Positions 1 through 64,000 of a stretch of 64,000 nt of DNA are shown piece after piece. The notes beneath the pieces are model-generated. The model worked only from the letters and a program-made list of their open reading frames with translations, made no database searches and was not told the DNA's origin. Origin of the DNA: an uncultured Alphaproteobacteria bacterium (GTDB taxonomy: Bacteria; Pseudomonadota; Alphaproteobacteria; Rs-D84); assembly GCA_944389535.1 (NCBI GenBank), contig CALXMS010000001.1:103202-167201 (forward strand). The letters are read 5' to 3'. Positions within the stretch are counted from its first letter, which is position 1. Each line of letters opens with the position of its first letter. Made by a program: the position numbers and the translations under genes.

Positions 1-223
1 CTGTTGTACCCGACGTAAAAACAATCTGGTTCGGCACAGCGTTTATAAATTTTGCTGTGCGCATGCGCGCAGCCGCAACCATATTATCTACGGCGCTTGC
101 ACGTGCACAAATTCCCCTTCCTGCATTAGCGTATGAGTGCCGCAGAAAATCCATTTCCGTTTTTATTACGGATTCGGGTTTTAAGGACGTAGCAGCAGCA
201 TCTAAGTATATGATATTATTCAT
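1..223 (-). CDS. Cysteine desulfurase (aminotransferase class V, IscS/NifS/SufS-like), N-terminal fragment running off the window edge
   Basis: The minus-strand translation from the ATG at ~223 reads MNNIIYLDAAATSLKPESVIKTEMDFLRHSYANAGRGICARASAVDNMVAAARMRTAKFINAVPNQIVFTSGTT. The YLD-AATS and FTSGTT motifs are typical of class V aminotransferases/cysteine desulfurases. The ORF is partial, so it is absent from the ORF track. Confidence 0.5.
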   Translation of the reverse strand, partial: MNNIIYLDAAATSLKPESVIKTEMDFLRHSYANAGRGICARASAVDNMVAAARMRTAKFINAVPNQIVFTSGTT

Positions 224-297
224 TTTATGATTTCTCTTGCATTTTATGGGGATTATAATACACTCCTGAGAAATATCAACAAGGAAGGAGTTGAAAA

Positions 298-618
298 ATG
301 GCTTTGGTACACGCAAATGACGCAAATTTTGAACCTCTAACGTCTTCTGGTATTTCGTTAGTAGATTTCTGGGCACCTTGGTGCGGTCCGTGCCGTATGT
401 TTGGTCCTATCTTTGAATCGGCGTCAGAAAAATTAACCGACGTTAATTTTATTAAATTTGAAATAGATGAATCAAATCGTCGTACACCAGCAAAATTTGG
501 AATTCGTAGCATTCCTAGCGTATTAGCGTTTCGTAACGGCGAATTAATTGAGGCAAGAACTGGTTTAATGGACGAAGAAACACTTATGGATTGGATACGT
601 GAAATAAAAGGATCCTAA
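298..618 (+). CDS. trxA: Thioredoxin
   Basis: 106 aa with the canonical WCGPC active site and a thioredoxin-fold length. A GGAGG-like RBS (aaggaagga) precedes the ATG. Confidence 0.9.
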   Translation: MALVHANDANFEPLTSSGISLVDFWAPWCGPCRMFGPIFESASEKLTDVNFIKFEIDESNRRTPAKFGIRSIPSVLAFRNGELIEARTGLMDEETLMDWIREIKGS

Positions 619-620
619 AA

Positions 621-1049
621 ATGGCAGTAAAAAATTATAAAAACATTGAATTACCGGCGAAATATGTTCCAAAAAAATCTGAACCATATATGTGTCCAGA
701 ACAGCTAGCATATTTTTATCGCTTATTAACGGCGCAGAAAGACGAATTGCTGCATGATGCTGATTCGACTTTAAGCGCTGTAAGAATTGGTGATAAATTT
801 GATAACGCTGGTGTTGGTGACGAATCTGACAATGCAGCCTTTGAACAAGAAATGACGATGAATTTACGTATGTCAGAAAGAGATAATAATTTATTAAAAA
901 AGATAAATGCGGCGCTAGAAAGAATTGAAAACGGTACTTATGGTTACAGCGTAGTTTCCGGCGACGAAATTGGTATATCTCGTATGCTGGCGCGTCCTCT
1001 TGCAACGATGACTATTGACGAACAAGAAGAACACGAAAAACGCGGTTAA
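621..1049 (+). CDS. dksA: DksA/TraR-family RNA polymerase-binding transcription factor (cysteine-less variant)
   Basis: 142 aa with a coiled-coil N-terminus and the C-terminal segment ALERIENGTYGYSVVSGDEIGISRMLARPLATMTIDEQ. This aligns to the DksA zinc-finger region, but the four Cys are replaced by S/V/S/T/I/D. The stop lies 3 nt after the trxA stop. Confidence 0.65.
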   Translation: MAVKNYKNIELPAKYVPKKSEPYMCPEQLAYFYRLLTAQKDELLHDADSTLSAVRIGDKFDNAGVGDESDNAAFEQEMTMNLRMSERDNNLLKKINAALERIENGTYGYSVVSGDEIGISRMLARPLATMTIDEQEEHEKRG

Positions 1050-1073
1050 CATTCGTGATACAATAATAAAAAA

Positions 1074-1096
1074 GGCCGGCAAAAACCGGTCTTTTT
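1074..1096. terminator. Bidirectional rho-independent terminator between dksA(+) and tatA(-)
   Basis: A GGCCGG-caaaaa-CCGGTC hairpin is flanked by an A-run upstream and a T-run downstream, so it is usable on both strands. Confidence 0.55.
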
Positions 1097-1110
1097 AAAA
1101 CGCGTTTTAT

Positions 1111-1371
1111 TTACTTTTTGCTGGTCTTTTTGACCGCTTTTTTTACTGTTTTTTTGGCAGTTTTTTTGCGTGAAACCGCGGGCGTTTTTATTTCGACTTT
1201 TTCTGCTTCTTTTACGCCTTGTTTTTCATTTTTATCTTTTAATTCTTTTTTAAATACGTTTATTCCATCTGCTAAATTTTTCATCATGCCTGGGATTTTA
1301 TTATGCCCAAACAAAATCAAAACCAGAACGACGATTACAAGAATTTCAGCCCAACCAAAACGTCCAAACAT
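1111..1371 (-). CDS. tatA: Twin-arginine translocase subunit TatA/E
   Basis: MFGRFGWAEILVIVVLVLILFG is the TatA transmembrane/hinge signature (FG..GWxEL). It is followed by an amphipathic helix and a Lys-rich tail. Length 86 aa. Confidence 0.85.
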   Translation of the reverse strand: MFGRFGWAEILVIVVLVLILFGHNKIPGMMKNLADGINVFKKELKDKNEKQGVKEAEKVEIKTPAVSRKKTAKKTVKKAVKKTSKK

Positions 1372-1389
1372 TTATACTACCTCTTATAA

Positions 1390-2178
1390 CTATTTAGTTA
1401 CGTAACATTCCACCCCATCGGCTTTTGCGTTACGACAAAAACCATTTGCATCTGCTGCCGCATTAAAACCTATACGTAATCTGTATGTAGTTGTACCGTT
1501 AGGTAATACCGCAGCTAAAATCACAAACTGATGACCAGAAAATAAACTCTGATGTGAAGACTGTAATTTACGCTGTCCCGCTTCTGCCAATGCCCGTGTA
1601 CTATAAGATCCGATTTGGGCATACCATGCAGATGCCTTCGGGGCTGTCTGAGTACGACGAGCTGGCTGTTGCACTGCCTTAGCCGCTGTCTTTTTAACTG
1701 TCGACTTTGTTGTAGTTTTTGCTGCTGGTTGTGCCGCAGGTTTATCAGGATTAAATTTTACATCCTTTCTATCTTCTACAACACGTACAGGAACACCAGG
1801 CGTTGCATTTTGCACAACAGGTTGAGGCGCCGCTTGCGGGGCCTGCTGTACAACAGGTTGCGGGTTTGGCGCAACTACAACAGGTTGTGCAGCATTAGGA
1901 TCCGGTGCAGGTCCAACAACCAAAGGTGCATTAGGATCTTCGCCTTCAACGACTACTGCCGGGGCATCCAAATTAACTTCCATAGTGGTTGAAGATTCCC
2001 CCTCAACCATACGAATTATTACATACGTAGCTAATATGATAACCAATACCCCCACCCCCATCAATAGCCATGGTTTTTTGGGGCGAGGCGTCGAAAACGG
2101 TGCCGCTTCGGGTAAAGCATCCATCGTATCAGCATCGTCGTTTAAATCTAATAAGTCCAAGTTATCATCGTTATTCAT
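1390..2178 (-). CDS. SPOR-domain peptidoglycan-binding protein, likely cell-division associated, with an N-terminal TM anchor and a Pro/Gln-rich linker
   Basis: A single N-terminal TM is followed by a long P/Q/A/V-rich low-complexity linker. The C-terminal ~75 aa (AWYAQIGSYSTRALAEAGQRKL...YRLRIGFNAAADANGFCRNAKADGVECYV) match the SPOR repeat pattern. Confidence 0.6.
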   Translation of the reverse strand: MNNDDNLDLLDLNDDADTMDALPEAAPFSTPRPKKPWLLMGVGVLVIILATYVIIRMVEGESSTTMEVNLDAPAVVVEGEDPNAPLVVGPAPDPNAAQPVVVAPNPQPVVQQAPQAAPQPVVQNATPGVPVRVVEDRKDVKFNPDKPAAQPAAKTTTKSTVKKTAAKAVQQPARRTQTAPKASAWYAQIGSYSTRALAEAGQRKLQSSHQSLFSGHQFVILAAVLPNGTTTYRLRIGFNAAADANGFCRNAKADGVECYVTK

Positions 2179-2252
2179 TTGGATTCCCCCATAGTTCTTT
2201 AAGTCTTATTATATCATAAAAAACCGTGTTTTCCAAAGATTATCTCTAAAAT

Positions 2253-2396
2253 TTACTTTGGCATTTGTCCGAAATTTGGCGGTACAATTAATTTATGATT
2301 TTCTTCTACTATTGGTTCTGTCTCGCACTTTGAGGCACATGCCGATAAAAGTATCGGTGTTATACACACTAATAATAATAACATCGCTTTTTTCAT
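2253..2396 (-). CDS. Small putative lipoprotein (47 aa), not in the ORF track
   Basis: The minus-strand ORF reads MKKAMLLLLVCITPILLSACASKCETEPIVEENHKLIVPPNFGQMPK. It has a signal peptide plus lipobox LLSAC. It lies in the 280-nt gap between the SPOR gene and thrS. Confidence 0.3.
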   Translation of the reverse strand: MKKAMLLLLVCITPILLSACASKCETEPIVEENHKLIVPPNFGQMPK

Positions 2397-2460
2397 ATTA
2401 TATCCCTTTGCTTATACATATATTATAATGGCGCGTTTTTAACGCGCCATATTTTTTTAC

Positions 2461-4194
2461 TTACGCCGGCATTTTTACAGCTTCTTTCATCTGAGATATA
2501 AAGTCATCAAGTTTTACAACTTCCTGCTTTTCTATCCCAAGGCGACGCAAAGTTACTGTTTTATCTGCCATTTCTTTTTCACCAACCACCGCAATAATTG
2601 GGGTTTTTGCCAAAGACAATTCACGGATTTTATAATTAACCTTCTCGTCACGTAAATCAGCCCGTGCATATATACCGGCATCATGCAAAGCATCAACTAT
2701 AGCTTCTGCATAATCACGGAACTTTTCAGAAATAGGGGTAACAACAACCGGTTCTGGTGACAACCACAAAGGCAAGTTTCCACCGGTTGATTCTAACAAT
2801 ATCGCCATAAAACGTTCAATAGATCCTAACATAGCACGATGCAGCATAATTGGACGGTGCTTTTCACCGTCTTCACCGATATAAGACAAATCAAATCTTT
2901 CCGGTAAATTCATGTCTAATTGTACCGTGCCACACTGCCATGTACGCCCCAGCGCATCTTTCAAGTAATTATCAATTTTCGGTCCATAGAATGCGGCATC
3001 ACCTTCTGCAATTTCATATTCAATGCCATTTGCATCCAGCGCATGTTTTAATGCACCTTCGGCTTTATCCCATATTTCATCAGACCCTATACGAAATTCA
3101 GATTCTTTACGGGTTGCTAGTTTCATAGAAATCTTATCAAAGCCAAACTTACCATAAATATCTTTAATAAAACGCAACACTTTTACGACTTCGGATTCTA
3201 ATTGCTCTTCCGTGCAGAAAATATGAGCATCATCTTGGGTAAATTCACGAACGCGCATCAACCCAGACAGACTACCAGCAGTTTCATAACGATTAACTTT
3301 ACCAAACTCGGCCAAATACATAGGCAAATCTTTATAAGACTTAATTCCCTGACCAAATACTAACATTCCGCCTGGGCAAGACATTGGTTTTACGCAGAAA
3401 GTTTTACCATCCTGAGTTTTACCAGAATAATTATGTTCACCATATTTAGCCCAGTGACCGCTACGTTCCCATAAAGAACGATCCATAACGGACGGAGTAG
3501 AAATTTCTAAATATCCTGCTTTTTCCTGACGATGACGGATATATTCAATTAATTTACGGTAAATTTTATATCCCTTATCATGCCAGAATACAGCCCCTGG
3601 TGCATAATCTGGTTCAAAATGGAATAAATCCATATCTTTACCTAACTTACGATTATCACGTCCTGCAGCTTCTTCTTGCATTTTTAAGAATTGTTCTAAT
3701 TCTTCTTTAGAAGCAAACGCATCTACATAAATACGTTGTAACATTTTATTTTTCGCATCGCCTTTCCAATACGCCCCCGCAACATTGCGAACCTTAAACG
3801 AATCGCGTGGTAAATCTTTTGAACTTTCAACGTGTGGTCCGCGACATAAATCAACGAAGTCTCTAAAAGTATAAATAGACAACTGCTCACCCGCGGCATC
3901 ATATTCGTTCAACCATTCCATTTTATATGGCTGATCGGCAAAAATTTGTTTTGCTTCTTCCAAAGATACATTACGCTGTTCAAACCTGCCGTTTGATTTG
4001 ATCAGTGAACGCATTTCTTGTTCTATTTTTTCAAAGTCTTCTTCTGAAAATCTGTGTTCAGTATCAAAGTCGTAATAGAACCCGTTTTCAATCGCCGGTC
4101 CCCCAGCAAATTTTACATCTGGATACAGTTTTTGTACTGCTGCCGCCATAACATGCGCCAAAGAATGACGAATCGTTTCAATAGGATATGCCAT
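2461..4194 (-). CDS. thrS: Threonine--tRNA ligase, a short form lacking the N-terminal TGS domain
   Basis: Has the HSLAHVMAAAV (HxxxH) editing-domain motif, the RDNRKLGKDMDLFHF class-II signature and a C-terminal anticodon-binding domain. At 577 aa it is about 65 aa shorter than canonical ThrRS. It begins directly at the N2/editing domain. Confidence 0.9.
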   Translation of the reverse strand: MAYPIETIRHSLAHVMAAAVQKLYPDVKFAGGPAIENGFYYDFDTEHRFSEEDFEKIEQEMRSLIKSNGRFEQRNVSLEEAKQIFADQPYKMEWLNEYDAAGEQLSIYTFRDFVDLCRGPHVESSKDLPRDSFKVRNVAGAYWKGDAKNKMLQRIYVDAFASKEELEQFLKMQEEAAGRDNRKLGKDMDLFHFEPDYAPGAVFWHDKGYKIYRKLIEYIRHRQEKAGYLEISTPSVMDRSLWERSGHWAKYGEHNYSGKTQDGKTFCVKPMSCPGGMLVFGQGIKSYKDLPMYLAEFGKVNRYETAGSLSGLMRVREFTQDDAHIFCTEEQLESEVVKVLRFIKDIYGKFGFDKISMKLATRKESEFRIGSDEIWDKAEGALKHALDANGIEYEIAEGDAAFYGPKIDNYLKDALGRTWQCGTVQLDMNLPERFDLSYIGEDGEKHRPIMLHRAMLGSIERFMAILLESTGGNLPLWLSPEPVVVTPISEKFRDYAEAIVDALHDAGIYARADLRDEKVNYKIRELSLAKTPIIAVVGEKEMADKTVTLRRLGIEKQEVVKLDDFISQMKEAVKMPA

Positions 4195-4281
4195 AATAAA
4201 AACCTTTTTATTTATATAAATAAAATTAAATTGTTATTGATTATTACACTGTGCGGGAAAAACCGCAAATAGAATCTACAC

Positions 4282-4314
4282 CCCCGTGGGGGTTGTTGTA
4301 GTTGTTATTATAAA
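4282..4314 (-). terminator. Structured hairpin downstream of the hlyIII-family gene; possible terminator
   Basis: CTACA-CCCCC-gtg-GGGGG-ttgt-TGTAG forms a nested stem (outer 5 bp, inner 5 bp G/C). The adjacent U-run is weak, and a second small GCGG-ttttt-CCGC hairpin lies at ~4253-4266. Confidence 0.25.
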
Positions 4315-4385
4315 GAATACTACATTTTTATTCATCATAGATGAATGTTAGTACTTAAAAGAAAAAATGTCAAATATGTTTTACC

Positions 4386-5132
4386 TTATAAATCAATAAT
4401 ACAACCGAACAAAACAGCGAAAAAGAAGCACACACTTCCAGCAATTACAAATAAATGCCAAATTGCATGTGAATACTTCATCTTACGCCACAGATAAAAA
4501 AACACGCCTATGGAATAAGATAATCCGCCAGCTAATATAAACCATAACGCCCTTACAGGTATGCTATATAACATTGCCGGTAAAATGAACAGCAGCGCCC
4601 ACCCCATTATCAAATACAATCCTACAATCCATTTAGGCTGCTGTTTAGGATTACGCATTTTTATGATAGACCCCGCTATAACAATCGCCCATAAAATCCC
4701 GAATACAGTCCAACCAATCCAACCACGTAAATTTACAAGCAAGAACGGCGTGTATGTGCCTGCTATTAAGGCATAGATAGCTACGCTATCCCATACTTCA
4801 AAGAAGCATTCACTCTTTTTTCCGATTGTTGCATGACACATAGTGGAACCAAAATAAAGTGTGAACATAGTCAAACCAAAAATAGCGCAAGAAACAATCG
4901 CCCATGGATTCCCCTTTAATGAGGCAAAAACAACCAGCAACGTCAAACCGGCGATTGCCAACCCGATACCTATGCCATGGGTTAAAATATTTACGGCCTC
5001 TTCTGACTTTGTGCTTGGTCTTTCCCAACGAAACAGACCCGTTGCACGTAATATTCGTAATAATCGACTGCCACGCTTATCCGATTTAACCGCCTTTAGT
5101 TTTGCACGAACAACTTTATTTGATTTAACCAT
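4386..5132 (-). CDS. Hemolysin III / PAQR-family integral membrane protein
   Basis: Seven predicted TM helices and the HlyIII C-terminal motif (YSHAIWHLFVIAGSVCFFFAV). The N-terminal ~40 aa is a Lys/Arg-rich extension. Confidence 0.8.
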   Translation of the reverse strand: MVKSNKVVRAKLKAVKSDKRGSRLLRILRATGLFRWERPSTKSEEAVNILTHGIGIGLAIAGLTLLVVFASLKGNPWAIVSCAIFGLTMFTLYFGSTMCHATIGKKSECFFEVWDSVAIYALIAGTYTPFLLVNLRGWIGWTVFGILWAIVIAGSIIKMRNPKQQPKWIVGLYLIMGWALLFILPAMLYSIPVRALWFILAGGLSYSIGVFFYLWRKMKYSHAIWHLFVIAGSVCFFFAVLFGCIIDL

Positions 5133-6705
5133 TTATTACGTCCTTTATACGATTAACAACTCTATCACTTCCCATAACTTGCATTATGGAATACAAGTCA
5201 GGTGTATTTGTGCGCCCGGTTAAAGCCACACGTAAATTCATTGCTACATCGCCATTTTTAACGCCTTTATCAGCAGCAATCGCCACAATTTTTGCCCACC
5301 ATGCATCTTTATCATCACAAATATCAAAGGTTGACAAGAATGTGCTTAATAAATCTTTGTTAAATTCATATTCTTTGTTCGGCACAAACAAATCATCCCA
5401 AAAGTATGAAACTTCCTGTAAAGTTTGTTTCCAAGTTATAAAGTCCTTACGTATACGCTTTGGATTATCACGTTCAATAGCCAAGATATTTTTCAAGTAT
5501 TCTGGATTATCACCGATTCGAGCCGCCCATTGCGGATCATATTCATCTGCCCAATCACGAACAAGTTTTACCAATTTATCAACCGGCAAAGTCCCGATAA
5601 ACTCACGCGCCCACCATTCCAACTTCTTCATATCAAATAACGCACCTGAAATAGGAATCTTTTTTAAACGCAATTCGTAATCCCAGATTGATTTAACCTG
5701 CCCTTTTGATTTTGCTTCTTCATAACCAGACGCAGCAATGTTACCAAGATATTCCAAAACAGCATCAGTCGGCCAACCATCCTGTAAAAAGAACGCAACA
5801 TTAGCTTCTGGGTCATGACGCTTTGATAACTTTCTTTGCTTACCCGTTTCTGGGTCAATCTTATCAATGGTTGATGTATGAATATATAACGGTGGTGTCC
5901 AACCCATCATACGAAATAACTGAATATGTAATGGAAAAGACGGCAACCATTCTTCACCGCGAACAACGTGCGTTGTTCGCATGAAATGGTCATCACATAA
6001 ATGCGCAAAATGATAAGTCGGCAGTCCGTCATTAGACTTAATCAGAACGATATCTTCATTGTTTTCTGGAAACCCGATAGAACCACGTACAGCATCCTTA
6101 CAGAAAATTCTGTTATCCGGATTACCAGTTGAATATAAACGAATTGAGGGTACTTCACCAGCATCTAAACGACGAATTATTTCTTCTTCTGATATATCCC
6201 TATCACGTGCAAATTCCCCATAAATACCAGTTGCGAAACCGGCCGCTTTTTGATTTTCGCGGATTTTTTCCATATCTTCAGACGTTAAAAAACAAGGATA
6301 CGCCAAACCACGTGCCAACAAATCTGCAGCAACACTATGATAGATATCCTTACGTTGCGATTGATAATAAGGGCCGTATTCTGGTATATCATTATATTCC
6401 AAACCGAATCGATGCATAGAATTTTCTATAATTTTAACGGCATCGGCAACCTCGCGCTTTGTATCTGTATCTTCTATGCGCAGCATAAATACACCACCTG
6501 ATTGCCGTGCTAATTTAGAATCTATAAACGCTTGATACAAACCACCAATGTGCATATAGCCTGTTGGGCTTGGTGCAAAACGAGTAACAAAAGCACCCTC
6601 TGATAAATTACGAGGCGGATATTTTTCTTCCAACTCTGCCAAAGTATATTTTGGTCTATTCCCAAGTACACGAGCAATCACATCTGCCGATAATCCTGTA
6701 CGCAT
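5125..6705 (-). CDS. gltX: Glutamate--tRNA ligase (class I; GluRS/GluQRS family)
   Basis: Has the HIGH-type motif (PSPTGYMHIGG), the KMSKS-type motif (KLSKRH) and a long C-terminal anticodon-binding domain. The start overlaps the hlyIII stop by 8 nt. Confidence 0.85.
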   Translation of the reverse strand: MRTGLSADVIARVLGNRPKYTLAELEEKYPPRNLSEGAFVTRFAPSPTGYMHIGGLYQAFIDSKLARQSGGVFMLRIEDTDTKREVADAVKIIENSMHRFGLEYNDIPEYGPYYQSQRKDIYHSVAADLLARGLAYPCFLTSEDMEKIRENQKAAGFATGIYGEFARDRDISEEEIIRRLDAGEVPSIRLYSTGNPDNRIFCKDAVRGSIGFPENNEDIVLIKSNDGLPTYHFAHLCDDHFMRTTHVVRGEEWLPSFPLHIQLFRMMGWTPPLYIHTSTIDKIDPETGKQRKLSKRHDPEANVAFFLQDGWPTDAVLEYLGNIAASGYEEAKSKGQVKSIWDYELRLKKIPISGALFDMKKLEWWAREFIGTLPVDKLVKLVRDWADEYDPQWAARIGDNPEYLKNILAIERDNPKRIRKDFITWKQTLQEVSYFWDDLFVPNKEYEFNKDLLSTFLSTFDICDDKDAWWAKIVAIAADKGVKNGDVAMNLRVALTGRTNTPDLYSIMQVMGSDRVVNRIKDVING

Positions 6706-6752
6706 TTTTTATTTTCCTTGTATTCGTATAAACCGAATTTTATACTAAATAT

Positions 6753-7385
6753 ATGGAAAAACAAGAGATAAGAACATTTGGACGACGTCACGGTAAAAAA
6801 TTATCCGCACGGCAAAACATTTTGTTAGAAAACATATTACCGACAATACAACCTTACGATTTACCGATAAATACCGGTTTAATTATGGAAATTGGTTTTG
6901 GTGCCGGTGAACATTTACGAGAAATAAGCCGGGAAAAACCGGGTAAAATTATAATTGGTGCAGAACCATTTATTAACGGTGTCGCATCACTGCTATCTGC
7001 AATTACAGACGAAAATAATTCGATTCGTTCCGAATATAAAAACATACGCATTTTTGCCGATGACGTGCGTAAATTCTTACGAGATACCGATTCGAAATTT
7101 GAACAAATTTGGGTTTTACACCCAGACCCTTGGCCGAAAGCAAGACATGAAAAAAGACGGCTTTTAAACGCTGATTTTTTGACGCTTCTGTCAAAACATC
7201 TTACACGAAACGGTGAAATTATAATTGGTACTGACCATTGGGAATACTTTGATTGGGTTATTAATCAAACAAAAAAAACACCACTAAAAATAAGTTTAAC
7301 AGACCTAGATACTATTCATACAAGGTATCAAGAGAAAAATAAGGCCGGTACTAAGAACCCAAAATATATGATTCTTAAAAATTAA
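6753..7385 (+). CDS. trmB: tRNA (guanine46-N7)-methyltransferase
   Basis: Has the SAM-binding motif IMEIGFGAGEHL and the conserved WVLHPDPWPKARHEKRRL segment of TrmB. Length 210 aa. Confidence 0.85.
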   Translation: MEKQEIRTFGRRHGKKLSARQNILLENILPTIQPYDLPINTGLIMEIGFGAGEHLREISREKPGKIIIGAEPFINGVASLLSAITDENNSIRSEYKNIRIFADDVRKFLRDTDSKFEQIWVLHPDPWPKARHEKRRLLNADFLTLLSKHLTRNGEIIIGTDHWEYFDWVINQTKKTPLKISLTDLDTIHTRYQEKNKAGTKNPKYMILKN

Positions 7386-8050
7386 ACCCTTATAAAAAAT
7401 TTAAGAGATCTAAGCAAATTTTGATGCATAGCTTCAGTTAATCTTACTACTTGTTCTATACGAGAAAAAATATTGCCAAGTAAAAAATGTAATTGGGGCG
7501 TATATTCATCATCTATAATACTTTCCAGTAATGAATATATACGTCCAACAAAATCGGACTTATCCCCGCTATCCTTAGGTAAAACTAACATTAACCCCGT
7601 AGCTCGTATTTTTTTTACCAAATTAAAAACATTTTCCCAATCACAAAAATTTATTTCATTTATATTTAAACCTATAAACAAAGATTTATTAAAGAACAAA
7701 TCATCTCTGATCATGTATAATTGTGATACCAATTCATTTAAATCGGTCATAGAAACGAAAATTTGTGCGCCATCTGCCCCCTGCTTAAAAGATTGATTTA
7801 TTTCTTCTGACAAATTAGATATATCTTCTATTTTATGTCCATTTAAATAAAAACGCGAAAAAATTTTGATATTTTTATTTTCTAACCATGGCCACATAAT
7901 AGAAACCGAAACAGGCGCAACAGATATTATAGGAATATGTTTTTCTATAGCAATTGACGCCATCCGTGCCAAATCCGTTGGTTCAAGTTCAGAGCCACAC
8001 CAAATTGCGCTTTCAGACACATCTAAAAGAATATCATCCTGTTTCATCAT
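7382..8050 (-). CDS. Hypothetical protein (ORFan; faint aldolase/TIM-barrel-like resemblance)
   Basis: A 222-aa ORF with no recognisable motifs. It converges on trmB with overlapping stop codons (TTAA). The segment HIPIISVAPVSVSIMWPWLENKNIKIFSRF weakly recalls DeoC-type aldolases. Confidence 0.4.
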   Translation of the reverse strand: MMKQDDILLDVSESAIWCGSELEPTDLARMASIAIEKHIPIISVAPVSVSIMWPWLENKNIKIFSRFYLNGHKIEDISNLSEEINQSFKQGADGAQIFVSMTDLNELVSQLYMIRDDLFFNKSLFIGLNINEINFCDWENVFNLVKKIRATGLMLVLPKDSGDKSDFVGRIYSLLESIIDDEYTPQLHFLLGNIFSRIEQVVRLTEAMHQNLLRSLKFFIRV

Positions 8051-8093
8051 TACCCTTTTTACTTTATCACAAATATGGTATAATTAAAACTAA

Positions 8094-9035
8094 ATGAAAA
8101 TACGTATAGATAATATATTATTATGCGTTTTATGGTTACTAGCCGTAACCCTGGGGGCATCTTTTTGGTTTAATACAGTTTTTGGTTTTGATATATTCTC
8201 TTCAGCTCATTGGGAATATATTGCTTTGCTTCAAGCGTCACATTCGCCTATAAAGACCGGTTTTTATGTATCTATGGCGATTACTATATTTGTTGCGATA
8301 TTTGGTTTGTATTTGGTTGTAAGACCCCGCATACGAAAAATCAGACTGCCTATAATGAGGGTAGATATGACACACAACAAAACTACAACCAACATTGAAC
8401 AACATCAAGATAACGTAATCCAATCAAATTCGGATGCATCGACTTTAGATTTATTACAAGCAGAAGAACAAAAATATACCCCTAATAAAGTGCCTTCTAA
8501 TCAATCTAATTTAGCGCGCCCGCCACGATTAACGTTACCGACGATAAATAATAATTTTATGTCTATGCCAGCTGAAACAACAATGTCATCTCACTTAACA
8601 ACTCGCACTACCCCAACTGATGAAGATACTTTAACCATTCAAAAAATCTTTATAAACACCGGTTATACAGTCAAACCTAACGTTACTTTAAACGGTATAA
8701 AAACGGTGTTAATAGCGATTGGTACGAATGAAACAATGTGGTTGGGTTGTATTGGGGTCAAAACAACAGATGTACGTGGAATAATAGAAAAATTCCAGCA
8801 GATATTTTCAGATACCCTGGACGAGACGGAAATATCAATAAACGGTTTTGTAATTGGTGCGCCAGACGCAGCTACCTCTGAGTTTCAAGATATATTAATG
8901 TTTAATACGATTAAAGACTTACAAGATTATGTGCAAGGAAGACAGAATCCGCCTTTGCCAGACGATGACGACGGTATGTTTGAAGCATATTCACAATACA
9001 TAGATGCAGTTATAACCCATATAGGTAAAATCTGA
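8094..9035 (+). CDS. Hypothetical membrane-tethered protein: two N-terminal TMs, a long S/T/N/Q/P-rich linker and a C-terminal ~140-aa globular domain
   Basis: 313 aa. TM1 is ILLCVLWLLAVTLGASFWF and TM2 is FYVSMAITIFVAIFGLYLVV, followed by the RPRIRKIRLP positive patch. A low-complexity TTTN...PTDEDT linker precedes the C-terminal domain, which ends in an acidic patch PPLPDDDDG. It is the first gene of a three-ORF operon with overlapping start/stop. Confidence 0.5.
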   Translation: MKIRIDNILLCVLWLLAVTLGASFWFNTVFGFDIFSSAHWEYIALLQASHSPIKTGFYVSMAITIFVAIFGLYLVVRPRIRKIRLPIMRVDMTHNKTTTNIEQHQDNVIQSNSDASTLDLLQAEEQKYTPNKVPSNQSNLARPPRLTLPTINNNFMSMPAETTMSSHLTTRTTPTDEDTLTIQKIFINTGYTVKPNVTLNGIKTVLIAIGTNETMWLGCIGVKTTDVRGIIEKFQQIFSDTLDETEISINGFVIGAPDAATSEFQDILMFNTIKDLQDYVQGRQNPPLPDDDDGMFEAYSQYIDAVITHIGKI

Positions 9036-9544
9036 TGAAATTTACTAAGGACATGGCAGAAAATCGTTTAAAAGAAATGAATATGGGCGATATGCCGATA
9101 ACTGAAATCAAGCCAACTCCAACAAATGTAGCCAGTGACTGGTTTAAATCATATAAACATTTATGTCGTGAATTTATGCGATCCTTAACCGATTCTGTTG
9201 AGGAACTAGCATTTATGAATCTAAACCAAAATGAATTTATGTCATTGATAATGGGAAAAAACGTTCCTCAAAATATATCTATACGATTTCGTATACCTCT
9301 TATATGGGGCGGAAAACTTGAAATAGATAATTTATTTATGTGTTCGACCTTTCCTTATTCTCAGAAGCTGGACCAATTCATACTAGAACAGTCTGGTTCA
9401 GATAGTATATGGTTACCGAATCCGGTAAAAAAAATTTATATTCAAGCACATACGTCATCTGGTGGTGATGGCGGTAACGCAACAGAAGATCGATTAAGTC
9501 AAATTGCGGCACAAATAGTTGCTGCGAAAGGAATGGAACAATAA
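9035..9544 (+). CDS. Hypothetical soluble protein, second operon gene
   Basis: The start ATG overlaps the upstream stop (ATGA). 169 aa with no recognisable family motifs. Contains a GGDGGNATEDRL segment. Confidence 0.4.
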   Translation: MKFTKDMAENRLKEMNMGDMPITEIKPTPTNVASDWFKSYKHLCREFMRSLTDSVEELAFMNLNQNEFMSLIMGKNVPQNISIRFRIPLIWGGKLEIDNLFMCSTFPYSQKLDQFILEQSGSDSIWLPNPVKKIYIQAHTSSGGDGGNATEDRLSQIAAQIVAAKGMEQ

Positions 9545-9557
9545 GCTGGAAACAAAC

Positions 9558-9992
9558 ATGACCTGTTCTGAATTTATATCTTTAATGGAAACGAAAAATG
9601 CTTTATTTACAGCGGCCGCATCTACGCGGTCAATAATGTTAACTAATTCAGCATTACAAAATATACGTGCGGCTATATTACCACAATTTATGATAGAACT
9701 ATATCAAAGACATGGTGCAATAAATCTTGGCAACGGTTATATTTTTGGTCCCACAGAAGTCAAACGCGGAAACAAATACCCGATACCAAGTATTTCGCAG
9801 TTAAATAATGATTTAATAAATATATCTAAATTACGGGGGAAAACTGTATTTGGTCGAAACGATTTATTTTGGTTTGCGTTTGATTCTTTCGGCACTTGTT
9901 ACATGTTAGATAATGTAACATTAAAAGAACTACGGAAATATTCAGACCCATATCAGTCTCTTTCAGATTGCTTAATTATAGGTGCTTTATAA
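9558..9992 (+). CDS. Hypothetical protein, possibly SUKH (SMI1/KNR4)-like immunity-type fold
   Basis: The track ORF starts at a TTG at 9519, overlapping the upstream gene. The first ATG, at 9558 (MTCSEF...), is the likelier start. Pattern LPQFMIELYQRHGAINLGNGYIFGP ... KTVFGRNDLFWFAFDSFGTCYMLDNVTLKEL resembles SUKH-1 domains (N-terminal LP..Y..F, C-terminal G.d.gG..y.lD). The similarity is weak. Confidence 0.4.
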   Translation: MTCSEFISLMETKNALFTAAASTRSIMLTNSALQNIRAAILPQFMIELYQRHGAINLGNGYIFGPTEVKRGNKYPIPSISQLNNDLINISKLRGKTVFGRNDLFWFAFDSFGTCYMLDNVTLKELRKYSDPYQSLSDCLIIGAL

Positions 9993-9995
9993 AAA

Positions 9996-10199
9996 ATGAA
10001 AAAATTATCAGTATCTTTATCTGGTCATCAAACCAGCATATCTTTAGAACAAGAATTTATAGACGAATTACATAAAATTTCAAAAGCAGAAAATAAATCT
10101 GTTGCATCAATTATAGAAAGTATTGATGATCAACGCACCCCAGAAACAAATTTATCATCTGCCATAAGAGTATGGATTTTAAAAAAACGCTTAGCATAA
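9996..10199 (+). CDS. Ribbon-helix-helix domain protein (RHH_4 family; often mis-annotated as aryl-sulfate sulfotransferase)
   Basis: 67 aa. MKKLSVSLSGHQTSISLEQEFIDELHKISKAE...NLSSAIRVWILKK matches the conserved alphaproteobacterial RHH_4 pattern (KRSVSIaGH.TSiSLEdeFW...NLSSAIRvfvL). Confidence 0.6.
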   Translation: MKKLSVSLSGHQTSISLEQEFIDELHKISKAENKSVASIIESIDDQRTPETNLSSAIRVWILKKRLA

Positions 10200-10201
10200 A
10201 A

Positions 10202-12214
10202 TTAATTTTTATTCTGCTTTGCATACAATGATATTGTGCATATACAAGAAAACAATAGAATAATTATCATCCACGTATCTCGACCAATACTTCTATATGG
10301 CGTTACATGGGCACCGAAAATTACACCATCCATATAACCTGATAAACCGACAGGAATTTCTGACATTACCGCACCATCGGCAGAAATAAATGCACTAATT
10401 CCTGAATAATTTGCTCTAATAATCGGTAAACCAGATTCAATAGCATAACGTCGAACCATGTCTAGATGCTGATAAGTTCCTGGCGTATTACCAAACCAAG
10501 TATCGTTTGTTATATTTATAACAGCATCGGGGTGTTCTCCTTTGGGAACCAAAGAGTCAGAAAAAATAATTTCATAACATATTGCCGGTGCAAATTTAAA
10601 AGAATGGTCCTTTATATTCATATTTATAATTTCTGGTCCGAAGCCCTTTTCTAATTGTCCAGGCGTCGGAATAATATCACCAAAAGGTCTATATTCACCA
10701 AAAGGAACTAAATGAGATTTACTGTATACTTTTTGAATTTCTCCGTTTGACGTTGATACTATCATTGAATTATACATATTATTATCAGAATAAGTCGTTG
10801 CTCCAATAATAACATTATTATTTAATACCTCCGCCAAAGGCATATCATCTCCTTTTAAAACAACAAAAGGATATGATGTTTCTGGAAAAACGATTAAATC
10901 GGGAGCCCCTGTCGAAGAAGCCAAATCTATTAAAACTCTTACATTTTCTGTGGCATTTTGTATTGCTTCTTCTCTAGAATGTGTCGCTTTTTGCACTGCG
11001 CTGCGCGCTGGTTGAACAACCCTTATGATGGGGCTAGTACTTGTGATCTGTTTAGATTTTTTGACATTAATATAACCATAAGTCGATCCAATAAAAGCTA
11101 AAACAAGAAATATTATAAACGTTACCCAGCCTATTTTGCTTTTACGTAAATTCACTAATTCAATGATTGACGCAATTAATCCCAAAACAACAAAAGAAGC
11201 ACCTAACGCGCCCCATAAAGACATAGAATTACTCAACAATTGTGACGGCATAAGAATGTTAGCAATTGGATTCCATGGAAATCCTGTTAACAGCCATTCT
11301 CTGAACCATAATATAAGCACCCATGTTGCAGCAAATAAAAACGCCCTACATGCTGGAAAAGTACGCACACGCATCACCACGACAAAGGGTATGGAAAAAA
11401 CAACCCCTCCTAATAATGCTATTCCTAATAATGCCGGTATAGTCCATATCGCGAATTGAGCAGTCAGTTCCGGAACAACATAAATAGAGTTTACTACCCA
11501 CCAAAACATAGCAAGCGCATATGCTGCGCTAAATGGCAAAATTCTTAAAAAAGCTTTTAGTGTGGTTATATTATGCGTTACGTTTATAGATAACTTATAA
11601 GCGGCAGCAACGGCTATCAAAGTTGCCCACCAAATATGAAACGGGGCAAAACCTAATGCTGCAATTCCCCCTAACAAGGCCATAATTATATACTGCCATA
11701 TAGAATTTTCTTTTATTTTGAAACGTTTTAACCATAAAAATATTTTGTTTCCGGGACAACACGATAAATCGCTGCATGCGTTAGATTCCGCTTTATAGGG
11801 ATTTTTTATACCAATGTTTTTTAAAATATTTATTTCTTTGTTTTCCATTATTTTTGCGTCTTTGTCCCTAATATGGTCATACCCTTGTAAATGCAATACA
11901 CCGTGAACAATCATATGCGCTGCATGATCTTCAAATGATATATTTTCATCCTTGCATTCACGTAAAACTGTATCGAAAGAAATATAAATATCTCCTAAAA
12001 GAATATCATCATCTAATTCAAACGATAACACGTTAGTTGGTTTATCTATATTGCGGTATGTTTTATTTAATTGGTGAATTTTTGCATCATTAGTTAATAC
12101 AATAGATACCTCAGCGTCTTTACCGACATGTAAAGCCGCTGCATTTGCTATTTTATTAAAATCAATCTTGTATTTACGCCAACGTTCATCGTCATAATTT
12201 ATATAAATTTTCAT
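10202..12214 (-). CDS. ybeY/lnt: Fusion ORF: N-terminal endoribonuclease YbeY domain joined to apolipoprotein N-acyltransferase Lnt
   Basis: The first ~140 aa carry the YbeY zinc-binding HGVLHLQGYDH motif. The remainder has the Lnt multi-TM N-terminus and a C-terminal CN-hydrolase domain (PETSYPF ... ICYEIIF). One uninterrupted 670-aa frame covers both. The two are usually separate genes in a phoH-ybeY-corC-lnt operon. Confidence 0.75.
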   Translation of the reverse strand: MKIYINYDDERWRKYKIDFNKIANAAALHVGKDAEVSIVLTNDAKIHQLNKTYRNIDKPTNVLSFELDDDILLGDIYISFDTVLRECKDENISFEDHAAHMIVHGVLHLQGYDHIRDKDAKIMENKEINILKNIGIKNPYKAESNACSDLSCCPGNKIFLWLKRFKIKENSIWQYIIMALLGGIAALGFAPFHIWWATLIAVAAAYKLSINVTHNITTLKAFLRILPFSAAYALAMFWWVVNSIYVVPELTAQFAIWTIPALLGIALLGGVVFSIPFVVVMRVRTFPACRAFLFAATWVLILWFREWLLTGFPWNPIANILMPSQLLSNSMSLWGALGASFVVLGLIASIIELVNLRKSKIGWVTFIIFLVLAFIGSTYGYINVKKSKQITSTSPIIRVVQPARSAVQKATHSREEAIQNATENVRVLIDLASSTGAPDLIVFPETSYPFVVLKGDDMPLAEVLNNNVIIGATTYSDNNMYNSMIVSTSNGEIQKVYSKSHLVPFGEYRPFGDIIPTPGQLEKGFGPEIINMNIKDHSFKFAPAICYEIIFSDSLVPKGEHPDAVINITNDTWFGNTPGTYQHLDMVRRYAIESGLPIIRANYSGISAFISADGAVMSEIPVGLSGYMDGVIFGAHVTPYRSIGRDTWMIIILLFSCICTISLYAKQNKN

Positions 12215-12231
12215 AATCCATTACCTATGTA

Positions 12232-14157
12232 TTAATCTAAATTTTTATCAGATTTTGACAAAAGTTTTTCTTTAATCATATTATCTTTGTCTTGTTTTTT
12301 TATATTCTTTGCGGCATTAAAAAATGCGGCTGTTTTATCGGAATAAATATTATTAATTCTGTCCACATCTTTATTTACAGTGACATTGCCATTTGCAACA
12401 GACAATTTATAATTAGCCAAAGCCTTTTTAAAATCTCCTAGCATTTCATATGCAAATCCGGCATTATATTGCGCCGCGGCATACTGACTTTTATCTCCTA
12501 TGCGATGCAAAATTTCTCTGGCCTGCGCAATGGCCTCTTCATATCTACCTAAATGGTTATACGTTGCAGCTAAATCATTATGTAATAACGCGTTATTTGG
12601 ATACTGCACCAACATTTTCTCAAATTGTGTTGCTGCCCCAAGATAATCTTTTTTAGTATATGCAGCTATAGCATTATTGTATTGTTCGTCATAACCAATA
12701 GTATACGTTTTAGCCATAACTCTTTCTTGCGATTTAACAACTTTATAAAAGTTATCATTATTTAGTTCACACTTACCATTTTGACACAAAGCTAAAACAT
12801 CAGATGGTAGAAAGTCTGCCACTTTTTTCCAATGTCGTAAGCTTTCACCTTTAGCGTTTACCGGATTAAGTATCCATTGTTTAAATTTTATAAAAGTTTC
12901 TTTATTTACTTTTCTATTAGTTATATCACCGATAAAAAACGCTTCCTTCTTTTTTCCCATAACACAAAAAAATTCGTACATACCATTTACTGGACAGCTT
13001 AGCAACATTCCAGGTGTTATATCACCAGTTAATAATCCAGCCTCTAACCAACGGCGCCAATACAAACCTCTGCCGCCAGATAAAAAACCACCTAATTTAT
13101 TTGCTACAACATCTTTATCAGCCCCTTTTAACCAAAATTTCCCGAAAGACGTAGTATCTTGTATAGGGTATCGATCAAATATTTTTTGAACCAACGTATC
13201 AGGTACACCATAACCATACTTATCATATAAATTACGCAATTGTTCAAATCTTTCTTTATTATTTTTGTCTTCAGGATTTTCTATCAATTTAGAGTATGAG
13301 TTATATAAAATAGACCCCATACCCAAAACCTCACTTGTTGAAGTAATATTAACGTTTGTTTGTGAAACTTCATAACAATATAAAATGAAATAAGTTTCAC
13401 TTTCTTCCAAATGCCAACGAGCTAATTCATATGCCTCTTCTGTTGTCATCGGTTTAGTTTTCATGGTAACGCGACTGCCGTCTTTTAACATTGTTGAACC
13501 AAAGCCAATTGTAGGTATATTCTTTGAATCAAGATATGGTTTATGTAGCCCTGTTTGTGGATCGACATGAACACCTTCTTTTGCAATTAAATCCGCAATA
13601 AGAAAAGGCGTTATTGGTTGCACTTTATTTAGAAATGCTTTATAAGTACCACGCGCTTGTTTTTCTGCGGCGCGTTTTGTTCGATATTCTTTATATTGTT
13701 TAACCGCGTCCGGGACATATTCTACACCTGCATAAATACTAAAAGACAACGCCGTTAAACCCAGCAACCATATAGCATGCGAGAAAGAATTCGGATTTGA
13801 CTTTATAAACGAAGGAACGAATTTAGTTTTACCGTCTTTATTTTTTTTCACCTTCATTTCTTGAATTTTATTTTCAATTTGCCGCATATATTTATTATCC
13901 ATTGTCAACCAACGCGCCAACGTAAGTAAAAACTGACTGCCTCCAGCTGCCAGCCATGCGGTTCCCTTTGCTAATCCCAAAAAACCTATTGCAGCATTAT
14001 CACGCAATTTTGGGTAACGTTCTTTAATTCCATCTTCATCTTTTTTACTGCGTTTATCACGAATATATTGTACAGGTTTCTTTTTTTCTATAAATTTACG
14101 TAAATTCGCTGCCACTTGTTCTGGTATGGCAACCTTTTCTCTAAATTTTTCTGACAT
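12232..14157 (-). CDS. Membrane-anchored protein with a GH24 (phage-type) lysozyme-like catalytic domain and C-terminal TPR repeats
   Basis: An N-terminal hydrophobic segment (AIGFLGLAKGTAWLAAGG / WLLGLTALSFSIYAGV) precedes the central LIADLIAKEGVHVDPQTGLHKPYLDSKNIPTIGFGSTM...MTTEEAYELARWHLEE. This fits the GH24 E...D-x5-T(IGxG) catalytic pattern and the downstream tEEAe.LL..dL helix. The C-terminus has three or more TPR-like repeats (YNNAIAAYTKKDYLGAATQFEKML... YNAGFAYEMLGDFKKALANYKLSV). Confidence 0.5.
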   Translation of the reverse strand: MSEKFREKVAIPEQVAANLRKFIEKKKPVQYIRDKRSKKDEDGIKERYPKLRDNAAIGFLGLAKGTAWLAAGGSQFLLTLARWLTMDNKYMRQIENKIQEMKVKKNKDGKTKFVPSFIKSNPNSFSHAIWLLGLTALSFSIYAGVEYVPDAVKQYKEYRTKRAAEKQARGTYKAFLNKVQPITPFLIADLIAKEGVHVDPQTGLHKPYLDSKNIPTIGFGSTMLKDGSRVTMKTKPMTTEEAYELARWHLEESETYFILYCYEVSQTNVNITSTSEVLGMGSILYNSYSKLIENPEDKNNKERFEQLRNLYDKYGYGVPDTLVQKIFDRYPIQDTTSFGKFWLKGADKDVVANKLGGFLSGGRGLYWRRWLEAGLLTGDITPGMLLSCPVNGMYEFFCVMGKKKEAFFIGDITNRKVNKETFIKFKQWILNPVNAKGESLRHWKKVADFLPSDVLALCQNGKCELNNDNFYKVVKSQERVMAKTYTIGYDEQYNNAIAAYTKKDYLGAATQFEKMLVQYPNNALLHNDLAATYNHLGRYEEAIAQAREILHRIGDKSQYAAAQYNAGFAYEMLGDFKKALANYKLSVANGNVTVNKDVDRINNIYSDKTAAFFNAAKNIKKQDKDNMIKEKLLSKSDKNLD

Positions 14158-14170
14158 AATTGTTACCTTA

Positions 14171-14536
14171 TTATTTTTTTCCTAAACCTGTTTTTTTAGC
14201 AATTTTTGATCTACGCATCGAATAATTAGGTGCAACGAAAGGATAATCTTCTGGCAGGCCCCATTTTTCACGATATTGCTGCGGTGTCATATTAAATTTA
14301 CGACGAATATACCTGCGCAACATTATATGCCAGGTACCATCTTCCAGACATTGAATTTTATCCTGATGTACAGAATTCTCTATTTGTTGACGAGAAACAT
14401 ATGTTCCTCGTAAAGTTTCACGTGCTTTTTTTACTGCTTGTTCCATAGAAAGTTCCGGATTAGCGCCAATAGCAGCAGCCGCTAAATTAGCCACAGCCAA
14501 AGTAAATTCAGAAGAATCCTTATTTACAGTTACCAA
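14171..14536 (-). CDS. mucR: MucR/Ros-family transcriptional regulator
   Basis: 121 aa with C-terminal TPQQYREKWGLPEDYPFVAPNYSMRRSKIAKKTGLG. This closely matches the Ros/MucR DNA-binding domain (tPeeYRaKWGLPaDYPmVAPnYa..RS.LAK..GLG). The zinc-coordinating positions are partly substituted. Confidence 0.7.
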   Translation of the reverse strand: MVTVNKDSSEFTLAVANLAAAAIGANPELSMEQAVKKARETLRGTYVSRQQIENSVHQDKIQCLEDGTWHIMLRRYIRRKFNMTPQQYREKWGLPEDYPFVAPNYSMRRSKIAKKTGLGKK

Positions 14537-14613
14537 TTGAAAACCTCACTTTTATTTACTAAAATTCATTATATCATAAATAAACATCAAATAAAACCAA
14601 AGTAAAAACAGAT

Positions 14614-15897
14614 ATGTCGACTGAAAACCGACCTCTTGCAGATTTAATGCGTCCGACAACAATAAACGATATTGTCGGGCAACCACAATTACTGGGTGAA
14701 AACGGACTAGTCCGTCGTATGGTCGATAATAACAAATTATCAAATTTAATTTTATGGGGTCCTCCAGGATGTGGTAAGACAACAATCGCCCGTGCTTTGG
14801 CAAAATCGGTTGATATGGATTTCGTACCGATGTCTGCTGTATTTTCTGGTACAGCAGATATAAAAAAAGCAATGGAAGCAGCACGCATGAATTGCGACAT
14901 TGGTCGTTCAACGCTTTTATTTATCGACGAAATCCACAGATTTAATAAAACCCAACAGGATACGTTATTACCATATTTAGAAGATGGAACTGTTGTTTTT
15001 ATGGGTGCTACAACAGAAAACCCAAGTTTTAATTTAAATAACGCTTTATTATCTCGTTGCCACGTTGGTGTATTACAACCTTTATCAACAGAAGACTTAA
15101 TGACGCTTATATCGCGTGCAGAAAAATTCTTAAATAAGAAACTGCCGCTTGACGATTCGGCTCGTTTACATTTAGCACAAATGTCAGATGGAGACGCCAG
15201 ATTTTTATTAAACACGATAGAATATTTATCAAACGCAAATTTTAAAAAGAAATTAACGCCTGAGTCATTAGACAATGTTATACAAAAACGCGCACCGTTA
15301 TCTGACAAAACTGGGGACGAACATTACAATCTTATATCAGCCGTACATAAATCTTTACGTGCCAGTGATACCGATGCCGCATTATATTGGACGGCTCGCA
15401 TGATGACGTCTGGTCAAGACCCAATGTACTTATTTAGACGTCTTACCCGATTCGCAATGGAAGATATAGGGTTGGCAGATCCTAACGCTATGCAAATAGC
15501 ATTATCTGCTTGGCAGGTATATGAACGCATGGGCAGCCCAGAAGGTGACCTTGCGTTGACTGAATTAGTAATATATCTTGGGACGGCACCTAAAAGTACG
15601 GCGAATTACAAAGCGCAAATATCTGCCTATAGTACCGCCAGAGAAACGGGAAGTTTAATGCCGCCTAAAAATATTTTAAATGCGCCGACACGTATGATGA
15701 AGGATATGGGATATGGTGCTGGATACATATATGAACCTAATACAGCATCAGGTTTCAGCGGTCAAAACTGTTTCCCAGAATCAATGGAACGTCAAAAATT
15801 TTATTATCCAATCGAGCGCGGTTTTGAAAGAGAAATAAAAAAACGACTTGAATATTGGGATTCCTTACGAAAAAAAATAAATTCAAAAAAAGATTAA
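14614..15897 (+). CDS. rarA: Replication-associated recombination protein A (AAA+ ATPase RarA/MgsA)
   Basis: Has the Walker A motif LWGPPGCGKTTIARALA, the Walker B motif LLFIDEIHRFNK and the conserved C-terminal MgsA domain. Divergent from mucR with a 77-nt shared promoter region. Confidence 0.9.
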   Translation: MSTENRPLADLMRPTTINDIVGQPQLLGENGLVRRMVDNNKLSNLILWGPPGCGKTTIARALAKSVDMDFVPMSAVFSGTADIKKAMEAARMNCDIGRSTLLFIDEIHRFNKTQQDTLLPYLEDGTVVFMGATTENPSFNLNNALLSRCHVGVLQPLSTEDLMTLISRAEKFLNKKLPLDDSARLHLAQMSDGDARFLLNTIEYLSNANFKKKLTPESLDNVIQKRAPLSDKTGDEHYNLISAVHKSLRASDTDAALYWTARMMTSGQDPMYLFRRLTRFAMEDIGLADPNAMQIALSAWQVYERMGSPEGDLALTELVIYLGTAPKSTANYKAQISAYSTARETGSLMPPKNILNAPTRMMKDMGYGAGYIYEPNTASGFSGQNCFPESMERQKFYYPIERGFEREIKKRLEYWDSLRKKINSKKD

Positions 15898-16859
15898 CGT
15901 TTAATAGATTGACTTAAACAAGTAAGCATATTTATTACGTTCGTCAAAGAATTTGTTTTGCGCGCAACCACGCCAACTTTTGCACGATTGATTAAACCAG
16001 TAAGCGTTCTACCTGGTCCTAATTCATATGCAGAAGTGATATTGTGTTCAGGAAATTTTTCCATTATATCTAACCAGCGCACTCCTTGTGTCATTTGACC
16101 GATTAATGCACTTTTTACATCTTGCGGATCAGACAAAATTTGCGCTGACTGATTAGAAAACCATCTTGTTTTTGGTGAAACTAAATTGATACTTTCCAGA
16201 CGATGATTTAACAAAATTTTTGCGTTTTCCATCAAAGCGCAATGTGCCGGTACAGATACATTTAACTTTTTTGCAATTTTTGCACCCTTTTCTTTTGCGC
16301 GTTCTATAACAGCGTCCAAAGCATCACTTTGTCCGCTGATAGTAAACTGATCTTTTGCATTATGATTAGAAATAGAAGCGAAACCACGACCTGTTGCGGC
16401 CATTAAACACATCTCTACAGCATCTTTATCAAGACCTACAATACAAGCCATACCCCCACCTTCTGCACTTGTCATAGACATATATGTAGAACGTGCAGAT
16501 AAAAGTTTGACAGTATCCTCAAAACTTAAACTACCGGCACAATGCAATGCAGAATACTGTCCCATAGAATGCCCTGTAACAGCATATGCAATTTTATATA
16601 ATGGTGCATTAAAATATGACTCTATTATACGTGCAATAGATACAGAATGAGCCAAAGTCCCCAAAGATGTAAATTCTGGTTTATTTAAAATTTCCTGCGG
16701 TCCATTAAAACACGCCTGTGTTATATTTTTATGTGATATATCACACACTTCTTCAAACGTATGCCGAACAACGGCATATTCTTTAAATAAATCATGTGCC
16801 ATTCCAATATATTGAGCACCTTGACCAGGGAACACAAAAACTATATTTTCTTTCATCAT
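15894..16859 (-). CDS. fabD: Malonyl-CoA:ACP transacylase
   Basis: Has FVFPGQGAQYIGM and the active-site GHSMGQYSAL (GHSxG) motifs. Length 321 aa. Convergent with rarA with a 4-nt overlap of stops. Confidence 0.9.
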   Translation of the reverse strand: MMKENIVFVFPGQGAQYIGMAHDLFKEYAVVRHTFEEVCDISHKNITQACFNGPQEILNKPEFTSLGTLAHSVSIARIIESYFNAPLYKIAYAVTGHSMGQYSALHCAGSLSFEDTVKLLSARSTYMSMTSAEGGGMACIVGLDKDAVEMCLMAATGRGFASISNHNAKDQFTISGQSDALDAVIERAKEKGAKIAKKLNVSVPAHCALMENAKILLNHRLESINLVSPKTRWFSNQSAQILSDPQDVKSALIGQMTQGVRWLDIMEKFPEHNITSAYELGPGRTLTGLINRAKVGVVARKTNSLTNVINMLTCLSQSIKR

Positions 16860-16898
16860 TAAACGTGATTATTGCACAAACATAGAAAATGTCAACAT

Positions 16899-16925
16899 TG
16901 CTTAATAAAAAATCCTGCACAAAAC
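16899..16925 (-). terminator. Putative rho-independent terminator downstream of the outer-membrane protein gene
   Basis: On the minus strand, a GCCTG-ttttgtg-CAGG stem is followed by ATTTTTTATT. Confidence 0.35.
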
Positions 16926-16936
16926 AGGCATTTTTA

Positions 16937-17662
16937 TCAGAATAAAATATTTACATTAACCCCAACCTGCAAATCATCGCTTTCAAATTCATAATCTAGG
17001 TGACCTGCATATTGCGTTCTTCCATATTGACGAACTATTTTTCCCCCTAACCATTCTTGATCATAGTGAGGATTGGTTGCTTTACGCAATGTAAATTGCG
17101 CGCCCAAACGCCAATCTTCTGCTATACGAAAATATGCTTCTGGTGTTGCGTCTATATAGGCCATTCCGCGCTCATCATCGAAAATCCAACTGGATTTTAT
17201 AGTCGCAGCCAAAGTCATACCAGCCCATTGACGCCCAAATCTATAACCGGCATAATACGTAGAATCGGCATAATCAGGCGTACGCACACGGGAAGAACCA
17301 CCAAACTTTAACCCAAATAAAACGTCTGATATTATATTAGAACTATTCCCAGCAGCTGTTCCGACGCGATAAATTCCACCCAAATCAATGGCGGAAAAAC
17401 CGTCTTCTGGTCCATCAAAATCTTGCTGAAAGTGTACGTTTGCCGCTATAGTTAGTCGATTATTCAAACCATATGATAATTCTTGCCCCAGACGTAATAC
17501 GTTATCCCAATAAGTCAAACTTGTTTTAGATAACACTTGTTGTTCAGCCAATAAAAACAATGGGTCTGATGTATCCGTATCTAATGAGTTCGCATATGCA
17601 CCAGAACTTATAGAAAAAACAAGCCCTATTGCGGCAAATAATCCTATTAAATTTTTACGCAT
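16937..17662 (-). CDS. Outer-membrane beta-barrel protein (signal peptide, C-terminal aromatic)
   Basis: Has the signal peptide MRKNLIGLFAAIGLVFSISSGAYA. Alternating amphipathic beta-strand pattern rich in G/Y/W/D. The terminal ...VNVNILF ends in Phe, as typical for BamA substrates. Confidence 0.5.
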   Translation of the reverse strand: MRKNLIGLFAAIGLVFSISSGAYANSLDTDTSDPLFLLAEQQVLSKTSLTYWDNVLRLGQELSYGLNNRLTIAANVHFQQDFDGPEDGFSAIDLGGIYRVGTAAGNSSNIISDVLFGLKFGGSSRVRTPDYADSTYYAGYRFGRQWAGMTLAATIKSSWIFDDERGMAYIDATPEAYFRIAEDWRLGAQFTLRKATNPHYDQEWLGGKIVRQYGRTQYAGHLDYEFESDDLQVGVNVNILF

Positions 17663-17757
17663 CTCTCCCCTTCTTTTTTATAGATTTTTATATAAGCGCT
17701 TTTACTAAAATCTGGGTTCCGACTTTCATCGGAACCCGATAAAGCATTGCCATAAGT

Positions 17758-18963
17758 CTAGAACATAAAGATTGCCTGTAACCCAACAGATGCTTCGGAA
17801 TAGTTATCGATACTTGCTGTTCCCATTTTACGGAATACACCGTCAACAGCATCTGTCTGCCAGAACGATAAATCTTTACCATCGGCAGAATCCCATACCG
17901 CCATCTTACCGTACAGATTCAGCGCAAACCAATCATTTGGCTGCCAACCGATTGCGGCTTTCAAACTTGCTTGGTTGTGCCAATCGTAATTTCCTAAGAT
18001 CGCTTCGAAATTAAGCGTCCAATCTTCTTCCAGTACGCTAAACACACCAAGCCCACCTTCTACATAGAAAGTATTTTTCGCATCCGTGTTATAAGCCATA
18101 AAGAACGTGGCATCATTACCTTCTTCCGTTGTTCCGTTAACTCCATTACCATAAGAATCGCCTTCAAAATTCAAATACCAACCACGAACCAATCCATATA
18201 TGGTAGAAGAACTGATTTTATATCCACCCTTAATATCTAAAACTATATTATTAGATATGTCTTGCTGATGCTGATAGTATGCAGACGCGGTCGCAATCCA
18301 TTCGTTTGTATCAACAAATCTCCACTGCATCCCCAAACCAAAAAGATTTAACCCGCTGTCATCCATGGTATCATCTGGTGCAACAGCCCAATCAAATTTA
18401 TAATCTGAAATATCAAAACGCGCCATAGCCAGTATAGATAATTCATCTGTGATACCATAACTAAAATCTTCTTTTATAGAAAACTGACTCATATCCCATT
18501 TACCATTAGGATCAGATATGGCACCACCAGAAACAGGTGTTAAGAATATATCATAAGAATTCATATTGTAAGACAAATCCGTTACGGAACCAAATTTACC
18601 CTTTGTCGGTTGAAAGAACGGATGCGCCAGATAATATTTACGTTTTAACTCTGTACGATAAGTTTCGGCACGCGTTGTACGAACCGTTGACGCGGAATTA
18701 CCGCTGTCGTATTGCTTATAAAGTGCGCTACGATTTGCTGGTTGCGTATAATATATGTTCTTTGCGTCCGCCTGGTCATAAGTTTTAGTTGTTGAACGAG
18801 TTGTATATTTTTCATAGTTTACTTGCGTACGTTCACGAACTGCTGGTCCGCTGGTTAAATCAGCGCTGGATGCAGCACGAGTACCGGAATTAGTTGCAGC
18901 CAACGCAGGCATCGCACTTACTAATGCCGCAAAAACGGCAACTAAAGACAAATGTTTTCTCAT
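17758..18963 (-). CDS. Outer-membrane beta-barrel protein (porin-like), second of a tandem OMP pair
   Basis: Has the signal peptide MRKHLSLVAVFAALVSAMPALAA, an N-terminal S/T/Y-rich region, a beta-strand-rich C-terminal ~280 aa and a terminal ...LQAIFMF. Confidence 0.5.
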   Translation of the reverse strand: MRKHLSLVAVFAALVSAMPALAATNSGTRAASSADLTSGPAVRERTQVNYEKYTTRSTTKTYDQADAKNIYYTQPANRSALYKQYDSGNSASTVRTTRAETYRTELKRKYYLAHPFFQPTKGKFGSVTDLSYNMNSYDIFLTPVSGGAISDPNGKWDMSQFSIKEDFSYGITDELSILAMARFDISDYKFDWAVAPDDTMDDSGLNLFGLGMQWRFVDTNEWIATASAYYQHQQDISNNIVLDIKGGYKISSSTIYGLVRGWYLNFEGDSYGNGVNGTTEEGNDATFFMAYNTDAKNTFYVEGGLGVFSVLEEDWTLNFEAILGNYDWHNQASLKAAIGWQPNDWFALNLYGKMAVWDSADGKDLSFWQTDAVDGVFRKMGTASIDNYSEASVGLQAIFMF

Positions 18964-19030
18964 TATCCAAATCTCCTTTTTGTAAAATTATATCATAAAA
19001 AGACCGAATGAAAAAGAATTAAAAATATTT

Positions 19031-19058
19031 TCGATAAAGGAAACCGCTTTATAGCGGT
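19031..19058. terminator. Hairpin terminator downstream of ftsK
   Basis: AAACCGCT-ttat-AGCGGTTT is a perfect 8-bp stem flanked by T-rich sequence (TTTCTTTAT on +). Confidence 0.4.
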
Positions 19059-19063
19059 TTTCT

Positions 19064-21310
19064 TTATAATATATGTCGTTTATTATTAGCATCTGGTGGA
19101 CTAACTATACCTTCTTGCTCCATACGCTCCATAAAACCTGCGGCTTTATTATAACCTACCCCTAACCTGCGCTGTATATAAGAAATTGTTGGTTTTTTAT
19201 CACGCAATACATATTCTTTTGCCTGCGTATATAAATCAGCATCCTTATCGGCCTTGGTAGGTGCACCCCCACTTATTAAACCAGACGATTCACCGCCGGC
19301 AAAATCCTCTCCATTCTCACCGTCGGTAACGCCGGTGGCATATTCTGGTTCACCTTCTGAACGCAAGAAATCCCCAACTCTATTCATTTCTTCATCTGAT
19401 ATAAAAGCCCCATGTATACGTACTGGGACGCGCCCAGCCTCACTGAATAACATATCACCACAAGACAATAGTAACTCTGCCCCCTTTTCACCCAAAGTCG
19501 TCATAGAGTCAATTATACTGCGCGCCTGGAAAGATACACGCGTCGGGAAGTTAGCTTTAATAACCCCTGTAATAGTCGTGGCATCCGGGCGTTGCGTCGC
19601 CATAACTAAATGTATACCAGCGGCACGAGCTTTTTGAGCAATACGCTGAACGCATGCCTCTACTTCTTTACGAGCAAGACTCATTAAATCAGCGACCTCA
19701 TCAATAATTATTACAATATAAGGCATATCAGACAAATCAACTTCTTGGGTTTCAAACAATAACTCTCCTGTTTCTTCGTCTGTACCAACGGCAACCTGAC
19801 GCGTAACTTTTTCACCGCTTTCACGCTTTTTTGCGGCCATTTCATTATAACTTTCTATATTGCGCGCATTTAAAATTTGTAGCTGCTTATACCTTTCTTC
19901 CATTTCACGAACCGCCCATTTTAATGCATTTACAGCGGCAGCGGCATCTAACTTAACAATAGGAGTTATTAGATGTGGTATATCATCCCAGAAGCCAAAA
20001 TCCACCCCTTTAGGATCAATTATCATCAATTTACATTTATCGGGTGTAAAATGATACACTATCGACATAATTATGGACTGAACAAAAACAGATTTTCCCG
20101 AACCAGTACGACCAGCAATCAACATATGAGGCATCTTTGCCAGATCGTAATACATTGGATTTCCACCTATATCCACACCCAAAGCTAATGGTATTTTATA
20201 TTTAGAATTTATGAAAGTATCATTATCTACCAATGATCTAAAACGAACAGTTTGCCGAGCAAGATTTACCATTTCTACACCAATTAACTGAGTACTTGGT
20301 ATATGTGCAATACGAATGCTTTCTGTTGCCATGGCGCGCGTCATGTCTTTTACCGTTTTACTTACGTCAGCCATACGCACACCACTTTCTGGCATAAACT
20401 CATATAATGTAACAATAGGTCCCGGACGAATACCAACAACTTTACCTTTTACACCATACTCTGCAAAATGAACTTCCATTGCGGCTGCGTTTCTTTTCAG
20501 TTCTGGTGTAACCACATTCTTACCGAAATTAGATTTTTCCAAGAACGCAGGGTCTGGTAATTCGTATTCCCCAGAAATTTTTTTTGATTTTGTACTTTTA
20601 ATTAAACGTTTTGCATGACGACGAGCAGGTTTAGTTTCCTGTACTTCTGTTTCTTCTGTTTCTTCTTCATCCACTTCAACTTCTTCTTCGTCTTCCGCTT
20701 CATATGAATAAGCCGGCACCAAATGAAAAACAGATAACACCCAACGCATTGCACGCCATATTGCGACAAACACGCTCTTTACATGTGACCATTTTATGTG
20801 TAGCATAAGTGCCCCCATTACAAGGAACAACCCCACTAAAACAATCCCTATTAAGATGCCCCAGTTTCCAATTAAACCGGTAATATCAGCCGCCGCAATA
20901 TACCCCAACATTCCGCCGAACGTAGACGTCGGCAAAAGCAGTCCGAAACCTATTGTCCCGATACATATAGTTACAAAACAACGTAAAAAATTATATTCCG
21001 GAGCAAAATTTTCTTCCCATCCCGCCAACCACACCAATCCCCATCGTGCTATACATAATATAAAAAACAAGGCAGGAACAAAACCTATTCCATATCTAAT
21101 AAAACCGACCACCTGCCCCATGAAAGATTGTTCACCAAAAGTACTAGCAACAGCAAAACCATTAAGATAAGGATCAAAAAACGCCAGCGAAAACAGTGCC
21201 CACAAAGCAACCAATAACAAACAAACGCCGGTAACGCGCTTTGCCAACTTTTTTAAAGCGTTAGAAATACTTTCTGGTAAAAATTTTGCATTTCTTGCCA
21301 TGCCTGACAT
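19064..21310 (-). CDS. ftsK: DNA translocase FtsK
   Basis: Has an N-terminal 4-TM domain and an acidic linker. The motor domain carries the Walker A motif GRTGSGKSVFVQSIIMS. The C-terminal gamma winged-helix domain has ISYIQRRLGVGYNKAAGFMERMEQEGIV. Confidence 0.9.
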   Translation of the reverse strand: MSGMARNAKFLPESISNALKKLAKRVTGVCLLLVALWALFSLAFFDPYLNGFAVASTFGEQSFMGQVVGFIRYGIGFVPALFFILCIARWGLVWLAGWEENFAPEYNFLRCFVTICIGTIGFGLLLPTSTFGGMLGYIAAADITGLIGNWGILIGIVLVGLFLVMGALMLHIKWSHVKSVFVAIWRAMRWVLSVFHLVPAYSYEAEDEEEVEVDEEETEETEVQETKPARRHAKRLIKSTKSKKISGEYELPDPAFLEKSNFGKNVVTPELKRNAAAMEVHFAEYGVKGKVVGIRPGPIVTLYEFMPESGVRMADVSKTVKDMTRAMATESIRIAHIPSTQLIGVEMVNLARQTVRFRSLVDNDTFINSKYKIPLALGVDIGGNPMYYDLAKMPHMLIAGRTGSGKSVFVQSIIMSIVYHFTPDKCKLMIIDPKGVDFGFWDDIPHLITPIVKLDAAAAVNALKWAVREMEERYKQLQILNARNIESYNEMAAKKRESGEKVTRQVAVGTDEETGELLFETQEVDLSDMPYIVIIIDEVADLMSLARKEVEACVQRIAQKARAAGIHLVMATQRPDATTITGVIKANFPTRVSFQARSIIDSMTTLGEKGAELLLSCGDMLFSEAGRVPVRIHGAFISDEEMNRVGDFLRSEGEPEYATGVTDGENGEDFAGGESSGLISGGAPTKADKDADLYTQAKEYVLRDKKPTISYIQRRLGVGYNKAAGFMERMEQEGIVSPPDANNKRHIL

Positions 21311-21358
21311 TTTATCATAAAAAAGACTAAAATGTTAGGATTTAAGATAAAAATTTAA

Positions 21359-22057
21359 TCATTTATTAAATTCTGCGCCGTAACGTTTTAACGCCGCCTT
21401 AACAAAATCTGCAGTAAGCATACCGATAAAAGCGCCTAATATTACGTCAGACGGCCAATGCGCCCCAACGGGTATACGAGAAAAACCGATAATGATTGCT
21501 AATGTCCAAGTAAACCATTTGACCTTAGGTGCCAATAACCCAAGCATAACTAATCCAGCAAATGAAGCAAACGTATGCCCAGAAGGCATAGAATTAAACG
21601 CCCAATCCGTTGAAAAAGGAACAAATCCTGTTTTATCCAAGGCTTCAAAAAATACGGGTCTCATACGTCCTATAACAATTTTTAAAATTTTACCTACTAT
21701 ACTTGCGGTCAATACAGACGATAAAACAAAAAATGCATAACTATTATGAGTCTTATCGATAAAATCACGTATAAAAACAATCAAACTAATTTTATTTTTT
21801 TCGTTTTTAAACTTAGGTTTATTTTTAATTATTTTTTTTATATAGAACACAAATAAAACAATTGCCGCAACGATAATCCAAATTTTTGCATCAAAAACCC
21901 AATCAAATATCCGCCATAAACCGCAATCAAAATTACGAAAGAATAAATATAAAGGTTCGTCAAACCAAAATATTCCTAAAAAAACCAATCCAACTGTTAT
22001 AACCAAAGCCCAAAGAACCCAATTCCATTTAATTTTATTATCACTTTTTAAAAACAT
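21359..22057 (-). CDS. PAP2-family phosphatase (PgpB / undecaprenyl-PP phosphatase-like)
   Basis: Carries the acid-phosphatase motifs KxxxxxxRP (GRMRP), PSGH (SMPSGHTF) and SRxxxxxHxxxD (SRIPVGAHWPSDV) within a multi-TM protein. Confidence 0.75.
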   Translation of the reverse strand: MFLKSDNKIKWNWVLWALVITVGLVFLGIFWFDEPLYLFFRNFDCGLWRIFDWVFDAKIWIIVAAIVLFVFYIKKIIKNKPKFKNEKNKISLIVFIRDFIDKTHNSYAFFVLSSVLTASIVGKILKIVIGRMRPVFFEALDKTGFVPFSTDWAFNSMPSGHTFASFAGLVMLGLLAPKVKWFTWTLAIIIGFSRIPVGAHWPSDVILGAFIGMLTADFVKAALKRYGAEFNK

Positions 22058-22077
22058 ATTTTCCCCGCTTAATTATT

Positions 22078-23583
22078 TTATTCTGCAATCAACTTATTAT
22101 AAACTTTTTTATCCGTAAGTATTTTAGCTGACACGGCGGCCGACAAAGCATCTTCATCAGCACCGCTGGTTATAGTTGGACAGCCTTTACGAATTTCTTC
22201 GACGCTAAAATCATTGTTTTTATTAAAATCTTGCGCATTAAAATCATTATTGATTACATTTAAGAAAAACGCGTTTTGTTGATTCGTTGACCTTATATTA
22301 GACAAACATACTATCGGGAAAACACCACGTCCATCAATCATTCTACCAGAACCGGTTTTTATAGATTTATTTAATAGTTCTAAAGCCCCACCGTTTTCCA
22401 AATCGATACGCGTTGCTATTCTTGCGTTACCTGCAGTGGGTGTACCAACCAAAACACCTCGTTCATTTTCATAAAACGATGCGGCGACGGCTTCTGCTGT
22501 GCCACGCGTCATATCAGACATCAAAACAACGACTGGAACATCTGTAACAGCATTTCCACCTGGTATAACCTCAACTTCTTCTTTAGCAGTTTCAATAATT
22601 CTCATAACTGGTTTTGCCCCTATAAACAACCCCGCCAGTTTGGCTGCAGCACGCTCATCATCCCCCATAGCAGCCCTTAAATCTAAAACTATACCGGAAA
22701 CATCCGGATATTTTGCTAGTGCCTCATTTACAATTGCGACTGAATTATCTGATATCTTGTGGACGACAATTTCTAAAATTCCGCCCGTATCAGGATCACT
22801 TCTATGCACAATATCTGCATCTGCTAAAATAATTGTCGCCCTACGTAAAACTACATCTTTTTCACCGCTTGGCGCCAATACTTTGATTTTTGAAGTACCA
22901 GAATTAAAACCAGACATTACCGCCGACAAATCCGCATCTGATAATTCTGAAACATTTCGTCCGTTTATAGAAACTATCAAGTTACCTTCACGGATACCTG
23001 ACGTATCAGCCGGAGAATCTTTATATATACCCGTAACTCTATAATTGCCACGCTCATCACGTACGCCTTCTAAACCAACACTGGTAAGGATTCTTCCGTC
23101 TTCTGTAATTTCTGCAGCTCTTGAATAAATATACCTTCCGTTTTCATCAATTCCGCGCATTAAACTATCTACAACCATCTGATACATTTCGCTAGTAGAG
23201 GCGTTATGTAAAACAGGATCATTCGCACGTAATTTTAAAATCAATGCCGTCGTTATTTCACCAAAACCTTTCCAATCAGACGCATTAGGACGTGGGTAAT
23301 TAGCAATGATAGAATCCTGCCAGACAAGAACTATGCGCTCATCTGTTGCTGCTATATGTGCATTTTTATTTAAATTTTCTAAACTCTCTATGGCAACATT
23401 TATGTTTTTTCCGCCCCATTTTATACCGTCTAACTTTTCATATATATCTGCAAAAGTGGAAGAGACCTCAAAAACATTTAAACCATCTTGTATAGGTTCA
23501 TCTTCAAAAAACAAACTTTCAGATCGACAAGGTAACGAAACCAAGGTTAAAAGTGCGAATAAAAATAATTTAGTTATTTTCAT
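22078..23583 (-). CDS. ctpA: Carboxy-terminal processing peptidase (S41 family) with PDZ domain
   Basis: Signal peptide. PDZ domain GIYKDSPADTSGIREGNLIVSINGRNV. The S41 catalytic region is VVLMSDMTRGTAEAVAASF...GVFPIV. Confidence 0.8.
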   Translation of the reverse strand: MKITKLFLFALLTLVSLPCRSESLFFEDEPIQDGLNVFEVSSTFADIYEKLDGIKWGGKNINVAIESLENLNKNAHIAATDERIVLVWQDSIIANYPRPNASDWKGFGEITTALILKLRANDPVLHNASTSEMYQMVVDSLMRGIDENGRYIYSRAAEITEDGRILTSVGLEGVRDERGNYRVTGIYKDSPADTSGIREGNLIVSINGRNVSELSDADLSAVMSGFNSGTSKIKVLAPSGEKDVVLRRATIILADADIVHRSDPDTGGILEIVVHKISDNSVAIVNEALAKYPDVSGIVLDLRAAMGDDERAAAKLAGLFIGAKPVMRIIETAKEEVEVIPGGNAVTDVPVVVLMSDMTRGTAEAVAASFYENERGVLVGTPTAGNARIATRIDLENGGALELLNKSIKTGSGRMIDGRGVFPIVCLSNIRSTNQQNAFFLNVINNDFNAQDFNKNNDFSVEEIRKGCPTITSGADEDALSAAVSAKILTDKKVYNKLIAE

Positions 23584-23618
23584 ATTCCCTATCTCCTCCC
23601 CCTGGTTAAAATACCATA

Positions 23619-24485
23619 TTACTTTGTATCATCACGCAAATTAAAGTGATACAAAATAACATTTGAAATATAAATACTTGTAAAGGTTCCCATAACAACA
23701 GCAAATGTCATGGCTATAGCAAACTCGCGTAACATGGTGCCACCGAACAAATATAACGCCACCATGGCCAAAATCGTTGAAACCCCGGTCATGATTGTTC
23801 TACGCATCATTTCGTTAACTGATAAATCAATTAAATCGTCCATAGGCATTTTATGATACATTTTTATATTTTCTTCAATACGGTCATAATTAACAACTTT
23901 ATCATTTATGGAATATCCGACGCCCATCAATATGACTGCAATGGCAGTTTGATTAAATTCCAGTCCCGTAATAGAAAAGAAACCAAACATTATTATAAAG
24001 TCTAAACATAACGAAACGAAAGATCCTATTGCATATCCGCCACGATAACGAACCCATACATAAACAGACATTAGTATAAAAGAGAACAATACTGCCAAAA
24101 TTCCTCCACGTACTAGTTCCCCACCAATTTTTGGTCCGACGATTTGTACCTGAGAATATTCAACTTTATTTCCTAATATATTCTTAATTTCTGTTACTCG
24201 TTGATTTTGTTCGGCGTCGGTTGCACCTTTATGCAGTCCCACGCGCACTAATATCGCCCCATTATTACCAACCGATTGCAATTCTGGTTTAAATTGAGAC
24301 AAATCAGCACGCATTTTATCAATGGTATAATCTGCGGACACAGGTGTAACTTCCATTGATATTCCCCCAGCAAAGTCAATTCCATAATTCAAACCGCGAA
24401 CACATAAAGATAATATAGAGAGTCCGACAAGAGCCGCCGCAACCCAGTACGATAATTTGCGATATTTCATAAACTTCAGTTTCAT
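23619..24485 (-). CDS. secF: Protein translocase subunit SecF
   Basis: 288 aa with 6 TMs and a conserved SecF periplasmic loop. Sits immediately downstream of secD. Confidence 0.9.
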   Translation of the reverse strand: MKLKFMKYRKLSYWVAAALVGLSILSLCVRGLNYGIDFAGGISMEVTPVSADYTIDKMRADLSQFKPELQSVGNNGAILVRVGLHKGATDAEQNQRVTEIKNILGNKVEYSQVQIVGPKIGGELVRGGILAVLFSFILMSVYVWVRYRGGYAIGSFVSLCLDFIIMFGFFSITGLEFNQTAIAVILMGVGYSINDKVVNYDRIEENIKMYHKMPMDDLIDLSVNEMMRRTIMTGVSTILAMVALYLFGGTMLREFAIAMTFAVVMGTFTSIYISNVILYHFNLRDDTK

Positions 24486-24495
24486 CGAAATCCCC

Positions 24496-26055
24496 TTACT
24501 TACTTCTTACATAACCAATTTTTTTATTTTTACCGTTCATATACCAATCAATTATAACCTTTGACAAAGACACACATGTAAATAAAGTCGTCAAAACGCC
24601 AACCGATAACGTTACGGCAAATCCACGAATTGGTCCCGCCCCGAATTGAAACAAAACCAACGAACAAATTAAATTTGTTAAATTACCGTCTAATACCGCC
24701 TTCATTGAACGATGGAAACCGGCCTCAACCGCCCTTAACGGCGTAGATCCGGCACGAATTTCATCACGGATACGTTCAAATGGTAAAATATTCGCATCCA
24801 CCGCCATACCCAACGTTAATACGATACCTGCGATACCAGGTAACGTTAGCGTTGCTCCTAAGAAAGCAGAAATACCGATTATCATTGCTAAATTTATCAC
24901 TAATACAAAACTTGCAATAACACCGAAACTACGGTAGCACACTATCATAAATATCATTATAAAGATCATACCAAACAATGATGCAATTTTACCTGCAGCA
25001 ATGGTATCGGCCCCCAGCCCCGCACCAACGGTACGTTCTTCTATTACTTGCAAAGGTGCTGGCAAAGCCCCACTTCTTAACAGCACAGCTAAATCTTTTG
25101 CCCCCTGCAAAGTAAAACCACCAGAAATCTGACCACGACCACCAGGTATAGGTTCACGAATTGTCGGTGCTGACAAAACCATATCATCTAAAACTATTGC
25201 AAAACGTTCGTTTACATGTTCTGTTGTAAGACGCGCAAATTTACGGGCACCACCAGAATCAAAAACAGTTGTTACAACAGGCATATTATTTTGATCAAAA
25301 TCAGCCTGAGAATCTTTCAACGATTCACCAGACACTTCTACCCTAGAATAAACAGGAATAAGTTGATCTGGCGCCTCCATCAAAGGCAAAAATTCTGTAC
25401 CCTTTGGTGCCCGTCCAGAAGCTAATTGTTCTTGTGTTATATCCTCGTTTACAAGATGAAATGTCATCTTTGCAGTTTGTCCGATCAATTCTTTTATACG
25501 TTCTGGATTATCAACCCCAGGCAACTGAACCAAAATATATTTTCCGCCCTGACTTTGAATAGAAGGTTCTTTCGTTCCCAGCGCATCAATACGACGACGA
25601 ACTATTTCTATACTACGCGACAAAGCATCTTGAACCAATTCTTCTTTTGCTTTTTCTGAATAAGTTAAAGATATTGTGCGCCCATCGGTTGTAACATCTA
25701 CCATATCGCCGAATTCGCTTTTTAATCTGGACTTTGCCTTAGAAACGTCGGCTTCATCACGAACAACGAACGACACAACCCCGTCGTTATTACGCATATT
25801 AGAAAATCTAATTACCCCTTTGTCACGATCTATCAATGCACTTCGCGCATCTTCATACAATTGCGCGGTCTTATCTTGCATCATTACATCTGTATCAACT
25901 TCTAACAAAAGTTGAGCCCCCCCCTTCAAATCCAAACCCAATGGTATAGGCTGAATCCAAGAAGGAAAATACGGCGCCAAACTTGGTGCGATTGTCGGAA
26001 CCGCCAACAAAACACCAAATACAGCAACGAAAATTATTGCCAGTTTTTTAAACAT
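24496..26055 (-). CDS. secD: Protein translocase subunit SecD
   Basis: 519 aa. LDLKGGAQLLLEVD is the SecD signature. Contains a large periplasmic P1 domain and C-terminal 6 TMs. Confidence 0.9.
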   Translation of the reverse strand: MFKKLAIIFVAVFGVLLAVPTIAPSLAPYFPSWIQPIPLGLDLKGGAQLLLEVDTDVMMQDKTAQLYEDARSALIDRDKGVIRFSNMRNNDGVVSFVVRDEADVSKAKSRLKSEFGDMVDVTTDGRTISLTYSEKAKEELVQDALSRSIEIVRRRIDALGTKEPSIQSQGGKYILVQLPGVDNPERIKELIGQTAKMTFHLVNEDITQEQLASGRAPKGTEFLPLMEAPDQLIPVYSRVEVSGESLKDSQADFDQNNMPVVTTVFDSGGARKFARLTTEHVNERFAIVLDDMVLSAPTIREPIPGGRGQISGGFTLQGAKDLAVLLRSGALPAPLQVIEERTVGAGLGADTIAAGKIASLFGMIFIMIFMIVCYRSFGVIASFVLVINLAMIIGISAFLGATLTLPGIAGIVLTLGMAVDANILPFERIRDEIRAGSTPLRAVEAGFHRSMKAVLDGNLTNLICSLVLFQFGAGPIRGFAVTLSVGVLTTLFTCVSLSKVIIDWYMNGKNKKIGYVRSK

Positions 26056-26066
26056 ACCCTAACCCT

Positions 26067-26396
26067 TTATTCAACGTTTGCTATTGCGCCTTTATTTACT
26101 TCGATTACAACGCCATCAGCAATTTCCATTTCTATCGATTTTTCATTTATTTTTTTTATAGTCCCATAAATACCGGCAGCCAAAACGCGATTCCCAACTT
26201 TTAAAGAATCCAGCATTTTTTGATATTCCGCCATACGTTTTTTATTAGGTCTGACCATAAATACATAAATTATTGCAAAAATTATCAGACAGTAAATCAA
26301 CATCCCCCACCAATCATTTGCCGTCGTTGCGGCTGTGGTTGTTGCTGTTTCTACTACTGCTGTTGTTTCTTCCATTATATTTCTCCTTATATCCAA
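26067..26396 (-). CDS. yajC: Preprotein translocase subunit YajC
   Basis: A single TM (LIYCLIIFAIIYVFMVRP) is followed by KKRMAEYQKMLDSLKVGNRVLAAGIYGTI. This matches the conserved yajC-secD-secF order. Confidence 0.8.
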   Translation of the reverse strand: MDIRRNIMEETTAVVETATTTAATTANDWWGMLIYCLIIFAIIYVFMVRPNKKRMAEYQKMLDSLKVGNRVLAAGIYGTIKKINEKSIEMEIADGVVIEVNKGAIANVE

Positions 26397-26468
26397 GTAT
26401 ATTTATATGGCTCAGAATAGTAAAAAAAGCCGATTATGTAAAGAAAATAGTTAATAAAAACTTTAAAA

Positions 26469-28193
26469 TCAAACACGTTCGAACCAACCATCTATCTCTG
26501 AAAAAGGAATTATTTTATACACTGGTCGACCATGATTACATTCCCCTGCCCGACTTGTATTTTCTATATCTCTTAATAAGGCATCCATTTGCGCAAAATC
26601 CAACTTCTGCCCAGCCCGAACGCTGTGATGACATGCGTAATTTGCAAGTTTAAGATGAAGCTTTTCTCCTAGTTGTGAAGAATGACCAAAAACTCTTACT
26701 TCATCCGCTATGTCATGAAACAGTTCCGCCCAATTTAAATCCCAATCTGCCGGTTTTTCAAAAATAGCCACTGCATCGTCACCGAACGCTTCAACATGTA
26801 AACCAGATGCCATCATTTCTTCGGAAATAGCCAATAGCGCATCAACATCTTCTGAACGTAATTGAATAACTATAGGTGTTAATAATGGTTGTTTTTTTAT
26901 TTTATTGGATCGTAATTTTTCGTATGTAATACGTTCATGCGCAGCATGCTGATCAACTATAACTAAATTTTCACCGCTTTGAGCTAATATATATTTATTT
27001 CCGACCTGACCTATAACGCGCCCCAAAGGCATATCTTTTATAACAATATCTTCTTTATCCAATACATCTTGATCTTTTTCTGTCGTTTGTTTTTCAAACA
27101 TAAAAGCAATGTCTGGCCCAAGATTTGTTGTACATACGCGAAAATCTTTACTTATAAAATTCATCGTGTTTTGATGGATATTTTTAGCACCTTCCGTATT
27201 TATAAAGCTTTTTTTGTCTATTAATTTTTTAGCCAATACATCACGCAAAGCTTTTATTATAAAAGATCTAATATGAGAAGGTTCTAAAAAATGTACTTCT
27301 GTTTTTGCTGGAGATACATTTACATCGACGCTGCGCGGGTCTAAACTTAAATACAATGCACACAGCGGAAATTCTCTGGTATGCATAACATCTATATAAG
27401 CAGCCCTTAAAGCCCCGACCAGCACTTTGTCTTTAACGGACCTGCCGTTTACAAATAAATACTGATCTACTGAAGATGCCCGTCTTAAAGTCGGTTCAGA
27501 TATAAAACCATATAAACTTAACGATTGGTTAGAAGAAGATTTAGCGTTAACTTCTAACATACGCCCACGAACGTCATCTCCCATAACAGCGACGATTCTT
27601 TCTTGTAAATCTTGATTCTTTGGGAAACGCCATTTATTATTTAACGTAAAACCCACATCTGGTCTAGACATAGCCAATCGTTTTATTACATCTACGATTG
27701 ACATCATTTCGGCTTTATCGCCCCTAAGAAACTTCAGTCTAGCAGGCGTTTTTGCGAATAGATTAAGTACTTTTATTCTGGTTCCACAATCCCAATCTGA
27801 CGGTCTAATTTCTTCTGTCTCACATTTCATAGACCAACCATTTGAATCATTTCCATTAAAAGTATCTATGAACATATCAGAAACAGACGCTATCGAAGGC
27901 AAAGCTTCTCCGCGAAATCCCATAAAATGTATATTTAATAAATCATCAGATGGTAACTTAGAAGTTGCATGCCTCATAACGCTTTGCTTTAAATCTTCGC
28001 GAGACATCCCAGAACCATTATCTATTACAGAAATAGAAGTTCTTCCACCGTCTATTACATCTACGACGATTTGATCGGCACCTGCATCAAGAGCGTTTTC
28101 AACAAGTTCTTTAACAACACTGGCCGGACGTTCAACGACCTCACCCGCGGCAATCTGGTTTATTAAAAAGTCGGGCAGAACGCGAATCGACAT
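26469..28193 (-). CDS. mutL: DNA mismatch repair protein MutL
   Basis: Has the N-terminal GHKL ATPase motifs (QIAAGEVVERPASVVKELVENALDAGA, DNGSGM) and a C-terminal dimerisation domain. Confidence 0.9.
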   Translation of the reverse strand: MSIRVLPDFLINQIAAGEVVERPASVVKELVENALDAGADQIVVDVIDGGRTSISVIDNGSGMSREDLKQSVMRHATSKLPSDDLLNIHFMGFRGEALPSIASVSDMFIDTFNGNDSNGWSMKCETEEIRPSDWDCGTRIKVLNLFAKTPARLKFLRGDKAEMMSIVDVIKRLAMSRPDVGFTLNNKWRFPKNQDLQERIVAVMGDDVRGRMLEVNAKSSSNQSLSLYGFISEPTLRRASSVDQYLFVNGRSVKDKVLVGALRAAYIDVMHTREFPLCALYLSLDPRSVDVNVSPAKTEVHFLEPSHIRSFIIKALRDVLAKKLIDKKSFINTEGAKNIHQNTMNFISKDFRVCTTNLGPDIAFMFEKQTTEKDQDVLDKEDIVIKDMPLGRVIGQVGNKYILAQSGENLVIVDQHAAHERITYEKLRSNKIKKQPLLTPIVIQLRSEDVDALLAISEEMMASGLHVEAFGDDAVAIFEKPADWDLNWAELFHDIADEVRVFGHSSQLGEKLHLKLANYACHHSVRAGQKLDFAQMDALLRDIENTSRAGECNHGRPVYKIIPFSEIDGWFERV

Positions 28194-28200
28194 TATTCAA

Positions 28201-28713
28201 TCATTCCTTAAATTTCACTTCTAATATTTCATATTCCTTTTCGCCACCTGGAAGCTTTACAATACAGGTATCTCCCACGCAGCGTCCTATCATTGCACGC
28301 CCCACAGGAGAAGTACAAGAAATAACCTGTTTTCCATCAGATTCTATATCAGATAAAATTCTACATTGCATGCGGTTTCCGTCTTCATCTTCGGCGACAA
28401 CCCTTGCACCAAACACAACACGATCGCCGGACAAACTGTCAACATCAATTACGTCCGCATTATTTATAAAATCCTCTATAAACTGAATGCGTTTATCTAT
28501 TTGGCGCTGTTTTTCTTTTGCAGCGCTATAATCTGCATTTTCTGATAAATCCCCTAAAGAACGAGCCCACTGCACAGTTTTTAAGATTTCTGGACGCTGT
28601 ACTTCTTTCAAATCTTTAAGTTCTTTAAGCAGGCCATCAAATCCAGCCCGCGAAATTGGTCTTTTTTCCATTTTATATAACCTTATTATGTCGTTGAAAT
28701 TATACGCATTCAT
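28201..28713 (-). CDS. greA: Transcription elongation factor GreA
   Basis: GDLSENADYSAAKE is the acidic finger tip of the coiled coil, followed by a C-terminal FKBP-like domain. Length 170 aa. Confidence 0.9.
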   Translation of the reverse strand: MNAYNFNDIIRLYKMEKRPISRAGFDGLLKELKDLKEVQRPEILKTVQWARSLGDLSENADYSAAKEKQRQIDKRIQFIEDFINNADVIDVDSLSGDRVVFGARVVAEDEDGNRMQCRILSDIESDGKQVISCTSPVGRAMIGRCVGDTCIVKLPGGEKEYEILEVKFKE

Positions 28714-28752
28714 TTTAATTTTGCAATTATCAAATGAACAGGGTATACTTTT

Positions 28753-29832
28753 TTGATTGGAATAGATAATATGAGACTGAAACCAAAAATCTTAACACGA
28801 TTTTTAATGAGACGCTTTTTCTATGGCGTTGGTTTGGTTATGTTGGTTGTATGCGGTATAATAATGGCCGTTACTTTTGTTGAACGACTGCCGTCAAACC
28901 CGACTGCCATGGCCGCTTTTATAGATTCTTGGCGGCGCTTACTAGAATATTTCCCGATGTTTCTTCCAATGGCAATATTTATGGGTACTTTACTTGCATC
29001 GTATAATCTTACAAAATCTAGTGAAAATATAATAATTGCTAGTGCTGGATTATCCCCGTTTCAGATAGCTCGTCCATCTTTAATTGGTGCCACAATAATC
29101 GGGATATTTGCCACAACAATTATAAATCCTTATTCGGTTGATTTAAATTCAAAAGACATAACACCAGATCATCTTGTATTAATAGACGATGAAATCTGGT
29201 TACGCGAATCGTCTGACAATGGTTTTTTAACGATGAATGCAAAAAACATGCATAAATCTGGCAACATATTACTTTTTGATGACGCAACAATATATGTACA
29301 AAATACAAATTTTAAATTGGAACAGCGTGTTCAGGCGGATACGGTCAAACTATCTGATGCAGGGCTTAGCGCAAGCAAAGCAACTACTTGGGACAACAAA
29401 GGGGTTCCATCCAGAACAGACTGGCATATGGATACGCTATTAACCCCACAAACGGTACTTGATCGCTATTTACAACCTGACCAAATTTCATTCTGGGAAT
29501 TACCACACTTTATAAAAAAGATGCAAGAAATAGGCGTTCCTGTACGTGGTCACCTGGTACAATTTTGGACGTTATTGTTTTTACCTTTAACGTTGGTATC
29601 AATGGCAACTTTAGGCGTTGCTTTTTCTCAGACGCGCCAACGTCGTAATTATAGTTTTGGTATAAAGTTTGGCATCGGTATTTTAACGTGCTTTGCAGTA
29701 TATTTTCTAATAAACATGTTTAACGCATTAGGTGCGACTGGCGTATTTCCACCGATTTTAGCAATTGTTGCCCCACCGTTAATAATCATTGCCGCTGCGG
29801 GCGTATTCATAACAACATTTGACACCATATAA
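28753..29832 (+). CDS. LPS export ABC permease LptF/LptG (YjgP/YjgQ family)
   Basis: 359 aa. Has an N-terminal 3-TM bundle, a periplasmic beta-jellyroll region and 3 C-terminal TMs. The start RFLMRRFFYGVGLVMLVV is typical of the family. Divergent from greA. Confidence 0.75.
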   Translation: MIGIDNMRLKPKILTRFLMRRFFYGVGLVMLVVCGIIMAVTFVERLPSNPTAMAAFIDSWRRLLEYFPMFLPMAIFMGTLLASYNLTKSSENIIIASAGLSPFQIARPSLIGATIIGIFATTIINPYSVDLNSKDITPDHLVLIDDEIWLRESSDNGFLTMNAKNMHKSGNILLFDDATIYVQNTNFKLEQRVQADTVKLSDAGLSASKATTWDNKGVPSRTDWHMDTLLTPQTVLDRYLQPDQISFWELPHFIKKMQEIGVPVRGHLVQFWTLLFLPLTLVSMATLGVAFSQTRQRRNYSFGIKFGIGILTCFAVYFLINMFNALGATGVFPPILAIVAPPLIIIAAAGVFITTFDTI

Positions 29833-29843
29833 TGGGGGATAAA

Positions 29844-29975
29844 ATGCCTTTACGAAAAAGAAATACAAAAAGAAAGCAAATAATTATTTGGACTTTGGTT
29901 ATTGTATTAATAATATTGATGATAATATCATTCCCTGCAACGCAGAATGTTACTGAAATTGTGTTATATCAATGA
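29844..29975 (+). CDS. Small hypothetical membrane protein (43 aa) overlapping the xerD start; not in the ORF track
   Basis: MPLRKRNTKRKQIIIWTLVIVLIILMIISFPATQNVTEIVLYQ has a basic N-terminus and one TM. It is preceded by a GGGGGA RBS, and its stop overlaps the xerD ATG (ATGA). Confidence 0.25.
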   Translation: MPLRKRNTKRKQIIIWTLVIVLIILMIISFPATQNVTEIVLYQ

Positions 29976-30838
29976 ATTATATAGATGTTTTTTTAGAGGC
30001 TTTATCTGCAGAAAAAGGACGTAGCAAAAAAACATTAGAAAGTTACGCCAGTGATTTACATCATGCCGATGAAATTATTCCTAGTGGATTAAATGGGGCG
30101 TCTGCAAAAGATATACAAAATTATTTGTCTGGTTTACCGGATAAACCATCATCAATTGCTAGGAAAGCCAGCGCAATACGCGGTTTTTATAAATTTTTAA
30201 TGTTAGAAAAAATAATTTCTGAAAATCCCGCTGCTAATATAGAATTACCTAAACGCAATAGATCCTTACCAAAATTTCTATCAGTTGAAGAAATAGAACT
30301 GATCATATCTTCTGCCGGCGACACAAAAAATTCTACTCGACTTAGGGCAATGTTAGAACTTGTGTATGCATCTGGTCTTCGTGTATCAGAATTATGTGAA
30401 TTACCAATGACCGCAAACCTTGGCGATAAATTATTAATTCATGGTAAGGGGGCCAAAGAACGCATCGTTCCAATGCATGAAAGGGCTCAACATGCATTAC
30501 AGAAATGGTTAAACATACGAGGTAACGATAAATCTAAATATATATTTCCATCATCTGGGAAAACCGGCCATATAACTCGTGATGGTTTTTTCAAAATATT
30601 AAAAAAGTGTGCCGTACAGGCCGGAATTGATCCACATAGAGTAAGCCCCCATGTTTTACGACATTCTTTTGCGTCTCATTTATTAGCAGGTGGTGCTAAT
30701 TTACGTGCAATACAAACAATGCTTGGACACGAAGACATTTCTACGACACAAATATATACTCACGTACTGCCAGAAAAGTTAAAAGAAACGGTACAGATGC
30801 ATCATCCATTGGGTCAGCATGGGGAAAATAAAAAATGA
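29972..30838 (+). CDS. xerD: Site-specific tyrosine recombinase XerD
   Basis: The C-terminal catalytic region RHSFASHLLAGGANLRAIQTMLGHEDISTTQIYTHV (R..HxxR...Y) and the XerD-type tail ...MHHP are present. Length 288 aa. It is embedded among housekeeping genes with no phage genes nearby. Confidence 0.85.
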   Translation: MNYIDVFLEALSAEKGRSKKTLESYASDLHHADEIIPSGLNGASAKDIQNYLSGLPDKPSSIARKASAIRGFYKFLMLEKIISENPAANIELPKRNRSLPKFLSVEEIELIISSAGDTKNSTRLRAMLELVYASGLRVSELCELPMTANLGDKLLIHGKGAKERIVPMHERAQHALQKWLNIRGNDKSKYIFPSSGKTGHITRDGFFKILKKCAVQAGIDPHRVSPHVLRHSFASHLLAGGANLRAIQTMLGHEDISTTQIYTHVLPEKLKETVQMHHPLGQHGENKK

Positions 30839-31344
30839 TAAAAAAATGTGATCATCCTGGTTGTACCAAAGCCGGTACATGTCGCGCCCCTAAAACGCGT
30901 GACTTGAAAGAATATTGGTGGTTCTGTCGCGACCATGCGGCAGAATATAATAAAAACTGGAATTATTATGCCGGAATGACCCCAGAAGAAATTGAAGAAG
31001 ACTGGGAAAAACAAACGTTCGGTTCCCCATTAAAAGACAAAAAACAATCTGAACAAGACGCTAAAGATTATATAAATTTTTTAAATGATTTTATAACCGG
31101 TAGATCAACATTTGATAAAAAACCACCTAAACGCACAACGCTGCCTGGACGCGTTGTTTCGGCATTAAAGTTTTTTGATTTACCGATTACTGCATCATGG
31201 CGTGAAATTTCTGCAAGATATCGCCTGCTAGCAAAAAAATACCACCCAGATACAGCGCGAACAAATAAAGAAGCAGCAGCAAAAAACTTTACAAGTCTTA
31301 CTTCCGCATATGAAACATTACAAAAATACTTTGGAAAAAAATAA
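30835..31344 (+). CDS. J-domain (DnaJ-like) protein with N-terminal Cys-rich zinc-ribbon-like segment
   Basis: The C-terminal J domain has the HPD motif (ISARYRLLAKKYHPDTARTNKEAAAKNFTSLTSAYETL). The N-terminus reads CDHPGCTKAGTCRAP...WWFCRDH. The start overlaps the xerD stop (ATGA). Confidence 0.6.
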   Translation: MIKKCDHPGCTKAGTCRAPKTRDLKEYWWFCRDHAAEYNKNWNYYAGMTPEEIEEDWEKQTFGSPLKDKKQSEQDAKDYINFLNDFITGRSTFDKKPPKRTTLPGRVVSALKFFDLPITASWREISARYRLLAKKYHPDTARTNKEAAAKNFTSLTSAYETLQKYFGKK

Positions 31345-31365
31345 TCGGGTTTTATCCCGATTGTT

Positions 31366-32274
31366 TTATACCCTTGAATTTAAAAACGCTATTGCGTCCA
31401 TGGCTGCGCTACACCCTGCTCCAACCGCTGTGGCTATTTGCATTTTTAATTCGGACTGAACGTCACCTGCGACATACAAACCTTCAGGTAATTCACTTGG
31501 AATTATGCGCCCCATATTATCACGCCCATATTCTTCTGACAAATAATCAGTATTTGCTTCATGTCCTATTGCAACAAACAAACCGTCACAAATAATCTCT
31601 TGATCTTCAGTTGTTGTAATAACTAATTTATCGTCATCCGTTTTGGTTATTTTTTTCAAATCTGTATTAAACAAACACTCTATATTTTCACGTTCTGCAA
31701 CACGATTACGCAAAACCTCTTCCGCGCGCGTAAAAGCACCTTTTCTATAAACAATTTTTACATTGTGGGCAACGTCTGACAAATACAACGCATCGTTTAA
31801 CGCTGAATTTCCCCCGCCCATTACAACAACATCTTTGCCATAATAAAAGAATCCGTCACATGTAGCACAATAGGATACACCCTTACCAAACAATTCTTTT
31901 GCTCCTTCAATTTCAAGTTTTCGTGGGGAAGCTCCTGTTGCAATTATGACAACTTTAGAAACATACCTATTGCCATCATCACATAAAACATTAAACCCAC
32001 TTTCTACATCACCGGAAATATTTTTAGCGGAAACGAACTTAATTTTTGCACCGAAAGATTCGGCTTGATTTTTCATAAATTCTGATAATTCTAAACCACT
32101 GCCTTTCCAACCAGGATAGTTTTCTAAAACAGCGATGCCAGCTGTTTGACCACCAAGACGATCACCACCTAAAACCAAAGTATCCTTACCTGCACGCGCG
32201 CAATATAATGCCGCAGTTAACCCCGCGGGACCGGACCCTAAAATTATAACGTCGTGCATAATTACTTCGTTCAT
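31366..32274 (-). CDS. trxB: Thioredoxin-disulfide reductase
   Basis: Has the FAD motif VIILGSGPAGLTAALYCARAG, the redox-active CATCDGFFY and the NADPH motif VMGGGNSA. The track ORF extends to 32352. The ATG at 32274 (MNEVIMHDV) has an AGGAGA RBS and matches canonical TrxB length, so it is the likelier start. Confidence 0.9.
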   Translation of the reverse strand: MNEVIMHDVIILGSGPAGLTAALYCARAGKDTLVLGGDRLGGQTAGIAVLENYPGWKGSGLELSEFMKNQAESFGAKIKFVSAKNISGDVESGFNVLCDDGNRYVSKVVIIATGASPRKLEIEGAKELFGKGVSYCATCDGFFYYGKDVVVMGGGNSALNDALYLSDVAHNVKIVYRKGAFTRAEEVLRNRVAERENIECLFNTDLKKITKTDDDKLVITTTEDQEIICDGLFVAIGHEANTDYLSEEYGRDNMGRIIPSELPEGLYVAGDVQSELKMQIATAVGAGCSAAMDAIAFLNSRV

Positions 32275-32549
32275 AATTAAATCTCCTCTATTCTTTTCGG
32301 CACAAAGCATAGCATAAACCTGCAACATGCGCAAATAATTTCGTTTATGCATAAAATCTGGGATTTTAATTGATTTTTAAGGTTGGCAAATATATAATTG
32401 TAAACAACATGATTAAATTATTTTTATCTTTTTGTCTTTCGTCATCCCCTTTTGGGGTGCTAATTTAAATTAATACATAATTTATATAGTTGAGCTTTTT
32501 AAAAAGCAGCATTATCATAATAACAGTTTAACATTTTAAGGAAAAAACT

Positions 32550-33830
32550 ATGTTAGATATTAGATTTATTCGTGAAAACCCAGAAGTTGTAAAAAACGCA
32601 TGTGAAGTCAAAGGTTTTGAAGATCACGTTGATGAAATATTAACATTAGACACCCGTGTACGCGAGTTAAAAACAATAACTCAAAATATGACGGCGGAAA
32701 AAAATAAAATAACAAAAGAAATACCAACTGCACAGGACAAGGCTTCTCTAATTGCGAAATCAAAGCAAATAAGCGATGAAATTGCGGCAGATATGGCAGA
32801 ACTTGCCGATAAAGAGGCACTGCTAAACGATCTTCTACATCGCGTACCACAGATTCCTGATGCATCTGCGCCTATTGGTCCGGACGACAGCGCCAATGTA
32901 GAGGTACGACGCATAGGTGAACCCCGTAAATTTGATTTTACACCACGTGCACAATGGGACTTACTGGACTTAAACGGTTGGTGGATGCCAGAAAAAATTG
33001 CACAAATATGCGGCACACGCACATATTGTTTGGTTGGTGAAGCAGCCGAATTGCAACTGGCTATTGAAACATATGTAATTCAAAAATTAATTGCCAAAGG
33101 TTTTACATTTATAGAATGTCCATCTATCACGAAACCGCAAACAATATTTGATGCCGGACACTTTATGGGATCAGATTTATCAATTATGAATAATGATGTA
33201 TTTATGTTGACCGACACAGATAGATGTTTAGCTGGAACAGCAGAGATAATTTTGAATTCTTTACATAGCGGTGAAATTTTGCCGGAAAATGCATTACCGA
33301 TTAAATATGCGGGTTTTTCCCCATGTTTTCGTAAAGAAGCTGGGGCTGCCGGTCGTGATACACGCGGTTTAGCACGCTTTCATCAGTTTAACAAAGTCGA
33401 ACAATACATATATTGCAAACCAGAACAATCTGATGAAATGCATGAACATATCTTGAATAACTTATGCGAAGTTATTGAAGACTTTGAATTACCATACAGA
33501 GTCATTGCTAATTCAACCGGAGACATGGGATTTAATAAGGTAAAAATGAACGACGTGGAAGCATGGGTACCAAGTGAAAATGCATATAAAGAACTGGGTA
33601 GTTGTTCTTCTATCGGTACATTCCAAGCACGTAGGACAAATACCAGATACCGCGAAAACGGTACTAACGAAGTTAAATTCTGTGCAACATTAAACAATAC
33701 AGGAATTGCCGTACCACGCGTTCTTGTACCGATATTAGAAAATCACCAGAACGCAGATGGCAGTGTAAATATACCAAAGAAGCTTCAGCCATTGATGGGT
33801 GGAAGGACTAAAATTGGTGGTAAACATTAA
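32550..33830 (+). CDS. serS: Serine--tRNA ligase
   Basis: Has an N-terminal coiled-coil tRNA-binding arm and class-II motifs in the catalytic core (FRKEAGAAGRDTRGLARFHQFNKVEQ). Length 426 aa. Confidence 0.9.
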   Translation: MLDIRFIRENPEVVKNACEVKGFEDHVDEILTLDTRVRELKTITQNMTAEKNKITKEIPTAQDKASLIAKSKQISDEIAADMAELADKEALLNDLLHRVPQIPDASAPIGPDDSANVEVRRIGEPRKFDFTPRAQWDLLDLNGWWMPEKIAQICGTRTYCLVGEAAELQLAIETYVIQKLIAKGFTFIECPSITKPQTIFDAGHFMGSDLSIMNNDVFMLTDTDRCLAGTAEIILNSLHSGEILPENALPIKYAGFSPCFRKEAGAAGRDTRGLARFHQFNKVEQYIYCKPEQSDEMHEHILNNLCEVIEDFELPYRVIANSTGDMGFNKVKMNDVEAWVPSENAYKELGSCSSIGTFQARRTNTRYRENGTNEVKFCATLNNTGIAVPRVLVPILENHQNADGSVNIPKKLQPLMGGRTKIGGKH

Positions 33831-33833
33831 ACT

Positions 33834-33857
33834 AAAATCCCGCAAAAGCGGGATTTT
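33834..33857. terminator. Bidirectional rho-independent terminator between convergent serS(+) and a hypothetical(-) gene
   Basis: AAAATCCCGC-aaaa-GCGGGATTTT is a perfect 10-bp palindromic hairpin with A/T runs on both sides. Confidence 0.6.
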
Positions 33858-34392
33858 AATGTTGCAACTGATAATATATTTTCTTCAGCGGTCGTAATAA
33901 AAAATTCGTCTTATATAAATCCACCATTTTTTTTGACTGCTCTGCCATAGTTATTAATTTTTCTGCGCTATACGTTAAAGTTCTTATAGAAACCATATCT
34001 TTTTTTTCGTAATTATTTTCCCAATTTTGTATTTCCGCACAAAAATTATAATATTGATCTATTATCTCGCCACTCATAACGTCTAGAACACGCTTTAAAA
34101 TTATATCTTTCGGTTCATCTATGATATACAAAGCGTATTTTGATTCTATGCCATTGTTTTCCAACACTCGTTTTATTCTTACGCTTTTCTCATGTTGATT
34201 ACGCTTAGAAAAGTATAAAGACGGTTTTTTAGATAAATCCTTCATATAAACCAATGCTCTGGCAGCAGAAATCCGCTGTTTATTAGACATATTTGCCCAA
34301 TGAGAAGAAACCTGAGCTTTTGCCAAAATATAAAAATTGCTTAATCCCGACTTAATAATGTCATTTATATCTTTTTCTTTTATTTCACTCAT
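33856..34392 (-). CDS. Hypothetical protein (ORFan)
   Basis: 178 aa, Lys-rich, with no recognisable motifs. Sits between serS and typA. Confidence 0.4.
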   Translation of the reverse strand: MSEIKEKDINDIIKSGLSNFYILAKAQVSSHWANMSNKQRISAARALVYMKDLSKKPSLYFSKRNQHEKSVRIKRVLENNGIESKYALYIIDEPKDIILKRVLDVMSGEIIDQYYNFCAEIQNWENNYEKKDMVSIRTLTYSAEKLITMAEQSKKMVDLYKTNFLLRPLKKIYYQLQH

Positions 34393-34548
34393 AGTCTATC
34401 TCTTTTGATTTTTTTCCGATCAAAACATTAACACATATAAAGAAAAAACGTCAATCTTTTTATATATTTGTTGAAAATGGGATTTTATAGTATAATCTAT
34501 TGGTTACGAAAATTTTGGTAAGAATATGTTAATTAAGGTATTAAAAGT

Positions 34549-36387
34549 ATGTCTATGAAGATTAGAAATATTGCAATTATTGCGCACGTTGATCACGGAA
34601 AAACGACACTTGTTGACAATATGTTAAAACAAGCCGGTACGTTTCGTGAAAACGAGCGTGTTGCCGAACGAGTTATGGATAGCGGTGATATTGAGCGTGA
34701 ACGTGGAATAACAATATCAGCAAAACCAACATCAATTCAATGGGGTGAATATAAAATTAACATTGTTGATACACCGGGTCACGCTGATTTTGGTGGCGAG
34801 GTGGAACGTATTTTATCCATGGTTGATGGTGTGGTGCTTTTAGTTGATGCGGCAGAGGGTCCATTACCACAGACAAAATTCGTTTTATCTAAAGCTCTTA
34901 AATTAGGTTTAAGACCTATTGTATGTATAAATAAGGTAGACCGCAGTGACGCCCGTCCAGACGAAGTTTTAACAGAAACATTTGACCTATTTGATAAGTT
35001 AGGTGCAACCGATTCCCAACTAGACTTTCCGTATCTATATGCGGTTGGTCGTGATGGATGGGCTGTAAGAAATTTAAATGACGAACATAAAGATTTAACA
35101 CCATTATTTCAATTAATAATCGACCATGTTCCGGCCCCAGATTGTAACGGCAGTCGCTGTCAAATTGATGCACCTTTTTCTATGCTTGCAACGACACTGG
35201 AAGCAGATCCATATGTCGGCAGAATTCTAACCGGAAAAATTGAATCTGGTACTGTTCGTGTTGGTCAGACGGTTAAAGCCATAAATATGAAGGGGGAATT
35301 CATAGAAAACGCAAAAATAACAAAGATCATTGAACATCGTGGTATCGAAAAAGCATCTTTAGAATCGGCATCTGCAGGTGACATAGTGGTCATAGCAGGC
35401 TTTTCAAAAGCAACCGTGGCAGATACACTCTGTGCACCAGAAGTGACAGAACCGATTCCTGCGATGCCTATTGACCCACCTACCCTGACTATGACATTTT
35501 TTGTTAATACTTCACCGTTGGCGGGAAAATCCGGTAAAAAATTAACGTCACGTATGATTGGTGAACGCTTGTTTAAAGAAGCGGAGACAAACATTGCTTT
35601 ACGCGTTACGCAAAGCGCAAATAATGAATCATTTGAAGTTTCTGGACGTGGTGAATTACAGTTGGGGATTTTAATAGAAACTATGCGTCGTGAAGGTTTT
35701 GAACTAAGTGTTTCTCGTCCGCGTGTCGTGATGCAAGACGGCCCCAACGGCGAAAAATTAGAACCGATCGAAGAAGTGGTTATCGACGTTGATGATGAAT
35801 TCAGCGGTGTTGTAATCGAAAAAATGACAAAACGTAAAGCCACTATTACGGAAATGAAGGCTTCTGGTAACGGTAAAACTCGTATAGTATTTTCTGCGCC
35901 TTCTCGTGGTTTAATTGGATATTTATCTGAATTTCGTACAGACACCCGTGGTACAGGCGTTATGAATCGCGTTTTTTCTGGTTACGAAGAATATCGTGGT
36001 CCTATAACCCAGTATCGACCTGGCGTACTGGTATCAATGGAAAATGGTGTCACATCAACTTATGCATTACACAATTTGGAACCTCGCGGTGTATTATTTG
36101 TCGGACCACAAACAGAAGTTTATTCCGGTATGATAATCGGAGAACATAGTAAAGAAAATGATTTGGAAGTAAACCCAGTAAAAGGTAAAGAACTGACGAA
36201 TGTTCGTTCTGTTACAGCCGATGAAAAATTATTTTTGGCGCCACCGCGTAAAATATCCTTAGAAGAAGCGTTATCTTATATTCAAGACGATGAACTGGTT
36301 GAAGTTACACCGGCTACAATTCGTTTACGCAAAAAAGAATTGGATAGCAATATAAGAAAAAAGATACGGAAAAACAGTGAAATCTAA
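34549..36387 (+). CDS. typA: Translational GTPase TypA/BipA
   Basis: Has the G1 motif IRNIAIIAHVDHGKTTLVD and DTPGHADF. EF-G-like domains II-V and a BipA-specific C-terminal domain are present. Length 612 aa. Confidence 0.9.
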   Translation: MSMKIRNIAIIAHVDHGKTTLVDNMLKQAGTFRENERVAERVMDSGDIERERGITISAKPTSIQWGEYKINIVDTPGHADFGGEVERILSMVDGVVLLVDAAEGPLPQTKFVLSKALKLGLRPIVCINKVDRSDARPDEVLTETFDLFDKLGATDSQLDFPYLYAVGRDGWAVRNLNDEHKDLTPLFQLIIDHVPAPDCNGSRCQIDAPFSMLATTLEADPYVGRILTGKIESGTVRVGQTVKAINMKGEFIENAKITKIIEHRGIEKASLESASAGDIVVIAGFSKATVADTLCAPEVTEPIPAMPIDPPTLTMTFFVNTSPLAGKSGKKLTSRMIGERLFKEAETNIALRVTQSANNESFEVSGRGELQLGILIETMRREGFELSVSRPRVVMQDGPNGEKLEPIEEVVIDVDDEFSGVVIEKMTKRKATITEMKASGNGKTRIVFSAPSRGLIGYLSEFRTDTRGTGVMNRVFSGYEEYRGPITQYRPGVLVSMENGVTSTYALHNLEPRGVLFVGPQTEVYSGMIIGEHSKENDLEVNPVKGKELTNVRSVTADEKLFLAPPRKISLEEALSYIQDDELVEVTPATIRLRKKELDSNIRKKIRKNSEI

Positions 36388-37225
36388 ACGACTATTTTTA
36401 ATTGCTGGATATAGTGCGGTAAAAAAGATTGACGCGTCACTAATTTATATGCTCAAGTCATTGTCTTTTTGTGGAGACGTTATCTTAATGCTTGATAGCG
36501 ATATCTCTAAAGAAGAATTAGATAAAATTTCTTCTTATGTGATACATGTACATGCTTCGCGACATGGGGAATATGATTTTGGTTCTTATAAACGTGCATA
36601 TCAATACGCCAAAGATAAAAAGATACTAAAAGAATACGACTTTGTATATATGATAAACGATTCTGTATACGGCCCCATAAAAGATATTAAGCCATATTTA
36701 CAACAAATGGAATCTTTTGATGCCGACGCGTTCGGTTTAGTATGTAACCCAAATAAAGACCATCCACATATTCAATCTTGGTTTATAGGAATGCGTAAAA
36801 CTATATTTTTATCACGGTGGTTTGATGAATTCATAACGTCTGTTACTAAGCAACCTAATAAAGGGGCAATTACCCGTCTGTATGAACAGGGTTTTTCTAA
36901 ACTAGTAACTGAACATGGCGGCAATTGGCTGTGTATATATACAATTTCGGGACGTGGCATATATAATAATATCAAAAAATTATATAAACACGGTTTGCCT
37001 TTTATTAAGAAAGTCTCTTTTACGCGTCATAACGGTTCACTTGGGAAAGAAATATATTACGTTATGCGTCATATAAATAAAGAAGCAAGCACAGCAATTA
37101 TTAGTGGTGCAAAAACAACCTTTGGGGAAAAATATATAAGCTGGCTTTTAACGCGAAATCCTATTAAAATATTTTTAAGAAACATAAAATATTTTATAAA
37201 AAAATTGTTTAATGAGGGCTTATGA
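36377..37225 (+). CDS. Hypothetical polysaccharide-biosynthesis protein (possibly rhamnan-synthesis-F/glycosyltransferase-like)
   Basis: 282 aa. It overlaps the typA stop by 11 nt and its stop overlaps the next glycosyltransferase start. A weak motif resemblance (DFVYMINDSVYGP...SWFIGMRKTIF) to RgpF-type surface-polysaccharide enzymes is present. Confidence 0.35.
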   Translation: MKSKRLFLIAGYSAVKKIDASLIYMLKSLSFCGDVILMLDSDISKEELDKISSYVIHVHASRHGEYDFGSYKRAYQYAKDKKILKEYDFVYMINDSVYGPIKDIKPYLQQMESFDADAFGLVCNPNKDHPHIQSWFIGMRKTIFLSRWFDEFITSVTKQPNKGAITRLYEQGFSKLVTEHGGNWLCIYTISGRGIYNNIKKLYKHGLPFIKKVSFTRHNGSLGKEIYYVMRHINKEASTAIISGAKTTFGEKYISWLLTRNPIKIFLRNIKYFIKKLFNEGL

Positions 37226-38073
37226 AAAAAACACCTACAAAAACATTAAAAAAAATTGCGGCCATAACTATGGCACGAAACGACGAATTTTTTCTATCGC
37301 GATGGATCAAATATTATGGTGACGCAATTGGTAAAGAAAATCTTTATATATATCTTGACGGAGAAGATCAAAAAATACCGGCAAATGCCGGAACGGCTAA
37401 TATACAAAAACTGCCCCATATAGATATGTCACGGACAGCGGGTGATAAATATCGTATAGCCAAGTTATCAAAATTAGCTAATGATTTGTTAAAATCTTAT
37501 GACATTGTAATAGGATGCGATTGCGATGAATTTTTAATTGTGGACCCTGCTCTGAACAAATCATTATCTGAATATTTATCAGGTCTAAAAATCAACATAA
37601 GTGTATCTGGTCTGGGATTAGATGTGGGTCAAAATATAAATAAAGAAAAAACACTTAATCATAAAAAAACATTATTATCACAACGTGAATATGCGCTGCT
37701 ATCAACAAGATACACAAAACCTGTAATAATAAACCAACCAGTAAATTGGGGCAGCGGGTTTCATAGCATACGCGGTAAAAACTTTCATATTGATAAAAAT
37801 TTATATTTATTACATTTTGGTGCCGTCGATATGCAAATGTTATTAGACAAGGCGGCTTCTCGTGGTTCTGATTGGGTAAATCACCTACGCAGACGCGGTA
37901 ACGGTACAATAAATGCTGTAAGTCAATTACCAATACATACAGAAAAATGGTTAAAAATTGCTAGGATAATACAAACGTACGCGCGCCCTATATATGCATT
38001 AGACAAACCAGGAATGTTGGGATTAAAGCGCGTTGTAAAAATACCTTCACGATTTAAACAATCAAACGTATGA
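37222..38073 (+). CDS. Putative glycosyltransferase (GT2/GT92-like fold)
   Basis: The N-terminal AITMARNDEFFLSRWIKYYGDAIGKENLYIYLD resembles the nucleotide-sugar-binding start of GT2-like/GT92 enzymes (v.NEadii.eWl.yh). The DxD-like CDCDEF follows. Confidence 0.45.
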   Translation: MKKTPTKTLKKIAAITMARNDEFFLSRWIKYYGDAIGKENLYIYLDGEDQKIPANAGTANIQKLPHIDMSRTAGDKYRIAKLSKLANDLLKSYDIVIGCDCDEFLIVDPALNKSLSEYLSGLKINISVSGLGLDVGQNINKEKTLNHKKTLLSQREYALLSTRYTKPVIINQPVNWGSGFHSIRGKNFHIDKNLYLLHFGAVDMQMLLDKAASRGSDWVNHLRRRGNGTINAVSQLPIHTEKWLKIARIIQTYARPIYALDKPGMLGLKRVVKIPSRFKQSNV

Positions 38074-39204
38074 TTTTATAAGTTTTATAATTTGTTTTGA
38101 TATCTGACCCGCATCAAAACGTTTTAATCCATTATGCGCAATCTGTTTCATTTTATTTATTGGAACTTTTTTATTAAAAACTGCGTCCATACATTCTGCC
38201 AAAGCTTTTGCATCACCCGCTTCAAATAATAACCCACCCTTTCCTTCATATAAAATTTCATTTGGGCCATTTTTACAATCGGATGAAATATTTAATGTAT
38301 CAACAGCTGCTGCCTCTATCAAAACAGTTGGCAGTCCTTCACTTCTACTAGACAAAATGTTTGCCATGGATCCGCGCATATACCCGAACGGATTTGACAA
38401 AGCCCCTGTAAAAATAATTTGCTTGCTTGCAGATAATGATTTTGACATTTCTTCATAACGGATTCTATAACTTCCGTCACCAATGATATATAATTTTACG
38501 TCCGGTCGATCATTTTTATTCCAAAAAATATCAAAACCTTTTAATAAAGTTGAAATATCTTTATCCGCATATAAACGTGAAACGCAACAAAAATACCTTC
38601 CTTTTGGTATCGTGACATTTTTAACTTTCTGTATAACATGATTTATATCTATCGGATTATAAATACGAATGATTTTATTCGAATATTCTGGATATATTTT
38701 TTTAAATTCTGTAACAAAACCATCTGTTAATGTTATTAACTTGTCATAATTTTTCATATACTTTATATAATTTCCGCGTATGAAGTTATCTATTGACGAA
38801 TGCCACCAAATTAACTTCGTTTTTTGTAGTTTTCTAAATTCTGCATTAAATGAAAAATTATAATAATCAATGAACACATCAATATCATTATCATAATGAA
38901 AATTTATAAAATTACGACGTACATATCTATACACATCTCGACAAGCATGCTTAAATAAACGCCACAAAAAGAAATGTGGCAAATCTGTCCCTAACCATGA
39001 AGAAGGATACAAAGTAAAAAGTTTTACGTCAGGGTGCCCAGCGAACCAATCTAGATATACTTTCTCTTTTATTTTAGAATACGTTATAACAACAATTTCT
39101 AAATTTTTGTTTTCTAATAACTTTTCCATGGTTCGAATCATAACAGATTCAACCCCACCAATTTTCATGTCTCTTACACAAAAAGCGATTTTTATTTTTT
39201 TCAT
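38062..39204 (-). CDS. Glycosyltransferase family 4 (GT-B, RfaG-like)
   Basis: Has the C-terminal GT4 signature SRSEGLPTVLIEAAAVDTLNISSD (E-x7-E) and an N-terminal GT4-N-like domain. Length 380 aa. Confidence 0.75.
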   Translation of the reverse strand: MKKIKIAFCVRDMKIGGVESVMIRTMEKLLENKNLEIVVITYSKIKEKVYLDWFAGHPDVKLFTLYPSSWLGTDLPHFFLWRLFKHACRDVYRYVRRNFINFHYDNDIDVFIDYYNFSFNAEFRKLQKTKLIWWHSSIDNFIRGNYIKYMKNYDKLITLTDGFVTEFKKIYPEYSNKIIRIYNPIDINHVIQKVKNVTIPKGRYFCCVSRLYADKDISTLLKGFDIFWNKNDRPDVKLYIIGDGSYRIRYEEMSKSLSASKQIIFTGALSNPFGYMRGSMANILSSRSEGLPTVLIEAAAVDTLNISSDCKNGPNEILYEGKGGLLFEAGDAKALAECMDAVFNKKVPINKMKQIAHNGLKRFDAGQISKQIIKLIKSYV

Positions 39205-40226
39205 TTTTTACAAATCTTTATAAATCTACAAATTCTGCAACGTAAACAACGAGTACATTTTGTTGGCGGATTATCCAAAGCACCAATTTTTTCTAGTTCA
39301 CAAAAACGTTTACGTGCGGCTTCTAAGTCCGCGTTATTATCAAGATATTTTATTTTACGAAAAGCCCATTTTATAAAGAACCATTTAAATTTTCTTGTCC
39401 ACTGTTTCTTTTGATATTCTGTAGCTTTTTCTTTATATAATTTAAAAGCATTTTCTATACCATCACACAAACTGTGTAATATACGTAATTGCTTCGCAGA
39501 CAATACTATGCCGCCAAAATTAGGAACATAAAAATACAACGGCAAAGGCGCAATAGTTACTCGTGGATTTTTAAGCATAATTGCAGACCACCACGGGAAA
39601 TCTTCAAACAAAATTCCTTTTATAAACGGGGTATCTGCAATTAATTCACGCCTATATAAATTTTTCCACACTTGGCAATGTTTAATTAACCATTTACGTT
39701 TCGGATTAAACGCATTATGCGCACTTTCAGTAGCGTACGCATATACATCATCTGTAACTAATGTTTTTATATTTAACGGATCATATTTTTTATGTATTCG
39801 TGCCGGGACAACACTATCAGTATCCATACCTAGTTTATATCTTATCATTAATTGCGGACGATAAATTCTATCATACGTAAACGATACTATGTCAGACCCA
39901 TCACGAGTTGCTAAAAAATGAGAAATTTCCATAGTCTGCGGATGAATAAAATCATCGCTGTCTAAAAACAAAATAAAATCACCTTCTGCAACATGCATAC
40001 CGGCATTACGAGCATCTGATAAGCCACCATTTTCTTTCGTTACTATTTTAAACCTAGCGTCTTTTCTGGCATATTCTTTAAGTATAGCAGCGCTATTATC
40101 TGGACTTCCATCATTAACGCAAATGGCCTCCCAGTCAGAAAAAGTTTGATTTAAAACACTGTCTAAACATCTACGTAAATATTTTTCTACGTTGTATACA
40201 GGTATTATAACTGAAATAGACGGCAT
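39201..40226 (-). CDS. Glycosyltransferase family 2 with an unusual Cys/Arg-rich C-terminal tail
   Basis: Has the classic GT2 start SVIIPVYNVEKYLRRCLDSVLNQTF...NDGSPDNS...LDSDD (DxD). The tail is PPTKCTRCLRCRICRFIKICKK. Confidence 0.8.
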   Translation of the reverse strand: MPSISVIIPVYNVEKYLRRCLDSVLNQTFSDWEAICVNDGSPDNSAAILKEYARKDARFKIVTKENGGLSDARNAGMHVAEGDFILFLDSDDFIHPQTMEISHFLATRDGSDIVSFTYDRIYRPQLMIRYKLGMDTDSVVPARIHKKYDPLNIKTLVTDDVYAYATESAHNAFNPKRKWLIKHCQVWKNLYRRELIADTPFIKGILFEDFPWWSAIMLKNPRVTIAPLPLYFYVPNFGGIVLSAKQLRILHSLCDGIENAFKLYKEKATEYQKKQWTRKFKWFFIKWAFRKIKYLDNNADLEAARKRFCELEKIGALDNPPTKCTRCLRCRICRFIKICKK

Positions 40227-40243
40227 AAGATGTCCCCTAAGTT

Positions 40244-41152
40244 TTAGTTTTTATACATTTTATTTATCATAACATCAGCAAAACTTCCCTTTGGGGGATT
40301 CTTTGCTTGAGCATAAGTCGTTTTCTGAAAAAACGCCCCAGATGTTACTTCGTCAAAGGTTTTCTGATTAAACGGTTTATCTGCATACGACCACCACAGT
40401 GCATGTGTTGAATCTTGATCAATATGGGGCATTTGGGCAAAATATTTTTTTGCTCTTGGATCATTCATTACCAAGGTTTTAAATAATAATTGATGCATAA
40501 AATAATCAAAACTATGATTTTCATGTATCCAATAATCTAAAATCATCGCACGCCAAGCATCTAATAGATAAGCTCCTTTTCTTGCCCTAATGAAACAGTT
40601 CTGCATAAAGCTGTACGGACTTCCTACCTTTTTTCCTGCCATATATACAAAAAAATCCTCTTTTATAATCCAATCAGGAATAGAAGACGTGGCAAACCCT
40701 GTAGAATCCAACCATATCCCCCCATGTTCATACAATAGTTCTACACGACATATATCAGCAAAATGTGCGTTCTTTATTTTACCTTCACTACGTTTTTTCC
40801 AGATTATTTCTGGTAAAGTAATATATTCTTTCAACGTATTTTCATCTAATACAATTAATTCTTGCGTACAGTTTTTTCTAACACTACGAAAACACGCCTT
40901 GACCAAGTCAGGCGCGTTTTCTTCTCCTTGTAACCAGATCGTAAAAATCTTTTCGTTCTCATCATCTTTCTGAACAGGTCTTTCAACAACTGCGGCCGCA
41001 GCAGGTAAGTACCTTTTAAAATATCGCGGTATAGCCGTTGCTAAGACATCGCTACGAACTTCTCTACGTTTTTCTCGACCACGCCAAAACCAATTTAACA
41101 CATGTCCACGAATTATTACATCAGACATTGCGAAAAATCTTGCAATATTCAT
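40244..41152 (-). CDS. Capsular-polysaccharide-synthesis / DXD-sugar-binding glycosyltransferase (Caps_synth/Gly_transf_sug-like, GT32-type)
   Basis: IWLQGEENAP...ADICRVELLYEHGGIWLDSTGF matches the Gly_transf_sug/Caps_synth pattern (w.g.......y.sD..R..lLy.yGGiYlDtD). Confidence 0.55.
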   Translation of the reverse strand: MNIARFFAMSDVIIRGHVLNWFWRGREKRREVRSDVLATAIPRYFKRYLPAAAAVVERPVQKDDENEKIFTIWLQGEENAPDLVKACFRSVRKNCTQELIVLDENTLKEYITLPEIIWKKRSEGKIKNAHFADICRVELLYEHGGIWLDSTGFATSSIPDWIIKEDFFVYMAGKKVGSPYSFMQNCFIRARKGAYLLDAWRAMILDYWIHENHSFDYFMHQLLFKTLVMNDPRAKKYFAQMPHIDQDSTHALWWSYADKPFNQKTFDEVTSGAFFQKTTYAQAKNPPKGSFADVMINKMYKN

Positions 41153-41160
41153 AGTACCCC

Positions 41161-42231
41161 CTATTCTTGCACAACCTCATCTTCTTCAGCAGGACCAGTC
41201 GTCATTTCTTCTGCAATTCCCTGAGCTTTAGCCATAATTTTTTCTAACAATTCTTTTTGAACATCTTCATGTTCCTTTAACCATTGTCTTGCATTGGCCT
41301 CGCCCTGCCCCATACGTTCATCGTTATAGGAATAAAAACTACCCGCCTTTTCAATAAGGTCGTACTTTACACCCATATCTAAAATTTCGCTAATACGAGA
41401 AATTCCTTCGCCGTACATAATTTTAAAATCAACCGTACGGAAAGGTGGCGCAACTTTATTTTTTACAACCTTAACTCGTGTCTCATTTCCAACGATATTT
41501 TCTTTATCCTTAATCTGTCCTGTACGACGGATATCAAGACGTACAGAAGCATAAAACTTTAAAGCATTCCCACCCGATGTGGTTTCTGGATTACCAAACA
41601 TAACACCTATTTTCATACGGATTTGATTAATAAATATTAATAAGGTATTGCTACGCGATACAGAACCGGCCAATTTTTTTAAACTTTGTGACATAAGACG
41701 GGCAGTTGTACCGACAAACGAATCGCCGATATTTCCTTCTAATTCAGCTTTTGGAACCAGTGCTGCAACAGAATCAATTACTACCACGTCAACTGCACCC
41801 GACTTAATCAAAGTATCGGCAATTTCTAAGGCTTGTTCACCAGAATCGGGTTGAGATATAATTAAATTAGCGACATCTACCCCCAGTTTTTTTGCATAAC
41901 TTGGATCCAAAGCGTTTTCTGCATCTATGTAAGCACAGGTTCCGCCTTTTTTTTGCGCCTCTGCCACGGCATGTAACGCAAGCGTAGTTTTCCCAGAACT
42001 TTCGGGGCCATAAATTTCAACTATACGTCCACGCGGATATCCCCCTATTCCTAAAGCGATATCCAAACCCAAAGAACCTGACGAGATCGCCTCTATATTC
42101 TGTTGAGAGCCGTCCCCCATTTTCATAATTGCTTCTTTACCAAATTGCTTTTGAATTTGTGCCAACGCCGATTCCAGCGCCGGATTTTTTACTGCTCCTG
42201 CTGTTTCTTTTGCTACTTCTTTTTTTGCCAT
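41161..42231 (-). CDS. recA: Recombinase RecA
   Basis: The Walker A motif GPESSGKTT, the L1/L2 loops and the [22 protein letters not shown] segment are unmistakable. Length 356 aa. Confidence 0.95.
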
Positions 42232-42317
42232 AAAAATCCCCTTTTCTTATCAGGCAAATCATACAAATTATTTATAACACGCGCAATAAAATAAGAATTA
42301 TTGCAGGTGCGACAAAA

Positions 42318-43502
42318 TTACTTTTTGGCAAACACCAATAAAGCTGACAAACCTCCGATCAAAGCCGTTACAACCCATACAGCAGAAGTACCGCCAAATA
42401 TAGTTATACATGCAGCGCCTAATATTGGTGCAATTATATTAGGCAAATTGACACTTGTTCTAAACACACCGTAATACTTTGTTTGTTCTGATTTTTTTGC
42501 CGCATCAAAAAACAATAAATCATGTACAGATTCCATTAACGCACCAGACACTTGCCACATAACGAATATCGCCAACAAGGGATATCCTGTTACAAATGTT
42601 GCAAAAGCAGAAAAAACGGCGAACGAAGAAAAACCTATGAATAACCATTTTCTTTTACCGTAACGTCGAACAAGCTTTGCCATTATTTCTGACAATACCA
42701 AATAAGGAATAATACCAAGCGTTAAAACCCAACCCAAAACGTCTTTTGAAAAACCATTTTCTATAACGACGATCGGCACATATAAATATCTCATCGCCCG
42801 CAATGCATAATAGCCGAAATTTACAGCATATGCGCGCGGCATACCTTTCTTTTTAAAAAACGCCAATGTATTTTTCCATAAGAACCGAAAGGTTCTTCTT
42901 GGGCTGACTGGTTTTATTTGTTTATCTTCTTGAATAATTCTAAATAATTTGAATGCCATCCAACCAGCAAGATATATAAGTGCAGAAGCAAAAAAAGCAG
43001 CTCTATTATCAAATTGACTGGCCACCGCTACGGCTATCATCGGTGCAAACAAAGCACCAACGTTCATCCATAAATGATATCTAGAATTTAATCTGGCCAT
43101 ACCGATTTTTCCAGAGAAATCAGACATAAATAATGGTATAAGAACCCCGACAAGCGTTGCGGCAATTCCTGTGGTATAGTCTAATATGATAAAAGTACTT
43201 GGACGTATTGAAAAACTCATCATCGCATAACACACTGCCAGCATCAACATAGAAAAATAAAAAACGCGGACCTTTGAAAATCTACGAAATAATTCATTTG
43301 CGAACAAACCGACTATCATACAAAAAGCCGCATATATACCGACATAAATACCGACTGTTGCAGAACTCATAAAAATTTCTAACAACACAAGAGAGTATAC
43401 CGCATTATAAATACCATCTGCAAACCCGGTAAACAAACCTAGGTTTGCAAACGAAAACCCGCTAACACCGTTTTTTACAGAAATATATTTATCTTTTGCC
43501 AT
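42318..43502 (-). CDS. MFS transporter
   Basis: 394 aa with 12 predicted TMs and an MFS-like loop-2/3 motif region. Substrate unknown. Confidence 0.7.
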   Translation of the reverse strand: MAKDKYISVKNGVSGFSFANLGLFTGFADGIYNAVYSLVLLEIFMSSATVGIYVGIYAAFCMIVGLFANELFRRFSKVRVFYFSMLMLAVCYAMMSFSIRPSTFIILDYTTGIAATLVGVLIPLFMSDFSGKIGMARLNSRYHLWMNVGALFAPMIAVAVASQFDNRAAFFASALIYLAGWMAFKLFRIIQEDKQIKPVSPRRTFRFLWKNTLAFFKKKGMPRAYAVNFGYYALRAMRYLYVPIVVIENGFSKDVLGWVLTLGIIPYLVLSEIMAKLVRRYGKRKWLFIGFSSFAVFSAFATFVTGYPLLAIFVMWQVSGALMESVHDLLFFDAAKKSEQTKYYGVFRTSVNLPNIIAPILGAACITIFGGTSAVWVVTALIGGLSALLVFAKK

Positions 43503-43536
43503 ATCTTATATATTGTAACATAAAAATAGTTAAAAT

Positions 43537-43561
43537 AAAAATCCGCTATATGCGGATTTTT
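43537..43561 (-). terminator. Rho-independent terminator downstream of secB
   Basis: An AAATCCGC-atata-GCGGATTT hairpin is followed on the minus strand by TTATTTTAAC. Confidence 0.5.
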
Positions 43562-43574
43562 ATACTTATTTTTA

Positions 43575-44018
43575 TTACTTATTATTAGCAGGTGCTTGTT
43601 TTTGTCTGTCTTCATACAGTTTTTCAAAATCAACAGGTTGCATAACAAATGCAGGGAAACCTGATTCTGCTGTCATACGAGTAATTAAAGCGCGTACAGC
43701 CGGGAATAATAATGTCGGTACATTTATTAATAACGTACGTTTTTTTACTTCTTCGTCTTTTTCTTCTTCCATCTGTACCAAACCAGAATAAGTTGATTCA
43801 ATCATAAAAATAGATTTATCGCCATTATTTAATTTAGAATGAATTTTTGTAATTAAATCGACCATAAACAAATTATTTTCGGCGCCTTTGATCTGAATAT
43901 CTATATTTATTTCCATTTTTGCCTGTCCGTTATCATTTTTAAAAAACAATTCGGGAACATTGGGGCTTTCAAAAGAAAAATCTTTTAAGAACTGTGTAAT
44001 AATATTAAATTTTGCCAT
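43575..44018 (-). CDS. secB: Protein-export chaperone SecB
   Basis: 147 aa. The N-terminal FNIITQFLKDFSFESPNVPELF corresponds to the conserved SecB start (f.iqriY.KDiSFEaPnaP..F). The length and acidic C-terminus fit SecB. Confidence 0.7.
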   Translation of the reverse strand: MAKFNIITQFLKDFSFESPNVPELFFKNDNGQAKMEINIDIQIKGAENNLFMVDLITKIHSKLNNGDKSIFMIESTYSGLVQMEEEKDEEVKKRTLLINVPTLLFPAVRALITRMTAESGFPAFVMQPVDFEKLYEDRQKQAPANNK

Positions 44019-44101
44019 TGCGAATACTCCTTTTTTTGGGCGTCATTTTATGATAATATAACATTATAAATAAATTTTACAAGTGGGGGGAAATAATAAA
44101 A

Positions 44102-45205
44102 ATGTTGGGTTCTGTAAAACGGATTCTATTCCGCGTTTTAACTGGCGTATTATGTGCAGTAACATTATCTTCTTGTGACTTATCTACCCCAACCCACAGG
44201 GGTGATAATTCCGTGATACCATCAAATTTAAAAAAAGTATCCTATAATGACTTACCTGGATGGTATAATGACGATGTTCGTTATGCTTTACAAGCCTTTC
44301 GTAACTCTTGCAGGGCAAAAATACAATACACAGGAAAAGTAATTCCAGACCGTGAACTATTCCAAGAAAAATGTCGTATGCTGCCATCCGCATCTGCAGA
44401 TGTAGCAACTGTACGAGCATGGTTTGAATCTAACTTCCAACCGTATCAAATTTATAACGATGACGGTTCTAATAAAGGTTTATATACAGGCTACTATTCA
44501 CCTATAATTTCTGGCTGCAAGACTAAAACAGCCCAATGTAACGAACCTTTAATGGGGGTACCTACTGATGGCCGTAATTATAAAGGGGTGCCAAAAAAAC
44601 AGATTGTAGAACAACAAATTGGTCGCCCTTTATATTGGGCAAACATAGTAGATGTACAAAACATTCAAATCCAAGGCAGTGGCATGCTTCAGCTTGAAGA
44701 CGGTAAAATGGTAAAGTTAAACTTTGCCGCTGTAAATGATTTGCCTTTTAAATCTATTGGGGAACAGTTGCGCTCACGTGGTATAAGACCACCAAATGGT
44801 TACTCGGCAGACGCGGTATGGCAATATCTAAAGCAAAATCCGACCCTTGCAAAAGAAGTAATATATAACAACCCAAGGTATGTATATTTCTATGAGTCTG
44901 TACCACCTGATGTAATAGGAAAGCTTGGTACACCGTTATCAAAGATTCGTTCTATTGCAATGGATGACGACATATACACATTAGGCTTACCGGTTTACGT
45001 TGACACAAACCTATCCGACGGGCGTAGATTTAGCAGACTGATGATTGCGCAAGATACCGGCAGCGCGATTCGTGGTTGGATACGAGCAGATATATTCTTT
45101 GGCAAAGGTGACGAAGCCTATAAATTTGCCCACGGTCAGCACGCACAAGGAAAAATGTTTATTTTAATGCCGAAAGAATATACATATGTCAAACCAACCA
45201 AATAA
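44102..45205 (+). CDS. mltA: Membrane-bound lytic murein transglycosylase A (MltA, 3D domain)
   Basis: Lipoprotein-type signal (LCAVTLSSC). The MltA domain has C-terminal 3D-domain motifs (AQDTGSAIRGWIRADIFFGKGDEA). Confidence 0.85.
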   Translation: MLGSVKRILFRVLTGVLCAVTLSSCDLSTPTHRGDNSVIPSNLKKVSYNDLPGWYNDDVRYALQAFRNSCRAKIQYTGKVIPDRELFQEKCRMLPSASADVATVRAWFESNFQPYQIYNDDGSNKGLYTGYYSPIISGCKTKTAQCNEPLMGVPTDGRNYKGVPKKQIVEQQIGRPLYWANIVDVQNIQIQGSGMLQLEDGKMVKLNFAAVNDLPFKSIGEQLRSRGIRPPNGYSADAVWQYLKQNPTLAKEVIYNNPRYVYFYESVPPDVIGKLGTPLSKIRSIAMDDDIYTLGLPVYVDTNLSDGRRFSRLMIAQDTGSAIRGWIRADIFFGKGDEAYKFAHGQHAQGKMFILMPKEYTYVKPTK

Positions 45206-45515
45206 CTTAGACAAACGCTCTAAACGCCCTGTTACTATCGCCAGCGCTTTGGGGGATTTATTAAAATCGTTTGGTGTACGTGCGTCTGACGCGGATTTAG
45301 TAAAACGTTGGGATAAAATAATGGGGCCGGATATTGCAAATATAGCAAAAATTGTCGCCATAAAGAAAACGAAAGACGGCTATTTTAATATCACATTACG
45401 CCCGGAAAATCCCGCATTTACATTACAGCTATCATACATGTCTGATGAAATAAAGAAAAAGATAAACAAATACTTTGGACGTGATGCCGTTGCAAAAATA
45501 AGTTTCAGAAAATAA
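45186..45515 (+). CDS. DUF721/DciA-like protein (putative DnaC-independent helicase-loader family)
   Basis: 109 aa. ALGDLLKSFGVRASDADLVKRWDKIMGPDIANIAKIVAIKKTKDGYFNITLRPENPAFTLQLSYMSDEIKKKIN follows the DUF721 consensus (lgdiL..lg.....l...W.eivG..ia.ht.p..ik.g.L.v.v.ssaWaqeL.fl...il.kln). Overlaps the mltA stop. Confidence 0.55.
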   Translation: MSNQPNNLDKRSKRPVTIASALGDLLKSFGVRASDADLVKRWDKIMGPDIANIAKIVAIKKTKDGYFNITLRPENPAFTLQLSYMSDEIKKKINKYFGRDAVAKISFRK

Positions 45516-45517
45516 AA

Positions 45518-45542
45518 AAACCGGTATTTACCGGTTTTTTTA
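45518..45542. terminator. Bidirectional rho-independent terminator
   Basis: AAAAAAACCGGT-attt-ACCGGTTTTTTT. ACCGGT is self-complementary. A-run and T-run flank the stem. Confidence 0.55.
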
Positions 45543-45854
45543 CTTTGTAACCTTTCTTTCCCACCATATGGCAATAGCCGGTACCAAAAACATTATTACA
45601 CCTGCCAGTCCCCATAAAGCAAGAGTACCAACAACATATACATAAAACATAGGTGCCGAAACCCCAGTAATTAAAACACCAAGATACATAAGTTCCGGAA
45701 AAAAACTTAACAACCAAATAAACATAACAAATAAAGTATTTACACCAAAGGCACGAAACAATATACGTTGCTTGGATAATAACTTCATATCTTTTTTTGC
45801 AAGAATATCTTTTTTCATTTCCATACCCTTTTGTTTAATTATAACACAAAACAC
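45540..45854 (-). CDS. Small hypothetical inner-membrane protein (2-3 TM)
   Basis: 104 aa. Hydrophobic helices include NTLFVMFIWLLSFFP and VIMFLVPAIAIWW. No family assignment. Confidence 0.35.
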   Translation of the reverse strand: MFCVIIKQKGMEMKKDILAKKDMKLLSKQRILFRAFGVNTLFVMFIWLLSFFPELMYLGVLITGVSAPMFYVYVVGTLALWGLAGVIMFLVPAIAIWWERKVTK

Positions 45855-45860
45855 AAAATC

Positions 45861-46340
45861 TTAAAACCCGAATTTACTCATATTGGCATGCGCTAATGCA
45901 ATGGCTATCGCATCGCTTTCGTCCGCTGTCTTCGGATTAGCCATCGGTAACAAAATTTTTACCATTTTATATACTTGTTCTTTGTCCGCGTGTCCGGCTG
46001 AGGTTAATGCTTTTTTTATTTTATTCGGCTCATATTCAAAAATCGGAATATCTTTGTTTGCTACTGCCACAATTGCGGCTGCACGAGCATGTCCTAAAAT
46101 CAACGTAGTTTTTGGGTTTTTATTTACAAACGTAATTTCTATGCTGCACGCATCCGGACAAAATTTTTCACAAAGTTCCGTAACGCCACGAAAAATTTCC
46201 TTTAGACGCGCTGGTAAAGATAAAGACGTTTTCGGCAAAATTACCCCGCTATCGACATAACGTCGTTCAGAACCTTTCGTATCAATTATAGCCCACCCTG
46301 TATGTAATAACCCTGGGTCAATTCCAAGAATCCTAGTCAT
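45861..46340 (-). CDS. ruvC: Crossover junction endodeoxyribonuclease RuvC
   Basis: ILGIDPGLLHTGWAIID is the RuvC N-terminal catalytic-Asp motif. The track ORF starts 11 codons upstream. MTRILGID (ATG at 46340) is the conserved start. Confidence 0.9.
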   Translation of the reverse strand: MTRILGIDPGLLHTGWAIIDTKGSERRYVDSGVILPKTSLSLPARLKEIFRGVTELCEKFCPDACSIEITFVNKNPKTTLILGHARAAAIVAVANKDIPIFEYEPNKIKKALTSAGHADKEQVYKMVKILLPMANPKTADESDAIAIALAHANMSKFGF

Positions 46341-46419
46341 AACACATAACCTTATACATATAATATATAACAAAAAGTGCCGCTAATGCGACACTTTTTA
46401 TTTTTATATTCTCATCATT

Positions 46420-47136
46420 TTATGCAGCCGCTGTAAAAACTTTTTGCACATCATCATTATCATCCAAAGCATCTACCAGTTTTTCAACTTTTGCATACGT
46501 CTCGTCGTCTAAATCCATTGGCATGTTTGGAATCCATGTTAATTCGGCACTTTCTGGTTCTCCAAGTTTATCGGACAAGATTTTTTGAACGGTCATAAAA
46601 TCGTCTGGCTTTGTGGTAACTATAAAGCCTTCTTCAGATGTTTCTAAGTTATCGGCATTAGCCTCCATTATGATTTCCATCATTTCATCTTCAGTTTTAC
46701 CGATAGATGCAGGATAGAAAATCTGGCCAGCACGAGTAAACATGAATACAACGCTGCCCTCTTCCCCCATATTTCCACCGTTTTTAGCAAATATATTACG
46801 AACTTCCGGAACTGTACGGCGCGGATTATCAGTCAAAGCTTCAACAATGACAGGTACAGCACCCGGGCCATAACCTTCATAACGAACAGCTACATAATTT
46901 TCTGTATTTGCACCAGACGCCTTTTCGATTGCACGTTTTATGTTGTCATTCGGCATAGAATTTTTACGTGCATTTAAAACCGCTAAGCGTAACCGAGGAT
47001 TATTATCTGGATTTTTATCGCCCAGTTTTGCCGCCATCGTTATTTCTCGCGCAAGTTTTGTGAACAAACCGCTGCGCGCTGCATCAACCGCTCCCTTCTT
47101 ATGCTGGATGTTATGCCATTTACTATGTCCACTCAT
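46420..47136 (-). CDS. yebC: YebC/PmpR-family DNA-binding transcriptional regulator
   Basis: MSGHSKWHNIQHKKGAVDAARSGLFTKLAREI is the near-invariant YebC N-terminus. Length 238 aa. Confidence 0.9.
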   Translation of the reverse strand: MSGHSKWHNIQHKKGAVDAARSGLFTKLAREITMAAKLGDKNPDNNPRLRLAVLNARKNSMPNDNIKRAIEKASGANTENYVAVRYEGYGPGAVPVIVEALTDNPRRTVPEVRNIFAKNGGNMGEEGSVVFMFTRAGQIFYPASIGKTEDEMMEIIMEANADNLETSEEGFIVTTKPDDFMTVQKILSDKLGEPESAELTWIPNMPMDLDDETYAKVEKLVDALDDNDDVQKVFTAAA

Positions 47137-47186
47137 ATTTGACCTTTTACTTTTATTTGATTAAAATTACGTCAAAAGGATAACAA

Positions 47187-47765
47187 ATGATTGGAAAATT
47201 GCAAGGCATAGTTGATTACGTTGGCGACGGTTTTATAATATTGATGGTACACGATGTTGGTTACAAAGTTTTTACCCCGGAATACCTGACGCCAAAGTCC
47301 ACGGTGTCTTTATGGATAGAAACTGTGGTTCGCGAAGATTCCATACGCCTATTTGGGTTTTCGTCTATTGCTGCACAAAATCTGTTTATACAGCTAAACG
47401 GCGTATCTGGGGTTGGGCCTAAGGTAGCTCTTGCAATAATGGGTACAATAAAAACTGATACATTACTATCCGCAATTGCAACTGGTGACGCCAAAACAAT
47501 TGCAACGGCACCAGGTGTCGGAAAAAAAGTTGCGGAAAAAATCATACTAGAATTAAAGAATAAAATCGGGGGAACGTCTTTCGAATTTGCCACATCCGAC
47601 AATGACAGTAACAGCCTGTCAGATTTACTGTCTGCATTGGAATCGTTGGGTTACAGAAGACTAGATATAATTGATATGGCACAAAAATTGGTAAAAGAAA
47701 ATCCATCGGCAGACGTTACAAAATTAGTACCAATGGCATTAAAAGAAATCAGTGGGAACAAGTAA
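47187..47765 (+). CDS. ruvA: Holliday junction DNA helicase subunit RuvA
   Basis: MIGKLQGIVDYVGDGFIILMVHDVGYKVF is the RuvA domain I start. Helix-hairpin-helix motifs are present (GVGPKVALAIM, APGVGKKVAEKII), as is C-terminal domain III. Confidence 0.9.
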   Translation: MIGKLQGIVDYVGDGFIILMVHDVGYKVFTPEYLTPKSTVSLWIETVVREDSIRLFGFSSIAAQNLFIQLNGVSGVGPKVALAIMGTIKTDTLLSAIATGDAKTIATAPGVGKKVAEKIILELKNKIGGTSFEFATSDNDSNSLSDLLSALESLGYRRLDIIDMAQKLVKENPSADVTKLVPMALKEISGNK

Positions 47766-49072
47766 TGAATAATAAAGAAACTATTTTCGCCCTGTCCAGC
47801 GGGTACGGTAAAGCGGGTGTCGCGGTAATACGTATATCAGGCGATAATTTATATAATTTATTTTTAAAAATAACTAACCGTAAATCCGCCGATGCCCGAC
47901 ATGCATATTTTGCTAATATACGAGATACCGACAACAGTATAATTGATCAAATTATTGGAACTTATTTTGCTGCTCCGGCCTCTTTTACTGGAACAGACAT
48001 GATTGAGATTTATTCCCATGGGGCTTCTGCAGTAATTGATAAAATATTTGAATATTTATACTCAACTGGCGCTCGCATGGCGGAACCGGGAGAATTTTCC
48101 AAACGCGCTTTTTATAACGGAAAGATGAATTTAGCCGACATTGACGGCTTGGCAGCCCTGCTTGATGCACAAACAGATGCCCAGCGCAAAAGCGCTCTTA
48201 CATCTATGATGGGCGGCGACAGTAAAATATACGACGCATGGCGCAAACAGATGATAGAAATATCCGCATATGCGGCGGCTACTCTTGATTATTCCGAAGA
48301 TGAGTTACCAGCCAATATAGAAGAAACAATTCGTAAAAAAACGGAAAAATTATATAAAGAAATAAAAAACGCATTATCGCGCTATGCGGCAGTTCGTGCC
48401 ATACGCAACGGTTTTAATATAACACTCGCAGGTGATACAAACGTTGGAAAATCATCCTTATTTAACGCAATACTTGGTGCAAACCGTGCAATAGTTTCTG
48501 ATATACCAGGCACAACCAGAGACATCGTTTCTGCCTCCATGGATATCGGGGGATATTTAGTTAATTTATCTGATACGGCGGGGCTTCGCGATACTAAAGA
48601 TAAAATTGAAAAAATGGGGATAGAAAGAACACAATCAGAAATAGAAAATGCGAATTTAATTTTGCGGGTCTTAGACGGATCAAAAAAAATAAAAACACCT
48701 AAACTTTCAGATAATGAAATTTTAATAATAAATAAATCAGATCTGATAAAAAATAAGAATATACCTGATGCGATATATGTATCCGCAAAGAATGGTGAAG
48801 GAATAGACAAATTGCTAATCATTATAAAAGAAAAAATTATACACCTGACTGCAAATACAGAATCCATTGTGGCAGTAAACGCGCGTACACTTACCCTGCT
48901 GACCGATACCGCAACCGAATTAGAAAAAGCACTATCTGCCCCAGATGGAAATTATGATGTTTTTTCTGAACATACACGACATGCAGCCGATAATATTGGT
49001 AAAATCCTGGGAACAATTACCGCCAACGAAGTAATGGATGCAACATTTAATCAACTATGCTTAGGCAAATAA
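47765..49072 (+). CDS. mnmE: tRNA modification GTPase MnmE (TrmE)
   Basis: The G-domain has GDTNVGKSSLFNAIL and DTAGLR. The invariant C-terminal motif is CLGK. The start ATG overlaps the ruvA stop (TAATG). Confidence 0.9.
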   Translation: MNNKETIFALSSGYGKAGVAVIRISGDNLYNLFLKITNRKSADARHAYFANIRDTDNSIIDQIIGTYFAAPASFTGTDMIEIYSHGASAVIDKIFEYLYSTGARMAEPGEFSKRAFYNGKMNLADIDGLAALLDAQTDAQRKSALTSMMGGDSKIYDAWRKQMIEISAYAAATLDYSEDELPANIEETIRKKTEKLYKEIKNALSRYAAVRAIRNGFNITLAGDTNVGKSSLFNAILGANRAIVSDIPGTTRDIVSASMDIGGYLVNLSDTAGLRDTKDKIEKMGIERTQSEIENANLILRVLDGSKKIKTPKLSDNEILIINKSDLIKNKNIPDAIYVSAKNGEGIDKLLIIIKEKIIHLTANTESIVAVNARTLTLLTDTATELEKALSAPDGNYDVFSEHTRHAADNIGKILGTITANEVMDATFNQLCLGK

Positions 49073-49154
49073 AAAACTTTAACCTTTAAAAATAATAGAT
49101 TGTTTTTTCTGTTGTTTTTACACAGTTGATAAAGTAGTTTAACTATTTAAAAAT

Positions 49155-49184
49155 AAACCCGTCGGTATGACGGGTTTATTTATT
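49155..49184. terminator. Bidirectional terminator between convergent mnmE(+) and acyl-ligase(-) genes
   Basis: AAACCCGTC-ggtat-GACGGGTTT is a 9-bp stem followed by ATTTATTTAT. Confidence 0.5.
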
Positions 49185-49198
49185 TATGTCTAATTCCC

Positions 49199-50779
49199 CT
49201 ATTCTTTTCTAATAGGATATTTTCCGTCTATCAGGTTTTGACGTACAACATGATGCTTTACCTTTTGTGTACTTGTCATTGGCAAATCATCTGTTGTCAT
49301 CGCAAAGTGGGTTACCCACTTATATGATGCGACTTTCTTATTTGCTTGCGCAATTGCCGCTGCCAGTTTTTCAATTGTCATTGAAGGTTCTACGCTAAAA
49401 ACACCATATGTAACTGTTTTTCCTTTTACCTTATGTTCAAAAACAGCAACGTTTTTAACACCGGGAATTTCCATAAACATTGCTTCTAACTCATCTGGAT
49501 AAACGTTTTTACCAGAATCTAAAACGATAACCTGCTTTTTACGTCCAGCAAAGTGCAGTTCACCGTTTTTATCCATAGAAACCATATCACCCGTATTAAA
49601 GAACCCTCTTTCGTCAAAGACTTCTTTATTTACCTCAGGATTATTTAAATAACCACCAAAAACCTGATGTCCGCGCAACCATAAAACACCGACACCATCT
49701 TCGTTTTTATCACGAATTTCACATTCGTTATTAGTCGTCGGTCCACCAAATGCAAACGGCAAACGATTTTTAGTTGGTTTAGATATGCAAATCGGTCCCA
49801 CACATTCCGTCAGACCATATCCCTGAATAAAAGTTAATCCTAAACGTTCATAAAAAGTCTCAACTTCTGGTTTTGTTGCTGCCCCACCGGCAATTAACAA
49901 GCTTACACGCCCACCAAAAACGTTTAAAACCGGTTGTTGAACTTTACGAACCAAAGGTCCAAGCCCAATTTTCTTCAAGAAATTACCGTATTTTAAAACG
50001 ATAGATACCAACCACCATTTATGCTGAGCTTTTATATTATCAATTATTTTGTTACGGAAAACTTCCCACAACCTTGGTACAGCAGGTATTACATGCGGAC
50101 GATAGGTTTTAAAATCATCCAAAATATCTTTTGGGTTTATTGTTGGCTGTAATAAAACCCCTGCCCCATAATGTAGCGTAGCCAACAATTCGGTCGCAAA
50201 ACCGAAAATATGGTACATAGGTAAGAAACCGTACATTATAAACCCAGGTTGAATCCATTCATGCATATCTTCCAATGAATTTGAGCACTCTATCAAATTA
50301 AAGTGCGTCAAAGGAACAACCTTTGGTGTACCCGTTGAACCAGATGTAAAAGAAAGCGTTGCAACATCTAATGATTCTAAGTTTTCTGGTTTTAATTTCG
50401 GATCTATCTTGCCATCTTTTTTCTTTATATCATAAAACGTAAACTTCTGCGTTTTATAAAAGAAAGACTTTTCTGCACATACAATATGACAATCTGTTGT
50501 TGCCGTCATATTATCGTATTCGAATGGGGTCAGATTTGTATCTAGCAATAAGGCCGTTCCACCCAAATACCATATTGCAAACAAAGTTATCGGAAATTCT
50601 GGAATATTGTGCGCCAGAACCCCTACAACGTCACCCTTCTTAACACCTGCTGCGTGCAATGAAGCAGCACGAGCCTTTACCAAATCTATGAATCCTACAA
50701 ACGTAACATTTTCACGAACCAGAAATAAATTGTCTGGCCACGTGGCTGCTGCTCGTTCCAGTAACTGATACATATTCAT
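49199..50779 (-). CDS. AMP-dependent synthetase/ligase (fatty-acid--CoA / acyl-ACP synthetase family)
   Basis: Has the AMP-binding motif I LSFTSGSTGTPKVV and motifs II/III (GYGLTE, DRKKQVIV-like GRKKQVIVL). Length 526 aa. Confidence 0.7.
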   Translation of the reverse strand: MNMYQLLERAAATWPDNLFLVRENVTFVGFIDLVKARAASLHAAGVKKGDVVGVLAHNIPEFPITLFAIWYLGGTALLLDTNLTPFEYDNMTATTDCHIVCAEKSFFYKTQKFTFYDIKKKDGKIDPKLKPENLESLDVATLSFTSGSTGTPKVVPLTHFNLIECSNSLEDMHEWIQPGFIMYGFLPMYHIFGFATELLATLHYGAGVLLQPTINPKDILDDFKTYRPHVIPAVPRLWEVFRNKIIDNIKAQHKWWLVSIVLKYGNFLKKIGLGPLVRKVQQPVLNVFGGRVSLLIAGGAATKPEVETFYERLGLTFIQGYGLTECVGPICISKPTKNRLPFAFGGPTTNNECEIRDKNEDGVGVLWLRGHQVFGGYLNNPEVNKEVFDERGFFNTGDMVSMDKNGELHFAGRKKQVIVLDSGKNVYPDELEAMFMEIPGVKNVAVFEHKVKGKTVTYGVFSVEPSMTIEKLAAAIAQANKKVASYKWVTHFAMTTDDLPMTSTQKVKHHVVRQNLIDGKYPIRKE

Positions 50780-50848
50780 AACAAAAATTCCTTGTTGTTT
50801 TTATATTGGACAGGTTTTATTATACCCACAAGGAAAAAGATTGCAATT

Positions 50849-51619
50849 ATGAAAATACTTACATTAAATATTAACTCTATTAGAGCACACGCAGAAAGTT
50901 TCATTGACATTTTGCGTACCAAAGAATATGACGTCATATTAACCCAAGAAATAAAAGTGGAAAACGCTAATTTTCCGCATAATATTTTTGATGAATTTGG
51001 TTATAATATCAAAGTATTCGGGCAAAAAAGCTGGAATGGCGTCGCCGTTTTTTCTAAATATTCTATAGAAGACGTAATAACGGGTCTTCCAAACTATCCA
51101 GATGTAAATGCACGTTTTATAGAATGTGTAATTGACGGTCGTATACGTATAATAAACGTATATATGCCAAATGGAGACACAATTGATTCACCAAAATTTC
51201 CATACAAATTAGAGTGGATGAAAGCCTTTACTAATTATATAACACCATACCTAAACTCACCAGAACAAGTAATTATTGGTGGTGATTTTAACGTTGCTTT
51301 GACAGATAAAGACGTATGGAAACCTTCAAATTACGTTGGTATTGCTATTGCCGCGCCTGAGGCTCGTGCAATAATGCAACAATGGTTAAATGCTGGTTGG
51401 ACAGACGTATGGCGTAACATGCATCCAGATGAAATAGATTATACGTGGTATGGATACCGAGGCGGAGATACAATCGGAAAAAAACAGGGGCTACGATTAG
51501 ACTACTATCTTGCCAACCAAGCCGCCATGAAGTCTATAAAATCATGCGAAATAGATATGTCACCAAGAATGGCAAACAAACCGACAGATCATTGCGGATT
51601 AACGTTAACAATAGACTAA
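50849..51619 (+). CDS. xthA: Exodeoxyribonuclease III (AP endonuclease, XthA family)
   Basis: MKILTLNINSIRAH...DVILTQEIK is the XthA/Ape1 start. The C-terminal LDYYL...SDHCGL-like motif is TDHCGLTL. The track ORF begins 19 codons upstream. The ATG at 50849 is the conserved start. Confidence 0.85.
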   Translation: MKILTLNINSIRAHAESFIDILRTKEYDVILTQEIKVENANFPHNIFDEFGYNIKVFGQKSWNGVAVFSKYSIEDVITGLPNYPDVNARFIECVIDGRIRIINVYMPNGDTIDSPKFPYKLEWMKAFTNYITPYLNSPEQVIIGGDFNVALTDKDVWKPSNYVGIAIAAPEARAIMQQWLNAGWTDVWRNMHPDEIDYTWYGYRGGDTIGKKQGLRLDYYLANQAAMKSIKSCEIDMSPRMANKPTDHCGLTLTID

Positions 51620-51620
51620 A

Positions 51621-54125
51621 TTAATCGTTGCATCTGGCCAAATCGTCATACATTTTATATTTAAGTTCGTTAGTCTTACGATATTCATATGGTGCGCGTC
51701 CGACAAAGAACACATCTATCATCTGTTTAGCTTTATCTACAGCAGCATCTATCATTTTTTGGGTTGTATCTGCGTCATAACATATTGTACGAACGTCACC
51801 ATTTTTTAATTGTAAAAATGTCATGACCGGCGTTTTAGATTTGATTGTTGTTTTAATCGGGAAGGATTCTTTTTGTAACATGTACGCCTCTAAAGGCAAC
51901 TGCGGCATATTTCCTTGTTCTAATTGACTTTTTGTCGGAACAGCGCCGGTTTTAATATCTAGCACCCCCCCATCCCAAACACGATCTGCACGGGCACGTA
52001 TATTATGACCATCAATAGTAACCACACCTTCTATTTCCGGTATAGAATTTATAATATCTGGCATAAATTTTGAAACGACACTGGAAATTTCTATAAATCT
52101 TTTATGCCAAAAATAAAATAACACACTATCGCCACCTAACTTTTCTAGCGCATGCGTATCCATTTCTTTCAATAAATAATTTTGTGAAAAATCTTTAGCT
52201 TTTTCTATAACCTCATGTACAAGGTTTCCAAAATCACGCGCATCAGGAGTTGCCCAATAATCATTTAAAACACGTAATCGCAACATATGACGTACATAAA
52301 ATGCGTATGGGTTATGTATTAATAATTCTAATTCAGTAACATATATATCATTCCAATCTTCCGGTGGTACTGGCGCAGAATAATCCAGCGGCATAGATGC
52401 GACAATATCATATCCCCGTACCTTTTCTAAAATTTGCTGCGCTGCTTTGATATCATACTTTCCTTCTCTTACATCTACACGAGACAAAAACCTAGACTGC
52501 ACAGTCTTTACGCCACCTGAAGAAAAACTTCGTGTCCAATAAACTTCTTTTCCGCAAGAAAGATTCATAAAATCTAATGATTGTAAAGATACTTTTCTAT
52601 CCGGTGATGGCAAGCCAATTTTCTCTGCAACGTCACGTGGCAGCCAAGCATTTTCATACCCACGCGATGGAAACATACCGTCATTTAATCCAGTCAAAAT
52701 AACCACATCTGCTGTTTGCATTCTTGATTCTATCGTGCCAAGAACGCTGATCTTAGATTCGTTATTTATGTTATTACGTATCTGTAAAGAACCGATTGTA
52801 TCAGAAATAAGAGACCGTATATCTCTCAAACCAACCGTCAGATTTGAACGTGTTAAACAATCAGATAAATTTTTTATTGCCTTCCATATCTGAATTGAAT
52901 CAGGACTATCAGTTTCAAAACTTGGTAAGAAATTAAACTGACATTCATCAACCATATGAATGATCGCCTCTGTTAAATTATAATCGCATGCAGAGTACAA
53001 ATTATCAAATATAGAACTTTTTCCTTGATCCAACCATTCATCAAGTTTGTTTAATAACGCCCTTCCCGCAGAGGTCATATTTCCAGGTGTTCCACCAGAA
53101 AAATCTGCAGTTAAACCACGTGCAGCAAAAGCCGACGCTATACGCTGGTTTCCCGCAGAATCAGGTGTAATGACCAAAACGCTTTTCCCATTCTTTACCG
53201 CCTGATTACCGATTTCCGCAACGACTGCGGCTTCTTCACTTTCTCGCTCACAATTTATCAGATGACAGTTTGATAAATCACAACTACAACTAGGATGAGC
53301 CGTATTATTACTAAATGCAAAGTTAAAAAAATCCATTGGGCTATGTCCAACGTTTATCGGTATCAAATCTTTCGGCGTAATACCAATCTTTGATAAAAAC
53401 CTATATTCCGAATTATACGGATTTGTGTTTAAATTAAAATCTGCAAAATCACCGTCTATATGACCAGACAATATAATGCACCCTTTTTCTAACTTTGCTA
53501 TTGCCGTCATTAAATCTGCAGTTGCAGGTACACTAGCCGTAGAACCGCATACAATAACTAATTTATATTTATTTAAATATTTTATCCATGCACGTATTTC
53601 TTCGTTTCTTACCTGGGTTTCTGTTGGTCTATTATCAGACATTTCTGATTGTACCATTGATAATATATTTAATAACTTTGCTTTGCGTTGGAAATGAACT
53701 GCATACTTTTCATCTACCAAAGCACTCCAATCTATTTGCGCGGCATCTATTCCTTCATTTTCCAAATAATCTTGCATTCTTATCAAATCATGAGCCAACG
53801 GTAACGCATTAGTAATATTTCCAATAATTTCATCTGCTGCCAATAATTTAGCCGCTATAACAACGCGCATAGTTTTAGATACCGCTTCTGATTTCTCTTC
53901 TTCAATATCATCTATTCCTTCACCAAGAGCCACTAATTTTGGCAAAATAATACTATGCCCTGCCTTATCAACTAAAAACCTTTCTACAGATCGGACCGCA
54001 CGACGACTTGGAAGAAAAATTAACATATCAGAATAATCAATACCCGAGCCTTGTAATACTTTATACAAAGCATCTAACATATGTGCAGGATTTGTCGCAT
54101 AAAATATATTTTTATTTGATCCCAA
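51621..54125 (-). CDS. PD-(D/E)XK nuclease-family protein, AddB-like double-strand-break repair nuclease subunit
   Basis: 834 aa. The C-terminal IRARADRVWDGGVLDIKTGAVP matches the AddB/RecB nuclease motif (g.IDRvD....g..iiDYKTG). The N-terminal region is inactivated-helicase-like. No addA/UvrD-type partner is adjacent. Confidence 0.5.
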   Translation of the reverse strand: MGSNKNIFYATNPAHMLDALYKVLQGSGIDYSDMLIFLPSRRAVRSVERFLVDKAGHSIILPKLVALGEGIDDIEEEKSEAVSKTMRVVIAAKLLAADEIIGNITNALPLAHDLIRMQDYLENEGIDAAQIDWSALVDEKYAVHFQRKAKLLNILSMVQSEMSDNRPTETQVRNEEIRAWIKYLNKYKLVIVCGSTASVPATADLMTAIAKLEKGCIILSGHIDGDFADFNLNTNPYNSEYRFLSKIGITPKDLIPINVGHSPMDFFNFAFSNNTAHPSCSCDLSNCHLINCERESEEAAVVAEIGNQAVKNGKSVLVITPDSAGNQRIASAFAARGLTADFSGGTPGNMTSAGRALLNKLDEWLDQGKSSIFDNLYSACDYNLTEAIIHMVDECQFNFLPSFETDSPDSIQIWKAIKNLSDCLTRSNLTVGLRDIRSLISDTIGSLQIRNNINNESKISVLGTIESRMQTADVVILTGLNDGMFPSRGYENAWLPRDVAEKIGLPSPDRKVSLQSLDFMNLSCGKEVYWTRSFSSGGVKTVQSRFLSRVDVREGKYDIKAAQQILEKVRGYDIVASMPLDYSAPVPPEDWNDIYVTELELLIHNPYAFYVRHMLRLRVLNDYWATPDARDFGNLVHEVIEKAKDFSQNYLLKEMDTHALEKLGGDSVLFYFWHKRFIEISSVVSKFMPDIINSIPEIEGVVTIDGHNIRARADRVWDGGVLDIKTGAVPTKSQLEQGNMPQLPLEAYMLQKESFPIKTTIKSKTPVMTFLQLKNGDVRTICYDADTTQKMIDAAVDKAKQMIDVFFVGRAPYEYRKTNELKYKMYDDLARCND

Positions 54126-54666
54126 GTATTATCCTTAATGGTTCTAAACCTGTTTTCTTTTCTGCTGATGTTTCTAAAATTTCAGAAGACATCGCAGGAT
54201 GTTTTTCGTGATTTAGTTCTTGCTGTGATTTCTCACGCACACGTTTATCTTTTTTTGTGTATACGATCTGATAAGGTATACCATTTATATCGCAAAAATT
54301 CATTACATCTAAATCTGAATCGCGCGCCCCTATACGAGAATCAATTAAGATAAACAGTTTTCTTAACTGGCTGCGCTTCATTAAATACTCTTCCAATCGA
54401 CGTAACCACATCAAAGAATCTGCTCTAGATACTTTTGCATATCCGTACCCCGGTAAATCAACAATCATTATTCTGTCATCTACATTAAATAAATTTAACG
54501 TTTGTGTACGACCTGGTGTGTTTGAAGTACGAGCAACCTTTTCCTTAACAATTGCATTTATCAAAGATGATTTACCAACGTTGCTTCGTCCAATAAAAGC
54601 ATACTCAGGGAATTGCGTATTTGGCAAAGCAGAAACGGTATCAAAACTACCTATAAACTTTATCAT
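54112..54666 (-). CDS. engB: Ribosome biogenesis GTP-binding protein YihA/YsxC (EngB)
   Basis: Has the G1 motif FIGRSNVGKSSLINAI and DLPGYGYA. Length 184 aa. Confidence 0.85.
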   Translation of the reverse strand: MIKFIGSFDTVSALPNTQFPEYAFIGRSNVGKSSLINAIVKEKVARTSNTPGRTQTLNLFNVDDRIMIVDLPGYGYAKVSRADSLMWLRRLEEYLMKRSQLRKLFILIDSRIGARDSDLDVMNFCDINGIPYQIVYTKKDKRVREKSQQELNHEKHPAMSSEILETSAEKKTGLEPLRIILGIK

Positions 54667-55493
54667 TTGTCATCCCCTTTTTTTAACATACGTTTATAGG
54701 CCTCTTTTTTTGATATCCCAGCACGTTTAGCCAAATCTGCCGCAGCCCCTTTTGTAGATTTATCGGCTGCTATATCATTTATTATATTAGATATTTCATT
54801 TTCAGTCATTTTATGTTCTGGCGCCGGAGAAACTACTATTACAATTTCTCCACGAGGTGGCTCTATATGCAACAAATCTGCTGGATATCCTATAATAGTC
54901 TCTTCGTGTAACTTTGTTATTTCTCTAACAATAGCAATTTGACGTTCTGGCATTACACTGTTAATAGCTGCAATTGTCGTCATAATCCGATTAGGGCTTT
55001 CATAATAAATTATAGTGTGGCGAATTTTATTGTCATCACGTAGTTTCTTTTCATCAAAGAACCCGCAAAATGTAAACCTGTCTGTCGGGAACCCCGACAA
55101 AACCAGTGCAGAAATTGCCGCAATGGGACCGGGCACAACATATACCGGTATCGAAGCTTCACGAGCCGCCCGAACAATTCTAAACCCCGGATCGCTTATT
55201 CCTGGCATACCTGCGTCAGATACTGTGGCAATAGACATACCAGATAATAATTTTTCAATTAAATCTGGAATAACCTCGCGCTCGTTATGTTCATGACAAG
55301 AAATACGAGGCGTTTTTATACCAAAATGTGTTGCAAGTTTAGCAAACACTCTTGTATCTTCGGCTGCTATTAAATCAACATTTTTTAAAACGTCAATGGC
55401 TCGCGAAGACATATCTGACAAATTTCCTATTGGCGTGCCGACAATATAAAGCCCAGATTGCATTGTAAATCCTTTTATAGTAGAATAATACAA
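54663..55493 (-). CDS. rsmI: 16S rRNA (cytidine1402-2'-O)-methyltransferase RsmI
   Basis: LYIVGTPIGNLSDMSSRAIDVLKNVDLIAAEDTR is the conserved RsmI tetrapyrrole-methylase N-terminus. Length 276 aa. Confidence 0.9.
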   Translation of the reverse strand: MYYSTIKGFTMQSGLYIVGTPIGNLSDMSSRAIDVLKNVDLIAAEDTRVFAKLATHFGIKTPRISCHEHNEREVIPDLIEKLLSGMSIATVSDAGMPGISDPGFRIVRAAREASIPVYVVPGPIAAISALVLSGFPTDRFTFCGFFDEKKLRDDNKIRHTIIYYESPNRIMTTIAAINSVMPERQIAIVREITKLHEETIIGYPADLLHIEPPRGEIVIVVSPAPEHKMTENEISNIINDIAADKSTKGAAADLAKRAGISKKEAYKRMLKKGDDK

Positions 55494-55499
55494 AAATAA

Positions 55500-57134
55500 A
55501 TGGATTTTTCAATGTATATGAAAAGAATTTTTAGATTTTTAGCATTACTAACCATTACCGGTTGCGCCACAGAAACTCCGCAACAAAGTCCTTGGTTTAA
55601 TGAATATGGGACTATGGAAACGGGTATACCGATTCAAATGCAATATGGTTCACCAGACATGCAACCAGGAAGCCCTACAGACAATCTTCTTGGTGCACCA
55701 GTACATCGTATGGCTGTAATGTTACCTCTAACTGGGGATGCAGCTGCAACAGGTAAATCCATACGTACATCTATTGAAACAGCTGTTCTACAAAATGCAC
55801 CAAGAAATTTATCTGTTACTTTTTATGATACTGCAACAAATATTTCTGATACAATAAATGAAGTTTTATTGGACAATCCAGAGGTTATAATAGGACCTAT
55901 TTTTGCAGAAGAAGTCCGAACATTGCGCGATAATAAACCAGAAATCTTACCGGTTCTTTCTTTTACATCCGACGCAACTGCTGTTGGTAACGGTGTAATG
56001 ACAATGGCTCTAATGCCTACAAACAGCGTTGAATCGATTATAAAAGAAATGTCCATAGATGGTATAAAGGGTTTTGTAATCTTAGCACCGGATACAGAGT
56101 CTGGAAAACTTATGGCTGGTACAGCATTAAGTGCAGCTGAAATTTATAACGTTCCTATTTCTGGTATATTCTATTATAAAGAAAATAATTCAGAATCTAT
56201 TAAAAACACAAGTATGGAAGCATCAATGAATTCTGCCAGAACGGCGGCACACACGCGGGCCAGAGAAGTATTATCAGACATATTGACAACAGAACGTTTA
56301 ACTGCGCTTGAAAAATCGTCGCTAACGCTGCAGCTAGAAAGATTATCAAAAACAGAAACTTTAGGGGCTTTGCCTTATAACGCTGTACTATTTCTTGGCA
56401 ATGGCGACGATACGGAAAGCTTGGCTTCATTTCTAAGATATTATGGCGTAACCTCTCGGGAAGCACGTTTCTACGGTACTGCCCTATGGGAAGGTTCCGA
56501 TATTTTAACAGACTTTAATATGACAGGGGCAAAATACGCAGTTTTACCTGACACAGCCCCAGAATTTTCTAATTTATATGAACGGGTTTCTGGGACTATC
56601 CCTGGGCGTCTGGCCGGTTTTGGTTATGACGCCGCAAATATGGCAATGGGAATGATTTATTCTAATAAATCAGATGCAGCATATTTATTGGATCCCAGCG
56701 GTTATGCTGGCGTAGAAGGGTTGTATCGTTTAAAACCTACTGGTGAAAATGAACGTGCGTTGCAAATAGTCCAAATTTCTAATAATGGTTCGACACAAGT
56801 TGTAAGATATGCGCCTATGAATTTTTTAAGACCGATATATTCTTTGGAACAAGGGAAAGTTAAGCCAGCGTCTAGAATGGAACTAGAAACCCCTGGTATA
56901 AATCCAAACGATTATATAAGCATACCACAGCGTCTTACAAATAAATATAAATCGAAAACCTATGGTGCACATATGAATTACTCATCGCCAACAACATCTT
57001 TGTATGATCAACAAAGTATTGTAATTTTACCAGAAGACGATAGCGATGATGTGTTTATGTCTCCGGACTTTCAACCTGTTGAACTTGAATCAATAAATCG
57101 AACCTATATTGACAGTATTGAAATAGAAGAATAA
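55500..57134 (+). CDS. LpoA-like lipoprotein (periplasmic-binding-protein type I fold; putative penicillin-binding-protein activator)
   Basis: Has a lipoprotein signal with lipobox (FRFLALLTITGC). The leucine-binding-protein-like core has HRMAVMLPLTGDAAATGKSI...VIIGPIF. It is divergently adjacent to rsmI, as in the conserved rsmI(yraL)-lpoA(yraM) arrangement of other proteobacteria. Confidence 0.5.
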   Translation: MDFSMYMKRIFRFLALLTITGCATETPQQSPWFNEYGTMETGIPIQMQYGSPDMQPGSPTDNLLGAPVHRMAVMLPLTGDAAATGKSIRTSIETAVLQNAPRNLSVTFYDTATNISDTINEVLLDNPEVIIGPIFAEEVRTLRDNKPEILPVLSFTSDATAVGNGVMTMALMPTNSVESIIKEMSIDGIKGFVILAPDTESGKLMAGTALSAAEIYNVPISGIFYYKENNSESIKNTSMEASMNSARTAAHTRAREVLSDILTTERLTALEKSSLTLQLERLSKTETLGALPYNAVLFLGNGDDTESLASFLRYYGVTSREARFYGTALWEGSDILTDFNMTGAKYAVLPDTAPEFSNLYERVSGTIPGRLAGFGYDAANMAMGMIYSNKSDAAYLLDPSGYAGVEGLYRLKPTGENERALQIVQISNNGSTQVVRYAPMNFLRPIYSLEQGKVKPASRMELETPGINPNDYISIPQRLTNKYKSKTYGAHMNYSSPTTSLYDQQSIVILPEDDSDDVFMSPDFQPVELESINRTYIDSIEIEE

Positions 57135-57205
57135 GTACTTTATTTCTTGAAAACCGTTATATATAAATTAACATAAGGACATCAAGTAAATCTAAGGGTA
57201 TCGTT

Positions 57206-58906
57206 ATGAACATTTACAAAGCAATATCTAAATCCGTTATTGACAAGATAACACAAGTCCCAGAAATAAAGAACTTTATTACATCAGACATTTTAAATGC
57301 CATGAGTATTGAAATACCAAAAGTTCGTGATTTTGGTGATTTTTCTACTAACGTTGCAATGTTACTGGCTAAAACATTGGGTAAAAAACCACGTGACATA
57401 GCAGATGCGCTGGTTCCATATTTAAAGCAGATACCAAACGTTGCAAGTGTTTCTGTCGCGGGTCCTGGGTTTATAAATTTAAAACTTAAAGATGATTATA
57501 TTAAGGAACTATCATTTAAAGAAGATACGCCCCAGAATCTTAGTAACGGTAAAAAAATAGATTTAGATTACGGTGGTTATAACGTCGGTAAAAACCTTCA
57601 TATAGGCCATCTTAGGACAACTGTGGTTGGCGATACATTTAATAGAATATCAAAATATCTTGGTTATAAAACAAAAGCTTACAACCATATGGGTGATTGG
57701 GGACGTCCTATGGGTTTAATAATTGCGTGGGTACTAGAAAACGGCATGCCGAAAAACGTTGATGACGTTAATCGTATGTACCCTGCTTCGTCGGCGCGTG
57801 CCAAAGAAGATCCAGATTGGTTAGAAAAAGCACAAAAAATAACAGTTGAATTACAAAACGGTAATCCTGAATATAAAAAAATATATGATACATTTATACC
57901 GATGTCCTTGGGGCAAGTTGACAGACTACTGACGCGACTAAACATATTGCCATTTGATGAAAATAAAGGTGAACGCTTAATCGCTGAATATGTTCCGGAC
58001 GTACAAAAAATTTTAGAACAAAAAGGTTTGATAGAACACAGTGATGGTGCAGAAATCATATCTGTAAAACAAGACAGCGATACAGAACCCATGCCACCAG
58101 TAATGTGGAAATCCAGTGCCGGTGCACAGACATATGCAGCAGCTGATTTGACGGCCATTTATTACCGTGAAAAAACAGACAACCCAGATGCTATTATATA
58201 TTTTACTGACAATCGTCAAACCTTGCATTTTAAACAAATCTTTCGTGCAGCCCGTATGGCTGGTTTTGCGAATGACGCTGAATTACAGCACATAGGTTTT
58301 GGTACAATAACCGGTGCTGATGGTAAACCTTTTAAAACGCGCGACGGCAACGTTCCAAGTTTAGACGAAATGTTGAATATAGTTGCAGAATCTGTAAAAA
58401 ATCGTGTTAAAGAATCCGGTAAAATTTTACCAGATTCCACAATCGAAATGATTGCCCTAGCGGCGTTAAAGTTTAATGATTTAATGCACGATGTAAAATC
58501 AGACTATATATTTGATGTAGATGCGGTTACAAACTTTGAAGGACGTACAGGTCCATATATTCTTTACACAGCAGTAAGATTAAATTCAATATTAAAAAAG
58601 ATCTCTTTGGTATCAGATGTTCAAGATTGTGAATTATCAGCCGAAGAAAGAGATGTACTTATGTTCTTACTGGATTTTGACCGCACAGTAGAGGTTGCTT
58701 TTGAAAAGCGTGCCCCATATATATTGGCGAATTACGCATATGATTTATGTAAACTTATAAACACTTTTTATCACAACTGCCCTATTATGCGCGATGATAT
58801 AGAAGACAAAGTAAAATCTAAACGCATAAAGATAGTAAATCAATCTGTAAAAACGTTATCCAAAGCGATTGATTTAATGGGTTTAAAAGTTCCTGATGAA
58901 ATGTAA
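57206..58906 (+). CDS. argS: Arginine--tRNA ligase
   Basis: Has the N-terminal Arg_tRNA_synt_N domain and the class-I HIGH motif (NLHIGHLRTTVVGD). The DALR anticodon-binding domain ends in ...GLKVPDEM. Length 566 aa. Confidence 0.9.
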   Translation: MNIYKAISKSVIDKITQVPEIKNFITSDILNAMSIEIPKVRDFGDFSTNVAMLLAKTLGKKPRDIADALVPYLKQIPNVASVSVAGPGFINLKLKDDYIKELSFKEDTPQNLSNGKKIDLDYGGYNVGKNLHIGHLRTTVVGDTFNRISKYLGYKTKAYNHMGDWGRPMGLIIAWVLENGMPKNVDDVNRMYPASSARAKEDPDWLEKAQKITVELQNGNPEYKKIYDTFIPMSLGQVDRLLTRLNILPFDENKGERLIAEYVPDVQKILEQKGLIEHSDGAEIISVKQDSDTEPMPPVMWKSSAGAQTYAAADLTAIYYREKTDNPDAIIYFTDNRQTLHFKQIFRAARMAGFANDAELQHIGFGTITGADGKPFKTRDGNVPSLDEMLNIVAESVKNRVKESGKILPDSTIEMIALAALKFNDLMHDVKSDYIFDVDAVTNFEGRTGPYILYTAVRLNSILKKISLVSDVQDCELSAEERDVLMFLLDFDRTVEVAFEKRAPYILANYAYDLCKLINTFYHNCPIMRDDIEDKVKSKRIKIVNQSVKTLSKAIDLMGLKVPDEM

Positions 58907-58950
58907 AAAGCACCGATTATATTGTAGTATATAATGATAACATAAAACAA

Positions 58951-58973
58951 AAACCGACCTATTAGGTCGGTTT
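58951..58973. terminator. Bidirectional terminator shared by argS(+) and the tRNA-Gly/Tyr transcript(-)
   Basis: AAACCGACCT-att-AGGTCGGTTT is a perfect 10-bp stem. On the minus strand it is followed by TTTTTGTTTTAT. Confidence 0.55.
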
Positions 58974-58979
58974 GTATTC

Positions 58980-59066
58980 TGGTGGGAGTGGGTGGATTCG
59001 AACCACCTCAGGCTTAAGCCAACAGATTTACAGTCTGCCCCGGCTCTCCAACTCCGGCGCACGCCC
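58980..59066 (-). tRNA. tRNA-Tyr (anticodon GUA), type II with a long variable arm
   Basis: Reverse complement is GGGCGTGCGCCGGAGTTGGAGAGCCGGGGCAGACTGTAAATCTGTTGGCTTAAGCCTGAGGTGGTTCGAATCCACCCACTCCCACCA (87 nt). Has the anticodon loop CUGUAAA, a GGTGG/CCACC T-stem with TTCGAAT loop, a long variable hairpin and encoded CCA. One apparent C4.U69 acceptor mismatch and C8 may be reading errors of +/-1 nt. Confidence 0.6.
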
Positions 59067-59073
59067 AATCCCT

Positions 59074-59148
59074 TGGTGCGGGCAGCGGGAATCGAACCCG
59101 CATTTCAAGCTTGGAAGGCTTGCATACTAGCCTTTGTACTATGCCCGC
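59074..59148 (-). tRNA. tRNA-Gly (anticodon UCC)
   Basis: Reverse complement is GCGGGCATAGTACAAAGGCTAGTATGCAAGCCTTCCAAGCTTGAAATGCGGGTTCGATTCCCGCTGCCCGCACCA. Clean cloverleaf with U8, A9, anticodon loop CUUCCAA, a GCGGG/CCCGC T-stem with TTCGATT loop, a 7-bp acceptor stem and encoded CCA. Confidence 0.75.
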
Positions 59149-59154
59149 AACAAA

Positions 59155-59200
59155 TTCAAAGCCCTGTGATTATATAATATTTTTACCTGAACGCAAGCAT
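59155..59200 (-). promoter_or_regulatory. Probable promoter region for the tRNA-Gly/tRNA-Tyr transcript
   Basis: An AT-rich stretch sits immediately upstream (on the minus strand) of the tRNA-Gly 5' end. It contains a TATAAT-like hexamer (ggtaaaaatattatataatca on minus). No experimental support. Confidence 0.25.
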
Positions 59201-59225
59201 TTAATTTTTACGACCGCTTAACTTT

Positions 59226-60092
59226 TTACCTTATGCCATGAATTATATTCTCCATTTCTAACAAGAATTCTTCATCATAACCACGCGCTTTTAAGCGCTG
59301 CACCATTAAATGCGCCGCCTCTGCCACGCCTAAACTTTTACAGATTTCAACAACCGTTACTATTTCGTCACGTGTCATCTTATCTGTCGGCATCAACGCA
59401 ACCGCAACACCTAATTCTCTTATAGCTGCCCGCATATATGCCGGTTTGTTATCGCAACATCCATACTCATATAAAACCGCATATGTTCTAGCGTTATTTA
59501 AAAATTCATAATAATTATATGCGTTCTGATTTATATTCTTTAATACACGATTTTCAATCGTCTGACATATCTTTTCATCCGAATATAAATATTCAGTTGA
59601 TACCATGGCATCGTCTTCATAACCATAACTCGCCTTTAAAGCATCTGCTATCGCTTGCTTACGTGCCGCCATATCTGTAAAGAATGTTGAATTTTCTGGA
59701 CATCCGTATTTTGCTAACGTTTTATAAATGTACGCTGAACTTTCTTGCCAACGATAATCATCGTCTTCATCGGATACAATATCTTTCAATAATAATTTTT
59801 CAACAACTGCGCATGCAGGTGGTATTTCCGAATTTTCTATAACTTGTACAGTTTCAACATTAGTCTGTACTGACGAATCTTCTTCTATAACAGTGGTTGT
59901 TTCAATAACTTGCTCTGTATAATCTGATGGCATACTTTTAGTAAAAACATCACGCCAATTCACAACGCCACCATCATGTAAAACCCATGCAGTAGCACCA
60001 GCTATAATCAATATTACAATAAACAACCACAACCATACACGGCCGCGATGTATACGATTTTTTTCTTCTTCTTTGCGTTTAGTTTGTTTCAT
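59226..60092 (-). CDS. Hypothetical type-II membrane-anchored protein with a periplasmic helical domain carrying repeated Y..L..YGC.(E/D)N...Y..A..REL..A.AL motifs; paralog of the 61034..61759 product
   Basis: Has a basic N-terminus (MKQTKRKEEEKNRIHRGR) and one TM (VWLWLFIVILIIAGATAWVL). The domain contains YKTLAKYGCPENSTFFTDMAARKQAIADAL and YAVLYEYGCCDNKPAYMRAAIRELGVAVAL. It aligns with the 61034..61759 protein over ~100 aa (C..IE..L....NY...L.NA.TY....E.GC..N...Y.A..REL..A.AL.P). Confidence 0.5.
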   Translation of the reverse strand: MKQTKRKEEEKNRIHRGRVWLWLFIVILIIAGATAWVLHDGGVVNWRDVFTKSMPSDYTEQVIETTTVIEEDSSVQTNVETVQVIENSEIPPACAVVEKLLLKDIVSDEDDDYRWQESSAYIYKTLAKYGCPENSTFFTDMAARKQAIADALKASYGYEDDAMVSTEYLYSDEKICQTIENRVLKNINQNAYNYYEFLNNARTYAVLYEYGCCDNKPAYMRAAIRELGVAVALMPTDKMTRDEIVTVVEICKSLGVAEAAHLMVQRLKARGYDEEFLLEMENIIHGIR

Positions 60093-60112
60093 TTCTCTCC
60101 CCTATATTACAT

Positions 60113-60376
60113 TTATTTAATTGGAGGATAACAATCACCATTGCCTGCGGGGCAACAATTAAAACCTAAATCCCCCATATCGGTATAAACTTCACCTGTA
60201 CAGCAACCGTTATCATCAGGTACGCTTCCGTCTGGACATACTTGTTCATAATTTGTGCTATACGCACTATTTCCAGCGTATACAGCCATTAAATACCCTA
60301 TACCTATGCCACATATAAAACATAATGAAGATATAGATATTATACACCAATTACAATTTTTTAATTTAAAATTCAT
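60113..60376 (-). CDS. Small signal-anchored protein with a C-terminal six-cysteine module (C..GCC.GE...DMG.L.F.CCP...G.CYPPI)
   Basis: The track ORF uses GTG at 60409. The ATG at ~60376 overlaps the upstream gene's stop (ATGA). Has a hydrophobic anchor (CNWCIISISSLCFICGIGIGYLMAVYAG) and then VCPDGSVPDDNGCCTGEVYTDMGDLGFNCCPAGNGDCYPPIK. This module is shared with the C-terminus of the 60373..61041 product. Confidence 0.45.
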   Translation of the reverse strand: MNFKLKNCNWCIISISSLCFICGIGIGYLMAVYAGNSAYSTNYEQVCPDGSVPDDNGCCTGEVYTDMGDLGFNCCPAGNGDCYPPIK

Positions 60377-61041
60377 ATTGCATCCCCGCTGGTTATAGGT
60401 GGATAACACTCGCCCCCATCATCTGGGCAACAAGCAAACACTAAATTTCCCATATCTTTAAACGTTTCGCCTTCGCAACAACCAAATTGATTTGGTTTGC
60501 TGCCGTCTGTACAAAGTCCAGCCGCAACATTTGCTGCAGCAGTTACAGCATCTATTTCAACAATTTTAGACTTATCAATATTATTACAATCGTTATTATA
60601 CTGACTTTGTAAAGGTTGCAATTCTGTTGAACTAACCCCTGCGGCAGTTAACGTATCCATATCTGTTTTTAAACCTTCGCATAAATTTTTACGTTCTGTC
60701 AGATAATCATTTAAAACGCTTTGCGATGTTATAATTACAGTCTCTACAACTTGTACAGTATTTTCATTTGTCGCCGCTGTCGCCGTAGCTGTCGCAACGC
60801 GGCTTGACGCAGAAGTACGGCGCCCAGATGCAGATTTAGAACAATTACTACGATATTGCGACTGCAAGTTACTTAGTTCGGAACTTTGTGCCTCATCAAG
60901 AGTTTCCATCGCAGATAATTGATTTATTCGTGCCTGCATTTCTGTACAATCCATACGTTCAGAAACATCTGCAGATATTGCCGGCACAGTAAAGATACTA
61001 ATTAATAAAAAAACTAAAGTTTTTTTCATTTTTTTACTCAT
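60373..61041 (-). CDS. Secreted protein with a cleavable signal peptide, coiled-coil/low-complexity middle and the same C-terminal six-cysteine module
   Basis: Signal peptide MSKKMKKTLVFLLISIFTVPAISA. Has an Ala/Thr-rich tract (RVATATATAATNENT). The C-terminus LCTDGSKPNQFGCCEGETFKDMGNLVFACCPDDGGECYPPI aligns residue-for-residue with the small protein at 60113..60376, and all 6 Cys are conserved. Confidence 0.5.
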   Translation of the reverse strand: MSKKMKKTLVFLLISIFTVPAISADVSERMDCTEMQARINQLSAMETLDEAQSSELSNLQSQYRSNCSKSASGRRTSASSRVATATATAATNENTVQVVETVIITSQSVLNDYLTERKNLCEGLKTDMDTLTAAGVSSTELQPLQSQYNNDCNNIDKSKIVEIDAVTAAANVAAGLCTDGSKPNQFGCCEGETFKDMGNLVFACCPDDGGECYPPITSGDAI

Positions 61042-61759
61042 TTATTATTTGTTCCATTTTTAAAATAAAATCTGTCGCAGGATCTATCAGCTGCTTCATT
61101 TTATCTAAAAATTCTTCAGCTTCGCGCTGCATATCTAATTTTTTAAATGTATCTATTACAAGTGTCGCGTCTCCTTGGTCCATGTTTCTCTCTGGTTGTA
61201 ACGCAGTGGCAATTTCTAATTCCCGCAACGCAAGAGCTTTATACATATCAGCATTTTCAGAACAACCATTTTCTGCAATGGAACTATATGTGTTAGCGTT
61301 TGTTAAATGATCTATATAGTTAACACTATCTTCTGGCCATAACCTTTGTTTTAATAAAGATTCGATTCTGGAACATGTGGACATTATTTCTGACTTTTCT
61401 TCAGCCACAGAAACAGGTTCTTTTTCTATAACAACCAAACTACCCGCGCAGCCCGATAAATATCTTTCTTGTAATTCATTTAATACGTCTACATTATCTG
61501 CATTTGCACCCTGTGTAGTTATATTAACAATTTCGTTTGCCATAGCGTCGCATTGTTCCGCACTAAGTGCCTGTCTTGTCGTAACCGGTTCACGATAAGA
61601 CAAACCTAAAATTAAACCGCATGCAAACAAACCTGCCAAAGCAACGGCACTCCAAATTTTATGTCCTGTACTACAGCAATTTATTGAACATTCTGTTGCT
61701 TGTTTAACGTTTACTTTTTTTGCAACTTTTTTTGTAGTGTTTTTCATAATTCCCTCCAC
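61034..61759 (-). CDS. Hypothetical type-II membrane-anchored protein, paralog of the 59226..60092 product (YGC.EN/REL helical-repeat domain)
   Basis: Has a Lys-rich N-terminus, a CC pair (ECSINCCSTGHK) and one TM (IWSAVALAGLFACGLILGL). The periplasmic domain carries YIDHLTNANTYSSIAENGCSENADMYKALALRELEIATAL. The stop overlaps the next gene's start by 8 nt. Confidence 0.5.
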   Translation of the reverse strand: MEGIMKNTTKKVAKKVNVKQATECSINCCSTGHKIWSAVALAGLFACGLILGLSYREPVTTRQALSAEQCDAMANEIVNITTQGANADNVDVLNELQERYLSGCAGSLVVIEKEPVSVAEEKSEIMSTCSRIESLLKQRLWPEDSVNYIDHLTNANTYSSIAENGCSENADMYKALALRELEIATALQPERNMDQGDATLVIDTFKKLDMQREAEEFLDKMKQLIDPATDFILKMEQIINE

Positions 61760-61768
61760 TTATAAATA

Positions 61769-62491
61769 TTATTCCACAATTCCGTCATTAATTGTAATTT
61801 TTCTGTCGGCGCGCGCCGCTAAATTCATATCATGCGTTACAAACATCATTGCCATTTTATTTTTACGCACAAGATTAAGCAATAAATCAAATACGGCCGC
61901 GGCATGATTTGGATCCAAACTTCCCGTTGGTTCGTCAGCAAGTAAAATCTCGGGCTCATTTGCCAAAGCCCTTGCGACAGCGGTGCGCTGTTGTTCCCCG
62001 CCAGACATTTCACCAGGCATATGAGAAGCACGATGAGCAACATTCGCAGCACGCAATAATTTCATCGCTCGATTACTAGCGGCTCGCTCATCAACGCCAT
62101 TCGCCAACATAGGTAATACAACATTTTCCAGTGCTGTAAAATCTGACAACAAATTATGTCGCTGATATACGAAACCTATTTTTTGTCTGCGCATCATGGT
62201 TCGCATTTCATCGTCCATTTTCTGAACAGGAGTACCGTTTAATAAAATGCTTCCCGCTGTTGGTTTATCAAGCAACCCAACGCATTGTAAAAGTGTTGAT
62301 TTCCCACTGCCTGACGGCCCTACAAGAGCAATTATTTCACCACGATGCAAATCAAATCCGCCGCCGCGCAATATATGCAATGGCTGCCCCCCTTCCATAA
62401 ATGTTTTTTTTATATCACGAACCGACAGTACTACGTCGTTACGAGAAACTTTTGATAAAGAATTTAATATATTCGCCATTTCTTTAATCAC
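61769..62491 (-). CDS. lolD: Lipoprotein-releasing system ATP-binding protein LolD
   Basis: ABC ATPase with Walker A GPSGSGKST, signature LSGGEQQRTAVARAL and Walker B ILLADEPT. Sits directly downstream of the lolC/E permease gene. Confidence 0.85.
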   Translation of the reverse strand: MIKEMANILNSLSKVSRNDVVLSVRDIKKTFMEGGQPLHILRGGGFDLHRGEIIALVGPSGSGKSTLLQCVGLLDKPTAGSILLNGTPVQKMDDEMRTMMRRQKIGFVYQRHNLLSDFTALENVVLPMLANGVDERAASNRAMKLLRAANVAHRASHMPGEMSGGEQQRTAVARALANEPEILLADEPTGSLDPNHAAAVFDLLLNLVRKNKMAMMFVTHDMNLAARADRKITINDGIVE

Positions 62492-63745
62492 CTATTCATT
62501 ACGTAATACTTCTACCGGATCAGTACTTGCGGCTTTCCACGCAGGATATAACGTTGCAAGAAAAGCTAATAATATAGCAAGAAGCGCAATTCCTACCACG
62601 GTACTTGGAACAAGTTTAGATGGTAATTCTGATAAATAATATAATTCTGCTGGAAATAAATCTCTTCCAGTTGCCCACTGAAAGAATTGTCTGATTGGTT
62701 CTATATATATTGCGATAAGTACCCCGAATACAGTTCCAAAAAAAGCCCCTAAGATACCAATACTTGTACCAGACAAAATGAAAATTTTCATCATTGACCG
62801 ACGCGATACCCCGAAAGTACGCAAGACCGCTATATCTTTTGATTTATCTTTAACCAACATTACCAAACTTGAGACTATATTAAAAGCCGCAACGATAACA
62901 ATCAGCATCAAAATTAAAAACATTACATTTGATTCAACTTGTAAAGCTCCGACGAATCCTCTATTCAGATCGCGCCAATCGCGGACTACAAAACCTTCTG
63001 GTAATAAGGTTGTTAATGCATCACGAACTTCTTCTGTATCTTCTGGATCTTTTAAAAATAAATCTATATGAGTTACAGAACTTGGTATGTTTAAATACTT
63101 CTGCGCGCTTTCCAATGGCATAAAAATATAACCAGAATCATATTCATACATTCCCATAAAGAAAGAAGACATAACTGGATAAGACATAATTCGCGGCATA
63201 GAACCAAACGGGGTTGGCGTCGCATTATTAGCAGAAGCTAAAGAAATTTTATCTCCCATTGTAACGCCCAGCGATCTTGCCAACGAAGCACCGACAACTA
63301 ATTCATCTTCTTTTATTTCATCCAAACGTTTACCATAAATTTTAGTTCCTGTGACAGTTTTAGCGACCAAATCTTCCATACGAATTCCGCGAATCATTGC
63401 ACCAGTATTATTACCATTAGCCATAGCCATAACCTGCCCCTCTGCAATGGGAACTATGCCTATTGCATTTTCTGCAACGACTTTGTTTTGTTTCATTTTA
63501 TCAATTAAGAAATCATAGTCCTGAATTGCCCCATCTTGATAATACACGACAACGTGACCGTTCATCCCAACGATTCTAGATAATAAAGTATCATGAAACC
63601 CACCCATCACAGACATTACAACGATCAAAGTTGCAACGCCTAAAGTTATGCCTATCAAAGAAACCCATGATATGACAGAACCAAAACCGCGTCTTTTCGC
63701 CGCCAGATATCTAAATGCAATTTTTCTTTCTAATTTTGAAAACAT
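62492..63745 (-). CDS. lolC: Lipoprotein-releasing system permease LolC/LolE (FtsX-like)
   Basis: 417 aa. Has an N-terminal TM, a large periplasmic MacB-like domain and a C-terminal FtsX 3-TM domain. The stop abuts the lolD start (ATG immediately after). Confidence 0.85.
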   Translation of the reverse strand: MFSKLERKIAFRYLAAKRRGFGSVISWVSLIGITLGVATLIVVMSVMGGFHDTLLSRIVGMNGHVVVYYQDGAIQDYDFLIDKMKQNKVVAENAIGIVPIAEGQVMAMANGNNTGAMIRGIRMEDLVAKTVTGTKIYGKRLDEIKEDELVVGASLARSLGVTMGDKISLASANNATPTPFGSMPRIMSYPVMSSFFMGMYEYDSGYIFMPLESAQKYLNIPSSVTHIDLFLKDPEDTEEVRDALTTLLPEGFVVRDWRDLNRGFVGALQVESNVMFLILMLIVIVAAFNIVSSLVMLVKDKSKDIAVLRTFGVSRRSMMKIFILSGTSIGILGAFFGTVFGVLIAIYIEPIRQFFQWATGRDLFPAELYYLSELPSKLVPSTVVGIALLAILLAFLATLYPAWKAASTDPVEVLRNE

Positions 63746-63754
63746 TTATATTCC

Positions 63755-64000
63755 TTACATATCTGAACCTAAAAATTCACGTAACGCATCACCAACCAGC
63801 GGCACATCTGAACCTGTTGGCAGTTTTGCAGCATCTACGATAGATATTATACGTGGTGACATAAATACAACTAATTCAGCAAACGGGCTTATTAAAGTCT
63901 CTGGCGTCGTAACAAAAGAGTGCGTCGGTATACCTATGATCACATAATTATCACCAACGTCAGAAGGTATGTTGAAAGAAGATAATTCTCCGTTACTTGT
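63755..64000 (-). CDS. 3' end of a gene continuing beyond the window, possibly the prolyl-tRNA synthetase C-terminus by synteny
   Basis: The minus-strand frame is open from the window edge to the stop at 63755 (...NIPSDVGDNYVIIGIPTHSFVTTPETLISPFAELVVFMSPRIISIVDAAKLPTGSDVPLVGDALREFLGSDM). In many alphaproteobacteria proS sits directly upstream of lolC-lolD. The fragment alone carries no diagnostic motif. Confidence 0.3.
   Translation of the reverse strand, partial: TSNGELSSFNIPSDVGDNYVIIGIPTHSFVTTPETLISPFAELVVFMSPRIISIVDAAKLPTGSDVPLVGDALREFLGSDM

Follow-up and report, generated by a model that had tools for sequence, protein, structure and literature searches.

A six-cysteine module of undescribed type in a conserved gene set beside lolCD of Rs-D84 Alphaproteobacteria

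Four tightly packed minus-strand genes within the 64-kb stretch of DNA analysed here (the window) form two paralogous pairs in the ORF listing, A1/A2 and B1/B2, and both B proteins end in a six-cysteine module which, judged from its sequence, is an undescribed domain; the newness applies to the domain and not to a mechanism. Because VirB10 of relatives has the same domain, the set seems to be old envelope machinery peculiar to this lineage and not an acquired toxin island. It is plausible, though tentative, that the genes specify a lineage-specific periplasmic docking set (a TPR anchor, a secreted adaptor and an anchored plug) that would be made with LolCD. The features, by position in the window, are:

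62492..63745, minus strand: lolC/E, lipoprotein-releasing ABC transporter permease (TIGR02212), first gene of the conserved unit
61769..62491, minus strand: lolD, ATPase (best NCBIfam match TIGR02211)
61034..61747, minus strand: A2, bitopic type II inner-membrane protein, with the ORF open to a GTG at 61759
61448..61561, minus strand: A2 periplasmic helical hairpin, Cys69-Cys104 in the numbering of the 241-aa ORF (AF2, hhalign)
61037..61387, minus strand: A2 TPR-like domain, invariant Cys129/Cys166, YGC.EN...REL..A.AL.P motif
60373..61041, minus strand: B2, Sec-exported protein, 222 aa
60394..60519, minus strand: B2-type six-Cys module, GLC.DGSKPN.FGCC.GE.FKDMGNLVFACCPDDGGECYPPI
60113..60376, minus strand: B1, mini bitopic protein, 87 aa, N-terminal TM anchor and C-terminal module
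60116..60241, minus strand: B1-type six-Cys module, subtype consensus C.DG..PD.NGCC.GE.YTDMGDLGFNCCP..GGDC(F/Y)PPI(K/R)
59226..60092, minus strand: A1, extra A paralogue, 288 aa (BLASTP to A2, HMM domains)
59074..59148, minus strand: tRNA-Gly(tcc), downstream of the cluster on the same strand
58980..59066, minus strand: tRNA-Tyr(gta), downstream of the cluster on the same strand
58951..58973, minus strand: intrinsic-terminator-like hairpin directly 3' of tRNA-Tyr, with a 10-bp stem and a T-rich tail/T-run

The first-pass annotation had placed these genes between the tRNA-Gly/tRNA-Tyr pair and lolCD as two paralogous pairs in what it suggested to be a co-translated unit, and re-reading the sequence bore out the neighbours, the coordinates, the tight packing and the overlaps (8 nt for A2/B2, ATGA for B2/B1). 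The translational coupling is upheld. Since orthologues begin MKK, the A2 start is placed at the ATG at 61747 (237 aa), a codon that sits 7 nt past a GGAGG. The B1 ORF is extendable to a GTG at 60409. Upstream, lolC/E passes the equivalog cutoff of NCBIfam TIGR02212 lolCE (420 bits against 362), and lolD scores 252 bits with TIGR02211 LolD, which is under the equivalog cutoff of 308 but still its best NCBIfam match; on these profile scores the ABC transporter adjoining the cluster classes as LolC/E with a LolD-like ATPase. Generic ABC-ATPase matches of this LolD include bacteriocin exporters. The hairpin after tRNA-Tyr is likely to be the end of the transcription unit, and no comparably clean terminator was found from lolC to the tRNAs. 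The window also encodes an Lnt domain and, at 22078-23583, an S41 C-terminal protease; among the 20 other ORFs scanned in these 64 kb, a small sample of a genome of about 0.9 Mb, there were no LolA, Dsb or T4SS genes, and the window's 641-aa ORF is unrelated to the large module carriers described below.

All 84 related loci, 80 of them from GTDB species genomes and four on metagenome contigs, share the order lolC-lolD-A-B2. They were retrieved by B2 similarity, so that the sample covers B2-bearing genomes, and their B2 proteins diverge to about 30% identity. The arrangement recalls the LolCDE operon in that the four genes lie directly 3' of lolC/E and the lolD-like ATPase with short conserved junctions: median gaps are 13 nt for lolC-lolD and 27 nt for lolD-A, the 8-nt A/B2 overlap recurs in 30 of 83 loci and the 4-nt (ATGA) B2/B1 overlap in 24 of 47. 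A constant co-occurrence of the two gene types, which had been put forward for checking, holds for A and B2, together in every one of these B2-retrieved loci, and breaks down for B1, which is absent in some. A single module lies within +/-7 kb in 24 of the 84, and so those genomes either do without B1 or encode it at another place. The downstream A copy (A1) is found only in closer relatives (loci L005-L030 and L059) and is, from sequence comparison, a clade-specific A paralogue.

A site beside tRNA genes had been taken as an acquisition hotspot, and this does not survive comparison. With ARAGORN the tRNA-Gly/tRNA-Tyr pair was found 3' of the cluster and in the same orientation in about 45 of 57 loci, and since this is its usual place in relatives the adjacency is ancestral. 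The GC content of the cluster (0.368) is that of its background (0.370 for the window), no att-like repeats were found, the ORF listing and Pfam scan held no integrase-like ORF, and tblastn of B2 against plasmids and phages gave no homologues. The cluster is not a tRNA-targeted genomic island. Its distances to ArgRS and LppC vary among loci. The relatives belong to Candidatus Enterousia/Rs-D84, a widespread group of uncultured Alphaproteobacteria of the gut whose genomes are below 1 Mb and which are suspected to depend on partner cells (PMC12306168); the earlier description of an obligate intracellular lineage goes further than this and is not supported. The four genes would seem to form the distal end of a lolC-lolD-A-B2-(B1)-(A1)-tRNAGly-tRNATyr unit that is old, passed on vertically and typical of this lineage, and the unit probably encodes lineage-specific periplasmic envelope proteins, not mobile-element cargo.

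Hydropathy and charge fit the topologies that the first-pass annotation gave for all four proteins. In both A proteins a K/R-rich N-terminus leads into a single TM segment. In A2 a K-rich cytoplasmic tail with C-x3-CC-x3-H precedes the TM, a Cys-to-Cys hairpin and the TPR-like domain, and in A1 a T/V/E-rich linker connects the TM anchor to two TPR-like cores in tandem. The pairing of A1 with A2 is secure (BLASTP E=2e-14, with two A1 segments matching the A2 domain; A-family HMM domains on A1 at residues 78-166 and 164-288), and of the unit Y..L..YGC.(E/D)N...Y..A..REL..A.AL A1 has two copies and A2 one. An AF2 model of A2 gives pLDDT above 90 for residues ~125-225 and places the hairpin helices at 67-83 and 90-103. 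This hairpin aligns with those of B2, Cys on Cys (hhalign E 1e-4 to 6e-4), and the A-family HMM also matches B2 (E=2e-4), so the hairpin is common to A2 and B2.

The description of the A domain as loosely Sel1/TPR-like stands for the fold and falls for the profiles: the predicted A2 fold superposes on solved TPR domains, an alpha-alpha repeat, but neither A1 nor A2 has a TPR or Sel1 profile match in Pfam (hmmscan, E<=10) or NCBIfam, and the A2 profile found nothing meaningful among PDB sequences. Only A..AL.P after the YGC.EN turn is clear as a repeat signature, the other helices having no recognisable repeat consensus. Nearest in fold are known TPR domains of three repeats and a capping helix (HOP TPR1/TPR2B, PP5, Sgt1/Sgt2, PilF/PilW, BepA). 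Unlike these the A domain is stapled by the invariant pair C129/C166, an N-terminal TM helix tethers it to the inner membrane, and its fixed G-C-x-E-N turn is outside both the TPR and the Sel1 consensus.

B2 runs from a signal peptide (a short hydrophobic region, then a conserved A-x-A|D site) through two homologous Cys-stapled helical hairpins (hairpin 1 against hairpin 2: hhalign probability 95%, E=6e-8) and a low-complexity linker to the C-terminal module. Mean pLDDT in its AF2 model is 69.6, with the module blocks at about 83-86 and a beta-hairpin predicted in the module at residues 192-196 and 202-206; the AF2 models are moderate overall (pTM 0.31 and 0.47). B1 has a K/R-rich N-terminus, one TM segment of ~23 aa and the module, and the same layout is seen in 45 distinct orthologous small ORFs. 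The B1 and B2 modules (~42 aa) are identical at 24 of 41 positions (59%, E=1e-16), which bears out the second paralogous pair. All six cysteines of the C/CC/CC/C pattern reported as common to B1 and B2 were present on re-reading, with the spacing C-x9/10-CC-x14-CC-x6-C. Across the B2 alignment and another of 54 module sequences, the GCC, CC and final C columns do not vary, the first Cys varies little or not at all, and no conserved His stands alongside them. The module is nearly invariant in 35 B2 orthologues whose overall identity is 34-98%, and a module profile drew 248 cluster representatives at E<=1e-3 from 1.84e9 proteins; by these alignments the module is far beyond chance. A further, word-indexed protein search seeded with the module alignment contributed little, yielding no more than 29 short proteins.

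That the module matches no known domain, as had been suspected, is what the searches found. All four proteins gave only sub-threshold chance matches to unrelated families in Pfam and NCBIfam, the 54-sequence profile had one chance match among all PDB sequences (E=2.3), and fold searches with the predicted module drew no hit among solved structures. Precomputed Pfam annotation is blank for all listed B2 homologues, the database names of module proteins are only 'hypothetical protein' or 'Secreted protein', and no description of these proteins was found in the Enterousia/Rs-D84 literature. Knottin/ICK, metallothionein, SCIFF, granulin and hydrophobin families gave no profile or sequence match in Pfam (whose library includes the granulin model), NCBIfam or the PDB. 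Granulins and paragranulins, hydrophobins and CC conotoxins combine high Cys density with CC pairs, and were compared here only through profile searches. The module has both properties, together with a predicted beta-hairpin, but its Cys spacing does not fit the granulin, hydrophobin or conotoxin patterns, and unlike them it belongs to a bacterial, periplasmic setting and always takes the C-terminal position.

Indeed every carrier listed ends in the module, 0-24 residues from the C-terminus and mostly 1-7 (after PPI), any extra copies being internal, as in some B2 proteins. The B1 subtype also caps VirB10/TrbI proteins encoded in a virB8-virB9-virB10 operon, and bitopic proteins of 630-850 aa, among them the coiled-coil type of ~700-850 aa, with the TM at about residue 440-555 and Pro/Glu-rich linkers; one of the large carriers, P0222, found nothing meaningful among PDB sequences. 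Two kinds of fusion were seen. In 12 two-module B2 proteins the internal module scores as B1-type, and the same 12 loci have no B1 gene; a further protein, P0249, known from a single 1.2-kb contig, joins a TM segment, an A-type TPR domain and the module. FtsN and DamX (SPOR), DedD, TolA/TonB and PodJ are similarly laid out, with an N-terminal part, one TM, a long linker (Pro/Glu- or Thr/Val-rich in the carriers) and a small C-terminal domain, and B1 resembles a minimal version of such bitopic proteins, as DedD. The comparison concerns a possible way of working and not family membership: the module shows no sequence similarity to those domains and drew no fold hit, has only ~42 aa with six Cys, and, unlike them, exists as two co-evolving subtypes.

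These observations suggest that the module is a docking ('plug') domain, knotted by presumed disulfides, which membrane-anchored proteins display at their periplasmic tip. In keeping with this, each periplasmic domain has an even number of conserved Cys at helix or strand ends. From the fusions and the synteny we infer that B2-type and B1-type modules may pair, and/or that the A TPR domain may capture them in its peptide-binding groove. An inner-membrane-anchored hub could result, one that organises assemblies across the envelope, the T4SS core and the long tether proteins among them. The hub would be produced in fixed proportion with LolCD and would probably act beside it in outer-membrane or lipoprotein biogenesis. 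Synteny is what suggests a functional tie of A and B to Lol: sharing an operon with lolCD throughout the related loci, the A/B set must matter to the envelope, and yet the linkage might be mere operon inertia of a compact genome. None of the four proteins matches a LolA or LolB profile in Pfam or NCBIfam, and the predicted A and B folds are helical or beta-hairpin, in contrast to the open beta-barrel of LolA/LolB. A wider version, in which the module founds a new class of periplasmic docking domain with two cognate subtypes, and B2 with A wires LolCD, the T4SS (through VirB10) and a coiled-coil organiser of ~700-850 aa into one lineage-specific network, is unlikely as a whole. On this version the network might replace canonical envelope tethers or Lol chaperones missing from these genome-reduced bacteria, which probably depend on partner cells.

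A module that anchors a non-protein envelope ligand (peptidoglycan, LPS or an outer-membrane lipid), as do SPOR, OmpA-like and LysM domains, is also unlikely, if still worth weighing. On that view A, B2 and B1 would tether the cell wall or the outer membrane instead of forming a protein-protein docking hub. The listed carriers, all ending in the module, inner-membrane-anchored and with long Pro/Glu-rich periplasmic linkers, are what such a reading predicts, and VirB10 must reach the outer membrane; but two conserved subtypes that become fused when B1 is absent fit a heterotypic protein pair better, and no similarity to known peptidoglycan-binding families appeared in Pfam, NCBIfam or the PDB.

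It is improbable that A serves as the TPR adaptor of a C-terminal-processing protease, like NlpI-Prc or LbcA-CtpA, with the module as a recognition or regulation tag or an export sorting signal. The strictly C-terminal module would suit this, as would the closeness of the A fold to the TPRs that bind C-terminal peptides (HOP, PP5, CHIP, Sgt2, PEX5) and the S41 protease gene in the window, but that gene is 36 kb off and a common housekeeping gene, and the module is a compact conserved folded domain (the pLDDT of about 83-86 noted above), not a degenerate tail. Internal copies in some B2 proteins also count against a tag. Nor did the module match a NCBIfam sorting signal when set beside the C-terminal sorting domains (T9SS CTD, PEP-CTERM, GlyGly-CTERM, LPXTG); unlike signals built of motif, TM and basic tail it has no TM segment after it, and unlike sorting-signal cargo its carriers are structural inner-membrane-anchored proteins.

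Equally doubtful is a metal-binding or thiol-redox role (metal buffering or electron transfer) in place of structural disulfides. Six Cys in about 36 residues with two vicinal CC pairs would allow it. Respiratory chains are lacking in this anaerobic lineage, and so the quinone-dependent DsbB route of disulfide formation may be missing (PMC12306168). Against it speak the absence of a conserved His beside the Cys and the presence, in each helical hairpin and in the TPR domain, of exactly one Cys pair, placed where it could act as a staple; nor is it obvious why VirB10 should bear a metal buffer at its tip.

Largely refuted, finally, is the proposal that a tRNA hotspot acquired secreted, disulfide-rich host-interaction or toxin-like peptides with A as possible immunity or chaperone partners, for which the adjoining tRNA genes, the small Cys-rich B1 and the exporter matches of LolD might speak, but against which stand the constant place and order of the cluster in 84 diverged loci, the conserved tRNAs, the background composition, the missing integrase, att site and plasmid or phage copies, the LolCE equivalog score, a ~23-aa hydrophobic segment in B1 that is a membrane anchor and not a leader, and the same module capping VirB10 and large, cytoplasm-anchored bitopic inner-membrane proteins, which itself makes a toxin-like secreted peptide family unlikely. 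A bacteriocin or toxin peptide with its own exporter was rejected on the B1 anchor kept in 45 orthologues, the LolCE permease and the lineage-wide syntenic distribution.

At the least the module deserves its own entry as a domain family, which puts right the 'hypothetical protein' label of its carriers. If it is a docking domain, it would represent a new way to wire trans-envelope machines, supply a small two-subtype binding pair, rich in disulfides, that protein engineers might use, and offer a handle for finding the T4SS and envelope tethers in these bacteria.

Six consecutive minus-strand open reading frames were called in the window, from 63745 to 59226, among which A1 and A2 encode paralogous type-II membrane proteins and B1 and B2 a paralogous pair ending in a module of six cysteines. 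Two tRNA genes and a hairpin follow:

62492..63745, minus strand, lolC/E, ORF
61769..62491, minus strand, lolD, ORF
61034..61759, minus strand, A2, ORF
60373..61041, minus strand, B2, ORF
60113..60376, minus strand, B1, ORF
59226..60092, minus strand, A1, ORF
59074-59148, minus strand, tRNA-Gly(tcc), next after A1
58980-59066, minus strand, tRNA-Tyr(gta), after tRNA-Gly
58951-58973, clean hairpin with a T-run, directly beyond tRNA-Tyr

Here the overlap of A2 with B2 is 8 nt long, and that of B2 with B1 is ATGA. The true A2 start is probably the ATG at 61747, because A2 orthologues start with MKK; a GGAGG lies 7 nt before it. The A proteins are paralogues (E=2e-14), the A2 domain aligning to A1 at two places, and B1 and B2 have 24 of 41 residues in common across the six-Cys module (E=1e-16). 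The first-pass annotation, which described a four-gene cluster of two paralogous pairs, is thus confirmed by the ORFs, their overlaps and these matches, and the topologies it proposed are borne out by hydropathy and charge: A1, A2 and B1 each have a K/R-rich N-terminus and a single TM segment, and B2 begins with a short hydrophobic region and then a conserved A-x-A|D site. A 30-nt direct repeat of 80% identity (59836-59865 and 60743-60772) is shared by the linkers of A1 (..VETVQVIEN..) and B2 (..NTVQVVETV..), and its ETV segment is conserved in B2 orthologues too; it could be a common short strand motif, or chance.

Orthologues of B2 are 34-98% identical overall, yet the stretch GLC.DGSKPN.FGCC.GE.FKDMGNLVFACCPDDGGECYPPI is almost constant. 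B2 is a secreted two-hairpin protein, its Cys-bounded helical hairpins (C32/C67 and C121/C152) being homologous to one another (hhalign probability 95%, E=6e-8) and more weakly like the A2 hairpin (hhalign E 1e-4 to 6e-4, Cys aligned), a link backed by HMM cross-hits. The B2 module is predicted by AF2 to be a beta-hairpin (pLDDT ~83-86). All 45 distinct B1 orthologues have a short K-rich tail, a TM segment of ~23 aa, a short linker and the module, here of a second subtype that is conserved in its own right, C.DG..PD.NGCC.GE.YTDMGDLGFNCCP..GGDCFPPI(K/R). No match to the six-Cys module was returned by Pfam, NCBIfam, PDB sequence or PDB fold searches, in keeping with its first description as an undescribed module; the public names of module proteins are 'hypothetical protein' or 'Secreted protein', and a literature search on Enterousia and Rs-D84 gave no description of it. 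The module, and the A/B2/B1 set around it, are rated new both as a domain and as a system.

The A proteins are membrane-anchored and TPR-like. Across an alignment of 39 A2 orthologues there are four parts, a basic cytoplasmic tail, one TM segment, a two-Cys helical hairpin (absent from the most distant members) and a C-terminal domain. The tail carries C-x3-CC-x3-H in closer relatives and has lost it in distant ones; in the window this motif, C-x3-CC-S-x2-H-K at 61645-61690 on the minus strand (residues ~24-37 of the 241-aa ORF, immediately ahead of the TM helix), may serve to bind metal or to be acylated. The domain, in which T-C and G-C are invariant pairs, bears the motif YGC.EN...Y..A.REL.I..AL.P and has a very conserved end, VIDT(F/Y)KKLDMQ.EA..FL.K...L..PA..FIL.ME.IINE. 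No TPR or Sel1 profile in Pfam matched the A proteins even at E<=10, and no PDB sequence matched the family, which is therefore TPR-like by fold and not a TPR member by sequence; the domain is modelled as a divergent TPR-like fold. In A1 the core is present twice in tandem, preceded by a TM segment and a linker rich in T/V/E, and such a downstream A1-like copy occurs in closer relatives only (loci L005-L030 and L059). In seven related loci (L007, L025, L026, L028, L059, L060, L072) one more A-type gene, shorter at 143-204 aa, separates lolD from the main A gene, and so the A family has expanded more than once at the locus.

The A, B2 and B1 genes form a conserved operon with lolCD. ORFs were called in 84 related loci and classed by HMMs built from the window's proteins, and the order lolC-lolD-A-B2 is kept in all 84, a sample retrieved through B2 and so covering B2-bearing genomes only. 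Median gaps are 13 nt from lolC to lolD and 27 nt from lolD to A; the 8-nt A-to-B2 overlap recurs in 30 of 83 loci and the 4-nt B2-to-B1 overlap in 24 of 47. In about 45 of 57 loci a tRNA-Gly/tRNA-Tyr pair follows the cluster on its own strand, often 30-1000 nt away, and therefore the tRNA adjacency is ancestral. What varies is the stretch from the last B gene to tRNA-Gly, which holds the extra A1 copy in the window's clade and in some other loci ~5 kb including ftsK and putative beta-barrel proteins. With GC of 0.368 in the cluster against 0.370 in the window, no att-like repeats found at the cluster, and no match for B2 by tblastn against plasmids and phages, the cluster is not an island, and the earlier suggestion of a tRNA acquisition hotspot is not supported.

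Homologues of B2 occur in at least 97 species-level GTDB genomes, all of them gut MAGs of Candidatus Enterousia or 'uncultured Alphaproteobacteria' bar one short contig binned to Muribaculaceae. This contig (L063, CAZJGX010000068.1), of 4.6 kb and with a complete lolC-lolD-A-B2, most likely owes its Muribaculaceae label to a binning error. Enterousia belongs to the order Rs-D84, whose genomes are below 1 Mb and whose members ferment without respiratory chains; dependence on partner cells is suspected and intracellular life not shown (PMC12306168), and so the lineage cannot be called obligately intracellular, as it first was.

Elsewhere in the window a single 670-aa ORF (10202-12214, minus strand) holds both a YbeY endoribonuclease (PF02130) and Lnt (LNT_N plus CN_hydrolase), whether through gene fusion or because no stop codon separates two genes; from Lnt, the organism makes triacylated lipoproteins. 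The 641-aa ORF at 12232-14157 (minus strand) is unlike the large module carriers, and Pfam gave no match for it at E<=1e-8. In related loci L001-L004 a gene at 1-397 (minus strand), adjoining ftsQ, has a 592-aa product that matches FtsA/PilM and ribulose-phosphate 3-epimerase and looks like a fusion.

A 42-position profile of the module, searched against 1.84 billion cluster representatives, gave 248 matches at E<=1e-3, of which 119 reach E<=1e-10. Of the 150 proteins listed, 144 were newly retrieved, and in all of these a module ends 0-24 residues, mostly 1-7, before the C-terminus, additional copies, where found, being internal. Beyond B2- and B1-like proteins there are two more carrier types, mostly with B1-type modules. 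One is VirB10/TrbI (PF03743; NF038091) with a C-terminal extension of ~200 aa ending in the module, encoded within a virB8-virB9-virB10 operon; an example of 832 aa with a B1-type module at its end (L086, an ENA ERZ1029110 contig, 3118-5616) lies in a virB8-virB9(CagX)-virB10 operon adjoining yidC. The other comprises bitopic proteins of 635-852 aa. Their N-domain is cytoplasmic and conserved, and they also have a coiled coil, one TM at about residue 440-555 and, leading to the module, a long periplasmic linker rich in Pro/Glu. A 719-aa carrier of this build (L085, a Logan SRR21898927 contig, 8001-10160), its TM near residue 481, has gcrA 38 nt upstream of its gene, and its N-terminal part has no Pfam, NCBIfam or PDB match. 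Contigs with VirB10 and bitopic carrier genes have GC of ~0.35, as in Enterousia loci. Each carrier ends in a small Cys-rich domain, of which there are two subtypes and which proteins anchored in the inner membrane, VirB10 among them, display at their periplasmic end; the carrier architecture may work like that of TonB/TolA or FtsN-SPOR-type proteins.

Two modules are present in 60 of the 84 loci and one in 24. Twelve loci have both in one B2 protein and lack the B1 gene, and in each of these proteins the internal module fits the B1-type HMM better than the B2-type one, clearly so in most (e.g. 73 vs 50 bits) and narrowly in three. A further protein, P0249 (213 aa; L087, 234-875), on a single 1.2-kb contig and encoded directly after another A gene, joins a TM segment to an A-type TPR domain (E=6e-23) and to a B1-like module. 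As Rosetta-stone cases these gene fusions speak for joint action of the A domain, B2 and the B1-type modules, and the conserved translational coupling points in the same direction.

We propose that the module may be a disulfide-knotted docking domain, that B2-type and B1-type modules would pair with one another, or sit in the peptide-binding groove of the A TPR, or both, and that such pairing or capture would build a hub, anchored in the inner membrane, for trans-envelope assemblies. This hub would be produced in step with LolCD, and so would probably be tied to outer-membrane or lipoprotein biogenesis. As a whole, this docking model is plausible, short of probable. Its nearest rival, rather unlikely, has the module bind a non-protein ligand, peptidoglycan or an outer-membrane component, as SPOR or OmpA-like anchors do. 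Quite improbable is an arrangement of TPR adaptor and C-terminal protease, or a sorting tag; the window does encode a C-terminal-processing Peptidase_S41 (501 aa; 22078-23583, minus strand), relevant solely as a possible partner here. Metal or redox chemistry at the module is of similarly low probability, and would gain relevance if the lineage lacked a thiol oxidase. An island or toxin origin is very hard to credit given the conserved order and background GC. MAGs commonly encode uncharacterised families specific to a lineage; the docking function proposed for this module set is hypothetical, the set itself is real and conserved, and its links to VirB10 and lolCD are unexpected.
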